Shown: positions 1 to 64,000 of the stretch, in pieces
Layout of the letters: every line of letters begins with the position of its first letter
Position numbering within the stretch: position 1 is the first letter of the stretch
Source of the DNA: Ptychomitrium polyphyllum
Taxonomy: Eukaryota
Direction of reading: 5' to 3'
Assembly: GCA_973851085.1 (NCBI GenBank)
Contig: OZ316776.1
Location: 9,052,001 to 9,116,000 of the forward strand
Length of the DNA stretch: 64,000 bases
Program-made: the position numbers and the translations under genes
The notes under the pieces: generated by a model
Databases searched by the model: none
Seen by the model: only the letters and a program-made list of their open reading frames with translations
What the model was told of the DNA's origin: nothing

Positions 1-195
1 CGACCGGAGTGACACAAGGAAATACAGGGGAGACAGGGGATACAGAGTCGGGACGCGATAGGGGACGGCGAGGGGCTTCAAGCGGGGGCCAGCCCGAATC
101 GCAGAGGAGCCTTGGCTCGGAGGATAGTTAGTGACGAGAGCTGAGCGCACGATTTGTCTCGCGAGAACGGGACTTTTGCAGCTGTTTGGTTAGAT

Positions 196-2724
196 ATGGA
201 TGCCGCCGCACACACAGCCTCGACGTCGATGCTAGCGCCGTCAGTGTCATTGCGACCGGGAGGGGGGAGGTCAGTGGCGTTTCGGCCGTTCGGAGGGGGG
301 AGTGGCGTAAGTGGAGCAGGTCGGGACGGAGGAGCGACTGGGACGCGTGCGGGGCCGCAGGGGGAGGGATTTGAGAACCCTAATGCCGGGAGATTTGTGA
401 GGGGGCCTGTGCACGGGAGCTTTGTGCGAAGCTCCCGGGAGAGGATCCGGTATGGGCGAGAGGAGTTGTTCAAGTTTAGAGACGCCTGCACCGAGGCACC
501 GGAGGAGCTGGTAAACTCGGGGATCGATGGTTTGATTAACACCGCTGGCGGGGAGGACGACTGGAGTCGGAGGGAGCCTAGGGATTTGCCGCAGCCGCCC
601 ACGCCCCGGGTTGTGGAGCCGGACACGAGAGATTGGAAGGCTCGGGCGCCGGCCCCGGCGCCTGCCCCAGCGCAGGAGGAGAGATCCTCGTCGCGCGAGC
701 AGCAGCGGGACAGGAACCCTAAGCAGCGCAATGAGAGGAGCGAGAGGGGCGAGAGGGGTGACAATCGCGGCCCCCGCGAGCAGGCGAATTCGGCCCAGGC
801 GCAGAGGCAGGCGGAGAGCGCCCCCGCGGGCCCGCCGCCCGCAATTGTGAAGGCGGCCAATCCGTGGTCGGCCCGGAGGGGCGCGCAGTCGGAGAAGGAG
901 AAGGTGTACCGGACGGTGAAGGGCATCCTGAACAAGCTGACGCCGGAGAAGTACGATCTGCTGGCGGAGCAGATGATGCAGGCGGGGATCAGCTCGGCCG
1001 AGATCCTGCAGGGCGTAATTTCGCTCATCTTCGACAAGGCGGTGTTGGAGCCGACGTTCTGCGCCATGTACGCGCAGCTGTGCGTGCAGCTGAGCAAGGA
1101 GCTGCCGGAGTTCCCGGCGGAGCAGGCCGGGGAGAAGCCGATAACGTTCCGGCGGGTGCTGCTGAACACGTGCCAGGAGGAGTTCGAGGGCGCGGACGCG
1201 CTGCGGGAGGAGATCAAGAAGCTGACGAAGCCTGAGCAGGCGGTGGAGCGGGACGAGAAGGAGAAGAGGGTGAAATTGCGGACGCTGGGGAACATCAAGC
1301 TGATCGGCGAGCTGTTCAAGCAGAAAATGCTGCCGGAGAAGATCGTGCACGCGTGCATCCAGGAGCTGCTGGGGCAGGACCCGAAGGCGACCCCGGCGGA
1401 GGAGAACGTGGAGGCGCTGTGTCACCTGTTCACGACGGTGGGGAAGCAGCTGGAGGAGAGCGCGAAGTCGAAGATGGCGTTCGACACGTACTTCGCCCGG
1501 CTGAAGGCGATCGGGGAGAGCAGGGGGCTGCCGTCGCGGATCCGGTTCATGGTGCGCGACATTCTGGACATGAGGTCGAACAAGTGGGTGCCCCGGCGCG
1601 AGGAGATGAAGGCGAAGACGATCAACGAGATCCATGCGGAGGCGGAGGCGAAATTAGGTCTGCGGCCGGGGATGATGGCATTGCGGAACGGGAGAGCGCC
1701 CGCGCTGCCCGGGTTCACGCCCGGCGCAGGAGGGATGATGCCTGGGATGCCGGGAATGCCTGGAATGCCCGGAGGTGCGATGCCCGGGGCCCCGATGATG
1801 GGGAGCTTCCTGGGGCCGGGGCTGGAGGCGGACGGATGGGAGACGGTGAGCACAGCACGGCGGAGCAGGAAGGACAGCACGGGGGTGCTGCCAATGCCGG
1901 GAGGAGGAAGCATCGGGGGCATGGGCAGCGGGGCGATGCCGGGAGCGCCGGGCGGGGGGCAGGCGCGGTTCGGGTCGCCGTCGATGCGGGCGGGCGGCGT
2001 GGGCGCGAGAGTGCTTCCGCAGGGCAGCGGGGGGTACGGGTTCATGGGCAAGCCGAGCGCGCTGCTGGGGACGGGGCCGCCGAAGTCGGTGGCGGAGGTG
2101 CCCAAGGCAGCGGAGGCAGTGAAGGAGGTGGCGCGGCCGGCGCCCGCAGCGGCAGCGGCCGCGGCCGCCGCCGCTCCGTCGGCGGATCTGACGAAGAAGT
2201 CGGAGTCGCTGCTGAAGGAGTACTTTTCGATCGTGGACCTGAACGAGGCCGCGCTGTGCGTGCAAGAGCTGAAGAGCGCGGCGTTCCATCCGGAGTTGGT
2301 GAGGCTGGCGATCGCAACGGCGCTGGACATGCGGGAGAAGGAGTGCAGCCTGGTGCTGAAGCTGCTGGCGCACCTGCAGTCGAAGGGGGTGGTGTCGAGC
2401 TCGGAGGTGAGGGGTGGCGTGTTGCTGGTAGCGGAGGGGCTGGAGGACATGGCGATGGATGCGCCGCTGGCACCGAAGCGGCTGGGAGGCATGATCGCAG
2501 GGCTGGTGCTGGCGGGAGCGTGCGAGCTGGTGTTGGTGGAGGAGGCGACGGCGAAGGTGGAGGACGAGGTCTTGCAAAAGGACGTGGTGAAGGCCGTAGT
2601 GGATACGTTGAAGTCGAAGGAGAACGAGGTACAGCTGGGGGAGGTGTGCGGGAGTGCTTCGGTGGACAAGGAGGGTCTATTGAGCGTGACAGTGGGAAGC
2701 GACCTTGCGAAGCTGTTTAGCTGA
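196..2724 (+). CDS. eIF(iso)4G: Translation initiation factor eIF(iso)4G, copy A (intronless CDS, 842 aa from ATG 196)
   Basis: eIF4E-binding-type motif RIRYGREELF; MIF4G domain (VKGILNKLTPEKY...FDKAVLEPTFCAMYAQLC...TLGNIKLIGELFKQKM); C-terminal MA3 domain (SLLKEYFSIVDLNEAALCVQELK). The first in-frame ATG is at 196. Confidence 0.95.
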   Translation: MDAAAHTASTSMLAPSVSLRPGGGRSVAFRPFGGGSGVSGAGRDGGATGTRAGPQGEGFENPNAGRFVRGPVHGSFVRSSRERIRYGREELFKFRDACTEAPEELVNSGIDGLINTAGGEDDWSRREPRDLPQPPTPRVVEPDTRDWKARAPAPAPAPAQEERSSSREQQRDRNPKQRNERSERGERGDNRGPREQANSAQAQRQAESAPAGPPPAIVKAANPWSARRGAQSEKEKVYRTVKGILNKLTPEKYDLLAEQMMQAGISSAEILQGVISLIFDKAVLEPTFCAMYAQLCVQLSKELPEFPAEQAGEKPITFRRVLLNTCQEEFEGADALREEIKKLTKPEQAVERDEKEKRVKLRTLGNIKLIGELFKQKMLPEKIVHACIQELLGQDPKATPAEENVEALCHLFTTVGKQLEESAKSKMAFDTYFARLKAIGESRGLPSRIRFMVRDILDMRSNKWVPRREEMKAKTINEIHAEAEAKLGLRPGMMALRNGRAPALPGFTPGAGGMMPGMPGMPGMPGGAMPGAPMMGSFLGPGLEADGWETVSTARRSRKDSTGVLPMPGGGSIGGMGSGAMPGAPGGGQARFGSPSMRAGGVGARVLPQGSGGYGFMGKPSALLGTGPPKSVAEVPKAAEAVKEVARPAPAAAAAAAAAAPSADLTKKSESLLKEYFSIVDLNEAALCVQELKSAAFHPELVRLAIATALDMREKECSLVLKLLAHLQSKGVVSSSEVRGGVLLVAEGLEDMAMDAPLAPKRLGGMIAGLVLAGACELVLVEEATAKVEDEVLQKDVVKAVVDTLKSKENEVQLGEVCGSASVDKEGLLSVTVGSDLAKLFS

Positions 2725-5700
2725 GGTTTGGTAGTTAGATTAATTCGAGTATTGACCGATGGGTTTGATCATAATTGTTCTAGAAGATTGATATGGCTAT
2801 ATCTCTTTGGTCCTGAGGATAGGTATTATGTCTTGTATCCTTAGTCTTATAGCATAATGTGCTGCGCATGTTCTGAGGTATTCTAGTGATGTAATTCAGT
2901 TGTTCCTCTGTTTTTTGAGGCTTGCGAAACGTTGTTTTTGCTCCGAGTTTTAGCATGAATTGTTTTCCGGATTTCCGCACCTCACACCTCGACTTCTAAT
3001 TATAATTCTGCATCAATTGAATACTTGGAGGAGACAGTGGTACTTTTTCGGAATTATGTTTTTGAATGTGTTGCATACGGGTATGGGCTTCTAATTTTTA
3101 GAGGTTTGGCCTTTCTGCAGTATAATTATATGTTTACCTTCGAATCCAGTGGGTTTGATTTTTCGTCACAGTGGATTCACTTCACAGAAATGATTATTGA
3201 AGTCTAGATTATGCTTCAGAAATTTTCCATGGAGTTGTCAGATATTTCATTTGCATCTGGCTTCTGGTTGCGAGTGTAGTTGAAGTGTTTTGGACGTCAA
3301 GCATATGGTACATGGTTTCTTTTTGTGTTGCCTGGTTTGGTTTTCATTTTGGATTAATAATTTTTATTTAATCATCAATGCATCTACTCTTCTTTTCTAT
3401 GATAACTGAGAAAGCAAATCTCACAAATATAAATTGAAGAGGTTGTATGAGACGGATATAACCGGTGCCAGCTCCTGGTAAATCATTATCGAAAGCCTCC
3501 GACGAAGAACGATCGTTTTTGTTTTCTAGTTTGATGAAGAAGCTACGCAACAAACTTTGCTTTACCCACCTACGTTTCTTGCATTCTATCCCCAAGACCA
3601 CGAATGATTACGAACGCCTATTGCAGGATCACGCTTGTAGGCTACAGCTTCCCTGAAAGAAAGACCAGAGTTGAAGATACTGTTGATTTTGATGTCTTCA
3701 CATGTTCTGCACATATGACAGATTAGTAGAACATACAGTAATTAAAATCTTATAAAACTGGAATATCTATGAGATTTGTTTAATAAAACAGACTACCTTG
3801 TGACATTGAAATTCTGGTCGATTTTGTGCAATGAAAGTCCATTCACAGAAGCAATTTTAGATGCCATTTACTAATGTGACAAACAGCTTGTTTATGCAGG
3901 CATTGGTAATGGCTCTGTCAGTGTTCGTCATGCCAAAACCTTATGACCAAGATCCTGACTTGCCCCATCTGCATACACATCGAGGATGTGCTTACAAAAT
4001 ATTTCTCCAAGCCTGTTTCGTTTCAATTCCAAATATCGTGTAATCGAACACAATTCAAAGTTATTGACGTCTTTACATTCTGAATTATTTCCATTTACTC
4101 TTCGTTGGTAAGACGAATCTACTAATAACGTGAAAGAAAATATGGTATTGTACATCAAAAACTCAACCCAAGGCAATTGCTACAAATCCCGCGAGACGTA
4201 ACCAAGCTAGACAAACCCAACCATCTCATTTTCTCCTTGTTCAGCTGTGACTCATTCTCATATCCCATAAACCCTGGAACAAAAGAAAATCGACTATCAT
4301 CCGTCAATAAAAGTCCAGATAGAACCACAATCCAGGACATGACCAATAAAACTAACCCCACAAAGCAACTCATACTCTGTAATCCATATTACAAAAGCCC
4401 TCTTCCAAGGTTTCTCTAACCACAGAATCACATTAAACTCTACAAAAGCGGTCCTAAGGTAAAATAAAAACTCCAACTCATAAACAACCAAAAAAGCGTA
4501 TGAGACAAAGGACCATAATATAACTCATCGCATTAAGAAAAATTTCACGAGTCCCAAAGAAATAGAGACAAAGCTAAAACTTAAAACATAACAACACCTC
4601 AGAATGAGTGTACATATCCTATAACGTAGAGACTAATTAATACGGAGAAGCAGTAAACCCCAACTCCAAAGACGTTGCTCACAGAGCCAAAACTGGGCTA
4701 TAGCAGCGTCCGATCTCTCTCAACTAAACANNNNNNNNNNNNNNNNNNNNNNNNNNNNNNNNNNNNNNNNNNNNNNNNNNNNNNNNNNNNNNNNNNNNNN
4801 NNNNNNNNNNNNNNNNNNNNNNNNNNNNNNCGTTGTTTTTTGCTCCGAGTTTTAGCATGAATTGTTTTCCGGATTTCCGCACCTCACACCTCGACTTCTA
4901 ATTATAATTCTGCATCAATTGAATACTTGGAGGAGACAGTGGTACTTTTTCGGAATTATGTTTTTGAATGTGTTGCATACGGGTATGGGCTTCTAATTTT
5001 TAGAGGTTTGGCCTTTCTGCAGTATAATTATATGTTACATCCCTTCAATCCAGTGGGTTTGATTTTTCGTCACAGTGGATTCACTTCACAGAAATGATTA
5101 TTGAAGTCTAGATTATGCTTCAGAAATTTTCCATGGAGTTGTCAGATATTTCATTGCATCTGGCTTCTGGTTGCGAGTGTAGTTGAAGTGTTTTGGACGT
5201 CAAGCATATGGTACATGGTTTCTTTTTGTGTTGCCTGGTTTGGTTTTCATTTTGGATTAATAATTTTTATTTAATCATCAATGCATCTACTCTTCTTTTC
5301 TATGATAACTGAGAAAGCAAATCTCACAAATATAAATTGAAGAGGTTGTATGAGACGGATATAACCGGTGCCAGCTCCTGGTAAATCATTATCGAAAGCC
5401 TCCGACGAAGAACGATCGTTTTTGTTTTCTAGTTTGATGAAGAAGCTACGCAACAAACTTTGCTTTACCCACCTACGTTTCTTGCATTCTATCCCCAAGA
5501 CCACGAATGATTACGAACGCCTATTGCAGGATCACGCTTGTAGGCTACAGCTTCCCTGAAAGAAAGACCAGAGTTGAAGATACTGTTGATTTTGATGTCT
5601 TCACATGTTCTGCACATATGACAGATTAGTAGAACATACAGTAATTAAAATCTTATAAAACTGGAATATCTATGAGATTTGTTTAATAAAACAGACTACC

Positions 5701-8700
5701 TTGTGACATTGAAATTCTGGTCGATTTTGTGCAATGAAAGTCCATTCACAGAAGCAATTTTAGATGCCATTTACTAATGTGACAAACAGCTTGTTTATGC
5801 AGGCATTGGTAATGGCTCTGTCAGTGTTCGTCATGCCAAAACCTTATGACCAAGATCCTGACTTGCCCCATCTGCATACACATCGAGGATGTGCTTACAA
5901 AATATTTCTCCAAGCCTGTTTCGTTTCAATTCCAAATATCGTGTAATCGAACACAATTCAAAGTTATTGACGTCTTTACATTCTGAATTATTTCCATTTA
6001 CTCTTCGTTGGTAAGACGAATCTACTAATAACGTGAAAGAAAATATGGTATTGTACATCAAAAACTCAACCCAAGGCAATTGCTACAAATCCCGCGAGAC
6101 GTAACCAAGCTAGACAAACCCAACCATCTCATTTTCTCCTTGTTCAGCTGTGACTCATTCTCATATCCCATAAACCCTGGAACAAAAGAAAATCGACTAT
6201 CATCCGTCAATAAAAGTCCAGATAGAACCACAATCCAGGACATGACCAATAAAACTAACCCCACAAAGCAACTCATACTCTGTAATCCATATTACAAAAG
6301 CCCTCTTCCAAGGTTTCTCTAACCACAGAATCACATTAAACTCTACAAAAGCGGTCCTAAGGTAAAATAAAAACTCCAACTCATAAACAACCAAAAAAGC
6401 GTATGAGACAAAGGACCATAATATAACTCATCGCATTAAGAAAAATTTCACGAGTCCCAAAGAAATAGAGACAAAGCTAAAACTTAAAACATAACAACAC
6501 CTCAGAATGAGTGTACATATCCTATAACGTAGAGACTAATTAATACGGAGAAGCAGTAAACCCCAACTCCAAAGACGTTGCTCACAGAGCCAAAACTGGG
6601 CTATAGCAGCGTCCGATCTCTCTCAACTAAACAGCTTCGCAAGGTCGCTTCCCACTGTCACGCTCAATAGACCCTCCTTGTCCACCGAAGCACTCCCGCA
6701 CACCTCCCCCAGCTGTACCTCGTTCTCCTTCGACTTCAACGTATCCACTACGGCCTTCACCACGTCCTTTTGCAAGACCTCGTCCTCCACCTTCGCCGTC
6801 GCCTCCTCCACCAACACCAGCTCGCACGCTCCCGCCAGCACCAGCCCTGCGATCATGCCTCCCAGCCGCTTCGGTGCCAGCGGCGCATCCATCGCCATGT
6901 CCTCCAGCCCCTCCGCTACCAGCAACACGCCACCCCTCACCTCCGAGCTCGACACCACCCCCTTCGACTGCAGGTGCGCCAGCAGCTTCAGCACCAGGCT
7001 GCACTCCTTCTCCCGCATGTCCAGCGCCGTTGCGATCGCCAGCCTCACCAACTCCGGATGGAACGCCGCGCTCTTCAGCTCTTGCACGCACAGCGCGGCC
7101 TCGTTCAGGTCCACGATCGAAAAGTACTCCTTCAGCAGCGACTCCGACTTCTTCGTCAGATCCGCCGACGGAGCGGCGGCGGCCGCGGCCGCTGCCGCTG
7201 CGGGCGCCGGCCGCGCCACCTCCTTCACTGCCTCCGCTGCCTTGGGCACCTCCGCCACCGACTTCGGCGGCCCCGTCCCCAGCAGCGCGCTCGGCTTGCC
7301 CATGAACCCGTACCCCCCGCTGCCCTGCGGAAGCACTCTCGCGCCCACGCCGCCCGCCCGCATCGACGGCGACCCGAACCGCGCCTGCCCCCCGCCCGGC
7401 GCTCCCGGCATCGCCCCGCTGCCCATGCCCCCGATGCTTCCTCCTCCCGGCATTGGCAGCACCCCCGTGCTGTCCTTCCTGCTCCGCCGTGCTGTGCTCA
7501 CCGTCTCCCATCCGTCCGCCTCCAGCCCCGGCCCCAGGAAGCTCCCCATCATCGGGGCCCCGGGCATCGCACCTCCGGGCATTCCAGGCATTCCCGGCAT
7601 CCCAGGCATCATCCCTCCTGCGCCGGGCGTGAACCCGGGCAGCGCGGGCGCTCTCCCGTTCCGCAATGCCATCATCCCCGGCCGCAGACCTAATTTCGCC
7701 TCCGCCTCCGCATGGATCTCGTTGATCGTCTTCGCCTTCATCTCCTCGCGCCGGGGCACCCACTTGTTCGACCTCATGTCCAGAATGTCGCGCACCATGA
7801 ACCGGATCCGCGACGGCAGCCCCCTGCTCTCCCCGATCGCCTTCAGCCGGGCGAAGTACGTGTCGAACGCCATCTTCGACTTCGCGCTCTCCTCCAGCTG
7901 CTTCCCCACCGTCGTGAACAGGTGACACAGCGCCTCCACGTTCTCCTCCGCCGGGGTCGCCTTCGGGTCCTGCCCCAGCAGCTCCTGGATGCACGCGTGC
8001 ACGATCTTCTCCGGCAGCATTTTCTGCTTGAACAGCTCGCCGATCAGCTTGATGTTCCCCAGCGTCCGCAATTTCACCCTCTTCTCCTTCTCGTCCCGCT
8101 CCACCGCCTGCTCAGGCTTCGTCAGCTTCTTGATCTCCTCCCGCAGCGCGTCCGCGCCCTCGAACTCCTCCTGGCACGTGTTCAGCAGCACCCGCCGGAA
8201 CGTTATCGGCTTCTCCCCGGCCTGCTCCGCCGGGAACTCCGGCAGCTCCTTGCTCAGCTGCACGCACAGCTGCGCGTACATGGCGCAGAACGTCGGCTCC
8301 AACACCGCCTTGTCGAAGATGAGCGAAATTACGCCCTGCAGGATCTCGGCCGAGCTGATCCCCGCCTGCATCATCTGCTCCGCCAGCAGATCGTACTTCT
8401 CCGGCGTCAGCTTGTTCAGGATGCCCTTCACCGTCCGGTACACCTTCTCCTTCTCCGACTGCGCGCCCCTCCGGGCCGACCACGGATTGGCCGCCTTCAC
8501 AATTGCGGGCGGCGGGCCCGCGGGGGCGCTCTCCGCCTGCCTCTGCGCCTGGGCCGAATTCGCCTGCTCGCGGGGGCCGCGATTGTCACCCCTCTCGCCC
8601 CTCTCGCTCCTCTCATTGCGCTGCTTAGGGTTCCTGTCCCGCTGCTGCTCGCGCGACGAGGATCTCTCCTCCTGCGCTGGGGCAGGCGCCGGGGCCGGCG

Positions 8701-8802
8701 CCCGAGCCTTCCAATCTCTCGTGTCCGGCTCCACAACCCGGGGCGTGGGCGGCTGCGGCAAATCCCTAGGCTCCCTCCGACTCCAGTCGTCCTCCCCGCC
8801 AG
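545..8802. repeat. Inverted repeat; arms 545-2720 and 6627-8802 (2,176 bp each)
   Basis: The arm ends mirror exactly (545+8802 = 2720+6627). ORF-track translations in several frames are identical on both arms. Identity breaks at ctggcggggagg (5' side) and just before the stop codon (agc tga versus agt tga). Confidence 0.93.
2930..6633. repeat. Direct duplication 2930-4730 / 4831-6633 across a 100-N gap (4731-4830); probably an unmerged contig overlap
   Basis: Identical ORFs recur at an offset of 1903. The few differences I saw are small indels close to the start of the second contig. Confidence 0.9.
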
Positions 8803-9127
8803 GGCCAGCCGTCAAACCTTCAATCCCCGAGTTTACCAGCTCCTCCGGCGCTTCCGTGCACGCCTCCCGAAACTGCAACAGTCGATCCCTCGCATACCGA
8901 ATCCTCTCATGCGAACTCCTGACCGGCCTCTCAGCCGCCCGCATCACAAACTTACTCGTCGCAAAATTAGGGTTCGGTGTCGACTCGTCATGAAACGCAG
9001 TCTTGGTTCCATTCTGATTCGGTACACTATATGGCCGGAACGACAGAGATCTACCACCTCCTCCGGGACGCAAGGACACAGACGGAGGGGCACTCTGTGA
9101 GGAAGGCGGCGGCGCGGTGGCATCCAT
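6623..9127 (-). CDS. eIF(iso)4G: Translation initiation factor eIF(iso)4G, copy B (intronless CDS, 834 aa from ATG 9127)
   Basis: Starts MDATAPPPSS; eIF4E-binding-type motif RIRYARDRLL; MIF4G and MA3 domains identical to copy A. Confidence 0.95.
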   Translation of the reverse strand: MDATAPPPSSQSAPPSVSLRPGGGGRSLSFRPYSVPNQNGTKTAFHDESTPNPNFATSKFVMRAAERPVRSSHERIRYARDRLLQFREACTEAPEELVNSGIEGLTAGPGGEDDWSRREPRDLPQPPTPRVVEPDTRDWKARAPAPAPAPAQEERSSSREQQRDRNPKQRNERSERGERGDNRGPREQANSAQAQRQAESAPAGPPPAIVKAANPWSARRGAQSEKEKVYRTVKGILNKLTPEKYDLLAEQMMQAGISSAEILQGVISLIFDKAVLEPTFCAMYAQLCVQLSKELPEFPAEQAGEKPITFRRVLLNTCQEEFEGADALREEIKKLTKPEQAVERDEKEKRVKLRTLGNIKLIGELFKQKMLPEKIVHACIQELLGQDPKATPAEENVEALCHLFTTVGKQLEESAKSKMAFDTYFARLKAIGESRGLPSRIRFMVRDILDMRSNKWVPRREEMKAKTINEIHAEAEAKLGLRPGMMALRNGRAPALPGFTPGAGGMMPGMPGMPGMPGGAMPGAPMMGSFLGPGLEADGWETVSTARRSRKDSTGVLPMPGGGSIGGMGSGAMPGAPGGGQARFGSPSMRAGGVGARVLPQGSGGYGFMGKPSALLGTGPPKSVAEVPKAAEAVKEVARPAPAAAAAAAAAAPSADLTKKSESLLKEYFSIVDLNEAALCVQELKSAAFHPELVRLAIATALDMREKECSLVLKLLAHLQSKGVVSSSEVRGGVLLVAEGLEDMAMDAPLAPKRLGGMIAGLVLAGACELVLVEEATAKVEDEVLQKDVVKAVVDTLKSKENEVQLGEVCGSASVDKEGLLSVTVGSDLAKLFS

Positions 9128-11776
9128 AGCTGGGCGACAGCAGAGAAAAAAAGAAACACACAACGGCAGCCACAGAGCACAAGAAGCCACTCTCCCTCTC
9201 TCTCTCTCGGTCGCTCTCTCTGCACGGAGCCGGAGACCCTGCCCTTCCAAGTTCCCCTCTCACTGTCCCTCAAGTCCCTCGAACTTGTTTCCCGTCTTCG
9301 TCTAAGCTACTCAACCATGTGCAGCCGGGCTGCCCGCCAAGTCTGGCTTGCTTACCAACTTGGCTTGTGCCTCTGCTAAGCCTGCCGGACCGGTTCCGAG
9401 TCGTCTATGCGGAGCCCCTGAGTCGGCCTCGTCGCCGCTGCCCCTTCTCACTGCCGGAACCAAGTCACCTGTGAAACCATCGACTAACTTAACCTAGGGC
9501 TGATGAGATCACCTGCCTGGGCACTGCCGCATTGACCTTAGGACCGTAGAAACGGATTTTAGATGTGAGACGATACGGTATTGCGAGGTTCTGGGAATTG
9601 GTACGCCAGCATGTGCTGGCTCGTCATTAGGGGTTTGATATTGTGTTTTTATGTTATCTAACAGACGCGAGTTACGCTTGGTTTGATTTTCATAAAAATT
9701 GTTGAAGTGGGCAGAGTTAATTTTGGATGAATAATGTATAGTGTTTGGATTGGAGTGCAATTCACGAGGCTGTTTTTGGAATGCTTGTTGAAAAAAATAA
9801 AGTAGGTTCTTAGTGTATTAACTTGTAATACTATTGGATAATATATTATATTTTTGTTATGAAGTTATTATAATTTATCATGGTTTATATGTATAAGGTT
9901 TAAAACTTGAACATAATTGGATAATAATATGAATAATAACATGTATTTTTCTTTGGATTATTTATATTTGTTTTTACTTATGCCTTGTGCATCTTGAAAA
10001 GTATCTGAAATCTTTCATTATATATAAAATTATTTTATTACAACTTTTCATTATGAAAATTAATTATAGACTTATATTTTATATTCTTCTATCACAATGT
10101 ATATCTTTATTTAGAGATAATAATGGCTAAGATTTTAATTTTCTAAAGAATTTCGTATTTTTTATTAATAAGTTTTTTTTATATGATTTTAAAATCAAAC
10201 TAAATCTTATGTTATTAAAGTTTTAGTTAAAAACTTGAAATTTTTTAATCATACATTAAAATAGAATTTAAACTTCTTATACAAGTTTTACATTCATTAG
10301 CATCAATTACAGCAAGCAATGTTAAAAATTTAGGATTAATTCTAAGTTCACAATTCAAGCAAAACATTTTGTGACATAATAAAAAACCATATATCTTCAT
10401 GCATCTTTTGGTATTACAAAGGTATGTTTAGTACATGAGATTTAATTAAAGTGATATATATTAGTTGTAGGCAATATTTATGAAATTAGTTGGAATATTA
10501 TGAAGTTGACAAAGAAGTCTAATGATTCAATATTACCAAAAGATGATTCTAATAACTAAAGTAAATTTGACTCATCCCATTTTGTCTCTTAGAATTCCAA
10601 CATAATGCCATATTCCCTTTAACATATTCTTGATTCACATTCACTACAAGACACTTATACTTTAGAATAGTAATTGTGAATGGTGCATAAATTATGGCCT
10701 CCATGTTTGAAAGGAATCTCAAATATGTATATTGACCTACTGTTCACAAAGTTCACTACATTTTTACATTTTTACATTTTTACATTCAAAGGAAGACCTA
10801 AAAATGACATCTTCACAAATAACTAGGTCATTTGATCACGCTCAGAATCTGCCTATGAGCGTTGCTTCGCCAACCGAAGCCCTTCGAGGACATCTGAAGC
10901 GTGTTTGCTTCGACGACAGAGCTGGTGTTCAGAAGTGATGCTGTAACCTAATTGCAACGCCGCGCAGATGCCGGGCCGGGTTGCACCGTTTCACGACCAT
11001 CGCGGGTTGGATCGGCATGTAATCCTAACGGGTTCCAGCAGACGAATAACGGGCCCTTTTTCCACGAAGCTCAACTCGCCCTTGACATGAAGCTGGGGAA
11101 ACTTGCCAGTTCCACTATCCTAGTGATACCTAGGCTATACTCAGCCGATACTAGTGCAATTTAGGTGCAATTCTCTGGCGGGTATTTTCTTTCTCTCTCC
11201 TCTTTCCTCCTCACTTAGGGGGCAGTTCGGGGAAGCTTGCATTACTCCAAAACTATACTCTCTCTAGACCGGTACTGCATCCGAAACGGGCACTATCGAA
11301 TACTGCTAAATTAAATTCTAGAAAATGTAGAGAATGTCGGTTGCAGCTTCTGTGACACATATCGGACACCACCTTTGTCTTTTTTGGAATTTATAACGTG
11401 CATCGAAGGTTTATGTCCGTTTTGGGTGCAGTGACGTTGTTGTGTTTCCAATTTAATTCGGTTTATATCTGCATGATACACAGCAGATACTAGTGTAGTG
11501 CCCCGGTGATATTTAGGCGGGTGTGTTGTCCTTCTCTGCTCTCTGGTTATGATCTCGCTCCTCTTTTTGAGTGAGAACAAAGTCTCAGAGCTCATATTAA
11601 AGAGCGCAAGGCGAGCGCGAGGTGAGGGCGAGAGTGACCGATTGCGGAGCGGTTGCGTATCCGTGTTCTGTTCGAATGTGGAAGTTTGTCTTTTTGGAGT
11701 GGGTGTTGTAGAGGGGAAAAAGAAGAGGTTTGGAGTTGGTTTTGTCCTCAGTTTGGTTGCTGGGAGGGTTTGAGTG

Positions 11777-13049
11777 ATGGCGTACGGGGAGCAGCGGGAG
11801 GTGCGGCTATGGCACGACAAACGGGAGAGGGAGATGTACGACAACTTCGCGGATTTGTTTGCCATCATTAAGACGACGGAGAAGCTGGAGAAGGCGTATG
11901 TGCGGGACGTGGTGAGTGCCAAGGAGTATGAGCCGGCATGTTCCAAGTTGATTGCACAGTTTCGGACGTTGAAGACGGCGTTGAAGGACAGCGTGCCGGA
12001 TGTGGAACAGTTTGCCGAGACGTATAAGATGGATTGCCCGGCGGCTCTTAACCGGCTGTTGGTGTCGGGAATTCCTGCCACTGTTGAACATAAGAGTGCG
12101 TCATCGGATTCTGGTACTGCGGCCGCTGTCGCAGAGTGCGTGCAGATTTTTATCACGGCTATGGATACGTTGAAGCTTAACATGTTGGCTGTTGACCAGG
12201 TATGAAAGTCTTATCAAATCCTCTGTTCTCAGATTATGGTTGTTAATTTTTGTTAATGGTTCGAGGTGTTTCAATGTGTTTCCAGGCAGCGATAAAGGAA
12301 ACTACACGTCATGTGAATGACACCTTCCTTTTCTTAGTCCTTCTCCTGTTGTAAATTTCTGATCATCAGTATTTCTTGCTTTAACAAATTTAGGTAATGC
12401 GCGCGGCAGTTTGAGTAAGCACACTTACAGGAGATAACATACTTATTATTTTTGAACAGAGCCATTGAAACCGTGAAGCTGTAGTTTTCACACAGAGTTC
12501 TGGCATAAATCCTAGATAGCACAGGACAAATTCAGCTAGAATTAGTCTCTTTCTTTTCCAGCTTCTCCTTTGAATAGGGTTGTTGTCTTTGAGCTTTTGT
12601 TAGCCGTGATCTGCTGTGCATAATGCCGACTCTTAGTTGATGACTCGAGGTCTGATGTTACCGTATTTATCACTAGGGATATTCCCTTTGGTTACGATGA
12701 AACAGTTGTTTGAAATCTTAATGGCTAGGTATATATGATTATCAATTAGGGGGTTGCCATTGTTACCAGGCTTTGGTTGCTTATGGAGGATCTACGATTG
12801 TGCTGTTAACATGAACTTGTGGGTATGATCCAGGTTCACCCTATGATGTCAGACTTAATTCTGGCGTTGAGCAGGGTCCCACAGCTATCACCTGATTTTG
12901 TAGGAAAGGTGAAGGTGAAGGAGTGGATAGCAAGGCTGAACAAAATGGGTGCTTCCGAAGAGCTTACTCAAGAGCAAGCAAGGCAGCTATCTTTTGATTT
13001 GGAGATGTCATACAATGGCTTCATCCATTCCCTGCCGAAGTCTTCTTGA
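11777..13049 (+). CDS. VPS28: ESCRT-I subunit VPS28 (exons 11777-12199 and 12834-13049; 212 aa)
   Basis: EVRLWHDKREREMYDNFADLFAIIKTTEKLEKAY...FITAMDTLKLNMLAVDQ|VHP...LTQEQARQLSFDLEMSYNGF. The GT-AG intron joins in frame. Confidence 0.95.
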
Positions 13050-14010
13050 TGTCCTTTGTTGCATTTGCTACGATGGTAATGCATATGGCAGGTGTAGATG
13101 ATCATGCTTCGCTGAAAGATTCGTATAGGTTAGGTCTCAACATCAGGAATTCATTGTTCCAAACCAAATTGTGTTCATGTACATACAAGTTCATTTATTG
13201 GGCAATTGAGCTTTTCTAAACCTATTCAGATTGCATTATTTTTTTTGTCTTTGCTTTTGGGGCTACTGAGTTGGTGGTGTTTATCTAACAAATAGAGATG
13301 TCCTCTAGATGGTTCTGGCAGTAGTTCTTTTTGGTGTTTTTTGTCCGAGCTCATCTTGCTGCATGGAAACATATCGTGAAAGCTGCTAGTGTTGGACTTA
13401 CGGGCAGTTTTGAAGTTTATTTATGGAATTTTCTTCTGTATCATAATAGTTTGGGTCTTGATTCTACATACTTCTAAGTGGGTTGACGTATGCTTTGTTT
13501 CTTCGGAATTGCACTTTATTTTGTTCCGTTTTAATTTGGTGAAGATTGAATATGCCCAAGTTAGAATTTACATTCACTTGAATTAATTTGCACACTCATG
13601 AGAGCTACTGATAATTATGAAATAGTTTCATAGAAAGGAAGCAGTCCCAGGAGGTAATGCGATGCAAAGATAGACATCATCACACACCATACTGTAATCA
13701 ACAATTATTTGATTCACATGGAAATAGCGAATCACATAAAGTAGGCATAGAAATTTCTAGACTTGAATATAGATGACAAAGCTATGTCCCTTGCAAGCAT
13801 ATTAATGTAGAAAGTTATAATGTATAGAGTTTGAGTAGTGTTATTCAGATTTATGATTAATGTGAATGAGTGAAATGATGAATGCTAAGCAACATTGAAT
13901 CTGAATCAGATGAAAGAAAGTATATCACACATAAGGGATGAAGACTAGGATTTCATTAAAGAAAAATGTTTCATGAAATATGCTAAAACTGATAGTACAA
14001 AGCAACCCTA

Positions 14011-16540
14011 CTAAGAAGGATCCTGGTTCGCAGGAGGCCAGCCAGGAACAACAGCATCCTGCAAGAGCACTAGTTCAGCTGTTCCTCCGTATTCCGCTGG
14101 CAGTTGGTCGGCATCAATCACACTGAGCAGTGTTTCCTGAGCTTTCTTCTTCTCGACAAATACAATCTGCAACAGAACATCCCATCAAGTAGTAAGAATT
14201 TTACGAAATCCCATCAACAACACTCTTTCTTGTAAGATGCAATAGAAATTCAAGACCTTTGTACCTTCTTGCGCGTTGTTTCGTTGACGAATGATGACAC
14301 CACCTTCCAAAGACCGTTGAAGATGAGAGGAGCATTGACCATGTACAATTTCTCAATTCGCTCTGGATAATGTGACTGCACACAATGAGATTCTAGTTAA
14401 AAGACGCGAATATGCAGTCGTATTCTTCTGCACAGGATCAATCAATCAATCAATCAGGTGCTGCTGAGAAATGCCAAACAAGAAATAGTCTCCTCACTTG
14501 GTAGATGTCAAAACCGGCTATAAATGCTTTGGAGTCCAAGTTTTTGAATCCAAGACCCTTGAGATCGATGATACAATTTATTTTACCGTCAGTCGAAGTG
14601 GATGCCCTGTAATTGAAACATCTCAAAGATTTCAGTCACGTACTAGTAGATGGGAATCCAAAGAACTTAATCACAATCATGGGAGCTATGCAACTTCTTT
14701 GATTACCACTTGTTGCCCCTATATCCAATAGAATATGCAATTTAGAAACACACAACAAGCCTCAGATGAGTGTCTTACGCTGTGAGCACTTTGTCCATCG
14801 AATAAACAATAAATCCTGCACTCCACAAACAGCTGCTAAGATTTCTCTCAAGGCATTGCTTCGTAGGAGAAATATCAGAGTGCCCATGATCAAAATATTT
14901 CCAAGCGGAAGCAAAGTTTATGGTCACAAACGTTTGTCAGCAATTGACACTGTAGCAGGGAATAATACAGCAATCACCATTCAAGTCACTGTATCATCAT
15001 GGCAGTCTACTATCGGGCTTCACTTATAACGAGAGGGTTCTGTGTTATCTCATACGACGAAACTCATCAAAATCTTCTTTGTTGTGGATATGGTTACGCG
15101 CGAGTATCACGCAAATAGGATGCCCCTGCTTGTCTCTTCCTTGCAGATACGACTTTTTAGCACTAAGTTCATTTGCTATTTCCACTTCTGATATAAAGCC
15201 CTTCGGCTTGAAGGACTTCTCCCATGCCTGGTGCTTTGCAAATGCTTTCACTGCCTCGTCTACACTCAGAGAAAATCCTTTCAGAAACCGCATCAAAGAT
15301 GCATCATCAACGCCCTGCGCATACAAAATGAACGACCTTAACATCAACTCGATATACGTTTAAGAATATGCTAACGTCTTTTAAGGAAACATCCAATGTA
15401 GATTTAGTCATACACAGCCCTTGCATACTACCAGATAGAGAGATCGATAACATGTTACTTTGTAAACTCACGATGGAAGCTGGACACATGTGGTACACAC
15501 GGACATAGAACATACTGACTGGGCGAGGGCAGAAAAAGAACAAGTAGGAGCCACCTCTGATTTTCCTCCCGCAAGGTCCACTGCTTCCCGCATTCGATTC
15601 AGAGACTCTTCCAAATTGATCACGGTTTCCTCGCTGTCTACCTCGACTGAGGTTTTAAAACAACGCCTCAGAATTGTTCGCTCTACCAACCACATCTATG
15701 GTTAATAGCAATAAATGTGAATACCCATTCCAGGTAACAAATGGAAGGACAGAAGGATGCAGCAAGTCGTTAGAGTACGACTTCAATTGTGTGAGATGGT
15801 GAACAGAATATGATCTTTTGGAAAATCCGATCCCAATTTGACCCAATGCCGATAAGATATGAGCGATTCCTAGCTCACCCAAGGGAACAACCATATCACA
15901 ATTACCCATGTATCGAGAAATATGAAATTCCAAGCAGAATTCACATGTATAGAGCAAGGGTGCGAATTTCAGCTACGCACATGTCCAATTCTTAGTTTTA
16001 ACAATGCTTACACTCTTGCCAATCGTTCACGACTGTGCGCAGAGAGAGGTGAACCCATCAATTTCGCATTAAACTGAACTCGAAGCTCGCAATTGCAGAC
16101 ACTAAGACTCAATATTTGATACAAATCCTACACTTGAATCTCACCTGCAGACGCTAGCAATTCCGCAAGGGAACCGAGCTGCAAAGTAGTTCAACACCCA
16201 TATAGCCATACATCGATGACCACCAAAAAGCAGACACGCACTAGCTCAAACACCAAATCCTCTAAGGAAAAATTCGATCAATGTCGTAACAATGGAACGA
16301 GAGCGAGCGCTTACCTGCTATCCTCCATGGCGGAAACAAACCGACTGGCAGATTCGTTGAACCAAAGTACGTCGGCGAGAAACACGACAACACCGCTGAG
16401 TATTGCAAAGGCCTGAGAGTTCCACGCAGCACCGGCCTTGCGCTCGTGAACGCCTTGTTCTCACAGCTTGTAGCTGCTGCCCCGGAGTAGGAGCAGAAAG
16501 GAGAGTAGTGTGCAAACACAGCATAGCGCTGCGACGCCAT
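14011..16540 (-). CDS. CRAL-TRIO / Sec14-like lipid-binding protein (multi-exon; 5' end uncertain)
   Basis: Exons read DDASLMRFLKGFSLSVDEAVKAFAKHQAW...KKSYLQGRDKQGHPICVILARNH; last exon IVFVEKKKAQETLLSVIDADQLPAEYGGTAELV...DPS* (stop 14011-14013). A possible transit-peptide-like first exon starts MASQRYAVF at 16540. Confidence 0.8.
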
Positions 16541-18595
16541 TGCTTGTTCCTCTATCTCTCTCTCTCTATGTGGAACACTTACACAACGTCGACTCCAAAA
16601 ACTAAACAGTGCGCACACAACGTCGACTCCACGAGCGTCGACCGCTGCACCTACTATTCGGATGATAACTAGGTGATACGTGCGAAGTAACGAGGTGATA
16701 CTGGTGTGGTACGTGGTAACTTTTGAGGCGGGTATCTGGAGACTGGACATGAAAGTACTCCGTTGGAAGTCTGAGGAGAAGGATGAGAGCATTACAGCGT
16801 TTTGCATCATTTTGCGTCCTTCCGAGGCTTCATTATTGCAGATGTGAATGGTCTGCGATGGCTGTTGTCTGCTCGTGAGTCGTCACGCCGTTGGCACCGT
16901 GTGTCTACCCTTGCACGCATTCTTCGAACGCAATCTGCCACCACCATATCCAGCACCGACACTCAAATATCGGATCATCAAGGCGCCGCGAGAAGGTGAT
17001 AATGTATGTCCACCGCTGTTCATATCGGTATGCCAGACATGGGCTCAGTAAACATCCTCAGTGGTGCCATTCAAACCTAAGGAACTAAGGGCATTGTGTA
17101 ACTGGGGGTTTTTTTTTCTTTCGCTAAGCCAACCTAAACGGTGCTGGTGTTTTAGAGAGCCCAAAAAAATGGATATTGGGGTCAATCTGTCTTATGTTCA
17201 TAACAAACTAAGGAATGAAGGACTTAAGGAATATGATTTCAAGGGATGAACTGGTCTTTAATAATGTTGGTTTTTGTTCTTCATGTAAATTGGTTTTAAA
17301 GTCATGGTTTTGGAAGCATCAACACTTCGTCAATCCTTAAATGTTAGATATTGCCATTGTCAAATACTCCAAGGATTAAAATGCAATGCATTGAGCTTGA
17401 TTTTTTCTTTCATGTGAAATAATTTAAAACTATTATTTTTCAATAAGTTAAAAAACTTTATTTTATCCTCCAATCTAAATACTTATTAAAATCCACTACT
17501 AAAAAAGGAAGGAAATAATGTTTTTACAAATGCTAAGATCATAATCATCAAGTATAAATCATTTTCATATTTTGCTCATAAAAAGTTAAGAATTGAAAGT
17601 TTTCTTCAATAGTATTAAATAGAGAGTAGTTATTTAAATGTTTTTGATAGAAATGGAGTAGAAGTGTTTGGAACACATATAAGAATTGAAATATTTACAA
17701 AAACCATCACCAATGAGTGAACATCACCAAACAAGAGATACCGTGAAAATAAAGGTGAAATAAAAAAGGTGATAAATACTTCCTATAAGACTTTCAAAAC
17801 AAATAAAATGATAGGCATGTAAGTGTATCCTTCAAATTCAATCTTGTATATATCTTAAATAAAATACACTTTAGAAGTTAATATTAATATTGATTCCGTG
17901 TATTCTTAACTCTAGAGGCCATCAATCTTTATATTTTGCAATCATCCAAAAATCTACATCCGTCTATTACAAAAAGTTAATTAAAAATTCTTCACCGACA
18001 AACGACGTCCTCCCAGGGGTTTGGGGTTGGGACGAGGACCACTGATCAGCGGCGAAATACCTGTCCTGCAAGGACGAGTTCGAACATTTATGCATGAACG
18101 GTTAACTGCCGACTATGCAACATGTGGACCAACAAATCGACAACCTCACAGTACAAACGACAAGTTGTAATGCAGTGGAAGAAGATGAATAATCCTCTAG
18201 TGCCAACCGCGAGTGCTTCAAGAGGAACGGAAGAGCTGCCGAATTACTTCGAGGAGTTCTGGTGACCGTTGTTGAAATCAGTGCAGTATTCACCAACGTA
18301 CTAAGTTAGTGAGGAGCTTGCATACAGGTGGAGTATGATGTTGGTGGTAGTAATGAATGATGCCGGTGTAGGTAGTAAGTGCTCTTTGCGTTGTCACCCA
18401 CTGACGACGGAAGCGTTCAAACACTTCACCGTGGAGTAGTAGGGAGCGATCACTGCGATCAATTTGCCGAGAGATCTATTCTTCTTCATTTTACAACTGC
18501 GCATCGTAGAAAGTTGATCAGGGGTAGAGTCTCCTCATCGAGTACCATCTAGACCATCGAGTACCATCCTTACCTCTCAGAGCGTGAATACAACT

Positions 18596-21500
18596 ATGAC
18601 TACTCGATTTCTACCAATACTGACCTTCCTTCACCTGCTCATGCAACCATGGGGCGTTCTTGGACTCTTACCAGACATGGCTGCTCTCTTGGCATTCAAA
18701 AAAAGGTTAACGTTTCTTGGCATCCCTGGTTCACTGTTGGATTGGGTGAAGTCGGATCTCACTCCAGTACCAGTGGACCGGCACGCAGTGCAACACAAGA
18801 GTCATTTGCCTTTTTCTCCCCTAACTCAGCCTCTCTGGCACTAAGTCACAGCTCTTCCCAGCTCTTCACAGTCACAACGTTGCAGCACCTAGCCCGTAGT
18901 ACCAACCTCCTCACTGGTTCCTTACTCCTGTCACTCTTCACCCTTATTAATCTAGAGTATCTTGATTTTAGCTTTTTTGGCCTCTCAGATTGGCAGTTTA
19001 CTGGTGCTTCAGGAAATCCGGGTTGGCATAAATGTATTCCTCCTCAGTTGCAGATCTAGTTAACCTTATTTACCTTGAACTTTGCGTTGATAATCTCACT
19101 GGCGAGATTCAGCCATGGCCTCTTCATCGCAGCTGGAGCGCCTTGTTCTTTCCGGAAACCTGTTGTCGGGTTCCATTTCGCCTTCCCTGGCCACTCTGTC
19201 CAACTTGTCTGTTATAGACTTGAGTAACAATATCTCATTGGTACCATTCCTGTTGATACCGTCAAGATGATGCTTGGTTGAGCTGGACTTAGGGGTTGAG
19301 CTGGACTTAGGGGTTAACCTTCGCACAGGAACCCTGCCCTAGGAGATGGGATACCTCATCAATATGAGGAATATTCCTCTGGGACTCACCAAGCGCACGG
19401 GTCCTATCCCTGCAGAAACATCTCTTATGGGCAACTTGCAAAAGCTCGATCTTGGGGGTACAACCTTGTCTGGTCCTATTCCTGACTCAATTGGGAATCT
19501 GAAGAATCTGGCGATGTTGAATCTGTCATGTACAAGGTTGAATGGTTTTTTACCTGCTTCTCTCGGCCAGTGTCCGAGGTTACAGGTACCTTCCTTCTGC
19601 AATTTTATCAAATTTTCTCTTTTGTTGTTGATGTTTTCTTTGATGTAGGTAAGTGGGGTGCATCTCTTCTAAGATGTATTATACATGTGGAGACAAGCAA
19701 AAATATCAAGATTATAATCTTGCTTCATGTTCTTTCGGTCTTATCTCCAATGTCCATGGCTGGTCACATATCTCGAGTAGACTGATACGCGGTGTTCCCT
19801 TGCCAGGTCTTTGATGTTGCATTCAAGCAACTAAGCAGCACTATTCCTGAAGAGCTTGCTGCTCATGAGAACGTCTACTTGCTTGCTTGATGCTGCTCTG
19901 TTGAGGGAAATCACTTGTCCTATACCAACCTGGTTCGGCAATTGGCGAAACCACTCGTCTCTGCATATGAGAACCAACCACTTCTCCGGCGCCATTCTTC
20001 CTCAGCTGGAACTATGTCCAAACCTGAAGAATCTTGGCCTAGACAGCAACTTGTTGTCAGGCTCCATCCCTCCAGATTTTTGTTAGGCTCCCTTGAAGAC
20101 TTTGTCGTTGAATGACCTCAAGCTCACAGGGAACATCACTCACGCCTTGAAAGCTTGCAAAAGTATCCAAGAACTCGACCTCAACACGAATATGCTCTCC
20201 GGACCCATACCTACTTATTTCGGTACTTTTCCCAACTTTGAGATGAGAAACAGGTTTTCTGGTGGTTTGCCTGACGCTCTGAGGAGCTCCAAGTCTCTAC
20301 TTCAGTTTCAGACGGACAGAAACAACCTCATCGAGACTGTCTCCTTTGGTTGGAAGACTCCCCTCTCTCGCGTATTTTATGTTTTTTGGGGGCCTTTGTG
20401 AGGGGCAGCTCCCTTCCCAACTAGGAGACCTCTCCAACCTCAACGTCTTCTCTACGCAAGGAAACAGGTTCACTGGAACTATCCCAACTCACAACGCTCA
20501 ACCTTGGACGCAACGCCTTCACAGGTACCATCCGCACGAAATTGGACAGTTTGTCAATCTTAACAATCTAGTTTTAAGAGAAAAATAGGCTCACACGAAG
20601 CATTCCCCTTGAAATTCAAAACGATTTTCACGTAACCTGACTACAACATCGGCTTCACCTTCCTCGTTTTTTGCTACCTCTTTCATACCATGCAGAGGCA
20701 TGGATATGATGTTGAACAATTGATATTTGCTCTGTTTCAGGTACTCCCCATGCCGGACAACGTCATTTCTACAACATCGCGGCATATTAGACTTCTCATG
20801 GAACAGCCTCAATGGAAGCATCCCTGCAGCTCATGCACAAAGCACAATGACAATAGAGCTGCTCCTGACAGGCAACCAGTTCACCGGCACTATAACTCCG
20901 GGGCTAGCTAGGCTTGTAAATCTCACCTCTCTAGACCTCTCGAGAAATTTCCTCAACGGCACCATCCCAGCTGATGGGTGACTCACACGCAATCCAGGGC
21001 CTTAATCTCGCCTACAACGAGCTCTCAGGCGCGCATCCCTAACAAGCTCGGCAGCAATCCCAGCCTTGCATTGCTGACCCTAACAGGCAACATGCTCAAT
21101 GGGCCGCTACCTGCTACTCTCGGTAACTTGACGGGGTTGGTTGGTCTGGATGCGAGTTGGTAACCGGCTCAGCGGCGACATACCTCCATCTCTGGGGAAT
21201 CTTGCGTCCATAGTGGGGTTGAACTTGGCGAATAATAAGTTAACTGGCAGTATTGCAAGGTTGCTCTCAGAGCGCACAGTATGGCATCAAGCGCAATAAC
21301 TCAACCTGAGTTTCATCTTTCCGGACCCCTGCTTGCTGGCATCGGAATCCTGACTGGCTTAACAGTTCTTGATCTTCGGCACAACTATTTTACTGGTCAC
21401 ATTCGGAGGGCGCATCCCCAACACCGGGAGTAGCGTTAACTAGAAAACCTCATCCTTTCCTTTAAACTCAAACGTTTGCGGAGAGGGTTTGAAAAACAAA

Positions 21501-21620
21501 GTATCTTGTCGATGGGCGCCATGGCCGAGCTATGAGTTCCGGACAGCGGATATCATGTCCATAACAGGATTTGGAGCACATATTGGCTTCTTCACTATGT
21601 TGTTGACAGATATTCGCTTG
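18596..21620 (+). pseudogene. Decayed EMS1/EXS-like LRR receptor kinase (signal peptide, LRRs, island region and TM remnant; no kinase domain found)
   Basis: Signal peptide plus LRR cap (DMAALLAFKK..LLDW); many plant LRRs (LQKLDLGGTTLSGPIPDSIGNLKNL, LKNLGLDSNLLSGSIP, FLQHRGILDFSWNSLNGSIP) scattered over three frames with stops and frameshifts. The EMS1 resemblance is from recalled sequence. Confidence 0.85.
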
Positions 21621-22023
21621 GACCTCAGCATGGAATTTTGTGTTCGGTTCATCGAAGCAGCCAATTCGTGAAGCCCCAGCATAGCGTGTAAGGATTACAA
21701 GAACATGGTTAAGTTGAAGACTTCATTTCTCTTACAGAACACAATGAGACATATACAAAGAACTTTGGGCTTATTAGAATCAATCCAAGCAGTTGTCCAG
21801 ACACGAAGAACTGATAGTTCCAGAGACAGTTCCTGAATCTTTCAAATCGTTAGAGTTAATCGATTTTCGGGAAGGTCAATCGATTCTAGTAGTGCGAATG
21901 AAAGTGCATCTAAGAGAATCACTATACGAATTCTTTCTTTTTGTTTGAAACACTAAATGAGTTTTTTCAAAGCGCCAGGAAAGAAGATAGCAAACTGCAA
22001 ACTCAGCTACTCCTTTCCTCCAG

Positions 22024-25000
22024 CTAGAACTGATGATCTAGCTTGAGTAGATAAGATTCGACGAGTGCAAGGTTTTGAGGGCATTCAAAGCGCATGTAGA
22101 GAACCGGGCAATCAGAGTTAGTACAAAGAACAGACTGAAAATGCCCCCCCGAATGACACCTCGCACATTCCGCATGAGCTCCAGCTAACTTCATCTCCTG
22201 CTCAGCCATCTCGTGAAATATAGTAGTTGCTGCTTTCTGTGCATGACCTGCCAGAGTACACTCTTGACAAAGAGCTCCTTGCTCATTTTCCAGCGGTTTT
22301 CTGTGCAGAAACAATCAACGTCAAAGATTGTTCCACTTCCTGATTTAACTTTGGCAATTCTGTACTCGTTAAGAACATATTCCAGCTTCAAAAAGTCACC
22401 AGCCGAAGTATACAGATGATCATGACCACAACGGAAAGAAGCTTGTGATGAGGTGAAAAAAAGGACTGGTAGTAGATGTTGATCATCATACCTGCAAATC
22501 AGACAAAGTGTCTTGGGTCGAAAGAAGCTACTAACTAAACCCTGTGACCGGTTTGATGCACCCACATGTACAGACGGAGGAGGGGCAGTATGACTGCCAG
22601 TAAATAATTCCCTCAATGTTGAAGGATCTGTGACAAACTCCAGTATCTGTTTATCAAAAAAATACAGTATCACGATAAGAAACAAACTATAAAGCTATTT
22701 TTTCTGGAAAAGAACTAGCACGTAGAGTGTTCACTTGATACCCTAATAGAAATTGAGATACATCTACAGCTAGACCTACCTCCAGCAACGACTGCAAGGA
22801 AGCTACATTGCGGCCAACATGAATCTCATCACCAAGTCAGCGTTGCTGATTGCAACTCCACTCGTTGAATGCAATGTTCCTAAAAAGCATAAAAGCGGTT
22901 TACAAAAGTAACAAACAGCAAATGCAGGTCAAAGCAATCGTACAGATTCCAGAGGCTTGCGGAGTTTGTTCTCAAGATACACGTGTGTATTCACCGGAAT
23001 GCCTCCAATAAGAGCATCAATTGGATCTTGCGCCATATCATCCTGCCAGCTGGAGTAAGAGAAAGTTCTAGATCTAGCAGATTTATTCTCTTCTGATAAA
23101 TCTCAACCACAAGAACTGCAAACAACCTAAGTTATGATTGCACTAGCTTCACCAAAAAGTCTTCTATAAAAAGAAGCAATTTTTAGCCAGCCCTTACTAT
23201 AGATTACTTCAGTATGTTCGTTAAGATGAGAGTTCTTGGATCGACTGATGCACCTGAAGTTTGTTTGAGTTAGCCATGAGAACATAAGGTACTCTCTCTC
23301 CAATATGAAATTGCCGATCAGGATCTTTTCGTTTCAACCTCACAGAAAGAGCCACATGAGGGCCTCGCCCTTCTTCTGCAGTTGATGCCCCCACATGCTT
23401 GTTGAGACCCTTCGTCACTGCAGCCAACTTTGTAATATCGTTGTCATCGACCCGCCAGAGACCCTGCATCAGCTCGTTTAATGACATCGTTAACCACCTG
23501 AACAACATCGACACAAAGTGGGACTAAATTGGAAAGCATGAATAGGCAGCTGAGCTCTCATTTCTAGAAATTTCCTTTTCTCCTAATGGATTCAGTTACA
23601 GATAGGCATCAAGCAAGCAACTTTCATCAAAAGGGGTCATTTTAAGCAAATATCATTTCATTACCTATACTGCAATGAAATTGAGAAAAAAGTCACCAAC
23701 GAGGGTTTTCAGTTCAAATGATCAATGACAAGCCTTACTCCTGTCATTATATATTCAGATAAGCTCCCTTTGCCTGCCATCACTCGTCGTATCGAATTCT
23801 TGCAGTTTTCCAAAGCACGTGATACGTCATTTTCGACAAGGATGTCATATAATGCCTGTTTGCAGATTTGTCGGACAAATCTGGGCACATCTCGTCTTTC
23901 AGCTTCGATACCCTTTACGAATAATGTTCCTTGCCCTTGATTTGCCTCGCTGCTAGTGTGCTGTTTTCCAGCGTACCTATTGACCTGCTCGTACGTCAAG
24001 TGTCAAGCGTCAACGAATTTAACATGTGAAAGAAATTAAATACCTCTTCACATTCATCTTTTTAAAATATTGAGAAACTAAAAGTGCATCTACTTTGAGT
24101 ATGGATATCGAAGGGCAGAAAAACCGGCCTGGAGGAGAAGAAAAGGACAGAGAACCTGCAATATGAAATTTGTTCAGACATCAGCAAGTTGTCATAACGT
24201 GCATGACCATCCCAAAACAGCACTGAAATCTTCATCACAAATTGCTAACAAAAGCTAGATATAACATCTTCGCTACATTCTCTTCATGATTGTACATCGA
24301 GACTATCAAAAGGTCAAAATTGTAGGAATTCTGAAGTCACCCTTTCAAACTTGAGAACAATGGGAGAAGGAAAGGCTTGAGAGACGATCTCAGCAGCTTG
24401 AGTGCCCAGTTTGATAGCTTCATCAATGCTGGAACCTTTGAAGCAAACAAAAACACTGTCGGTCTGTGCATAAATGACCTGCGCATTTTCGGAGATACTG
24501 CCAGCAAGCTGCACAGCTTGCTTACATGATTCGGCCCCCATGCTGCAATAAGCGAATGTATCACATGAACAATGTAAGTATGAATAAGACACTAAATATC
24601 AAAGTTCAACCAAGTCCTGAATTTTTGGAAAAAGTTTATTCAGTTGACATGTCTCTGCTTGGAACTGCCTTCGGCCAGTCTTCCGATTGTTTTATGCACT
24701 GCAGAAAGCCCAGCATTCATACCCAACTAGTACCTATGCCTCAAATTCTAACCCAGTAGAATGGTACGACGACATAAGAAATCTCTTATGAAAGTGGCTT
24801 GAACCTGCATCACTTCAACCGATTACCATGATTCTCACACATCTTGAGACAACATGAGCTTAAGCACAATTGCACTTTAATAGTGTGCAGACAGTTTCAA
24901 ATATTACCTCAAGCAAGAGTCCGCTAATGGAAGTGCCTGTTGAGGTGATGCACTCGCACCTGTGAATCCATACAAAGCATTTGAGCAGAGCTGCAAAAAC

Positions 25001-28000
25001 AATGCAGACCTCATTTAGTGCATGTAGCCTGTCTAAACTAGTGGAGAATGACAATGTAGATGGTAATCTTTTGAAACAATCTGCTATAACAGGTCACCAC
25101 AACACCAAATAGAGATTTTATAGTTGCACCTTCAGCGCCTTCTGCCTCCCATCCAGCACAGCATGCTCTTCAGGACTAATACTCTGCTTGGCCATACGGT
25201 CTCTAGCTTGTTTTCGTGCTGTGATCAAAGCACCTACGAGGAAATTAAAGTTATCAATGTGCACAAGAACATAATTGCTTAGTATGAACGGAACGTGTTT
25301 TTTCGCAGAACACTACTTTTAGCGTTAAATGCCAATCCCTACCGTCTTGTCAAAACAGGAAAGGTTACAGTTTGCTTGTGAATGATCGCTACTGATCAAC
25401 AGTAGAAGATGACAAGGTTGATATTGTCTGAGCTTCAGCAAGCTCTAGAGCAACTAAGAGAATAGGAAATTGAAAAGTCGTACAACGATCATGAGGCCTC
25501 ATAACAGGGCTTTGATTGGAAACTAATGCTTCTATAGAGTAAGCTCATACCACAAATGCGGGGCAAAACACCTCGACGCACCGATGCCACTACAAATTGT
25601 GCACCAGTCGGGCTAGAGCATCCACCCATCGGCCATCCAAAGGCAAACCGTTGAAACTCATCAGATAGTTGAGCATCACAAATTCAATCAATTGGAGCCT
25701 CAGATATAAATTCAAATTTACTGACTAAAGGACAAATTTCCACGTATGTAGAGAGGTTTCAGGTGACAGCGGTAGGAAATTGTTCAACAAGTCAGATGCA
25801 GGGCTATCCAGAACAATAGAACAAGCACGAGGTTTTAGTGAAGACACCGTCCTTATCTATCCACAAAAACTCCAATAGGTGGTCGAAGAGAATTCCAAAA
25901 CTTACCTTGTTGTTAAATGATGAGCAGGCATTGTTTTCGCATCCTCGGGATGTACCAACGTTGTGTAACACCTGATCATCAAAGGAATTCTAAAAAACAC
26001 CGTGTTCTAAAATTCCTAGAGAACTAATTAACATGGCAACATCGAATCCAAAACCGACAAGGCTCAAGTTTCAGGCAACAAACACGAATTCATTTCATTC
26101 TAAGCTGTGAGTCAATTTCAGAATCCAAATCTGAAAGAACGAGTTGCTCAGGACTTACAGGTTGTAGGCCATGAATAATGATGGGTAAAGCGAAGCAAAA
26201 TCCAAAACTGCGATGGGGTCCTGAATGTAGAACATCTCAAGTCACCAATAAGGAAGGTTTCTCTACAGCTTGCATGAACACTCAGGCACTTACATAGCTC
26301 ATCTGCTTCGTTAACTTCATATGTTATCAACAGCAACACAACAAGCATTATGGAGCCAAAGCTGGTGTTGTTTCTGAAACTTGAGAGCACCACTTTCGTG
26401 GGTCAAATACCTGATAAAACCCGGCAGTACGATTCTCTTTTGGATGTAGCAGAAAAGGGCTCTCTGATAGTTGGCCTGTATCATAAAGTCACCAGACAGA
26501 GACTTTAGGAGATATGGATCAACATGGGCAAATTGTGCATGCAATGTCGTACAATTGTTGAAGGATATCTTGGCATCAACGTTACCATGAAGCCAGCATG
26601 ATGCATAAAAAACCCATTTATCAAAACTATGCTTCTACACATTCCAAGGCTACAAGAATTATGTCCATATATAAATACCTTTCTCTTATAAGGTTGAAAA
26701 TTTCTAGAACATAAAACTTACCGTTCAAAGTTGTTCCTCCCAGAAGCCAACCTTCCCTACGCGCACTTCGTAGAAGCAGGCTCTAAGACGACAAAGAAAT
26801 CAGCACTTATGCAATAATCAGTAGCCTCTATAACTACTAAAGCGAAATAACAATAGAAATTATCCAAAATATAGGATCATGAATCAATGAGACAGTCCAC
26901 TTACTTGGACTCGCACCATTTGAGCTTTGTAGAGGACATCAGAAAGTGTCAGCCCAGTAACTCTTGCCATCTCCACTGTCTCTGGAACAGTTTGCAACCT
27001 CTCCATAAGTTTAAGAGCAATCTGTCAGGCATAGTGTCAAACATGAATCAATATGTGCAAGCGTTCACAAATACCACAGATTAATTACTTTTGCGAATAC
27101 ACGGAATACACGAATCGGAAGCAAGCACACCATAATCAGTGTGTTGAAGAAGCATCTCAAATAGTCTTCCTTTGTAATCTGGATCATTCAAAGTAAAGGA
27201 CTTTCTTTTCTTAAATCGGGGTTCTAATTGAGCAGAGAAATGATCAAATGCCCACCTCAGCTTCATGGAGAGAGTATAACAGAAGTCGACTAAGACCCCC
27301 ATGCTTGCCTTGCCAAAGCTCCGACACTGCAGCACTTGAAAGCACCTCTTTCGGAGTTCCTAGAAACAACTGTCCCCATCTAATGCAACGCTATTCAAGT
27401 ACTGGGGTTTGCATGGTAGCCAACAAGCAACTTAAAACCTAGGGTCTTCAGATACATAAGTAGGAAATCTGAGAAGTACAACTGCTCCTGACAACTACAA
27501 CGGCCAAGGACCAGTAATATCTTGAACAAAATTTCGAAGAAATCTACTAAAAGCATTTAACTAAACGCGCAGGCATTTAAATAGAGGTGCACCTAAACGA
27601 CTATGATCCTCGTACTTGAGTAAGGAAAAGCTGCACTCTTAGAGAGTGCGGCGTCAGTTGCGAAATGCAGATTAGAAGACACATACAAACCAGTCAAAGA
27701 AATATCAAGCACTTCACAAATTGGCAAAAGCAAGTTCACCTGAGAACACTCCCCCAGAGTGAAGGTGGAGAGGTTAAACGACACCAGCACAACTCGGAGC
27801 ATGTCAATAACTAATCTTCCCTCTACGTAGGCCCTAAATACCTCCTGATTCGAAGTTGATGACATACGAGCCTGCTGCCTTACCCAATGTTTTCCATAAG
27901 TCACAACTGATTTCACCTGCAGAATTCACAGGTAACACATTCAGAGTCACCATACGGTCAACTTCACCATACTCTCGATCAAGATCTAACCCTGCCATTA

Positions 28001-31000
28001 TTATGACATATTGTTAGTGTGCTAAATGAACATGAGGAATGTCTATACCTCAGTTGTTTGTCCCTTACGTCGACCAATATCAAAAGCTCCCAGCTTTAGG
28101 ACCTTAAAACGTTCTGCCATATACCGCAAGCTCTCCTTCATTTGATACACACAAACTACATCCGGATCGATCTCCCAATAGAAAAACTCACGCCATGCTG
28201 TTAGCATGGCTATTTCAGAGTCGAATTCCCGTACTTCAATTCCTGGCAGTGCCCCTTGCTGAGAACTCTTGCCATAAGTAAAAACAACCTGCCTTATCCT
28301 ATCTCGATCCCCCAGACAGCGAAGAATATGAGATATCACAAGCACCGGATCCCTTGATGGAATTGCAGAGCCTCCACTTGCTAGATTGCTGAGGCCCTCA
28401 ATGTCAGTAACACTAGCTTCCTCATCGCCAGGAAAACCTGATTTGATTTCTCCACTAGCCCTACTTTTTGTAGTCAGCTTGACGAGAGATTCAGATTTTC
28501 CTCTGCCTCTACCTCTACCTCTACCTCTTCCTGCTTTAACAGTCGAACCACTGCTGCTTTCCTTAGTTCCAGTCAACACTTTCCCACCACCAGAACACTG
28601 TACATGTAAGGAGACTATCCGTAATGGGGCGATTAGATTCCAAGTAGCCTCCCCAGATATTGAAGGCAAAGAAGGTCCGCTACCACTTGAAGAAGTGATT
28701 AGGCTTGGCTCCTCCCATGTGCAGATATTACTTTTAATCTGAGTGAATTCAGGGAGGTCCTCCGCATCTGGAGTAGATGTGTCACTCTGGTCGTCCATGT
28801 CCAAAATAATTTCTCGACTCCGTTGCGTACCAAAATCCTCACTGTTATTCAGGACAGTTGATGCATTTGCAGCTGATTCCGTGAACTCCATGTGATGTGT
28901 CGCATCTGGGGTTAATCCAACGAGATTCCGCCAGCATGCAGCCAGCTCTTTGGAGCACCTCGTCTTCTGTTGATCATGCGGAATTGGTTTAGCCTGCTTG
29001 ATTTCCACCCAAGAGCCTCCTGCCATTGCTGTATCACAAAAGAATCGCATGCCCAACTGCCCAAGCAAGTAACTATCATGTGGATAGAATGTTCAGGAAA
29101 ATGAAAATTGAGAATAAGAAAACACATGTTTCAGCTCAACTCTCATGCGATTACCGCTATCAAAGCATAACTGCCATAGATATCGAAAGTTTTACACGTC
29201 AAAATAGCTAATGGCGAAAATATACATGGCGAAAATGTACATGACAAACGTGGATTTCATCAAACAATATCAAGGACAAGAAAGCCAGATTCATCTCGTT
29301 AGTTCAGAGGTGCCAATGGAGAATGGAAAAAACCTATCAATTACATACAAGATACTCGAATTATATAGATAGGCACTAACTTTGATGCCCTCTTCATGAG
29401 AAGTGTGATCCTTCCAGACGAGGCCTTCGGATTGCATCTCGTTCTCCTCAGCTAGTGCCGTCAGCTCCTTCGAAACTACACCAATGTCTTTACCCCTCCA
29501 TACTTCCACCTACATCATGAAGTCAGATATAGGAGTAAGTTTACAAGCAAATCATGTCCACAAAAGACATATATTTCCTTCCTGTTCTCAAACTATTCCT
29601 CTTTAAAACCCGCACGAACACAACATCCAAGGCAATAGAAACAAACCTTTAGGAACAAAAAGGGTCCCCCACGACGGTAATACATAAGCGGAGTCCTGTA
29701 TTCTACTGTAATTGCGGCAACCTGCAAGAGCACAACACTTGTATGAACGAACACAAGTAACCCAGACATGACCTGATACGGTTTGCATGAAACTCGCGAA
29801 CGCCTGCAACTGCATGCTAATTAAATGCAAGTTGAGATCCCTCAGATGATTAGAACTTCTGCAGAAATAACAGTCCAAAAAAAAACCATTTAATGAATTG
29901 GTCTTTGTTCATTGAGCTGTTTTCAGTCGCTTAGAAATAAAATCTGTTTCAAAAGTACCAAAACAACGAAAAACTCCTGTTGGAAGTCAAGATATCTTAC
30001 AAACTGATCGCTGGAGCCACCAGTTTTCTTACGGCTGGCCAGCACTTTTTGATTAAGATGCTCTTTAACGGTGTCCAAGCTGCCTTCATTTAAGGGCACT
30101 TCCTTCCCATCAACTTTACACACAGGAGCTGGAAACCAGAAATAAGGTACATAATCTGCACCGCCAACCGATTTATGGTAATTTCTCTGTTCCAAAGTTT
30201 TGTTACAACTCAAGAAAATCTAAGAAGCAAATCAAAAAACAGCATATACTTGTGTAAATGTGCTTATCTTCAACATTTATCTTGACCAATAGACCACCAC
30301 AAGCATCAAGTGCTGTAGAACAATCTCCAAGCTGCAGATAGCCTTCTAAGGAATTCAAAGTTCAGACATGGAGTATAATAGCGCTTCTGAGCTAAAGCTC
30401 GACACGGTGCAACAAAGACGGGCAGCTCAGCACAAAGCTATGTCACTGATGACAATTAAACCAAGATAGTAATTCTAATTGGAATGACTGCACCCACTGC
30501 TTTCATTATTCTAAACGACTATTGGCTAGCCTGACGTCCAAGCATTACTTCAGAGGCACCAACCATTTACGTGAACTGCAATGCTTTCACCATCCGATTT
30601 CAACCCGTAGAGAAGCACCTGCTCCACATACACACAAAAAAAAGAAGCAGAATAAGCTTCCCCATTATTATTGTTTCAGCTGTACGCCTCACGATTGACT
30701 CACATCCATCATATGGCGTATTCCCAAGATGCCAAGATGCCAAGATAGTCAGACACCATGGCAAAAAATTACGGCACACACACCAACCTAACAACGAAAC
30801 CAAAGCCTGACACCAAAAGCATCCCTGAAAGATTCGAAGGATCCTTCCTTTGGCATAAGAAACACTCGATCCATCAAAAACATCCCGGAATCCAATGCTC
30901 CCTGAGCGACTAAATAACATCTTCAAGGGCAGACTTCAAGCTCATACAAGGCCACTGTAAGAACTCCCCACAGTAAAAGTCTCCGGAAAAAATTAATGAT

Positions 31001-31097
31001 GTTGGCTTGTACGCACAGAAGGCGCAGTAGCGGATGCAGAAGCCGGGGCGTCGGTGAAGACGGCGTCCAGCAGCATCATCCGCACCGGTTCGGCCAT
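22024..31097 (-). CDS. Divergent family-B DNA polymerase, paralog of the Pol delta catalytic subunit (about 20 exons; exonuclease motifs degenerate)
   Basis: Motif A DPIAVLDFASLYPSLFMAYNL (~26160-26220); motif B RQKALK|LCSNALYGFTGA (~24950-25150); motif C IYAQTDSVFV (24455-24472); VKGIEAERRD; GERVPYVL; C-terminal CLIC..CQEC and CARC..LCTNSDCPVLY. Likely start MAEPVRMMLLD at 31097, preceded by an in-frame stop. The N-terminal exons are less certain. Confidence 0.88.
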
Positions 31098-31344
31098 GGC
31101 GCGCTTGAGCGGGTCTCCAACTGCAACGCGCCGCTCCTCGTCCAGAGCTTACTTCACGTTCATTCCTTCATTCCCACCTCCCTCGCCCCCACCTTCGAGA
31201 CAACACCTCCGCATACTCCAAGCCAATCTCTAGTCCACCTCCAGAGCTCTCCCCGATGGTGTGCAGTTGCCAGTGCACCACAACCGACGCATGCTCACAG
31301 ATGCCCACACCCAGCAACGCCGTCACTTTGGAACGCCGGCACCA

Positions 31345-31418
31345 CCATCGCCATCGCCATCGCCATCGCCATCGCCATCGCCATCGCCGTCGCCATCGCC
31401 ATCGCCGTCGCCATCGCC
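31345..31418. repeat. (GCCATC)n hexamer microsatellite with GCCGTC variants, upstream of the polymerase gene
   Basis: About 12 units read directly from the sequence. Confidence 0.9.
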
Positions 31419-34179
31419 GCCACTCCCCGCCTGCTGAGAGGTTCCGCTGCAATTGAACCCAGTCCCCCAACTGGCTGTTTTGCATTCATTTCATTAAGCA
31501 ACAATGCTACACGTCCATGGTCTTTGTGTTTGAGTGTGTGTTGCTTTGCTTACGACCACGTTTTAGTCCCCAACCATGCGTTTTCGATGCTCAAAGCATC
31601 GAAGGATGGTGCAGAGTTAGCATTTGAATCTTAACTTTATTGGATTTCCTTCAGTTTGTGAAGGATTGAATATGCTTGATTTGTGCACCGCTGAACATGC
31701 CAATCTCATCGCGGGTGGCAATCTCCCTTCTTTAGAATTTGTGTTAAAGGATGCACACCAAAAATCAAATCAAAACAAAAGATACGCCGGGCACATGTTT
31801 TTGTCTGTGTCTTTTTGATATAATAAAGAAAAATTGAGTAATATTGTGACATATGTATGTGACTTATTACTTCCTCCAAAATTCCCGTTTTATTTTCATG
31901 CCACAATTAATTGATGAAAGTTGTTTTTGTGTTAAAGTTAGAACAAAGAATTTGGACCAAAATTTAATATTTCAAATGAAACTTATGACAATGTTGCTAG
32001 TTACAATTAGGTGTGAATTGAAGGAAGTGTAACATGGTTTATTTGGAAGTTGCTCTACAATTGGAAGAGTACAAAGGTTGAGTATTATTTTATGGATTGA
32101 AAACTTGAAAGTTTATTTTGTGCAACTTTTTAATTTGAAAATATTATTGTAAAAAAGCCAAAGATAAACAATTAAATGTTGTTTTTAATAAAGAAGTTGT
32201 AGAAATATGCAATAGAAAGAAAAGTTTGTATATAAGTTAATTTGCAATTGATGTTGTAATTGGCTAGAAATTAGTGTTGTAGGTTGAAGTTTGACAAAAA
32301 AAATTATAAGCTATTTAAAAGTTGGAAGAATGGAAGGTGGAGATTTTCACAAGTAGTATCAATTTTTAATATGTGCAATGTAGCTATAGGCTCTAGCATT
32401 CTATTTTTTCATTAAGCATTCTAATTGTCTTGTTTTCTTTTAAAAATACTCCAAATGATAATAGAATTATACTAAATGTAGATGCAAATGTCTTTAGATT
32501 TATTATAGCTGATATGTTCTTATAGTCTTATTAGTATAAAAATAGAATATTGCACATAATGAAGTCAAATGCGCAAGATGCAATTTGAACTTGGCTATTG
32601 ATACAAGATGCTTTATCCATGTACCTTTTAAATAATTAGAAAATGAGGTTTTTTTTTATAAAAAAAGAGTTAAATTACTTGTTTTATTAAATATTTGTTA
32701 TAAAAGTTTTAATATTTAAAATTATTACTAGTAAATATTGCATTTCAAAAAATTAATACTATAAGATAATTTTTGCAACTATTATAGTACTTTCCACATT
32801 TATATAGCAAAAGCATCAATTGCATGGAAATTTTTGCATTTTGGTTTTTAAATAATGTCCCTTATTAATATTAGGATTACACTTCTAAATCGTAGTTGTT
32901 TGTTCAAAGAATGGATACTTATTTTTGAAAATATTAAATTTAATATGCAAGTTTAAGAAGTCTCTTCAATGTATTTTTTTGGATGTAAATAAATAAACTT
33001 AATTTATTAAATTTCATTCATCATTATTATATGGTTCATAAAAACTGTAATTCTATAATTCTTAATTGAGGAAATTGAAAAATATAAAATTAAGTGATAT
33101 CAGGTAAATAATTATTTTTCTTCACTCCAAATTGTTTAATAAAATTTTTTTTTTTTTTTTTTGTTTGGAACAATTTCCAAGATCTATAAACTACTAATCT
33201 TTCATGCACAATTTGTCAATTATGTGCATTTTTTTATCAATTTTGTGATTTCTAAGACATTTTCAAAGCATAAGAGATTTTTAGCAAAACTCACATATAA
33301 CCACATGAATCACTTTACTAGCTTCTATAGAATTAAAGCTCTTTTTTAATGTTCATTTTTATAAATTTTACAACTTCACCATCATTACAATGACAACTTT
33401 TAAACTTAATTTCTCTTTTCTATGATCAATCTTGGACAATATATCAGAATAATTTTAAATAAGTTTTGTAGATAGACACTATTGATTTGAGCTTTCTTAG
33501 CATGTAAGGATTTTGATGAATTTTTGGTGGATTTGCACAAAAATTACTTTGAATTTTGCAAGGACCATACATACATTGCACATTGCCATAGTTTAATTTC
33601 AAACAATTACTACTCAAGTATTTGTGGATTTTAAATATTGAATCTATCAATAAATTTTGCTATTTGAATGAAGGTACAATCCTTTCAAAAATATCACAAT
33701 GCATGTAACTCTACAAGATATTTAAATATAAGTTATTACTACATATCATTTAAAAATAATTATAATTTAAGGACCCTCATTTTTAGTTAAGTTAAACATT
33801 GAAAGTACTCAATATGAAACACACAAATCAAAATGGAACAAAGTTCACCATCTATTCTATCTTGTACTTTTGCATGACCACCTAAAAATAAGTGCATTTG
33901 ACACATCTATGGAATACACCTTGCCACACTAATCTGAATGTATCCTTATAAACTCATGCCTATACTATCAAATCACCAATCAGAGTTGCACAATATGAGA
34001 TACAAAGCTCAAATGATTAAAACCAGGTGAAACTCAAAAACCCCTCTAACCTTCTAAACAAACACACCATAAAAAGAGTAAAAAGAGTCATCTTCCAGGT
34101 AGCAACACCCATAACCATACGGAAACCAAACGTGGTAACCATCAACAAAAACAATACTCTTGGAAACCAAGCTCCTACA

Positions 34180-34215
34180 AAGAGAAACAGAGAAACAGAG
34201 AAACAGAGAAACAGA
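34180..34215. repeat. (AGAGAAAC)n short tandem repeat
   Basis: About 4 units read directly from the sequence. Confidence 0.8.
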
Positions 34216-34682
34216 ACTGCAACACAGGTTCAAGTGTATTACTCAAACACCGTCCAAAAAAGTCATGGATGTTCAAAACTGCGAATCGTGGAGGCTCGAC
34301 CCCCAGGCCTTCACTGCGAAAGAATGATAGTATGAATCCATACAGCAGTGTCGAATCATGAAGAGAGATTTTATTACTCCTGGGATGCATTGCTCGATCA
34401 CAAGAAACATCGATCTTAGAAGTTACCGGTTGCCAGCAATCTGTGACTCAACTGCAGCTGAACGACAACGTCGGCACACAGATTCGCTTGCAAACTCATG
34501 TGGGAAACACTTTCACTGTCAGGCCGAGAGAAGCATGAGCAGAAGCAGACGAAATGAGGACTTGCAGTCTGCAGCTGAAGACACATCGGCAGGAGCCAGA
34601 GGACCACGAGCTCCGAGAGAACTGCGTAGCGATGGCGCAAAGTGCGCTGAGCGGTGGGATGGTCGCCGTAGCATGTGCTGCT

Positions 34683-36833
34683 CTAGCAGGCGCTCTTGGG
34701 AACGCAGTAGAGGGGCCCGGCGTCTTGTGTCATGGCGGGCACCCACGAGACGTGGCGAGGCACGAAGCTGCGAGCTCTGTCGTAGTTGCTGGCTGACGCG
34801 TTCTGCACTCCGGAGCCAGTGAAGAAGGCACCGTTTGCGAAGCTGTCGCCAGTGGATGTCCAGTCCCACTTTTGCCATCCGCCGAACGTGGGTCCATCGT
34901 CGTCGATCCGGGACGTCACCTAGAAGTGAACAATGGCGTGCGAGAATAAGGAGACAATCTGGGTTGACCCCCACGTTCGACCGGAGATGTAGGATGAGTT
35001 TGTTACCTCTTTCCGGTTGCTGGCGTCAGGGGCAATGAATTGGTTGCATTGGCTCAAAAAAGTTGGATCCTCGCTTCCACCGATGGCGTATGAGCCCCAC
35101 CCTGAGGTGTAGAAATTGTTGGCCACATGGCAGTTTCCGTAGCGACATCTGCAAAAGAAGTGAGGCTCATCAGTACCCTGGAATCGGAGTTCAAGTTTAC
35201 ATTCATTGTTTCTACAAAAACAGAGCCGGTTGCGAGGAACAAATTCACATCATTCAGCATCGAACATCATGAGTGTTTCAGAGAAAAGCGAATGCTCACC
35301 TGGGCATTCTCTGGGTAAGCCCAGGTCCAAATTTGTTGAAGGCTACTGTAATCTGCATGTTTCTGTCGTAGTCATCCTTGGGACTCGCCCCGAACAGCAT
35401 CACCTGAAAAGAACATCAACAAGTTCATTAAGAGGATATGTTTCATGAAGATGCAGAAAATTTTTGGAGGGATTGATGATCAGAGTGGCCAAGCCCCACC
35501 TTGTTGTGATTCTCGAAGTAGCAGTTTGAGACGGTAATGTTGGTAGAGTTTTTCGTTGCATCGATCAAGCCATCGGTCGACTTCGACAGAAAGCAATGGT
35601 CAACCCAAACATTGACCGAATTTTTTATGTGAATGGCGTCGCCATCGCTAGAGCCACGGAATGTTCGAAGGTTCGGCGCGGTGAGGATGTGGTGAGGGCC
35701 TGAGGGGAGAATGTCGAGGACATAGATTCCATGGATGATAACGTTGGAGACCCCCTCGATGGTGATTTGGGAGGTGCCCACGAGGTGAATTTCTGCGCCG
35801 CGCCCGTCGATGGTCTTGTAGCTCGACATGACAAGCTCGCCTCTGAGCTCGATAGTCATGTTCTTGATGAAGATGATCCACAAGGGCTCCGTGCGGGTGG
35901 CGCCGTAGCGCAGGGTCCCGGGGGCAGGGTTGTCGATGTCGTCGTCGTTGCTAGTGACGACGTAGAGCATCCCGTTCTTGCCTCCGAAGGCATGTTGTCC
36001 AAATCCAACTGCACACGATGCGAGCGCTTGACGACGGTCCTGCCAGTTGGGATCGCAGCGCCAGCAATCGTCAATGTAGTTCCCTGTTTTGCATGACCCC
36101 TGACTTCTAGGTTTCTGAAATGGCATTAAGAGTTGTGGCTCTTCTGCAGCCTCATCAACGTCGACATTCTCTTGCTGATCTCTACAATCACCATGAAATC
36201 AGTGCCAGATGATAAGATAACACCTCTGGAACTGTCAAAGTCTAGAATTCCTGAAGGGCTGTGACATCTCTCAATTGTGTAATCATTCCAGAATGACTCT
36301 GTTAACTCGGTAAAAATCTGGATGCCAACCAGTCGAGCCAATCCGTAGTTAAGATGTACACTGTTGATGATTCTTAATAAAATCGTCTGGAGCGTCCGAA
36401 ATAAGATAATCAATGGAAAAAACTATGAAAACAATACTTGATGAGGACTGATTTGAAAGATGAGGAAAAATCAGGCACTGTTGTTGGACACTTACTCTCG
36501 ATACTCTGCGGTGTAAATGAATCCTGCGTCTGAGGTATTGATGAACTTTTCTGGTGCTTCGAGGTCGAGTTCATTAGACTCGTACTCTTGATTCTTGTCA
36601 CCAGCTGGTGCTACTCTTGGGTAGTCCAGGAGGTTGGCAATGGATTGAAGGAAAGCTCTCAAATTCGTGACCAAAGTGGCTTTTGGGATAAGAAGGTCCT
36701 TAGTAGGAATGGTTGCAACGTTGGTACCGATGTTGTTGTTTAGAATCTGATTCGATGAATGAGCTTCACAATGTTGGAAGACTAACAGGAGGATGGCAAG
36801 AACAAGGAGATAGTGAGCTGCCGTATTCGCCAT
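34683..36833 (-). CDS. Pectate lyase (PL1 family), secreted; about 5 exons
   Basis: Signal peptide [74 protein letters not shown] and YAIGGS motifs; last exon VTSRIDDDG...[10 protein letters not shown]. Confidence 0.93.
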
Positions 36834-39800
36834 TCTGCGACAAGGAAATACGAGTTAACTTTCTTGTCCATGGTTACTTAGATCGGCAATGGGCAAGACT
36901 ATGTCTGAAACAGCAGAAACTTGCAAAACAACAGAAGGGATCACATCTACTCAGTTCATGAGATAACCATGCACTAAGAGATGCTTTGAGATACAAGGCA
37001 GATACGTCATAATGAATGCGTTGAGATTATAAATACCTGCACGAATACGCCATATCTTGCAGAAGTATAAAGCACGGATGAACACGCTTTAGAGACAATG
37101 TAAGACTGTGTTTCAATACAGTGCTCGATGAGAATAATGATTTATTGATTGAACCATGGCTCATATATCTTGATTTCGGGGTCGCATCAAATCAATTCTC
37201 AATGAAGACGCCATCCACTATGTCGATGAAAACGGAAGGTCAACCAATTGTACTGTACCTGGAACAGAGACCGTCACAGTAAGTCATCAACCTTCGAGCA
37301 CCTTTCGAAACGATGAGATCCGATAACAATGCTACAGCAGCTAGACTTACTAAAAAAGGGAAGTTCTTATGGCCCTCAAATGTGTGTAAATATTCATGGT
37401 TGTGGTGACATGGTTATTCGATGTGGCAAGAGAGTGTCATATGAACAAGCTGCCACGAAAAAGCAAGTGTTGTCTACTTTAAGTCACAAATAGATTCAAC
37501 GCCGTGTAGCAAGTAAATAGCAATGGTGTTTCAGAAACTCAAATAGCTGCATTTTCAAGATAGTGACGTGTGAACTTTTGGGTTCATGCATTCTGGACTT
37601 ATACTTATTTTATGCAGTCACTTTGTTGTATTTACTGAACTTGGAAGTTACTTAATCTTTCTGTAGTTCCACAGGAATTTTCATCATTCACAGTAAGATT
37701 TCCTAATGGACTTGATCTTATTGAATACACAATCTAGTGTTACCTAATAATTCTGCTTATCTTTTCTCACAATCAACCAGGATGATTGAATGTCCCCTAT
37801 GACTGTATGCTTATTTAAATTCGCACGTCTACGTTTAAACTGCAGAATTTCGAGCACTCATACACTAAATTGTAGTATAATCCCAAGGCCCGAATTGAAG
37901 CAATCTATTGCATTCTGAGTTTATAATAGAACTCAAACAAATTCAACATATTCTTCTTAAATGTGAGGAAATTCTTACCCTGCTTGCATGACCTATAAAG
38001 ATTTTGTGTCGATTTTCTGGTGAATCTGCCATCGGTTGACTCTGTCACTTCAACTGAATGGAAAACCTGCTCGAAAGGCGTGTTCTCAACTAACGTGCAA
38101 GTCTGGTAACATGCAGGTTTCCGAGGAATCGTTGAAATGCCGCCGCCTACTATGTGCTCCTGAGTCTCCGTCTAGTACTCCACACCTTTCAGTAACACAC
38201 ACTAGCACTAGACAGATCAACAATGTAGCAAATCCTCCATATGTATACCCCAGGTCTACTGCACTCTGTACCTGGCTGCTGACCACAGTCCCACAAAAAT
38301 AGCATTCTTGTATGTACATACAGAGTCAACCTCTACACGACTTCTCTTGTCCTACTCATCTCCTTCGGCAGACACGGGTGTAGAAATGTACACTCTCCTG
38401 GCACTAGTATCAGTATATTGTACCTCAAACTTGACACAGTAAAATACTGCTGCTTCCGGTCCTCCGGCCTCTGGCATTCTTGTAGGATAGGTTTAATAAT
38501 CATCACAACAAAGATCTGACATGAAAACTGTCCCAAAATTGTGTTCAGCTGCTTACAGAAACTTTCAAACTGAAGATTCCAGGGATTTGTGGGTGGACTG
38601 CAACAGAATTCATTAGATGTTCGTGCTTGAAAATGAGCAGTGAAGATGCGAAATTGCAGTGCATAGCACAATTCTTGTACTAAGAGAGGAGCATTGGAGT
38701 ATACCTGATGAATGATATCACATCCTTCAGCCCTGGTGTTCATGTCCAGAACCAGCGCTACTACCCCTTAAAAGATAAATGAAGTCTGTAGGATTCACAA
38801 GACACAAAGGGGTATGCACAACCACCTGCATTGCGCCACTATTAAGGTGGAATAGCACATTACCACAGCAATAAGATTGCCCCCTATCCCAAACGTTGTA
38901 TAAATTTTCATCCACCAACATATTTTGGGTATTTTGGTGTATAAGGTGTGAAGTTCAATGTACTTGGAATTCTAATTTTTGGATCAAATTGGAATTAGTT
39001 ATTAACGTTTGGAAGGAGCTTCATCAAAAGGCCAAAAATCACCACAAAATCTTACTATAAATCACCTAAACAACAACTAATAAACACCACTTAAGAAATG
39101 CATAGTTACTCCAATTCCATTCAATAAACACAATGCAACAAATTTATGTCCATTACATGTACTCATTCCAAAAGTAGTGCAAAATTTCCTTTCATTCTTA
39201 TTAAAAGCATTCCCATTTATATCCAATATCTATCATGACCATCATGATTGTCGCAATTATTTGTCACATGGATCCCTTCTTACAACAAATAAGCATATAC
39301 TTTGAATATCCATAGAATCTTCAAAGACACTTGCACACATTTTTAAAAAGCCTCATGAATTTTTGAAAAATGTTTGTTATGTTTGTTATGTCTTTTATCA
39401 TGTCCATTACATTTACTACAATCATCACATGACAAATTATTTGAATTTTTTTTAGTTTGTCATATTTAATAATTCTAGCATCAACAATAGAAAGTGTTGT
39501 CTAATTAAACCACTAATACATAGTACATACATGTTTTACTATTTGTTTAATAAGAACTACTTAATTATTTATACTTCATATGTTCCTATTGGCAAATCCA
39601 TGCAAAGCAAGGCAAGTATGTGTAGTTCTACAAAAACATGCATTCACATAGGAAAACCTAGAATGCTTCTAATTTATCTCATATAAGATTAATTGTGTAA
39701 AATAATTGAAGTCCTAACAAGATAACACTTCAAATTTGATAAATTTGTAAACTTACCATTACCTACATCAAATCTTCATAAAACTCATCAACTAAACGTC

Positions 39801-42199
39801 AACAACCACCAAAATAAGCAAGATTTGAAGAAATTGAAGAAAAAATTAAAAAAATGGCCAAAGGTTAGAATTTAATTCAACTTCTATATAATCTTTTTCA
39901 TCTTCACAAGTTCTAAATTCTAAATGGGCCATTTGAGTAGGTTTATTCTACTATGTAATATCTCTAAGGCTTACAAATGACTACAAAGCATTGTTACCAT
40001 TATTCTGCATGATAGCCAATTGTTTTATTAGTTATAAGTATTACTTACTTGCAAAGAAATGACCAAGTGCAATGCAAATGGAACAAAGACAAGATGGTGA
40101 AAGATAATTCAAAATGTGTGCATTCAATTCTTGTACATTTTAAGTTTATAATTTTTTTATTAACACATTTAAAGATTGTGGCTCACTATTTGTATTTGAC
40201 CTTGGACCTTCTAACATTTAAACATCACCGAGTAATGTAAGCAACATTTTTAGAATTTACTAATGAAGATGTTTGATTTCATTGTTAAAAACACCATTCA
40301 AGAAGCAAACTATAGTAAGATTGGATGCATCAATCAAGAAAGTAGTGAAAAATTTTGAACTTTTTTCTATTGACCAAGTTTACTAAATATTTATTCATTG
40401 TAGTTCAAAAGAATTCAACAAACTCTTTTTTTGCGGTTTTTACTTTTCCAAATTTTGCAAGCTTTTTTTTATTGTTTATTTGGCCTACTTTGTTGTTAAG
40501 ATGCATCAACCTTGGATCTTATATTTGAAGTTGAATATGAAAGCTTCCACAATAATAAAACCACATGAATAAAATGTGAGTGGTGGCTATGAGCAATGAG
40601 CAGTCAAAATGTCATATCAAAGGAGTTCCTTCACCTAATATCTTTCAAATTTTAATTGACACCAATAAGACTAATTAACATGAATTCCTAAATAGATAAT
40701 ATCTTCCTAAACTTAAATAGAGTACATCCATTCAACATGGTTTTGCACCTAATGTCATGTCCTGTGACGTTTTTTTGGAGGGAGTAAACCTCAGTTTCCA
40801 GAAAGAAATTCTAATGCTTCTTGCTGTCAACAGTACCTGCATAACAAGTGCTTCATGCAAGGTATGAAGTTGATTCAAGTAAATGGCCAAAGATTGAAAT
40901 TAGTTGTGCCTCCTTGATTAAGTATTGTGAGGGTAATATTGGGACTAGGTACCATTGATTGCATGTCCCTTCTATCTACCCAACCTGCCGGTTTTCTTTT
41001 CCAATTCGGTGAACTATGTAGAAGTACAGTAGTACAGTAGTACGTTAAGACAATCTACAAAGTGCCAGCTTGGCCATGGTGGCAACTGGACAGTTTCATA
41101 GGTGGTACCCATGAAGGGAAGGGTCTTCTGAGGATGTTATGTCCTTCATGCACCAGCTGAATAACACTTGCTATACTCATAGGTTAGAAAAGAGGATGGT
41201 GTCAGAACCTTTGTTGGATCCTCCTTTCCAAAGGGAGAATCCCTCCCTTGTCAAAGAATGTGTATACCTGTGTCTATGTAATTTATTTATTTTTATTTTT
41301 GAAAAAGAGCTATTCTAGAAGAGACTAATCTTTCAAATGCTAGAATTGGAGTCCTGCAAAGAGTACAATGCTGTGTGCTTAAATCACAGTGGAACACTGC
41401 CATTATCTTTCAACGTCATCCCACATGTTGATACCATACTGCAGTAAGCATTAATGTTTGAAGGTTCAAGGTCAGTTATGGCAGTGATAGCAAAATCAGG
41501 CATTCCATCATATTGTAGACCAATACATCGCGCACATGCTCAAGTTGCAAGTCACATGCAGATTAAGCACTGATCGTTACTTTGATTGGCCTATATATGA
41601 CAGAGAATACTGGCTCAAGAAAAACAATCTGCACACCAGAACGTCTGTACTCGAACTGACCATGTTCAGAATTTCCACAGTGCTCGTTAAGGTCACATGA
41701 AAATACTGAAGGCGTCTAGACCAGCTCCGAATTAGACCGGGTGAACAAAACTCAACAGAAACCTTAACAAAGTTGAACTCAAAAAGTAGTCAGTAATTCG
41801 GATTATTATGGTCAAAGCCAGCTGCAGAGTCCACAACAATGCAGAAAGGCCACAAATGCATCTCCTAAACATCAAAAACAGTGCTTTCACTACGAACTTT
41901 AGATCCATCAAAACTCGACACAAAGACTTCCATGCGCTTTGAATACCCGCTTCTGATTCATTCTCCCACAGTACTCGCAGGCAGAATTCAAGGGGTTTTC
42001 AGGATTCAACCAGCAACCCTCGTCTCGGAAGGAACTCACGGAACTCTTCGGCAACCAATCCCACGAACTTGTGCTCAGGTCCTAGACTGTAGAGACTCTA
42101 GAATCAATCCGCAGCAGCATGATAGTTTTGCAGAAGCCAAGTGCTTTCAAGTGGAAAGGTCCACTTCCTTCATATGAGATGGTACCATAATCTGCAAAT

Positions 42200-42790
42200 T
42201 GATCATAATCTTACACTCAGTGTTTCAGATAACCTCCTGAAGCTTCAAATACATGGATGCGGTTTATGTTCTCCAAAATAACTTCGGTTGTTGCATACGA
42301 CCATGCCACCAGGCATCTAACAGACAATGATGGGGGCGGGGGTGGGGAGGGGATGCATTTGGGCAAGGTTTGAAGGTGATTTCCGAACCCACGATGATAG
42401 AAATAGCCGATAGCTGCTCACGGCGATTTGAGAATTGTTGAGATACAGGTGGTCAAACCTCACCCCAATTATCTTGCCAGGTATGATTAGCATGGCTGAA
42501 ATTCCATAACTAGTATTTCTCAGCGGGAAAATCATCACCAGGGCACATTGTCACGGATAACAACCCATTAAAGAAGACACTCGATTTTTCTTTAATACAA
42601 ACCTTAGTGATTTCAGATATGGGAGGGCCTAAACGCGCATCTTGCCTTGCATGTTGCAATTGCCTTGCCCCTAATCTAGGATTGCAAGTGAGAGAGTTCC
42701 ACCAACTGCAAATAGTCCTAAATCTGCACAACACGGGTACAGAAAGGAAGGATATCGTTCGCCACAAATATACGTCGGTAGCTGGCTCCA
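42200..42790 (-). pseudogene. F-box protein gene remnant
   Basis: DVYLWRTISFLSVPVLCRFRTICSWWNSL resembles a plant F-box motif. The downstream frame is broken by stops and frameshifts. Confidence 0.6.
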
Positions 42791-44104
42791 CAGTTCGACA
42801 TTCATGTCGTCTATAGTGTGCTTGTGACTGAAAGAGGACATGCATCACATGTTTGCCCAGCTGACACTCGATTAAAAGCGCCTGTGAAAATCACATAAGG
42901 CGATAGTGACCCAATGTTGCGGCATACAGCACAGAGCTAACGCAAGCACGGAATCAGGGTTCAACAAACATGGGAATATACAACGAAGAAGCAAGCCTCC
43001 AAGCACATGATTGAGAAGCTTGCAGCGGTTTGTACTTATGCACACAACAACCCTGAACAGAGATTTCGATGGAAACGGTGAAGTCAGCCAAAGCTGAATC
43101 ACCTCACAACACTCACGATCAACCTGTTGAATCCTCACTCCTCGTCCCTCACCTCTAAGTTAAGCAATGCAACAAAGATCGTCAGACCCAACGTCTCAGA
43201 ATTTGAACCATATTCTGAGACGTAAGCACTCGCTGGTTATGTGCGAAATTCTAAACCAAAGAACTCACAATCAATTGGGGATCCCCATTGTAAGCTTTTT
43301 GTAAGTTTACTGTCTTCTAGAGGCAGAACTAGAGACATCATGGGATAGTTTGTACATTGTGTGACGATGTACACGGCAGCGTAGCTAAGAGCAGGCTTAC
43401 CCTCGTGATGTGCTTCAAAAGTACTTGCATAGATTTCAGATTTCAAGTTAATCTGTGATATTTTTTTCCTCTTATCAGGGATCCGGTTGTTCGGATTTTT
43501 AAATACTGTATTTAGGATCCTAGTCTTCTTGAATAGATTTAGGATTATGAAATCCATACCAACCACTGCCGTATATTTGCCGCTGTAGTAATGAAATGAC
43601 ACGTCCGAGTGTGTCCTCAGACACTGTTTCTATAACTAGTACCTCGGCGTATCGCAATTGGATACACACGCAAATCAGGTTTAAGACTTTTTCTTCAGTG
43701 GCTGTGAATTATATCTGGAAGAATATTTCTATAGTATAGTGTATAACATGCGTGTGCTAAAGAATGCGTTAATGAACATGGAGCATAGTGCATATATATA
43801 TTGGAATTAATTGACAGACGCAGACAGAGTATTGAGGGTGTGCTTAACTGGTTTAGAAGGGGCTTACCAATAACGTCGTTTATTCCAGGTTTGATGATTC
43901 AACATTCACACATCAAGCAGCAGCACAAAGGTAACACCTCCAAGCTTAAGCTGAGATTGAGTCTAGTGTGGGTTAACGTTGACAGCCTAGATTGTCCTTC
44001 ATTGCCATTTGTGAAACTCTCGACAAATATCTGGTTGCTACAATTGCTGCAGAAAGCTTTCTGTACAAAATACTAGAAGTTATCTACTGCTGAATCGACA
44101 ACTT

Positions 44105-47100
44105 CTACCCAGCACCATCTCCGCCGCCAGCTCCAACCACAGGCACTTCGCTCACTGCTGCAGCTAGCGTGAAAGTAACAGGGTATGATCCACCTGGTGC
44201 ACTAATGATGCTATACCATTCTTGTCATCTCGGCTCATAAATTGCACCCAGCATATCTCAGTTTCTTCATCATCCCACTTGGCATTCTTTTTCCTTGTGA
44301 CGAAAACGAGTACGATGCGATCACATTGCACTTGGAGAGCAAGATAATGGCTTCCATTCATCACAAGTACTTTCAAAGTATGTGCTGTGAAGTATGCAGA
44401 AGGTCAACTGACGAGCCAATTCGAAGAAACCAACTAACGAAGGCGAAAAGCTGAAGGTGGTATTGTTCTTTAACAAAAACGGCTCCACCACAATGTACAA
44501 GAAAAATTGGATACCAATTTCTTCAAATCCAGGCCAGATCGGGCTTGGGATTGGCTGGGGCGGCGTTCGCAGAAGGCATGTTCTCATGAGAGTTGGGAAA
44601 GAATGCATACCTGAGCCTCGAGAAAAATGGCTCAGTCGGAGGTGGAAGGTACTGATTCAGGTAAGAAGGCATAGGCACCCGGACGGTTTCCCCACCAATG
44701 ACAGCTTCCAAAAATTTGGTTCCCACCGGATATTGGACACCACCAAATTCGAGTTTCTGTCCAACCAGCACCGCGGTGATTTCTCCTGCGATTCATTAAA
44801 ATCACTTTCAGAAGTTCCTATTGCTTTCACTAAATATGCCACTTGCTAATCCAATCGACCCAAGTAGCTGTGTTACTATCGATGTGGTTTTATTACCAAA
44901 GTGAGACTGAGTTTCTTCCGTTATGAACCAAGTTAATAAAATGTTATAATCCAGAAGAGGTTCAATAATGTACCACTCTCGCCGAGTAAAATATGGCTAT
45001 CGGTGGTGTTCCAAGGGACAAGGTATGTGGAGAATGGCGCATCTGGAACAGGGATTAATTTTACCGCAGCAGCCAACGGCAAACTGCAGCTTCCACCGAA
45101 CCATCCCGTTTCCGATCAAACTAGAGATGTTATCTTGTACGACATATGGATTTCTATACCTAGATTTAATAGATTCACTTGGATATTTCATTTATCAACT
45201 AATAACTGAGCGTAGAGAGAGTGAGGTTGACAGGATAATTTTAAGTATATTGAGTAAGGGTAGAGAACCTGATTGAACCCAATAAAATACAAAGAATCCA
45301 CATCTTCCAGTTCAATCCCACCGTAGAAGCAAAGTCGCCCGCAAATTCCACAATCAAAGCCTGCAAACTCATGCTCCACATAGACTTATTTTCAGTATAT
45401 GCAGATATGAAATTGGATGACTATTGATTCTTTCAACATAAAACTTGGGCAAAAAGCTCAAACAAAAACTAAACACTAGCTTCCACCCGGAGTCAGACAT
45501 GTAAGCACAGCTCAATCAATTTACATCATAAAATTTACATTCTTAACTTCAAAGCTATAAAAACGAATCATGACAAATACCCCCAACATGGGTGTGTGCA
45601 AAAATACAAAAACATGTTTTATAAAAAGAGGTTGCTGAGTGAGTACCTGCATGACAACCGTGAATAATATGACGTACAAGAAAAGCTTATTGGTGAATAT
45701 GCCATCGAATACATTGAAAGACTCAGGCTTCCTTGCATTTATTTCGTTGAATACCTGATTCCATTTTTCGTACGAGAATTACAACAGTTCAGCACATAGC
45801 TCTAGAACATTTAACGTCACAATCCTCTCAAGAATCGCTTAATTTTTTGAAATAGTATTATACGATCCCTTATCATAATGAAATCATTTGCACCTGACAG
45901 AACACGAAGGCGTTAAATATGATAGTCTGAAGCTCCTCCTCCCTTTCGGTCTTCCCTGTTCTTGTATTCAACTGTGACACTGCCCCCCAGAGTTAATTTG
46001 CGCAGAGAAAGGACCAGGAAAGACTTAAAATCTTTGGTAAAAAAACCCGTTTCAGTTCATGTGCCGTGCCTAAATGCACCTTTGTCTGTTAGAGTCTATT
46101 CAATGGGTTGGGACGTTACCAATCTTGATATTCCCTTCGAATAACAGAAACTCAAAATTATGAGATGCAAGGTCAGAGAATGTCTTACAGTATCATCAGT
46201 AAGACCAAGAATCGAGTAGCCTTTAAAATGCAGCACAAGCAGCATGGATAACTGGTACAAGGCCTGCATGTTAAAATAAATCGGTCAATTTTGTACGTAA
46301 AGCTGTACAAAAAGAGCATTCATGGACATGCTAAAGAGGACCTGAAAGCTCCCCTCGAACAAATTTTGCGCTCTTATATTTGGAGTTCTTAAAGGTGGAA
46401 GTGATTGATACACCTACAAAAATGCAAACATAAAAAGCAGATGATGCAAATCTCGTAGTTAGAAGTAAAGCATGAGTAAGGCATTATTTACCTGGCCCAC
46501 AATGTTGCGCCACATGACGTTCGTAATCAAAGGAGTCCTACAATCCGAGTGCCCGCACTAATTATCAGAAAATTTAAAGATGAAATAAATTGCTTTTTAG
46601 ATTTAGAAGCCTACCCACCTTGAGAACTCAATATTACTTACACTCAAAAGTGTTACTTGCACTCGAAAGACACATGCTACCTTCATTTTGCATTGTCAGA
46701 GTGAATAGAGCAGATAACCGTTGTTCCAGTATGTCTATTGCTGAATAGAAATAAGCATTAAACTGCAATACTGGTGATAAGAGTACTCCAACGTAGGGGA
46801 AAATTGCTTTATAGAGGACACCAAAGTTGAGTAAGCTCCAGGTTTTTCTTACGAGGTTGGTATAGGTGGTCTCTGCATGAGGTTCTCAGTTGGAGGCTCC
46901 GTAGCTAAGGCTAACGCACCTAAAGTGTCCATAATCAGATTCACCCACAGCAACTGCGTTGTTCCAGAATAAGCACATGTCGTCAGGAGTACGATGAAAG
47001 TATGGGCACCTTTTCAAAAGGTCAAATCCATATCTTGTGGAAAGCATGTCTTTCTAAGTAAAACTAAGGTTCATGGTACAGAATATCCAACGTCAACTTC

Positions 47101-50100
47101 ACAAAATTAGAAGCAAAGGGAAAACCAAGCATACCTGCACAGCTGTTAGAGGAGCCTCGCCACTGGCAATGGCTGAAATGAAATTGAGTAATAGCGCCAC
47201 TCCGTTTACTGTGGTCTGGAACTGAATAAATTTTTGGATGTTCACATATATCGACCTTCCCCACCTTACTACCTGCATATAGATAACACTACAATTCAAG
47301 ATATTACTCCAAAATTTGATGTTTGTGGCAATCAGATTCAATACGCATCTTCGATTTAACATGATTGGCACCCAAAGCAAGCCATCATCCACTCTAATGA
47401 CTTCGCCATTAATAGCACATCAGTTGAGTCAAATGCAGTGTGTTTACGAACCTTTACAATAGAAGAAAAATTATCATCCAATATTATAATATCGGAGCTC
47501 TCCTTTGCCACCTCTGTACCAGCAATACCCATGGCCAGTCCAATTGATGCCTTGACAAAGAATACAAACACAAAGGTCAGGGAAACTAAGTTGCTGAACG
47601 GCTTACCGTTTAGTTAAATAAATGCTGAAGAGATGCACAGAGAGGACTGATCGTATATAGCTTAAAAACTTTTAACTTATAGATAATATACACGTGTCGC
47701 ATTTATAGGCTAGTGATATGACTAGGCAAAACGAGCTGTTACTGCAATGAACGCACCTCGTGAAGAGCGGGGGCATCATTTGTACCATCTCCAGTCACTC
47801 CAACAATTTCGCCCATCTCCAACAATCTTTTCACGAGCGTGTGCTTGTCAGTCGGAGAAGACCTTGCCATGACCTGCAGCGGATCGAGGGACACGAAAGC
47901 ACTCATTAACACTGCCAATAAGTGTACGAAAGGGGGATGGCAAATCCAGTGACATTTTTAACAATTTTTTTCAAAAAAGTTAAAGAGCTGGTGGAAAATA
48001 GCTAAGACTGTTGTCAATAGAACCAGGAATTGTGAAGGAATGGAACGAAGAAAGACAAAATCATAAAGGAACGTTATCATACGTCTACATTTGGTAGCAA
48101 GTCATATTGTTCTTGGACAGTCATTACGCGAAAGTCCTTTCCTTCAATGGCTAGCCCATTAGGTGTCAAAATTCCGCATTCTGCTGCAATAGCTTTGGCT
48201 GTCTGAACGTTGTCTCCCGTCACCATCCGGACCTGTCCTTGGAACTTCCGAATAAGCAAAAAGAAGGAAAACAAGCACAAACAAAGGGATGATTTAACTT
48301 CTAGAAAGGTAGTGGATACTAGCAGATCCATGCACTATCCAAGCAAGTATGTCAAGGTTTGGGGTAATTTGTAGATGACAACAGCAAGCGCGTGACATAC
48401 TTTGATTCCTGCTGCCTGACACCTCGCTACTGCCTCAGGGACACCAGGTCTGCAGGGATCTTTTATTCCCACAATAGCTATGCAGATAAGATCTGACTCA
48501 GGCAGACCATTTGCTTTGATGTTTTCAGGAGTAAGCCCCGCTAATTCTTCAGGTAAAAGCTCCCGAAAACCAAAGCACAAGGTACGCAACGCAGAATTCG
48601 CAAAGCTGCTAATGATCAACTTCAACTCATCCCTCTGTTCCCCATCCTCAGACGACTTAAGCATTCATTAAAACAGAAGTAAGCAATTCCTATACTTCTG
48701 TGATAATTTGGTGCTCTGCGTAGATTTCATCACGTCTCTAAAATCTATCTAACAACTGTTCCTCCGCCTAAAATACCACTGAGAACTAAACATTCGAGAA
48801 CCAATGACAATGACGCATAATTGCCCAACAATCGAAAGCTCCAAACAATAAAATAGATCAGTAGATGTGGCATGAGCGAGAAGAATGTACTGTTGCGGGA
48901 TCAAGTGGGACTGATGAGCCATCAGGTGCAAGTGTATGAGTGCAAAAGTCCAGCACGATCTCAGCGGCACCTTTCCAATGTACATACATCTTTCCGTCTG
49001 GTGTCTGCACCAAGAGGACACTGTCAAGCATTTTCCAGATAAGTGAATAGTCTCACTCAAAGACAGATCAAATTGGTTGAAGAGCATTCACAATGAACAG
49101 AATTTGCACAAACTGCCATTTGGTTATGATTCATTTCTTGCCACAATTTATGCTTCATCTTCTAAATTGTCACGAAATTGCATCTGTTACTCACAGTGAT
49201 GCAGATCCCCATTTTCTTCTTGGTAGAATTGAAAGTCTCCACAGCTTTCACAATACAGTGTTTCCTGATTTCGTCGAACCTTGCACCTAGCTGATCAGAT
49301 ATATTGAAGTAAATGAGCAGTACAAAACATGCAAATCGACCGTAGAAATCCATGTCATAGACTCATGTTATAGCATACCCAGAGCTACGGGCCAACATGT
49401 ATTATTTTACACATCGATTCATAAGTGGATTTCCTTAATTAAAGGAAATGTAATTCTAAATTGACTGCAAGGGAATTGTTCAAAATATGATCAAGATATG
49501 ATCAAAATCCAAGAAGCTCTCAACCTTTTCGTGAAACTAATGAAAACAAAACAATAACACCATAGACATAATGTGAACAAAATTACACTCCCAAGTACAG
49601 CAAGAATCAAAGTTTTAGTGCCTTTAGTCCCCAAGACAGCACAGCTTGTTCGGTGGGGCTCCCAGTCACTTCAGGAGGTCCGTTCTAAATTAAAACATTT
49701 ACAAGACAGTGGATATCAATAGCAAACATCTGAACAGCTTACTGAGCCAAAGGTTGCATACCACAGCAACTACATACAAGCAGAATCGTTCCTCTAAACT
49801 GATAGCTGATGAAAGTTCAGGTCAGTTATGATTACCTTAGGAAAGAAAACATTCCCATTGCTGTTGAGGCAGACAGTCTGAAAGATCGTCTGCAGCGTAC
49901 AAATAATAAGTTAAACGAGTCGCTCAACTGTTGTCATTTAGCGGCTAAGCAATGCAATTTGCATAACCTGTGAGGTATTTCAAGTTGATCTGTGCTACCT
50001 GAATAACATGTGGTTCAAATTGCTCATCAAATTCAATGGATTTGCGTAGGCGACCGCAAACCCAATTCGTTACAACCGTCATCTGGACTTATGTCAAGTC

Positions 50101-53100
50101 AACAAGAGCACATTAGACCTTAATAATAAGCATACAAGACTTCGAGACGTACAAGGCCTCCGTCATCTCTCTATAACCTAAGACGCTAAGTCCATATCCC
50201 CTGCATCAGCAAGTGTAGAAAGAGGAAACAATTCGAAAATAAGAATTATCTCTGCCTGAGTCATTGCATGTGTATGTGATCAATCTGGAGGCCAAATGTA
50301 TGTAACGACGAACGTTCTTATAAAGTATGTGGTCCAGGAAAAGCAAGCTAAATTAGTGGACAACACAACTTTGACATCTACAAACTTTCACTAATAAAAC
50401 GGAAGCTGACCATGTTCATCGTAAGAGTTCCCGTTTTGTCACTACAGATAGCCGTTGCAGAACCCATAGTCTCGCACGCCGACAAGTGCCTGACCTGAAC
50501 ATCATCCATACAATTTTCAGAATAGGAAATTGACCCTTGAGGAAAGACACAGGGCTACTTGGTTTCAGCAGAATACAGCTTTAGATCCCACAGATCCACG
50601 ATATAACTTACTAAGGCCCGGTCGTCCATCATCTTTGACATTGAGTATGCCAGCCTGTTCAGCAAGAGAGCAACATTAAAAGAGTCACACCCTAGCCTGT
50701 AAATCATGAGCTACGCATAGATGGTCTAGCAGCAACTTGAAGAAACAGAAAAGCCAATAGAACGGTAAAATAACTCAAGCAATGAACAAATACGAGATGG
50801 ATGCTGAATACTGTATTTGTCAAGATACTCACGTCAAAGTTACTGCAAGAGGCAGTCCTTCCGGCACAGCCACCACCACAATGGTCACCTGAGCTTACTC
50901 CACACTTCACTGCGTGAGTTCAGGAAAGTTGTGCTCTCCCTTACGTTAGAATTACAGAAATGCTTTCATGGAAAGATGATAATCTGGAAACTTTCTTTTA
51001 AAAAACATGCATAATATAGAAAAGCTGCACATGATTGTTCACATTTGTCAAGTGTGCTATAAACTTTGCATTGACTCCTTAAACTCCATACATTAGCATG
51101 CTTGCAAGGGACATAATGTGATCATCCAATGTCCAAGTCTAGCTTCTAACGTCCTTCCAATGACAATATTTTCAGGTACTAGTGCTATGTAAACAAAATT
51201 ATTATCTTCTACATTTAGCATGTGCAGTGGCTATTCTCTAACTAGGGCCAGAGAACAGGAGAAAGTATAAGAGGTTAGAAGAGCTGAGTACTGACTGCAA
51301 TTGCGAAATAGTCGACGATTGTTTTTCCATCAGCTCCACTGAAATGCTTGAAATCAACGGTCGCCAAGAACCTTCAAAAAATAACAGACCCAGTCTACTT
51401 AACGTGGCAACATCATGATCCAAATCTATTGATGTACTGATGAGGTAATCCGTCAGCGTAGAAATTCTGTAACATGAACTCGAAGAAATAAAACAGTGTT
51501 CTCACCGGCAGATGAGGACAATGAAAACGAGCACAGCAAAAAAAACGCCAATTTTGCCAATGGTTGTGGCAAGGCTATTAAGGCGCTCCTGCAAAAACTC
51601 CTCTTAAATGTAAGAAAAGGGCCTCCTGCAATGAGTAAGCATCATCACGTCTACAGAACATCCAAGTTATTTAACCAAACCAAACATGAATGACCTAAAA
51701 TAAGAACAGCATATTTAGACAGAAAATGTTGCCACGTTAAGTAGACTGGGTCTGTTATTTTTTGAAGTAGCGTAGCTGGAAGGGCCGAAGATAAATCACA
51801 AATCACAAATCACAAATCAACACTTCAGCAAATGAATTTTATTTTTAGAAAAGCACAAATCAGCACTTCAAAACCAAAGATAAAGACAAGAGCTGAACAT
51901 GAACAAAAAACAAGGTTTGTATTCATTGGTAATTTCTTTAATATGCAACGATATGCTGCATATAAGGACTGTAAAAAAGAAATCATTACCAACCTGCAGT
52001 GGGGTTTCCTCGTCATTATCCTCACTAATGGTCGCCATCAATTTCCCCCACTCCGTTGACATCCCCACGGCTGTTACCTGCACAGGTCCTACATGACTAT
52101 CGTCCTTGCTGAATGGTTCTCTTCCATTCAATTTCAAAAAGAAGCATATCATTAAACGAGAAACCTTTAGGTAATGTACTCTTGACTTCTTAACTCTATT
52201 CACGCAAGTTTCGCAAGTGCTCATCCATTAATTTCTTCAATATTACATAGAAATAGACAAGCAAAACATGAATTTGGTTGGTGGCAAGCATTTCTAGTGC
52301 AAGCACCATGATTTCACAGGAATTTATTCGATCAAAAAGAACACCAGAGGACCGCTGCATTAGCACAGAACAACGCAGAAGCTTAATCAAGAACAAACCA
52401 TCATATCCCCAAATCCATCTATAACTTTACACCCTGAAAGCATGAAGGGGTGCTCCACTTCATCCTTAGGCATCTGCACATACGCAGTAATCCTATTATT
52501 TTCTAAAAAGAGGTACGCATATACGTAGGTTACAAATTATGTATCAGCATAATTGACTCACTAACATAGTAGTCTGGAGTCTGGTTTAGTAATACAAGTA
52601 TCACTGAAGTCCACAATTATATTCCACCACATCAATACACAGAACAATGTGATTAAAGATTGAGTTGTATAGAGAGATACAAATTTCACGTATGAAAGCC
52701 TGTGGCACAGTACTAAAACTTTCATTCTCATTTTGTATACCTAAGTAATATATACATGATAATTGTTCAGAATTAAGCTTGCAATCTCTTTCTCTGTTGG
52801 TAATAGAGTGAATCAAGAAACAATTAAGAATAAGGAGATGAAGGGATATACAGACAGGGTCACTTTCGCCCGTCATACTCGACTCGTCTACAAGCATCGA
52901 ATGCCCTTCTATCAGCAGTCCATCTGCTGGAATCTGCACTCAAATGAAAATTACCACACAACCATGTCAACCATGTTTAAATGTTCGCAACTCCGTACCT
53001 ATTGACTTGAACAATATCATGCATCACATAATCTTTTAGTAAGTGAAGAGCACGTTTCTGTAATTGATTGTTTCACACTCATGTTCTGTTTACAAACTTC

Positions 53101-54967
53101 AACCGTCTGCACGTTTAAATCTAATATGACCAGCAATACCAACACAGAGTTGGATCGTATACCAAAGCAACAGGAAAATTCTTCATGGTCCATATAAATG
53201 TGAAAACATATCATCGGAAAGAAACTCACTTGATAATAATACTAATAATACTCACTTGATCACCAATATTGAGCTGCACAATATCACCCACTACGAGCTC
53301 AAAAATGGAGACTTTCATCCTTCTAGAGCCTCTTGTCACCTGTTCGCATGAATAAGTCAGCCAAGAAATGTCGAATATAGAACTCAAACTGGATCGAAAA
53401 TGTCCCGTTACAACCCAGAAAAATGACAGAGCTAACATGAGAATCCACGCAAATCCCTTAAGAACCCATAGATTATCGGTTTCTGAGGGAGCCCCTACAT
53501 TGATGAGGATCTTCCGCTTCTGATCACTGAGCTGCTGAAACTGTTGAGCCTGCTGGTAGTCACTGATAGCTGCATTTTAAAACACAACCATGCGCAACAA
53601 TATCAGACGAGTTTGTTTCAGAAGCAAGATTTTGTTTCTCAACCCCTATTATTTTTCTTATTCAGCTCGACTTGTGTAAAAGCATACAGAAGCTGTTCAG
53701 GACTTAACATGCAACCATAACAACCAGGATGACGGCAAAGCTTATACCACCTCCATCGTACCACCCAACACTAGAACCCTGCACCCAACATCTTTCGGAA
53801 TTTAGCAGCAAACAAAATGAATTCACCATACATAGATCATGAATATTGTAAACGATTATGTAGCGTCATAATGTAATTGCTGAGCTGACTCCTAATGTGT
53901 AGCTAAAACTGTGAAAGGAATCAAAGAAGAATTAAATGGGAAATTTCTGTAGCCATGTGATGGAATACCTCTCCGACTCAACAATCGTACAATTGTTTCT
54001 TGAAAGTGGACATACCTCAGTGGTCATGCCCACAACCAGAGATACAATGGCGCAACATATCAATATCATCAATGTCTCGTCTTGAATCGCTTCCCATACA
54101 TACGCCTACACAGATATCATGAGTGTTCTACAAATCATAACTCTTATTATTCAGTAAAGTACAGGGCAATGTTCGGTGATCATTTACCCTCGTGTACAAA
54201 ATTACTGAGCTCTCTTTGTACTGTTAAATATCTCATTAAAGGGCATGTCTGAAAGTGTTCAGAAAATTTACAAGAAATATTTTAGGTTTCTTGACTGGAT
54301 ATGTGTTTGGCCCAAATGCATCTGTCCGCAAGGAGATGTCAGCAGGAGTGCCTTCAATCCCTTTGGCTGGATCAACTCTCAAGCAAACAGCAACACCTTT
54401 AATACCTCCGTAGGCTTTCAGCGACTCAGGGTTTGCCTCAAATCTGGCTATTTCTTCGGGTGAGATTGTGAACCCTGCCAAACTCCAGGGTGGCACCCCG
54501 CGCTCTGTAAAAAATTGCAGTAAACACTGACAGTCAATAACAGTTCAACATGACGAGCCAAATAATATCCTAAACTTTTATAAGCGCAGTTATGCGCTGA
54601 AAAGTCAAAGATGTTTTGTTGTTGCCCTAAACTGTATCAAACAATTGAACGTATTCAAGAACGCATCACAGGTACCTTCTACTCCGGGTTTCTTCTTTTT
54701 CGCTCCGGGCACTTTAGCATCAGGATGTTTAGGCTTCTTTGCGTCCTTTCCGGAATCCTTTCTAGAATCCTTTTTAGTGTCCTTCTTAGTGTCCTTCGAG
54801 GGATCAACTGCATTCTGCGAAACAGGCTTCTGCGGAGCACCTGTCTGCCCAGAGAGCTGGACATTTTGCTGAAGAGCACTGTGTGCGCGAACGTCAGGTC
54901 CCTGCTGTGAAGGATCTCTCTTCGCATGGGGCTTGTAAACGGGGCCCTCTGCCCTCTGCAGTGGCAT
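44105..54967 (-). CDS. ACA: P2B-type Ca2+-transporting ATPase (ACA family), about 30 exons; last exons uncertain
   Basis: [35 protein letters not shown], phosphorylation site CSDKTGTLT (~50420-50450), [74 protein letters not shown]. Confidence 0.93.
51372..51767. repeat. Perfect 42-bp inverted repeat (51372-51413 / 51726-51767) in two consecutive introns of the Ca2+-ATPase gene
   Basis: cttcaaaaaataacagacccagtctacttaacgtggcaacat and its exact reverse complement. Confidence 0.93.
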
Positions 54968-56762
54968 GATGATATTTTTCTACAGGTTGAGTTACCTGTT
55001 TCCCAAATGCCAGAAGAGCATCGTGACGAGTTCCATTTGTTAAAAAGCTAAATAGACAAATACTTGGAGAACAGATCACTATCACTAACCTCATAATTCC
55101 AACGTGTATTTTCCACACAACACTTCGGTTCCTTCAAATTGTAATCTGCAATTTGCACTCACGTGCCGGGTTGTGCGCCTTACCATGAACAATCGCCACC
55201 AAACATCAGCGTAGCGAACGCTAATTGATGAGTGGCATACTCCTTCGCATACCTGATATAGCCTTTATTGCCCCTTCAAGTGATCAAACGTAGCACGGGT
55301 GCAGCTACTCCAAATCTGGCGACTGGCTTGGTCATCCTGCAAGCTTCTCCACTCTCAGGAAAGTAAACCACTCAAATCCCTCTTCCACTTGGACTAGAGA
55401 TCTATGCCCTGGCCAGTCCAAACCCCTCGTTGCAACTCTGTCAAAAACCCAGAGGTCCTCCATGGTGCCTACCAGTTAGCTTATTCCATGAGTTCCGCGT
55501 CGGTCCGTTGCTCAAGTCACAGGCATGATGTCCAAGCTGGTGAAACTGCGAACCCTGCCTAAACACCAGGATTCCGAATGTCTTCCGCAAAGTAGAGGGA
55601 AAGTAGGGCTATGAAAAAATAGTTTGAGGCTGATGAAGAAAGGGCCAAGAAGGGCAGGGGCAAAAGGAAATGGAAGGCAGGAAGCGTTGCATGTGGCAAT
55701 ACGCATTGCGAGTGCATGAAGAGAAAGAGGAGCTGCTACGAAGTTCCTGGTTGTTTGGACTTCCAGCATTAACCGCCTCGCCTTGGCACATGTTCATGTG
55801 AAGCCAACCGACGCGAAGCAAAGCGTCTACTCACTCTGAATACACGTATACCAATGTACGACGACTGTAACTTATACCCGTATACTGTTTCGAAAAGGGA
55901 CTCCCACAGCTGACGTCCTCATTTGCACTTCATCGTGCCTCCATAATTAGGTCATGTAATCGCTCAGGAACCAAGTATTGAAACATTCGAACTCGTGATG
56001 CGACTAACAGGCCGTCGCGCTCATTTGAGCATTTGGCACTCACAACCATCTAGTAGCACTGCAGCCAGTACCTCGTCATAAAGTCATCGTATTATAATCC
56101 AATCATCAAAAAGATGTCCATAGCGAATAAATCCCTCGACCACCACAACCCTAATTATTCTGAGGACAATAGAAACAAAACTTTAGAAGAATTGATTACG
56201 ATCCACTAGACAATGGTGTTCTCAATATGATCAGGTAGAACCCAGCAACAATCACTACACAAAATTGCAAAGGCCCTTCAGTAGCAATTGAATGCACGTA
56301 TTATGCTATCAAAAATTCAAGGAACAACGACAATGAATCGTTCTGGTCAAGAGTTGGGCAGAGGTTCTACCAAAATGTAGTGTTTGAACTCATCAATACT
56401 CCAGCAGGGTCCCGCGGGAAATTCATAAACTCAGAAGTACAACAATCCACAGCCACTGGCTGCAATTTGAACTGCAATAGCTTGCTCGATTACAGCAACT
56501 ACGTTCCGGATTTGGATGGAAATGACCAATTTGAACCAAGTTATCCTGTCACACGCTTCGTATCCCGTAAGAGAAGCCTTTGTGAACTATTTCTGGACCA
56601 CTCCAGCACTACATGATCGTGCAAAACTCGATAGTGCGCAAGGACAGACAGCAGATTGAAAAAATTGAATACTCCAATCAAGCTTTCCAATTTGAGATAG
56701 ATACTGGTGCAAAAAGAAAGTGCTTGAGGTGGAGAGCACTCGAAGCCACTAGACATAAGCGC

Positions 56763-58113
56763 CTACTGTGCCGGTAATGCAATCATGCCAGCACTTCTCG
56801 CATAAGCAAAGATGCCACCAGCATCGATGACTAGTCCCGCCTCACCGATAGGCTTCAAGGTGTATTGCTTCCCAGTGGTATGATTTATCAACTCGTCCTT
56901 TTCCATGTCCAGGGTTACATAATCACCAGTGTTGTTCTCCTCCCAGATTTTTCCCTGCGTTTCAACTGGATACAGCTCTCCTGTAGATACTGAATTCCGG
57001 AAGAAAATTCTTGCATAGGTCTCAGCCACCACAGCACGTGCACCAGCAGCACCTAAGACTACTGGGGCATGCTCCCTGCAAATTTAAACAAAATACAATA
57101 AGACCTTAAAACTATGACTTCAAGTGCTACCGGCCATAGAAAACTCAGAGAAATAACTTCCACTACGATAACGAGAAAACATGCACTTGGTTAAAATCGA
57201 AAATATATGACAATGCCATTAACAAAGCCTCTACCCTCGCGTTTCTGAAAAATAATTTGCTGAGTTTCTCAAACCTGATGGACATAATTGTCATAGAAAC
57301 AGTTGAGTACTTCTGAACACACCTGCATAAAACCTTACATAAAGAAGACCACGAATTACGCAAGAGATACTGGAGAAAACAAAATGCCTCTCCAACCACC
57401 GTCATAAATTGTTCTGGATCTCAACCCTCGACAATTTCTCCAGAAACTGATAACAGTAATTAAACATAAAAAGAGGAGCTGAACCCCGAACCAAATATCC
57501 AAGCCGTACACAACCCTACAATTCAATCAAGTCAAGAGTAAAACCATGACAACGTTCAGAATGCGCGTCACAGCTCCGAACAAAAGAATCTCAAAACACT
57601 AAGACGATTCGAGTGAATGAATAGCACAGTACCTGGAGGATCCACACCCGAAATTGTCACCACCGATAATGACCCTATACTCTGTCTTCGTCTTCCCTTC
57701 TTCGATGAATCTCCCCTACTGCGCAGGGAGGCCGATCATGGCGTAGCTTCCCAACTTCTCATACTCGTCGGGTTTCGAAGGCACCAGAGTAAGAAACTCC
57801 GCGGGAATGATCTGGCCCGTGTCAATGTTGTCCGCACAACAAAGCAGCGCCCGTGAATCACCCGGCACCCGCGAGATGCAGACTCTCCCTTGGCCAGAAC
57901 GCGGGCCTCATTCGCCAGGGCCCGCGTCCCGCCACCGGCAACAACAGCCTTCCGAACCTGCCTCCACTGCGGTCGTGGTCGAAACCCTCGGTTCGAATCC
58001 CAGACGGCACTCCTGCTTGAGAAACATGGTACCAAAATGCAGCGACAGGCCCTGGAGCCAGAGTTGGTGGTGGAGCTCGCGGGCAGGCGCAAGGCAAGCC
58101 CGGCCGCAGCCAT
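56763..58113 (-). pseudogene. leuD: 3-isopropylmalate dehydratase (IPMI) small subunit, plastid-type, disrupted
   Basis: Transit peptide, then IHGRCFVV, a 1-nt frameshift (~57834), DNIDTGQIIPAEFLTLVPSKPDEYEKLGSYA, an in-frame TAG (57716-57718), NFGCGSSR|EHAP...YARIFFRN...IDAGGIFAYAR. Confidence 0.85.
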
Positions 58114-60002
58114 GGGAGGGCCGAGGCACGAGGGAACCCTAATAAAGTGGAGCAGCAACGACGACGAGATCAAGAGTCGCAAAGAAAGAAACAAGCAAGC
58201 AAGCAACAGTCCCATGAATGTGAAACAGCAACAGCAACAGCAACACCACGCTGCAATCGCACCTCCTTCGCCGTGCCTGGCCTTGCCTGGCCCAACGGCC
58301 CTGTGTTGCATGCCCCTAGAACCCCGGCCCCCCATCACCGTGGGACCATACCCGACCTCCGTGGCCGTGGAACTCTATTACCATTCTAAACCAGCATTCG
58401 CAGGAACAACCCCACTAAGCCCGGTATTTGTCCATGTCTGCTTGAACACGGGTGTCATTCCTCTTTTTTGCCAAGCAGCTTTTCTTTTATTCCTTTCTTT
58501 TTTCTTTTTTCCTTTTTTGTTTTTCTTTTTAAATAAAAAATTCCACACTAATAAAAATAAGCTTCTTTTTAATCTTGAGAAAGAAGGTTAAATTTGTAGA
58601 GCATACACTCATTACTTTCATTGGAACTGAATTTTGAACATAATAATTCTTTTATTCCTATTAGTCGCACTTGTAATGATTTTTTTTATTTCCATCAATT
58701 CACTCAGTAGTGCTACCCACATAATTCAATTGATAAGAACCATTGATTGTTTTTTTATATTTAAGTTTTAAGCAATATACACTTTTTGTCACCTTTTATT
58801 CTATTTTTAAATAAAAATGGTAATGTTTAGCGGCAATATTAAGGTCAAGGTGCCTTTTGAATTTTTATGCAAGTAATTATTATTAGAATGAAAATGTTAC
58901 ATCTATGATGTTTGAATACTTTAAAGACTATAGATGTTCTATGCATGTTGGATTATTGTTTAACAGAAGCTTTAAATTTATGCATTTTATTTATTGAATC
59001 GCCTTATTGGCAAATGCAATCATTTTGTACTTTGAGTCAATTTTTTGTTAGGCTTAGTAGCCAACTTCAATATTTTGCAAGTTTGTAGTATTTTGTTATT
59101 CTTTCAACAAAGCATATATATATTCATACATACATACACATATGTGAATTTGGATGCATTTAATGCATTGTAACTATTTCTTAGTATATAGGATATGTAG
59201 TTTTGATTGTAAAACCTACTACCATATAAACAATGTTGACTTTGATACTATTAGTCAATCCATAACGATTAATAAACATGTGAAATAAAACAAATTGTTG
59301 ATTATGCTATCATTGTAGCATTTGTATTCTAGATGTACTTGTATATGATATAGAATATGTGTTTATACTTTTTTCTGTTTGTGAAGGTTGTGAATATGCC
59401 AATTTTTTTTGTTAAAAAGAAAGATCTTTATGTGGAAAAAAAAAATATTCATATACCATATTAAATTTTACACATTTAATACAATACTCAACATAAGTCA
59501 AAGTACATATTTGATTGTATATACCTTTACAATGGAAATCAAAGCATTTGAATTTTTGAAACCTCGATAAATCATAATTTTTTCATGTATTTAGATGTTA
59601 AAGCTTCAAAGTCCTCTATAGTCTTCAAGAATAATATATTTATCATTCACTTTTTCTAAAACCAAATATTACATTGTTTCATTTTGAAATTTTAACTTTT
59701 ACATGATCACTAAATTAGGAACCATGAAAAGTGCTGTACATTATCTAAGTCATTTCAATTGATTTGTTCAACTGTGTGAATTTTGTGATAATGATAATTG
59801 TAAATGATTGATTCAATAAGCATCATCATTGTCATCAGCATATAAATCATATATTTTTTTTAAAAATTTAAAAAGTCATACGACATTCTATGCGTTTGTA
59901 TACATTCATCTCAAATAAGCTCAAGATCATGAACAAAAGGAAGTTTGGTAAAGTCAGAAGGAAAACCTACATTGAACTTAGAACACATGAGAAATAATAA
60001 AT

Positions 60003-60878
60003 CTATGCTTCTTCAGAGTCTTCAGCAGGAGCTTCGTTGTCTCCAGGTGGTGGAGATTCTCCTGGTCCTAGTACCGACAAAGCTTCTTCTAATTTTACAA
60101 CAGCGTTGTCTAATATTGATGGATTTGCCCTGAAACAAAACAAAGAGAATAAGAAAAAGAAAAAAGAAAAAAGGCCACAGTAGTTGGTTTCTGTACATGA
60201 GTATCACAATGATAAACTACATACTAACCATGTCACAGAAATCATGGAAGCAAATAGACAGATTGATGTAAATACTGACGCACGGCGGTGGACTTTTTTG
60301 TACAACGACAGAATGGAACCCATCTCCCCGTTTTTGTTTTGTTTGCTAAGCTTGGAATGAATCAAAGGTTATGGCAAACCTGACAAGTCCTGCAAGATCT
60401 GAATGCAGTTTGTTAAACTTCTCAAATGGGTCTATTTCTTCTGCAGGCAAGCCCAAAGCTGCCCTTCTGGCTGCTTCTGCAGCAGCTTTTTCTTCAGCAC
60501 GTTCTTTTTCAATAGACAAAACTCGGTTGGAAAGAAAGTTTAGTTTGTCATTGAACTCCCTCTTTACTGCTTCATTTCCATCTATCATGGTTTGGTGGAC
60601 AACAGCTATATCACCCTGGTTTATGATACGTGACAATTTATGGAAATGCAAGTGGTTGGTATATAGTCAGGATTTACTGTATTCTTTAGTTTTGAATAGA
60701 AGTGTGCTTGGAAACTTACCTCAATTTTTGTTAACATTGAAAATATGAGGTCGAATTTTCCTGCAACATATTTGCCTTGTTCAGCCAATTTTATTTGGAC
60801 TTCGGATGGAGGTTTGGGCGCTGGTTCTTCTTTTTTTTCTGCTCCTTCACTCTCAATATCTTCTTCGGAATCAGACAT
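60003..60878 (-). CDS. Uncharacterised 173-aa acidic, coiled-coil-like protein (exons 60878-60720, 60615-60380, 60129-60003)
   Basis: Three exons join in frame through GT-AG introns: MSDSEEDIESEG...LTKIE|GDIAVVH...AGLVR|ANPSILDNAVVKLEEALSVLGPGESPPPGDNEAPAEDSEEA*. No family recognised. Confidence 0.7.
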
Positions 60879-62215
60879 TTCTAGACTTAAATAACGTTTT
60901 ACTACAAAATATTATACAAGCAAATTCTTACTCACAATTACATGTGCATAAACACAAAATTTTAGATTGCATTTTCTTCACAGAATTATTTGTCATCATG
61001 ACATGTTCACAATTTTGAGAATGACTGTTTAATCCAATCCTATTTTAGTAGCTATTTTTATTCAAATGGTACTAAGCTATTCAATTACAACGTCTTTTGC
61101 AGTTTGAGTTATTCCATTATGCAATGTTAAATCTTTGACCTCGTCTTTGACCTAACAATCTTTTAAAATGTATTGAGATAATTCATTTTGTTTGTTTATT
61201 CTCCTTGATTATTTAATTTGTAAATCCTTTTCAAGTTTATTCTTTAATGAGAAAGTGTGATTCAACTATTCTACACAAGTACAATAAGTCTTCTTGTGTT
61301 ATTTTTTAAACTTAAATAAATAAAATATTATATTTTAATTCATTTGTTTACACAATGTATTCATGATCATGACCGACATATGTAGATTATGTTTAAATGA
61401 TTTATCAAATATATTTGATACTTTAGTAAAATTCATATGTTGTACATTATTTCACAAACATGCTTTTACATATCAAATGAAAAATACCTTACATTAATTT
61501 TTTAATATACAATTATATCAAACAAAATTTTAATGTCATAATTATATTATGGTGTGGCCTATTGGTTACTATAGACCATTAGCACCTACAATACCAATGA
61601 TTATTATGATTTGTAAATTAAAGCAAACAAAAAGTATATCTTATAAAATTTTGATGTCAAATAATCAATTCTTTGAAAACTATGCCACATGCACTTTTCA
61701 ATTGGTTTGGATCATTTAAAAAGAATAAAGCATTGTTATAATAAACTATTATTTTGGTACTAAAGTGCTAAATTTATCCTTTATTATAATGATATAATCA
61801 TGTTACATAAAAATCATCAAATATGAATCTTCAAAATGTTTCAAATTTTGTAGATTTATTGTGTAGGTTGTTTTGAAGTTTCAATTTGACTTGTGGTGTT
61901 AAAAAGGTAAATTTAGAGTATAAGCCTATATAAATATATAAACAAAAATGTATAAGTATAATTCCAAAAATAAAGTTATAATATAGATGAATTCAATTCC
62001 AATATATATTGTAAAAAAAATATTGATTAAACTTTGGAAAGATGCATGGAGAATGTTTGAATTGGTTTATAGATGTTGTATTTTGAAAACACAATGATGA
62101 TTAATTTAACTTATCTTAAAAGTTAATTTTGATTAGGTGTATACATGATTTTCTTTATAAATGGTTGTAAAAAATAAAAACAAGTAAACTAGAAAACACC
62201 ATTTCAAATTTTATG

Positions 62216-62241
62216 TATATATATATATATATATATATATA
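62216..62241. repeat. (AT)n microsatellite
   Basis: Read directly from the sequence. Confidence 0.9.
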
Positions 62242-64000
62242 GAAAATGAATACTAACCATATGATAATGGCTTAAACATTTATAAGGCATATAAAAGAAT
62301 TTTTTTGTTACAAAATTTCCAATTAACATATTACATGATTTTTTCAAAAGTCCAAAATATTATTTTCAATACTTTGTAATAAAGAAACAATCACTTTGAA
62401 TTAAACTTAAAAGATATATGTATAAGCAATACTCAATTTTAAAACAAACATCCTTTTTTGCACTTGGGCATTTAAAATATTTGATAGAAAAATTTGGTAG
62501 ATAAATTTGGTTCTGACTATTTGAAATATGTATTTCTAATTTTTTTAAAATTTGTACTTAAGCCTAATCAGAAAATGAGTCTCTACTTCCATTCCCCATT
62601 TCTTCATAAAATGAAATCATCATTATAAGCAAACCCACATACATATGTACCAAAGCTAACTCACAACATACATCAATCCATTCCAAGTGGCAATAGAGGG
62701 CATATTAACAAGGAATTGTATTCACAGTGACCATTTTCTTCAACTTAAGCAAATGCTAACATACGCCTAGGCACATGCATATAAAACTTTGATGCAATTT
62801 GTTACATGAAACTTTGAACTTGGGGAGGAAGGATTAATAACCATTTGATAGCGAATTTTACACTAAGAATATTTAAATATCATTGTTTTTCATAGTTTTG
62901 CCTACAATAAAGTTTGGCATAATTCACTACTAAGGTTTTGTGCATCAATTGAATAAGCTGGTGGTGGAAAGCCGGTTTAGAGCACCATTGTTACAACAAA
63001 CTTCATCAACATATTTGTGCCCTGTGTTTGGATCTAGCTTCTGTACTGACCTACCTAAATACAACAATTTTTGTCCATCCCAAGCATACAATCTTTGTCC
63101 ATCCCAAGCATGCAGAGCTTTCTGCATAACCCCATGAAGAAAACTTAGTAACTTTGCAAAAACCACTTGGTTAGATGAATGTCACGTGCTAAGTTTTCAA
63201 TATTTCATGTGAGTTTTTGCAAAATTACTGATTGTGCCAACAGCTTCCTGTGTAGTATCACTCAAGTTATCAACTGAGCACCGACTGATACCAACGCAGC
63301 ATCAACCGGGCATCATCCAGGTATCATTTGAGGAGTGCAACTATGGTATGGTAACCTATCTCTGCGGAGGTAAGCGCGGGGCTGGCGGGCAGGGGCACAG
63401 AACTTTATTCATAGCTGAATTTCTTTTCAGAATCCGGTAGACGGATGAGGTTTCTTAACGAGTAAAATTTGGTATTTTTCATTCCGGGATGACCATTGTT
63501 GAGTAAATTGAAGCAATGCAGAGAGGGGTGCACAAGGTGCGTAGCACATTGCGCTCTTCTTGCGCAACTTGAAACTGCCGTATAAATTAGCCTCGATCCT
63601 GCTTGATAACTATCATCATCTCAGTCCCAGTATGTCTTCAATCACCGGCACATGCAAGCTCTCCCAGCTTCGCAATTCAAACCAGAGAGTTCAAGAGTCT
63701 CATGTGTGCACATTAGCCATGCCATCACTAGAGCTGCTGAAAATTCTCGTTATGGATGCCCGGCTTGATCGACAAGTGCTGAAGACATGAGGTCTGCAGG
63801 ATTGTCTGTATGATAAGAATCTCGAGATTTTCACTTGACAGCTCTCGGTAACCAGGCCACTGGCTTAGGCCATCTATGACTCTGCAGATCGAGAAGGACA
63901 TATCAACAAGCTCGAATGCGGCATATGATGCGAATAATTGCACGTCACACTCACCCACACATGTTCCGGTGGAGTTCAACAACCAAACAAAAAACTAAGA

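Follow-up and report, generated by a model that had tools for sequence, protein, structure and literature searches.

Results

An inverted eIF(iso)4G pair with shared bodies and different heads

The window (the whole 64,000-nucleotide stretch of Ptychomitrium polyphyllum DNA analysed here) carries two eIF(iso)4G-type genes in tail-to-tail orientation. They very probably descend from an old inverted duplication, the bodies of which would have been kept alike by repeated GC-biased arm-to-arm gene conversion, with the heads diverging. Both copies are intact single-exon ORFs, and the PF02854 and PF02847 domains were found above the cut-off in each. Both proteins also have the short N-terminus of eIF(iso)4G (~840 aa in total, with a predicted eIF4E-binding-like site). 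The nearest named protein is from Physcomitrium patens (75%), followed by Sphagnum proteins (55-61%). The features of the pair are the following:

196 to 2724, forward strand: copy A, intronless eIF(iso)4G-type gene, 842 aa (ORF list; Pfam MIF4G at aa 239-463, MA3 at aa 666-774)
6623 to 9127, reverse strand: copy B, intronless eIF(iso)4G-type gene, 834 aa (ORF list; Pfam MIF4G at aa 231-455, MA3 at aa 658-766)
545 to 2720, forward strand: arm A of the homogenised tract, 2,176 bp, GC3 0.88 (self-comparison; contigs of read run X1)
6627 to 8802, reverse strand: arm B of the homogenised tract, exact reverse complement of arm A (self-comparison)
196 to 544, forward strand: A-type head, codons 1-116, unconverted, GC3 0.66 (74% identity to the head of protein P0001, 52% to that of P0122)
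8803 to 9127, reverse strand: B-type head, codons 1-108, unconverted, GC3 0.59 (84% identity to the head of P0122, 52% to that of P0001)
451 to 471, forward strand: predicted eIF4E-binding motif core of A, YGREELF (8/15 match to the angiosperm eIFiso4G consensus, PMC3352336 section 3.7)
8876 to 8896, reverse strand: predicted eIF4E-binding motif core of B, YARDRLL (10/15 match to the same consensus, PMC3352336 section 3.7)
11777 to 12205, forward strand: VPS28 coding stretch, synteny marker upstream of copy B (Pfam)

Self-comparison of the window gave a single long inverted match (439-2725 against 8908-6622), in which the longest exact run spans 2,176 bp (545-2720 against 8802-6627). The exact tract begins within codon 117 (copy A) or codon 109 (copy B), and its final base is the second of the last sense codon; position 2721 is a mismatch, and the stop codon and one further base match again. 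None of the 397 four-fold sites in the tract differs between the arms, a homogenisation of synonymous sites for which selection on the protein does not account. The heads of A and B have the same residue in 57 of 106 aligned codons; mismatches between them fall on 119 of the 318 aligned bases and on 17 of the 31 four-fold sites (55%). The upstream regions and 3' flanks align only in patches. The original prediction, made from the sequence alone, had described arms identical at synonymous sites, a divergence of the first ~110 codons, the upstream regions and the 3' flanks, and an end of identity at the last sense codon. All of this was confirmed, the identity of the arms on the basis of the assembly and contigs. 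The diverged head holds in the window but is not universal, as only one head type was found in organisms E, F and I and in a P. patens pair (see below).

Other coding stretches of the window (Pfam) include a family B DNA polymerase exonuclease domain (28043-29092) and a pectate lyase (35443-36198). A perfect 42-bp inverted repeat with arms 312 bp apart lies at 51372-51413 and 51726-51767; the exons around it resemble those of a P-type Ca-ATPase, a tentative label.

Two arms in the organism of the window

An assembly gap lies between the two copies, and the region was resolved as follows:

2725 to 4719: true spacer between the stop codons, 1,995 bp, containing both unrelated 3' flanks (self-comparison; contigs of X1 and X3 join 2720 to 4723 on opposite strands)
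4731 to 4830: 100-N assembly gap at an unmerged overlap (self-comparison)
4831 to 6633, forward strand: artefactual second copy of 2930-4730, 99.6% identical with small indels (self-comparison)

The presence of 1.8 kb as direct copies on both sides of the gap (2930-4730 and 4831-6633) indicates an unmerged overlap, and the stop-to-stop spacer is therefore 1,995 bp, not ~3.9 kb. The assembly overstates it by ~1.9 kb through this false 1.8-kb direct duplication. The spacer is without an inverted repeat.

The read runs listed as matching the locus (24 runs, 12 organism codes) all consist of contigs, and none is recorded as RNA, which has no bearing on expression; seven were compared, one per organism, X5 twice. 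Contigs drop variants and depth is no copy number, so depth was used only beside contig layout. No single contig bridges both arms in any run, and the adjacency of the arms in the relatives rests on spacer homology. X1, ~87% of which was read, comes from organism A, which is possibly the same sample as the window, and is not independent of it. Its body contigs (545-1648 and 1659-2720, depths 813 and 719) have 0 letters other than those of the window. They are accompanied by an A head (depth 245), a B-type head entering at 473 (depth 240), an A tail (depth 368) and a B tail joined from 2720 to 4723 on opposite strands (depth 405), a layout of two heads, one body and two tails. Among the change places listed for X1, 37 in number, 17 are A-versus-B head mismatches, 18 lie in the spacer and at most two are left. 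Two real, nearly identical arms in the organism of the window are thus well supported, with a few differences between them still possible because contigs drop variants.

X1 also differs from the assembly at 18 listed sites and by small indels in part of the spacer (window 3726-4658), which likely reflects a second haplotype; no differences are listed in the tract, the A-head contig or 2691-3631.

Heads group by orthologue and bodies are identical

In the head tree (15 proteins), B grouped with P0002 and P0122 at 100/100 and A with P0001 at 86/87. In the body tree of the same size, the A and B bodies are identical and were placed with P0001, P0002 and P0122. The AU test (11 rows) rejected a clade of the A and B heads (p-AU 1.3e-5). 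The five-row clade supported by the body at 99/98 was likewise rejected for the head (p 0.011, 11 rows). The best head tree has a clade of A, P0001 and the P. patens head at 63/41; the heads give a short alignment of low complexity, and the grouping of A with P0001 was not starred. A more distant B-type head is found in P0197 (locus L052), with 68% identity to B and 50% to A. By the head trees and the AU test, the unconverted part groups by orthologue, as had been predicted for the N-termini, and this suggests a duplication older than the split from P. patens. A metagenome scan for close loci returned Sphagnum-type loci and L052; P0122's own contigs were not among them.

Concerted evolution in other organisms

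In organism D (X5), one 2,194-bp body contig at depth 77.6 covers 550-2725 and differs from the window by 140 other letters and 24 gap letters, which stand at full contig depth in the rows shown. An A-head contig (depth 32.3) and a B-head contig (depth 49.7) join the same end of this body contig, and the tail contigs have depths of 40 and 46. The B-head contig differs from B of the window at 41 places in 485 bp, extends to VPS28 as in the window and also covers 11657-12245; at its loose end, 29 of 30 letters match B and 20 of 30 match A. If the arms of organism D differed from each other as D does from the window, ~13% of their 31-mers would be expected to be shared and separate contigs would result. 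Most of the D-specific changes are therefore present in both arms. The tract boundaries are nearly the same in organisms A and D (545/550 and 2720/2725). The tract is thus more alike within than between species, as predicted, in contigs and not phased arms, and the pattern in D is, as far as contig sequences can tell, concerted evolution.

The fragmentary organisms B and C fit in their depths (body 14 against heads 6, and body 28-30 against 8-16 respectively). Organism B (X3) has a B-side contig at single depth up to 955 and no A-tail contig, which does not fit the pattern. As to copy number and position, D has two heads, two tails and VPS28 synteny, and the contigs of E, F and I indicate two copies.

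In organisms E, F and I, single contigs of 2,766, 2,775 and 2,657 bp cover the body (195, 182 and 170 differences from the window respectively) and continue unbroken for ~490-520 bp into an A-type head. The signs of two copies are two tails in F (depths 26 and 33 beside 70.5, one of them homologous to the B tail of the window), a two-branch bubble in I (depths of 80 and 94, with 183 beside them), and for E a contig break at the stop codon together with a depth of 50 against 32 at VPS28, a ratio as in D. E, F and I may be one clade and represent one event. In P. patens, two near-identical eIFiso4G proteins (P0129 and P0130) come from the same chromosome-length record, with accessions five apart. 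They agree at 116 of 117 positions in the head and 730 of 736 in the body, and differ mainly in the last 13 residues. As the shared contig takes in the head in E, F and I, the 5' end of the tract is not at the same place in all lineages. In some relatives the B head seems to have been overwritten by that of A, with A as the donor judging from E, F, I and the P. patens pair. Such a loss speaks against an essential role for the B head.

GC content and eIF4E-binding motifs

The GC3 of the tract (0.88; MIF4G 0.96) is higher than that of VPS28 (0.68), of two other coding stretches (0.62 and 0.37) and of the two heads. In Sphagnum-type loci, MIF4G has a GC3 of 0.55-0.63, which may partly reflect the baseline of their own genomes. 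Compared with the orthologue L052, four-fold differences with GC in the window and AT in the other outnumber the reverse by 23:1 in the tract, against 8:7 in the head (Fisher p 0.003), in a test of one unpolarised pair in which L052 may itself have undergone conversion. The GC enrichment is confined to the tract, in line with an earlier suggestion of GC-biased conversion; it fits such a process, and translational selection on the codons of a highly expressed gene remains an alternative.

The unconverted heads differ in the predicted eIF4E-binding motif. The eIFiso4G consensus, ERVRYTR(D/E)QLLZLRE, derives from angiosperms; the available text of the same source lists five eIFiso4G genes in P. 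patens and states that plants often retain one consensus-like and one divergent eIF4E-binding site, the meaning of which is unclear (PMC3352336).

Discussion

Mechanism and alternative explanations

Given a break in one of the arms, which lie ~2 kb apart, the other arm would serve as the template for repair, plausibly in haploid tissue, which offers no allele for this purpose. Homologous recombination is efficient in mosses and is proposed to contribute, together with the haploid phase. Conversion needs near-identity and so stops where the arms have drifted; it would halt at the stop codon and, in this lineage, on the 5' side, where the tract boundary is ~25-30 codons past the predicted eIF4E-binding motif. 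This 5' boundary would be lineage-specific, and the outcome would be two proteins with one body, two heads and separate upstream regions.

Could the identity be produced by the assembly, with one real body used twice or clearly different arms merged into one consensus? The original prediction had cautioned that a collapsed consensus was possible. The gap and the unmerged overlap lie between the arms, and the left contig of the assembly ends 7 bp into arm B. Small bubbles also get popped in contigs. However, in X1 the body is joined to both heads and to both tails, B-head and spacer differences explain 35 of the 37 change places listed there, and the two-copy layout was found again in independent organisms. 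A collapse would moreover require arms that are already near-identical, which is the finding itself. Collapse is unlikely to be the cause of the identity, and an assembly artefact of either kind is very improbable. Purifying selection alone has next to no chance of explaining two such bodies. MIF4G is strongly conserved (94-98% among close mosses), but the absence of four-fold differences between the arms contrasts with a body that differs from relatives at 2-9% of bases, low-complexity linkers included, and the between-species differences common to both arms contradict selection as the sole cause.

A recent re-duplication of the body, independently in each lineage by birth and death, could also place a young body behind the old second head without repeated conversion. 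The sharing of the head in E, F, I and the P. patens pair would, taken alone, resemble young whole-gene duplicates. Yet organisms A and D have in common both old heads, the spacer, the VPS28 synteny and the boundaries (545/550 and 2720/2725), and F retains a tail homologous to the B tail of the window; a duplicate landing at one place every time amounts to conversion. We consider this explanation very improbable. The inference of an old inverted duplication with arm-to-arm conversion is supported by the D body, the head trees and a GC excess that is limited to the tract. The earlier terms "ongoing" and "identical" have the assembly and contigs as their basis; present-day activity and exactness go beyond these. 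Overall, the pair is a well-supported case of real mosaic concerted evolution between inverted paralogues, a process that is already known and that shows with unusual clarity at this locus.

Adjacent Sphagnum genes were considered as the same duplication and rejected, because L002 and L015 have a degenerate partner in head-to-head orientation. In these Sphagnum-type eIFiso4G loci (L002 2089-2552, L015 1-819) the partner lies ~7 kb upstream, with one copy degenerate (73-78% at the nucleotide level). The adjacent Sphagnum proteins have a few species-shared residues in the linker and MIF4G region, where the GC3 of L002 is 0.62 against 0.41-0.43 in head and tail; the pair is possibly an independent, patchy case of conversion. 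A more distant moss-like cluster (P0004, P0137, P0139-P0143) consists of mosaics of two body variants behind one head, and these may be alleles, paralogues or chimeric assemblies.

Relation to known systems

No paper on this locus was found in the literature searched, in which subscription journals are thinly covered, and a mention in moss genome papers or their supplements is possible. Opposite-strand arrays of P. patens are reportedly the most alike (Rensing et al. 2008). For highly similar tandemly arrayed genes of P. patens, gene conversion has been proposed (PMC3045890, citing Lang et al. 2008). The present locus resembles these as near-identical neighbouring paralogues in a moss; unlike that proposal, drawn from one genome according to the available text, it adds a cross-species test and old unconverted heads.

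Mosaic concerted evolution is described in the mammalian pairs BMP8A/B, DDX19A/B and TUBG1/2 (Carson and Scherer 2009, PMC2720389). As here, these are old near neighbours with one part homogenised within species and the other following the orthologue, GC3 is higher in the concerted part, the boundaries are conserved, and BMP8A/B is also inverted. As far as the available text of that paper goes, the moss pair differs in being an intronless plant gene with a 2-kb spacer, a tract end at the stop codon and a lineage-dependent 5' boundary. GC-biased arm-to-arm conversion is described in primate X palindromes (PMC8981503), and inverted paralogue pairs are described in Caenorhabditis (PMC1803023). 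In both, arms are closer within than between species, as in the moss, and the primate palindromes share the GC enrichment; unlike these cases, to the extent that the accessible parts of both papers cover them, the coding sequence alone is homogenised here, with arms of ~2 kb and a spacer without an inverted repeat.

A tentative and rather doubtful reading is that this moss eIF(iso)4G palindrome, predating the Physcomitrium split, uses conversion for modular isoforms, with a shared GC-driven body and two sets of eIF4E-binding heads and promoters that are tuned differently. In some lineages the boundary would be held immediately behind the binding site by selection, and in others the B head would have been lost to the A copy. 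In gene trees and Ks plots, pairs of this kind pass for young duplicates, and short-read assemblies collapse them. With a lineage-specific boundary beside the predicted eIF4E-binding site, it becomes testable whether a boundary is kept by selection or lost homology alone. If the modular-isoform reading is true, the locus would provide a natural series in which to test what makes conversion tracts stop in a haploid plant. The proposal of conversion between neighbouring paralogues, made from a single moss genome, gains cross-species evidence at a core translation factor.

Follow-up and report, generated by a model that had tools for sequence, protein, structure and literature searches.

The window analysed here is a 64,000-nucleotide stretch of the Ptychomitrium polyphyllum genome (contig OZ316776.1, positions 9,052,001 to 9,116,000). 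It carries, on the minus strand, a gene for a B-family DNA polymerase related to POLD1. The reading frame opens with an ATG at 31097, and its stop codon ends at 22024. The coordinate-based model comprises 23 exons and 3,630 nt, equivalent to 1,209 aa plus the stop, with no internal stops or frameshifts. Introns follow the GT-AG rule in 21 of 22 cases; the exception, intron 18 (24128-23985), is GC-AG. The features are as follows, all on the minus strand.

22024..31097, minus: whole gene, 23 coding exons, 1,209 aa (open frame, splice sites, tblastn with Physcomitrium and fern orthologues)
31097-31017, 30618-30564, 30155-30001, 29721-29647, 29509-29381, 29056-28049, 27916-27740, 27369-27256, minus: exons 1-8
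27021-26905, 26782-26722, 26475-26411, 26220-26159, 25971-25906, 25612-25551, 25233-25130, 24990-24908, minus: exons 9-16
24542-24341, 24155-24129, 23984-23739, 23463-23254, 23042-22944, 22646-22492, 22300-22024, minus: exons 17-23
23985..24128, minus: GC-AG intron 18, junction read through in L084, L095 and the Physcomitrium protein
28907..31082, minus: Pol delta-type N-terminal domain, about aa 6-215 (weak POL3_N match in the orthologue, E 9e-5, below cut-off)
28364..28903, minus: two poorly conserved low-complexity inserts flanking ExoI, about aa 217-303 and 322-396
28595..28612, minus: dead ExoI SLHVQC, aa 314 (POLD1 SFDIEC; alignment)
28130..28150, minus: dead ExoII VYQMKES, aa 468 (POLD1 GYNIxxFD; alignment)
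27839..27898, minus: beta-hairpin tip insert of about 10 residues in the exonuclease domain, aa 508-527, a family signature
27259..27276, minus: ExoIII YSLHEA, aa 592 (POLD1 YCLKDA), Asp to Glu
26179..26202, minus: motif A DFASLYPS, aa 686, catalytic Asp686 retained
24958..25147, minus: motif B (fingers) R-Q-x-A-L-K-x3-N-A-x-Y-G, split by intron 15, with Lys777, Asn781 and Tyr784 retained
24455..24472, minus: motif C YAQTDS, aa 829 (POLD1 YGDTDS), Asp833 retained, first Asp replaced by Gln or His
23973..23984, minus: VNRY in place of KKRY, aa 882, with Asn883 at the position of RB69 K706
23452..23747, minus: thumb signature MTGGLWR, aa 961-967, split by intron 19, Trp966 family-wide
22521..22544, minus: canonical PIP-box-like motif QGLVSSFF, immediately N-terminal of CysA, predicted PCNA contact
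22258..22505, minus: CysA zinc motif, aa 1114-1132, split by intron 22
22108..22167, minus: CysB four-cysteine motif, aa 1163-1182 (zf-C4pol E 1.5e-11 in the orthologue)

Spliced moss sequences read through 14 of the 15 junctions covered in L084 and all nine covered in L095. Exon by exon, the model aligns collinearly with XP_024401114 (P0008), an annotated Physcomitrium patens protein that is identical at 953 of 1,209 aligned positions (79%). Contigs from two public runs, which derive from one study and one sample and are possibly the source of the window itself, agree with it letter for letter across the gene and have no gap or joint inside it. Nei-Gojobori dN/dS is 0.09 against L084 (648 codons) and 0.08 against L095 (472 codons), values that are approximate because dS, at 1.3 and 2.3, respectively, is near saturation. 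The gene is under purifying selection. The collinear exons free of stops and frameshifts that the original prediction described are thus confirmed, and the dN/dS of about 0.09 in these two comparisons is not near 1.

Domain order, size, motifs A and B and the CysA/CysB tail are common to POLD1 and the moss protein, and a PIP-like motif occupies the equivalent place in both. All motifs quoted in the original prediction (SLHVQC, VYQMKES, YSLHEA, DFASLYPS, YAQTDS and VNRY) are present, and the cysteine tail, a POLD1 hallmark that it called intact, indeed retains both CysA and CysB. In Pol delta and zeta, CysB binds a Fe-S cluster and the B subunit. The claim of a protein too divergent for a normal POLD1 also stands: identity amounts to 79% with Physcomitrium, 53-57% with fern proteins and about 33% with true POLD1, whereas plant POLD1s share about 70-90% among themselves.

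Unlike POLD1, the family to which this protein belongs lacks the residues of an active 3'-5' exonuclease. The ExoI Asp and Glu occur together in none of the 18 family rows covering the site, as opposed to 20/20 POLD1 rows. The label "proofreading-dead" therefore fits ExoI and ExoII, which are clearly dead, but ExoIII keeps an acid in land-plant members, where Asp is replaced by Glu; most chlorophytes have Arg. The hairpin insert, with the pattern Y-x3-W-V-x2-Q-x-R-M-x2-T-S-N-Q-E, was recovered in none of 240 canonical POLD1-like sequences, as against 44/56 green and 10/17 non-green family members, a count that takes in partial models. The thumb Trp is present in 19/19 family rows covering the site vs 0/20 POLD1 rows, and further diagnostic residues are Arg518 (19/19 rows), Asn524, Ala782 and Arg635 (20/20 each). 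Both low-complexity inserts score below 50 in pLDDT in the AlphaFold model of a fern orthologue, and the second carries an RG repeat.

PF00136, the DNA_pol_B core with motifs A, B and C, was detected in all 22 members tested. The motif A Asp is found in 56/57 rows, the sole miss being a split gene model, and the motif B Lys, Asn and Tyr in 56/56 each. Motif C reads Y[AGCS][QH]TDS in 55/57 rows, the other two models lacking the region, and its second Asp is invariant (55/55). POLD1-type YGDTDS and KKRY are absent from the window protein and the green branch: the KKRY lysine is Asn in all 55 green and pelagophyte-type sequences covering the site, and green members have Val at the preceding lysine. 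An intact polymerase core, as originally claimed, is consequently too strong a description for the green branch, even though the catalytic Asp is kept. Fungal members and Platysulcus retain YGDTDS; the KKRY-lysine position holds Lys in 6/6 fungal-group rows (RKRY) and Arg in two Platysulcus-type rows. These six fungal-group members share the dead exonuclease and the hairpin. The PIP box, Q-x-x-[ILMVF]-x-x-[FY]-[FY], occurs in 33/56 green members, 1/17 non-green members and 0/17 canonical POLD1. The CysB pattern is found in 40/56 green members; it is degenerate in Klebsormidium and degenerate or absent in pelagophyte-type members. In a Cymbomonas gene model, an ExoIII/AP-endonuclease-like domain (PF03372, E 3e-15) is fused to the N-terminal side of the polymerase; this fusion is restricted to one species and may be a merged gene model.

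Structural comparison identifies the same nearest relative. POLD1/Pol3 (PDB 6s1m, 6p1h, 7kc0, 3iay) provides the best sequence and fold match to the family. The fern model (pLDDT 81.9, pTM 0.81) matches Pol delta best (Foldseek E 8e-70; VIA Z 34.2, rmsd 2.8 over 919 residues), which places it in the PolB fold. A phmmer search of PDB with the Physcomitrium orthologue retrieved human Pol delta at E 5e-116, so the likeness is not due to chance. Among more remote B-family enzymes, a degenerate exonuclease also characterizes archaeal PolB2/bacterial G2, and a single motif-C Asp, as in the green branch, is described for primer-independent PolBs (accessible text of PMC7544198). Both are distant clades without the eukaryotic CysA/CysB tail, and the resemblance is one of analogy only.

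Relatives were found in mosses, ferns, a lycophyte, charophytes, chlorophytes, Aureococcus, Platysulcus and five named fungi. The gene is hence not the plant oddity first supposed, since the family extends to fungi and stramenopiles; it has apparently been lost in seed plants. In trees computed without REV3 rows and with SH-aLRT as the only support measure, the members form a single clade outside canonical POLD1 (SH-aLRT 99, LG+C20+F+G4), and the order of the green members matches that of the species. A duplication from green POLD1, uniting the green family with green POLD1, is rejected (AU p 1.5e-66), as is a union of the fungal family with four canonical POLD1 (AU p 2.7e-43). The family is a distinct and old one, recognisable by its inactivated exonuclease, the conserved insert in the beta-hairpin and the Trp in the thumb, and its members have so far been filed as ordinary polymerase delta. 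A literature search found no description of it.

Alternative origins differ considerably in plausibility. That the moss gene is a duplicate in decay, or else an exceptionally divergent POLD1 and the only one in this organism, is scarcely credible: the open frame, dN/dS below 0.1 and orthologues from mosses to fungi contradict both versions and refute a pseudogene. Moreover, canonical POLD1 accompanies the family member in four plant species other than P. polyphyllum, namely Physcomitrium (which has two canonical POLD1 genes besides it), Ceratopteris, Diphasiastrum and Adiantum nelumboides. Domestication from an endogenous giant virus is highly improbable. Giant-virus PolBs (EukVir2) do lie near Pol delta (PMC7544198, accessible text), that of Medusavirus has a Pol delta-like fold and is the best viral structural match, and one giant-virus locus (L006) has a cysteine-rich tail. 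However, the best 80 viral loci among the matches listed are only 26-30% identical and all keep YGDTDS, viral rows fall outside the family in every tree, and the green-type VNRY pattern occurs in no viral contig and in 15 metagenome loci that all match family members. The moss gene also has 22 introns and a cellular CysA/CysB tail. It is rather improbable that the wide clade is an artefact of separate POLD1 duplications and long-branch attraction, or reflects horizontal transfer instead of descent from early eukaryotes. The long branches, the patchy distribution, the Gln/Asn state common to pelagophytes and green algae, and clade support confined to SH-aLRT all speak for such an explanation. 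In addition, four exonuclease-dead Pol delta-like sequences without the hairpin motif (P0305, P0310, P0311, P0337) adjoin the family in trees, so proofreading loss can happen independently. Rate alone, on the other hand, is insufficient to account for an insert of common sequence together with a thumb Trp, Ala782 and Arg635 present in every family row covering them. The clade is stable under LG+C20+F+G4 and after removal of the four longest rows (99 each), its green part follows species order, and the AU tests point the same way.

A relationship to REV3 deserves closer attention. The family could be a short sister of REV3, a Pol zeta-like extender without the large REV7-binding insert, instead of a sister of POLD1; we regard this as somewhat unlikely. 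REV3 (PDB 7lxd, 6v8p) is likewise an exonuclease-dead B-family enzyme with a CysA/CysB tail, an insert before ExoI, damage induction in moss and several residues in common with the family. Of 12 columns that distinguish the family from POLD1, 11 were readable by eye in a printed yeast Rev3 alignment: Rev3 is family-like at six (aa 108, 627, 664, 792, 836, 1019), POLD1-like at two and neither at three. Yet this comparison involves one Rev3 sequence, and Phe836 also occurs in two archaeal-type outgroup rows. Similarity to Rev3 is much weaker than to Pol delta for the moss orthologue (E 6e-46 vs 5e-116), the Gonapodya member (6e-61 vs 2e-146) and the family profile (5e-146 vs 2e-252). At about 1,100-1,300 aa, family members lack the REV3 N-terminal domain (REV3_N Pfam match in 0/22) and the long REV7-binding insert; the stretch before ExoI is below 90 aa in the window protein as opposed to about 400 aa between matched yeast Rev3 segments. 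Yeast Rev3 retains YGDTDS and KKRY, unlike the green branch. Because Physcomitrium has its own REV3 (Pp3c2_33440), the moss gene is not the REV3 orthologue. A sister relationship would concern descent and is compatible with a repair role. Purifying selection, a clade of its own, co-occurrence with POLD1 and a separate REV3 together sustain the original view of a separate, maintained B-family gene outside the POLD1, REV3, POLA1 and POLE orthologues.

The gene for P0008 is presumably Pp3c17_18800, an assignment made by elimination with the help of chromosome sizes, and Pp3c17_18800 is very likely the orthologue of the moss gene. In a published bleomycin table, it is 5.5-fold up (1,438 vs 301 reads), alongside POLD4 (7.7-fold) and REV3 (4.0-fold); the IDs of the two canonical POLD1 genes are absent from it. 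It also falls into SOM cluster 8, a gamma-responsive, SOG1-dependent expression cluster that holds REV3, REV1, Pol eta-1, POLQ, POLD3 and POLD4. Induction is not specific: with 2,312 genes, the cluster is large, and the canonical POLD1 on chr6 also belongs to it. The published data give no SOG1 motif for Pp3c17_18800, and none was found in window positions 30601-33100. The two DNA-damage transcriptomes (PMC8711748, PMC4990234) treat the gene as a POLD1 copy, labelled "POLD subunit 1b" or "DNA polymerase B: delta subunit", and their accessible text notes no motif loss, separate family or mutant. The earlier guess at a repair function gains support from this published induction.

On balance, we favour a non-proofreading polymerase that is induced by damage, binds PCNA and works in repair or extension, filling gaps or elongating primers whose ends are damaged or mismatched. 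Template-directed DNA synthesis is predicted from residue conservation, with both catalytic Asp kept and the KKRY lysine lost in the green branch. The enzyme would dock on PCNA through its PIP box and CysA and could borrow POLD2/POLD3 through CysB, as REV3 does; one scaffold would then serve three catalytic subunits. A frayed primer could not be passed to the exonuclease site, and the hairpin insert and thumb Trp-Arg would grip template or downstream DNA instead. A salt bridge links D621 to K706 in RB69, and the motif-C and KKRY changes may therefore be compensatory. With Asp changed to Gln/His and Lys to Asn as a pair, the green and pelagophyte enzymes would monitor the penultimate base pair less strictly and would be slower.

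The same replacements raise the prospect that the green, algal and pelagophyte proteins are catalytically crippled and serve as DNA-end-binding or PCNA/POLD2 repair scaffolds, with only the fungal branch polymerising. This appears unlikely. No green row that covers these sites retains either KKRY lysine or the first motif-C Asp, and green members gained a canonical PIP box (33/56). The KKRY lysine is near-essential in three B-family enzymes: RB69 K706A nearly abolishes activity, phi29 K498T is severely impaired and Pol epsilon K967A functions only at very high dNTP (PMC4333401, accessible text). Green members may accordingly be weak or inactive. However, the invariant motif A, B and C residues, which bind metal and dNTP in B-family enzymes (PMC3564110, accessible text), persist across chlorophytes, streptophytes and pelagophytes, and a scaffold would not need them. 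The replacements are also fixed (Asn in 55/55; Gln or His), unlike random decay, and primer-independent PolBs without the first motif-C Asp are active, according to the accessible text of PMC7544198. The C-terminal half of Pol epsilon in replication offers a parallel for a scaffold. No enzyme assay or mutant of any family member was found in the literature.

Returning to the polymerase interpretation, a wider picture may be drawn tentatively. The family may constitute a fifth nuclear B-family polymerase dating back to the divergence of fungi and plants. Mosses, ferns, lycophytes, green algae (Chlamydomonas among them), some stramenopiles and early-branching fungi would have kept it; seed plants, animals and the model yeasts would have lost it. 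It may be an active repair enzyme that does not proofread, sits on the Pol delta/zeta scaffold and grips DNA by a hairpin of its own, the green form having a rewired primer-sensing Asp-Lys pair. If so, it would be a candidate contributor to break repair and gene targeting, both of which are unusual in moss.

The polymerase gene was modelled from six-frame reading, a splice-site listing, and tblastn with orthologues. Its position and those of the other reading frames identified in the window are as follows:

31097 to 22024, minus strand: polymerase gene, 23 exons
145-2724, plus strand: intronless MIF4G + MA3 reading frame, facing the second copy
6623-9259, minus strand: intronless MIF4G + MA3 reading frame, facing the first copy
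35443-36198, minus strand: pectate lyase exon (PF00544, E 8e-15)

Joining the exons by coordinates yields 1,209 aa with neither stops nor frameshifts, in agreement with the original prediction, and every motif quoted there occurs in the spliced protein. GT-AG borders flank 21 of the 22 introns, and intron 18 is GC-AG. Contigs from two runs of one sample are identical to the window inside the gene, and these are possibly the window's own source. Around the gene, a (CATCGC)n microsatellite lies at about 31345-31425, upstream of the start codon by some 250 nt. Just downstream of the gene, stop-broken leucine-rich-repeat-like fragments were seen by eye (about 21000-21450, plus strand), and contigs end in repeat-like sequence at 21578 and 21881. 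The two MIF4G + MA3 frames, which we take to be eIF(iso)4G-like, show 11 mismatches in their final 2,200 nt and have different 5' parts, indicating a recent inverted duplication or gene conversion.

When the large exon was used as a query, four longer proteins were recovered, namely those of Physcomitrium patens, Adiantum, and Ceratopteris, together with an unnamed fern-like protein. The window protein shares 78.8% identity with Physcomitrium XP_024401114 (P0008) and 53-57% with the fern proteins. A search with residues 500-1100 of P0008 (7,988 candidates; best 120 of 361 matches) placed 55 rows at the top with 38-71% identity, the self match excepted. These derive from mosses, ferns, Diphasiastrum, Klebsormidium, Chlorokybus, Closterium, many chlorophytes, and unnamed sources. 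Canonical POLD1s follow below a gap, at 32-36% identity, with the divergent family member P0101 among them. Seed plants, liverworts, Ceratodon, Sphagnum, and Selaginella contribute no named family member among the best 120 of 361 matches; their canonical POLD1s do appear in the searches, and annotation gaps may account for the apparent absence. Two metagenome contigs, L084 and L095, carry spliced moss-like family sequences. In L084, 14 of 15 junctions are spliced through and an intron is retained at the intron 13 position; in L095, all nine are spliced through. The dN/dS comparison proposed in the original prediction gives 0.09 for L084 and 0.08 for L095 against the window, values that are only approximate because dS is 1.3 and 2.3, respectively.

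Judging by Physcomitrium, Ceratopteris, Diphasiastrum, and Adiantum nelumboides, the gene is not its organism's POLD1, nor, judging by Physcomitrium, its REV3. Canonical POLD1 co-occurs with the family gene in the last three of these species. In Physcomitrium, a search with Ceratodon POLD1 returned two canonical copies, on contigs of 19.53 Mb and 5.30 Mb, the latter being PHYPA_030860. We take chromosomes 6 and 27 to measure about 19.5 Mb and 5.3 Mb. The cluster of P0008 includes PHYPA_022292, on a 15.99 Mb contig. PMC8711748 records three 'POLD subunit 1' genes (chromosomes 6, 17, and 27) and, on chromosome 2, REV3 as a gene of its own. Since the other two POLD1 contigs fit the sizes of chromosomes 6 and 27, we infer by elimination that P0008 is Pp3c17_18800. 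The canonical POLD1s and separate REV3 of Physcomitrium support the proposal of a separate polymerase outside both.

The family extends beyond plants. Scanning with a pattern specific to the clade brought up 15 metagenome loci, all matching family members. One locus, L090, carries the following gene:

2179-5625, minus strand: intronless Aureococcus-type family member beside SRP54, without CysB and with a RanBP2-type finger-like end

The adjoining SRP54 gene clusters with Aureococcus anophagefferens, and the polymerase agrees with as much of Aureococcus F0XX34 as the PMC7544198 supplement shows. A profile search over 1.84 billion representatives (best 150 matches) and a 147-row FastTree phylogeny joined the green clade with pelagophyte-type proteins, Platysulcus tardus, and a group of seven including Gonapodya, Paraphysoderma, Rhizophlyctis, Saitoella, and Savitreella; of 10 proteins checked for an organism name, 6 carried one. 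Under LG+C20+F+G4, a 51-row tree gathered 20 family rows in one clade (SH-aLRT 99) lying outside the clade of 19 canonical POLD1s (SH-aLRT 96), in an analysis with long branches and mostly unnamed canonical rows. Rows left out were fragments without motif A or C or below 680 aa (in the 147-row tree, one exception kept) and near-duplicates; support was measured throughout by SH-aLRT or by FastTree's local values. The family clade was retained after dropping the four longest rows, and the green members followed species order. AU tests on 29 rows rejected both a union of the green family with green POLD1 (p 1.5e-66) and one of the fungal family with four unnamed POLD1s (p 2.7e-43).

Shared sequence marks accompany this grouping. 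ExoI is intact in none of 18 family rows versus 20 of 20 POLD1s, and family members share a hairpin insert in which Arg518 and Asn524 never vary, as well as Arg635, Ala782, the thumb Trp966, and Glu1019. The hairpin pattern occurs in 0 of 240 canonical sequences. As to the phylogeny called for in the original prediction, trees composed without REV3, POLA1, or POLE rows place the protein in its own clade outside canonical POLD1; separateness stands, and the reach widens from plants alone to fungi and stramenopiles. We are highly confident that this is a separate, old, and maintained Pol delta-like family, and it very probably forms one clade from fungi to plants. Beside it branch six unnamed Pol delta-like proteins (P0305, P0310, P0311, P0360, P0362, and P0337) with degenerate ExoI/II, intact YGDTDS, and no hairpin insert, which may represent another unrecognised paralogue group.

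A viral origin was considered and rejected on the best 80 loci of a viral scan and three further loci, and the pattern scan for such an origin gave no matches. A giant-virus PolB (L006, 4001-6469) has a CysB-like cysteine-rich C-terminal tail and falls near cellular Pol delta in trees. An ESM Atlas search with P0008 returned generic PolB clusters only. As to REV3, scanning viral and prokaryotic genome contigs for its motifs gave no match, and none of the proteins collected for this analysis carried the motif. In overall similarity, Pol delta is well ahead of Rev3. Of 11 readable diagnostic columns, six match yeast Rev3 rather than POLD1, as read by eye against one Rev3 sequence. It is possible that the family branched off close to where delta and zeta parted.

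The predicted fold of a fern orthologue (pLDDT 81.9) has Pol delta as its best structural match. The insert aligns at what we take to be the exonuclease-domain hairpin of Pol delta, a position from which it would grip template or downstream DNA. Ahead of CysA, 33 of 56 green members have a canonical PIP-like motif, versus 0 of 17 POLD1s; 40 of the 56 have CysB (partial models included in both green counts). From these, PCNA binding through the PIP-like motif is predicted, as is use of POLD2 through CysB, as in Pol delta and zeta. The motif A Asp, the Lys/Asn/Tyr of motif B, and the second Asp of motif C are invariant; according to PMC3564110, these residues bind metals and dNTP.

Sequence gives no argument against activity in the fungal members, which retain YGDTDS and the KKRY lysine. 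Green and pelagophyte members carry Y[AGCS][QH]TDS and VNRY. Loss of the KKRY lysine nearly abolished synthesis by RB69, impaired phi29, and restricted Pol epsilon to very high dNTP, as described in PMC4333401. This is the strongest argument against normal activity of the moss protein. In RB69 the lysine forms a pair with the first Asp of motif C; if that pairing holds, the two green changes would constitute one compensated swap, which would relax monitoring of the penultimate base pair. On balance, we lean slightly towards the moss protein being an active repair polymerase.

In supplementary file 1 of PMC4990234, Pp3c17_18800 rises 5.5-fold after bleomycin, with POLD4 at 7.7-fold and REV3 at 4.0-fold; the IDs of both canonical POLD1 genes do not occur in that file, and the accessible text reports no Pp3c17_18800 knockout. 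PMC8711748 assigns the gene to gamma-responsive, SOG1-dependent cluster 8, shared with 2,311 other genes including the chromosome 6 POLD1, and lists no SOG1 motif for it. No SOG1 motif was found near the window gene's start codon. In one species, Cymbomonas, the family polymerase (P0057 and P0067) carries an ExoIII/AP-endonuclease-like domain as an N-terminal fusion, which may be due to a merged gene model. Pelagophyte-type members end in a RanBP2-type zinc finger-like motif, seen by eye and with no Pfam match. The expression data, the fusion, and the finger motif point to repair without proving it.

Databases label these proteins POLD1 or hypothetical, and orthology and expression studies are confused because of the POLD1 label. 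Members from Klebsormidium, Chlamydomonas, Aureococcus, Gonapodya, and Saitoella stand under the general label PolBmain in PMC7544198, whose accessible parts, as distinct from its further tree-group tables, define no such group. The available portions of a plant polymerase review (PMC6801657) and a fungal repair review (PMC13451438) make no mention of the family. No description or name was found in the literature, mostly outside subscription journals.

The usual teaching is that eukaryotes have four B-family polymerases: alpha, delta, epsilon, and zeta. An extra conserved paralogue over fungi, stramenopiles, and green plants changes the polymerase count of early eukaryotes and alters the account of the delta/zeta split. 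Knockouts are routine in two organisms that have it, Physcomitrium and Chlamydomonas, and published transcriptomes already record a rise of the likely moss orthologue, labelled 'POLD1', after DNA breaks. The green form offers a natural test of two residues considered near-essential in B-family catalysis.

What the first reader, a model, noticed from the sequence alone, without database searches (positions are those of the whole stretch)
27256..28612. All three 3'-5' exonuclease motifs have lost their carboxylates while the fold-defining context is kept
Seen: IAPLRIVSLHVQCS (28595-28612; D to H and E to Q), EIDPDVVCVYQMKESLRYMAER (FD lost) and RLLLYSLHEAE (27256-27276; D to E). The flanking residues still align with POLD1. 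Established: Pol alpha and Pol zeta keep a dead exonuclease domain as a structural module. Inference: an independent loss of proofreading within the delta lineage rather than random decay.
Basis: partly seen in the sequence, partly recalled or inferred. Interest (0 to 1): 0.7.

Follow-up and report, generated by a model that had tools for sequence, protein, structure and literature searches.

The report
Ancient proofreading-dead twin of polymerase delta
This moss gene encodes a second version of DNA polymerase delta that has lost its proofreading residues but kept its copying residues, belongs to a family shared by green algae, ferns, some fungi and some stramenopiles, and likely works as an overlooked DNA-repair polymerase that may be as old as eukaryotes.

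Summary
The three degenerate exonuclease motifs lie in an intact 23-exon, 1209-aa gene (minus strand, 31097-22024) that is spliced in related mosses. It is not the replicative Pol delta: Physcomitrium carries both this gene (78.5% identical) and a canonical POLD1. The gene belongs to one clade (100/100) of exonuclease-dead Pol delta paralogs in chlorophytes, streptophyte algae, mosses, a lycophyte, ferns, stramenopiles and early-branching fungi. The clade is marked by a conserved ~10-aa insert in the exonuclease beta-hairpin. Separate duplications in plants or in fungi are rejected (AU p 1e-39; 2e-4). All 43 members scored keep the catalytic Asp/Lys/Asn/Tyr. The green and pelagophyte branch also swapped the first motif-C Asp and the KKRY Lys together (60 of 60); most green members carry a canonical PIP box. 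The probable Physcomitrium ortholog is induced 5.5-fold by bleomycin. Best reading: a PCNA-tethered, non-proofreading repair or extender polymerase, like Pol zeta or archaeal Dpo2; activity is untested. Ten paper searches found it only listed as 'POLD subunit 1b'. This scan earlier noted what is probably the fungal branch (e1-7219585); the link across supergroups is new here.

The parts
22024..31097 (-). Whole gene: 23 coding exons, 1209 aa, no internal stop; exonuclease-dead Pol delta paralog
   Evidence: Exon model from tblastn with P0001/P0003 and splice signals; 18 of 22 introns appear among the listed joints of RNA contigs of related mosses
28049..29056 (-). Exon 6 (1008 nt): end of the N-terminal domain, two low-complexity inserts, ExoI and ExoII
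   Evidence: the matching inserts have pLDDT under 50 in the ortholog model
28598..28606 (-). ExoI remnant H-V-Q in place of D-I-E
28496..28531 (-). RG dipeptide repeat in the insert after ExoI (seen in the two mosses, variable length)
   Evidence: length variants in related mosses (table 4)
28109..28174 (-). ExoII region: catalytic Asp replaced by Ser, one residue deleted
   Evidence: 0 of 43 family members have Asp in this column
27842..27898 (-). Family signature: conserved ~10-aa insert at the tip of the exonuclease-domain beta-hairpin (Y-x3-W-V...R-M-x2-T-S-N), predicted to add a short helix
   Evidence: 73 of 298 proteins match it and none of them has intact ExoI plus ExoII; helix 469-474 in model mc3563f38adc7
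27256..27288 (-). ExoIII region: Asp replaced by Glu
26441..26470 (-). E-S-P-F in place of the Y-E-G-A motif before motif A
26179..26202 (-). Polymerase motif A (DFASLYPS), catalytic Asp and steric-gate Tyr intact
   Evidence: 43 of 43 family members
24967..25132 (-). Motif B (K-x3-N-x2-Y-G) intact, split by intron 15
   Evidence: 43 of 43
24455..24472 (-). Motif C, YAQTDS: first Asp replaced by Gln, catalytic second Asp kept
23967..24131 (-). V-N-R-Y in place of K-K-R-Y; the preceding Gln codon ends exon 18, followed by a GC-donor intron
   Evidence: junction seen in RNA contigs X1, X7 and X9
23452..23747 (-). Thumb motif: Lys of T-K-x-L replaced by Gly, conserved W-R added; split by intron 19
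22521..22544 (-). Canonical PIP-box pattern Q-x2-V-x2-F-F just before CysA
   Evidence: 21 of 27 green-clade members, 0 of 16 other family members, 0 of 34 canonical POLD1 by the strict pattern
22258..22505 (-). CysA four-cysteine motif, split by intron 22
22108..22167 (-). CysB four-cysteine motif (Fe-S cluster and B-subunit binding in Pol delta and zeta)
   Evidence: PF14260 on the fern ortholog

Best explanation
The gene encodes a conserved paralog of the Pol delta catalytic subunit that has lost its proofreading residues and likely acts as a PCNA-tethered repair polymerase, which would extend mismatched, damaged or displaced primer ends that the replicase hands to its exonuclease. Shown: intact gene, Pol delta fold (predicted), incomplete exonuclease site in every member scored, invariant dNTP- and metal-binding residues, retained Cys motifs, coexistence with POLD1, and one clade across plants, stramenopiles and fungi. 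Inferred, in order: (1) it still polymerises; (2) it binds POLD2/POLD3 through CysB and PCNA through the PIP box; (3) the dead exonuclease domain is kept as a platform for the enlarged beta-hairpin, which has taken on a new DNA-handling role at the template or displaced strand; (4) in the green and pelagophyte branch, the paired Asp-to-Gln/His and Lys-to-Asn changes remove the minor-groove check just behind the primer end, so that distorted ends stay in the polymerase site; (5) it is used after DNA damage; (6) it arose by duplication at or before the split of fungi from plants and stramenopiles, and was lost in animals, budding yeast and seed plants.
For: Gene and splicing. Both paralog and canonical POLD1 in Physcomitrium, Micractinium sp. 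CCAP 211/92 and Auxenochlorella protothecoides. Exonuclease; no protein of 298 has both the insert and intact ExoI plus ExoII. Motif A Asp and Tyr, motif B Lys, Asn and Tyr, and the second motif C Asp are kept in 43 of 43 members across fungi, stramenopiles and plants, which is hard to explain without catalysis or nucleotide binding. Covariation: of 275 proteins with both columns filled (298 aligned), all 60 with Gln/His at the first motif-C position have Asn at the KKRY Lys, and none of 215 with Asp has Asn; this is probably one evolutionary event, not 60. The Lys (K814 in yeast Pol delta) contacts the base at n-2 (PMC4333401, passages). Precedents for active enzymes lacking the first Asp: archaeal Dpo2, exonuclease-free, a mismatch extender (PMC8764526, passages and Discussion) and damage-induced (PMC7390963, abstract); piPolB, which also lacks KxY (PMC5695915, passages). 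Model: pLDDT 87.6, pTM 0.87; Pol delta the top five Foldseek hits, TM 0.83-0.89 by target length. Expression: Pp3c17_18800 up 5.5-fold with bleomycin (1438 against 301 reads), Rev3 4.0-fold, while Pp3c6_19160 is absent from that file (PMC4990234, Table 1 passage and supplement 1 rows); it is in the gamma-ray, SOG1-dependent cluster 8 (PMC8711748, section 2.7). Tree with the hairpin columns removed: family 100/100; AU tests.
Against: No activity was measured. Replacing the KKRY Lys almost abolishes synthesis in RB69 gp43 and cripples phi29 and Pol epsilon, and mutating the first motif-C Asp greatly reduces Pol alpha and viral enzymes. The moss protein has both changes and has also lost the thumb Lys; 18 of 27 green members also replace the R839-equivalent with Trp. 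Canonical '1a' is in cluster 8 too, so gamma induction is not specific. No SOG1 motif lies within 2.3 kb upstream of this gene. These mosses already have Pol zeta, Pol eta and Rev1, so a second extender looks redundant. The PIP box is absent outside the green clade and CysB is not matched in the 9 stramenopile or unplaced members. The Asp-Lys contact in solved structures is recalled and was not found in the papers read. Family branches are long, and the only outgroup was one viral-type PolB.
Confidence: 0.55

Rival explanations
1. It is an active polymerase specialised for strand displacement or recombination-associated synthesis (D-loop extension, long gap filling), with the enlarged hairpin as a wedge, and not a mismatch extender.
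For: The oldest shared change is the hairpin insert, among the best-conserved stretches (87.5% to Physcomitrium, 81% to Adiantum, 66% to Klebsormidium). The hairpin has been proposed to act as a wedge between strands (PMC4333401). The fungal clade keeps YGDTDS and R-K-R-Y, so the ancestral enzyme had normal primer sensing. Induction was by a double-strand-break agent. That exonuclease-dead Pol delta displaces strands more readily is recalled.
Against: It does not explain the paired Asp/Lys change in the green branch. No assay. The insert could equally bind a partner protein.
Confidence: 0.18
2. In the green and pelagophyte branch it is a pseudo-enzyme: it binds dNTP, primer ends, PCNA or POLD2 as a sensor, scaffold or competitor but makes little DNA.
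For: Loss of both KKRY lysines, the first motif-C Asp, the thumb Lys and the YEGA motif; single changes at these sites cripple other PolBs.
Against: All six chemistry residues are invariant in 43 of 43 members. Dpo2 was called inactive on similar grounds and proved active. In Pol epsilon the Lys mutant degrades the primer at physiological dNTP and synthesises at 1 mM, so part of the defect is transfer to an exonuclease site that is incomplete here.
Confidence: 0.15
3. It works on an unusual substrate: RNA primers or templates, very short primers, or de novo priming as in piPolB.
For: piPolB shows the same pair of motif changes in kind (first Asp lost, KxY replaced) and primes de novo. Nearly every duplex-contacting motif is remodelled here, whereas the dNTP site is not.
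Against: piPolB replaces KxY with extra lysines, whereas this family removes them. The steric-gate Tyr is kept. A PIP box suits a pre-formed primer end.
Confidence: 0.07
4. [quoted passage not shown]
For: Patchy distribution; two named fungal carriers are chytrid-like and one is an algal parasite (lifestyle recalled); long branches and uneven composition flagged; a second exonuclease-dead group without the insert (5 sequences, including Polykrikos) joins next to the family (99/95), showing that such copies can arise or attract.
Against: The insert has the same position, length and sequence in fungi, Platysulcus, pelagophytes and plants and was left out of the tree. The fungal clade holds Gonapodya, Rhizophlyctis, Paraphysoderma, Saitoella and Savitreella and is not nested among algae. 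The green subtree follows species order. No viral or prokaryotic locus with the insert among 159 fetched.
Confidence: 0.3
5. It is this moss's own replicative Pol delta, or a decaying recent duplicate.
For: Databases name the orthologs 'DNA polymerase delta catalytic subunit'. The window's own genome was not available to show its POLD1.
Against: Only 35% identical to Physcomitrium POLD1 but 78.5% to the Physcomitrium paralog. A green-plant duplication is rejected (p 1e-39). Open frame over 23 exons; conserved from mosses to chlorophytes.
Confidence: 0.01

Closest known systems
Pol delta catalytic subunit (POLD1/Pol3)
   Same: Domain order, predicted fold, motifs A and B, catalytic Asp of motif C, CysA/CysB; best profile and structure match.
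   Different: Incomplete exonuclease site; ~10-aa hairpin insert; YEGA replaced; in the green and pelagophyte branch first motif-C Asp and KKRY lysines replaced; strict PIP box in greens; separate clade; coexists with POLD1.
Pol zeta catalytic subunit (REV3)
   Same: Exonuclease-dead B-family subunit with a Cys-rich C-terminus; proposed extender role; damage-induced in moss. A Pro at the YEGA position is shared with yeast Rev3.
   Different: Much lower score (494 against 873 bits); yeast Rev3 keeps YGDTDS and KKRY; REV3_N matched 1 of 20 members, far below its cut-off; no large Rev3 insertion; Physcomitrium has its own REV3.
Archaeal PolB2 (Sulfolobus Dpo2)
   Same: No exonuclease, first motif-C Asp lost, once thought inactive, damage-induced mismatch extender.
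   Different: Different PolB clade (recalled from, and consistent with, passages of PMC7544198); motif C is HxxxD; resemblance is convergent.
piPolB of pipolins
   Same: First motif-C Asp lost and KxY replaced, yet active.
   Different: Keeps proofreading, has TPR1/TPR2 subdomains and extra lysines, is encoded by mobile elements.
Pol alpha catalytic subunit
   Same: Dead exonuclease domain kept as a structural module.
   Different: 299 bits against 873 for Pol delta; priming role tied to primase.

Membership tests
B-family DNA polymerase | PF00136 plus PF03104 and motifs A, B, C | tested here: met
   (20 of 20 PF00136, 18 of 20 PF03104)
B-family DNA polymerase | Template-directed DNA synthesis | not testable with these tools
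   Needs purified enzyme
Pol delta (POLD1 orthologs) | Intact ExoI D-x-E, ExoII D, ExoIII D | tested here: not met
   window has H, Q, S, E
Pol delta (POLD1 orthologs) | YGDTDS and KKRY | tested here: not met
   YAQTDS and VNRY
Pol delta (POLD1 orthologs) | Branches with POLD1 of its own lineage | tested here: not met
   AU p 1.3e-39, LG+G4; tree
Pol delta (POLD1 orthologs) | CysA and CysB C-terminal motifs | tested here: met
Pol delta (POLD1 orthologs) | Binds POLD2/POLD3 and PCNA | not tested
   Motifs present; no complex was predicted
Pol zeta (REV3) | Inactivated exonuclease | tested here: met
Pol zeta (REV3) | REV3_N domain, large insertion, closer to Rev3 than to Pol3 | tested here: not met
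Pol zeta (REV3) | Position relative to Rev3 in a tree | not tested
   No Rev3 sequence was held as a stored protein; only profile scores were compared
Archaeal PolB2 / piPolB | Prokaryotic or mobile-element gene without the eukaryotic Cys-rich C-terminus | tested here: not met
New hairpin-insert Pol delta paralog family | Insert present, exonuclease incomplete, one clade | tested here: met

The most novel reading that the evidence does not exclude
[quoted passage not shown] In plants and algae it then rebuilt its primer-binding surface.
Probability: 0.45. Interest if true: 0.92.

Novelty: new variant of a known kind. Interest (0 to 1): 0.8.

Why it matters
Reviews list four nuclear B-family polymerases in eukaryotes (PMC7544198, passages). 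A fifth, ancient, conserved one would change the reconstruction of the ancestral replication and repair kit. It would add an unknown route for mutagenesis or recombination in green algae, mosses, ferns and early fungi. It is directly testable: Physcomitrium allows targeted knockouts, and the probable gene is already in published damage-response data under the wrong label. It is also a natural test of whether a PolB can work without both the first motif-C Asp and the KKRY lysines. On the practical side, these proteins are annotated as POLD1 and can mislead ortholog sets.

Tried and rejected
No whole genome is held for this window, so its own POLD1 and REV3 were not seen. The protein atlas gave no answer in 5 tries and the VIA structural alignment none in 4, so there is no residue-level superposition; only Foldseek scores were obtained. 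No RNA run of this species was found: the RNA contigs are from relatives at mostly 90-95% identity and cannot show level or strand. A SOG1 motif scan found 31 sites against 25.4 expected and none within 2.3 kb upstream. Viral or prokaryotic origin: 0 of 159 loci carry the insert, 6 of them without a scorable ORF; 8 of 80 metagenome loci do. Pol zeta affinity: the family profile scores Rev3 no higher than a canonical profile does (494 against 513 bits). Literature: searches for a description of the family found none; some searches were for mechanism. Passages read in PMC6801657, PMC6369806, PMC6680887, PMC12680538, PMC3564110 and bioRxiv 10.1101/2025.09.02.673565 do not mention such a paralog; their supplements were not read, and those of PMC7544198 and PMC12680538 may hold these sequences in trees. 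A yeast Pol delta structure paper was not held. Sequence look-ups in earlier scan notes with P0071 and P0243 returned nothing. Rows dropped: 32 of 298 too short for the FastTree run; the mixture tree used 58 chosen rows, the AU tests 37 and 27. No complex was predicted, because a pass would follow from likeness to solved Pol delta.
Full report
The gene. The finding lies in a spliced gene on the minus strand of a moss-like eukaryote. tblastn with the Physcomitrium and Adiantum hits and splice signals gave 23 coding exons from 31097 to 22024, 1209 aa, with no internal stop. All introns are GT-AG except intron 18, which has a GC donor. RNA contigs of related mosses, mostly 90-95% identical, join the exons at 18 of the 22 introns among the rows shown (the first table was cut). 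One contig reproduces 23200-28700 without a difference and may be the window's source.

The observation. ExoI reads H-V-Q, ExoII has Ser for Asp with a one-residue deletion, and ExoIII has Glu for Asp. In an alignment of 43 family members, 34 canonical POLD1, 6 other divergent copies and one outgroup, 33 of 34 canonical proteins keep all four ligands. No scoreable family member keeps more than two, and none has the ExoII Asp. The replacements vary: the first ExoI Asp survives in 18 of 27 green-clade proteins and the ExoIII Asp in 4 of 7 fungal-clade ones. An acidic residue often sits one place before the lost ExoII Asp; by helix register it occupies the Phe position, but I could not check this on coordinates.

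Not the replicase. The protein is 78.5% identical to a Physcomitrium protein and 35% to a second, canonical Physcomitrium POLD1. Two chlorophytes also show both genes. Profile scores against solved structures are 873 bits for human Pol delta, 494 for yeast Rev3 and 299 for Pol alpha. An AlphaFold2 model of the fern ortholog from 66 family sequences has pLDDT 87.6 and pTM 0.87, and its top five Foldseek matches are Pol delta. A model of the moss ortholog agrees.

Range. Named members come from trebouxiophytes, chlorophyceans, ulvophytes, Chlorokybus, Klebsormidium, Closterium, Physcomitrium, Diphasiastrum, Adiantum and Ceratopteris. Outside green plants they come from the pelagophyte Chrysophaeum and the stramenopile Platysulcus, and from the fungi Gonapodya, Rhizophlyctis, Paraphysoderma, Saitoella and Savitreella. 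No seed-plant, liverwort, Sphagnum or animal member appeared among the 67, 120 (of 291) and 150 proteins listed, although canonical POLD1 of those groups did. For seed plants this is fair evidence of loss, since a close ortholog of the fern query would rank near the top; for the others it is weak, and many hits are unnamed.

One origin. All branches share an insert of about 10 residues at the tip of the exonuclease-domain beta-hairpin, with conserved Tyr, Trp, Arg-Met and Thr-Ser/Asn-Asn. Of 298 proteins in hand, 73 match it and 190 have intact ExoI and ExoII; none has both. With the hairpin columns removed, a site-mixture tree of 58 rows and 594 columns separates 28 family members from everything else at 100/100, and the green subtree follows species order. 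Trees that hold the fungal copies with fungal POLD1 (p 7e-6 under LG+G4; p 2e-4 under the mixture) or the green copies with green POLD1 (p 1e-39) are rejected. Branches are long and the outgroup is a single viral-type PolB, so the position of the family relative to Rev3 and to the root of POLD1 is not settled. An origin at the base of eukaryotes is the simplest reading; early transfer is not excluded. A second group of five exonuclease-dead copies, including one from Polykrikos, lacks the insert and lies next to the family in the tree.

The polymerase site. The two catalytic Asp, the steric-gate Tyr and the motif B Lys, Asn and Tyr are present in 43 of 43 members. Surfaces that hold the primer-template have changed in two steps. 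All branches replaced the YEGA motif and enlarged the hairpin. The green and pelagophyte branch then changed the first motif-C Asp to Gln or His, KKRY to V-N-R-Y and the thumb Lys to a small residue; the fungal clade keeps Asp and Lys, and Platysulcus is intermediate. The Asp and Lys changes go together in 60 of 60 cases, probably from one event. The Lys touches the base two steps behind the primer end, and its loss harms replicative enzymes (PMC4333401, passages). That the Asp pairs with it is recalled. Dpo2 and piPolB show that a PolB can be fully active without the first Asp, and piPolB without KxY.

Partners. CysA and CysB are kept in this gene and in 23 and 24 of 27 green-clade members. 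A strict PIP-box pattern precedes CysA in 21 of 27 and in 0 of 34 canonical proteins. I infer binding to the Pol delta small subunits and to PCNA; neither was tested.

Expression. Kamisugi 2016 lists Pp3c17_18800, 'DNA polymerase B: delta subunit', as 5.5-fold up after bleomycin, with Rev3 at 4.0-fold; the gene listed elsewhere as subunit 1a is not in that file (PMC4990234, table passage and supplement 1 rows). Sakamoto 2021 lists it as POLD subunit 1b in the gamma-induced, SOG1-dependent cluster, with 1a, Rev3, Rev1 and Pol eta (PMC8711748, section 2.7 and supplement rows).

Mechanism. Most likely the enzyme is loaded on PCNA with POLD2/POLD3 after damage and extends primer ends that POLD1 would move to its exonuclease. 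The dead exonuclease domain would be kept to present the enlarged hairpin to the template or a displaced strand. Mismatch extension (0.55 for the whole statement), strand displacement (0.18), pseudo-enzyme (0.15) and unusual substrates (0.07) are the functional options; the first two could both hold. Nothing here measures activity.

Novelty. Ten library searches found no description of the family; it appears only as a table entry under the name POLD. Subscription journals and most supplements were not seen. It is probably the fungal branch found here, but I could not compare its sequence. I class the finding as a new variant of a known kind, interest 0.8: a candidate fifth nuclear B-family polymerase, testable in Physcomitrium.

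Noticed in passing
window 145-2724 (+) and 6623-9259 (-): Two long eIF(iso)4G-like ORFs (name from recalled motifs, not searched) face each other and share a perfect 2181-nt inverted repeat, 545-2725 with 6622-8802, while their 5' ends differ: recent inverted duplication, gene conversion or an assembly artefact.
   Followed up: partly
window 31163-31098 (-): An in-frame upstream ATG is followed by TAA at codon 5; the stretch resembles the 16-aa N-terminal extension of the Physcomitrium ortholog, so this moss seems to have lost the extension and to start at 31097.
   Followed up: partly
window 24128-23985 (-): Intron 18 has a GC donor after a 27-nt exon; the junction is spliced in RNA contigs of relatives.
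   Followed up: yes
window about 31345-31420: A (GCCATC)n-type microsatellite lies 250-320 nt upstream of the start codon.
   Followed up: no
P0238, P0245, P0249, P0301, P0315; P0267; L087:3001-5610: Further exonuclease-dead Pol delta-like proteins without the hairpin insert, with intact YGDTDS and mostly KKRY; P0249 is from the dinoflagellate Polykrikos. Possibly separate losses of proofreading or a deeper sister group.
   Followed up: partly
P0124: A family member is predicted as a fusion with an N-terminal endonuclease/exonuclease/phosphatase domain (PF03372); it may be a gene-model merge, but if real it would tie the family to base-excision repair.
   Followed up: no
L081:3001-5952 and L087: Eukaryotic-type Pol delta genes with the Cys-rich C-terminus sit on contigs of bacterial MAGs, most likely contamination.
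   Followed up: partly
L162, L164, L180, L210: Unnamed metagenome loci related to the family keep YGDTDS; L162, L164 and L180 carry the insert, and L180 and L210 keep K-K-R-Y, close to the expected ancestral state. They were not placed in the tree.
   Followed up: partly
PMC8711748 Table 1: Physcomitrium has a third gene listed as POLD subunit 1c (Pp3c27_3350), in a different expression cluster; it was not identified among my hits.
   Followed up: no
window 35443-36198 (-) and about 20000-21500 (-): Neighbours look like a pectate lyase exon upstream and a leucine-rich-repeat receptor-like gene downstream (read by eye); no functional link is apparent.
   Followed up: no
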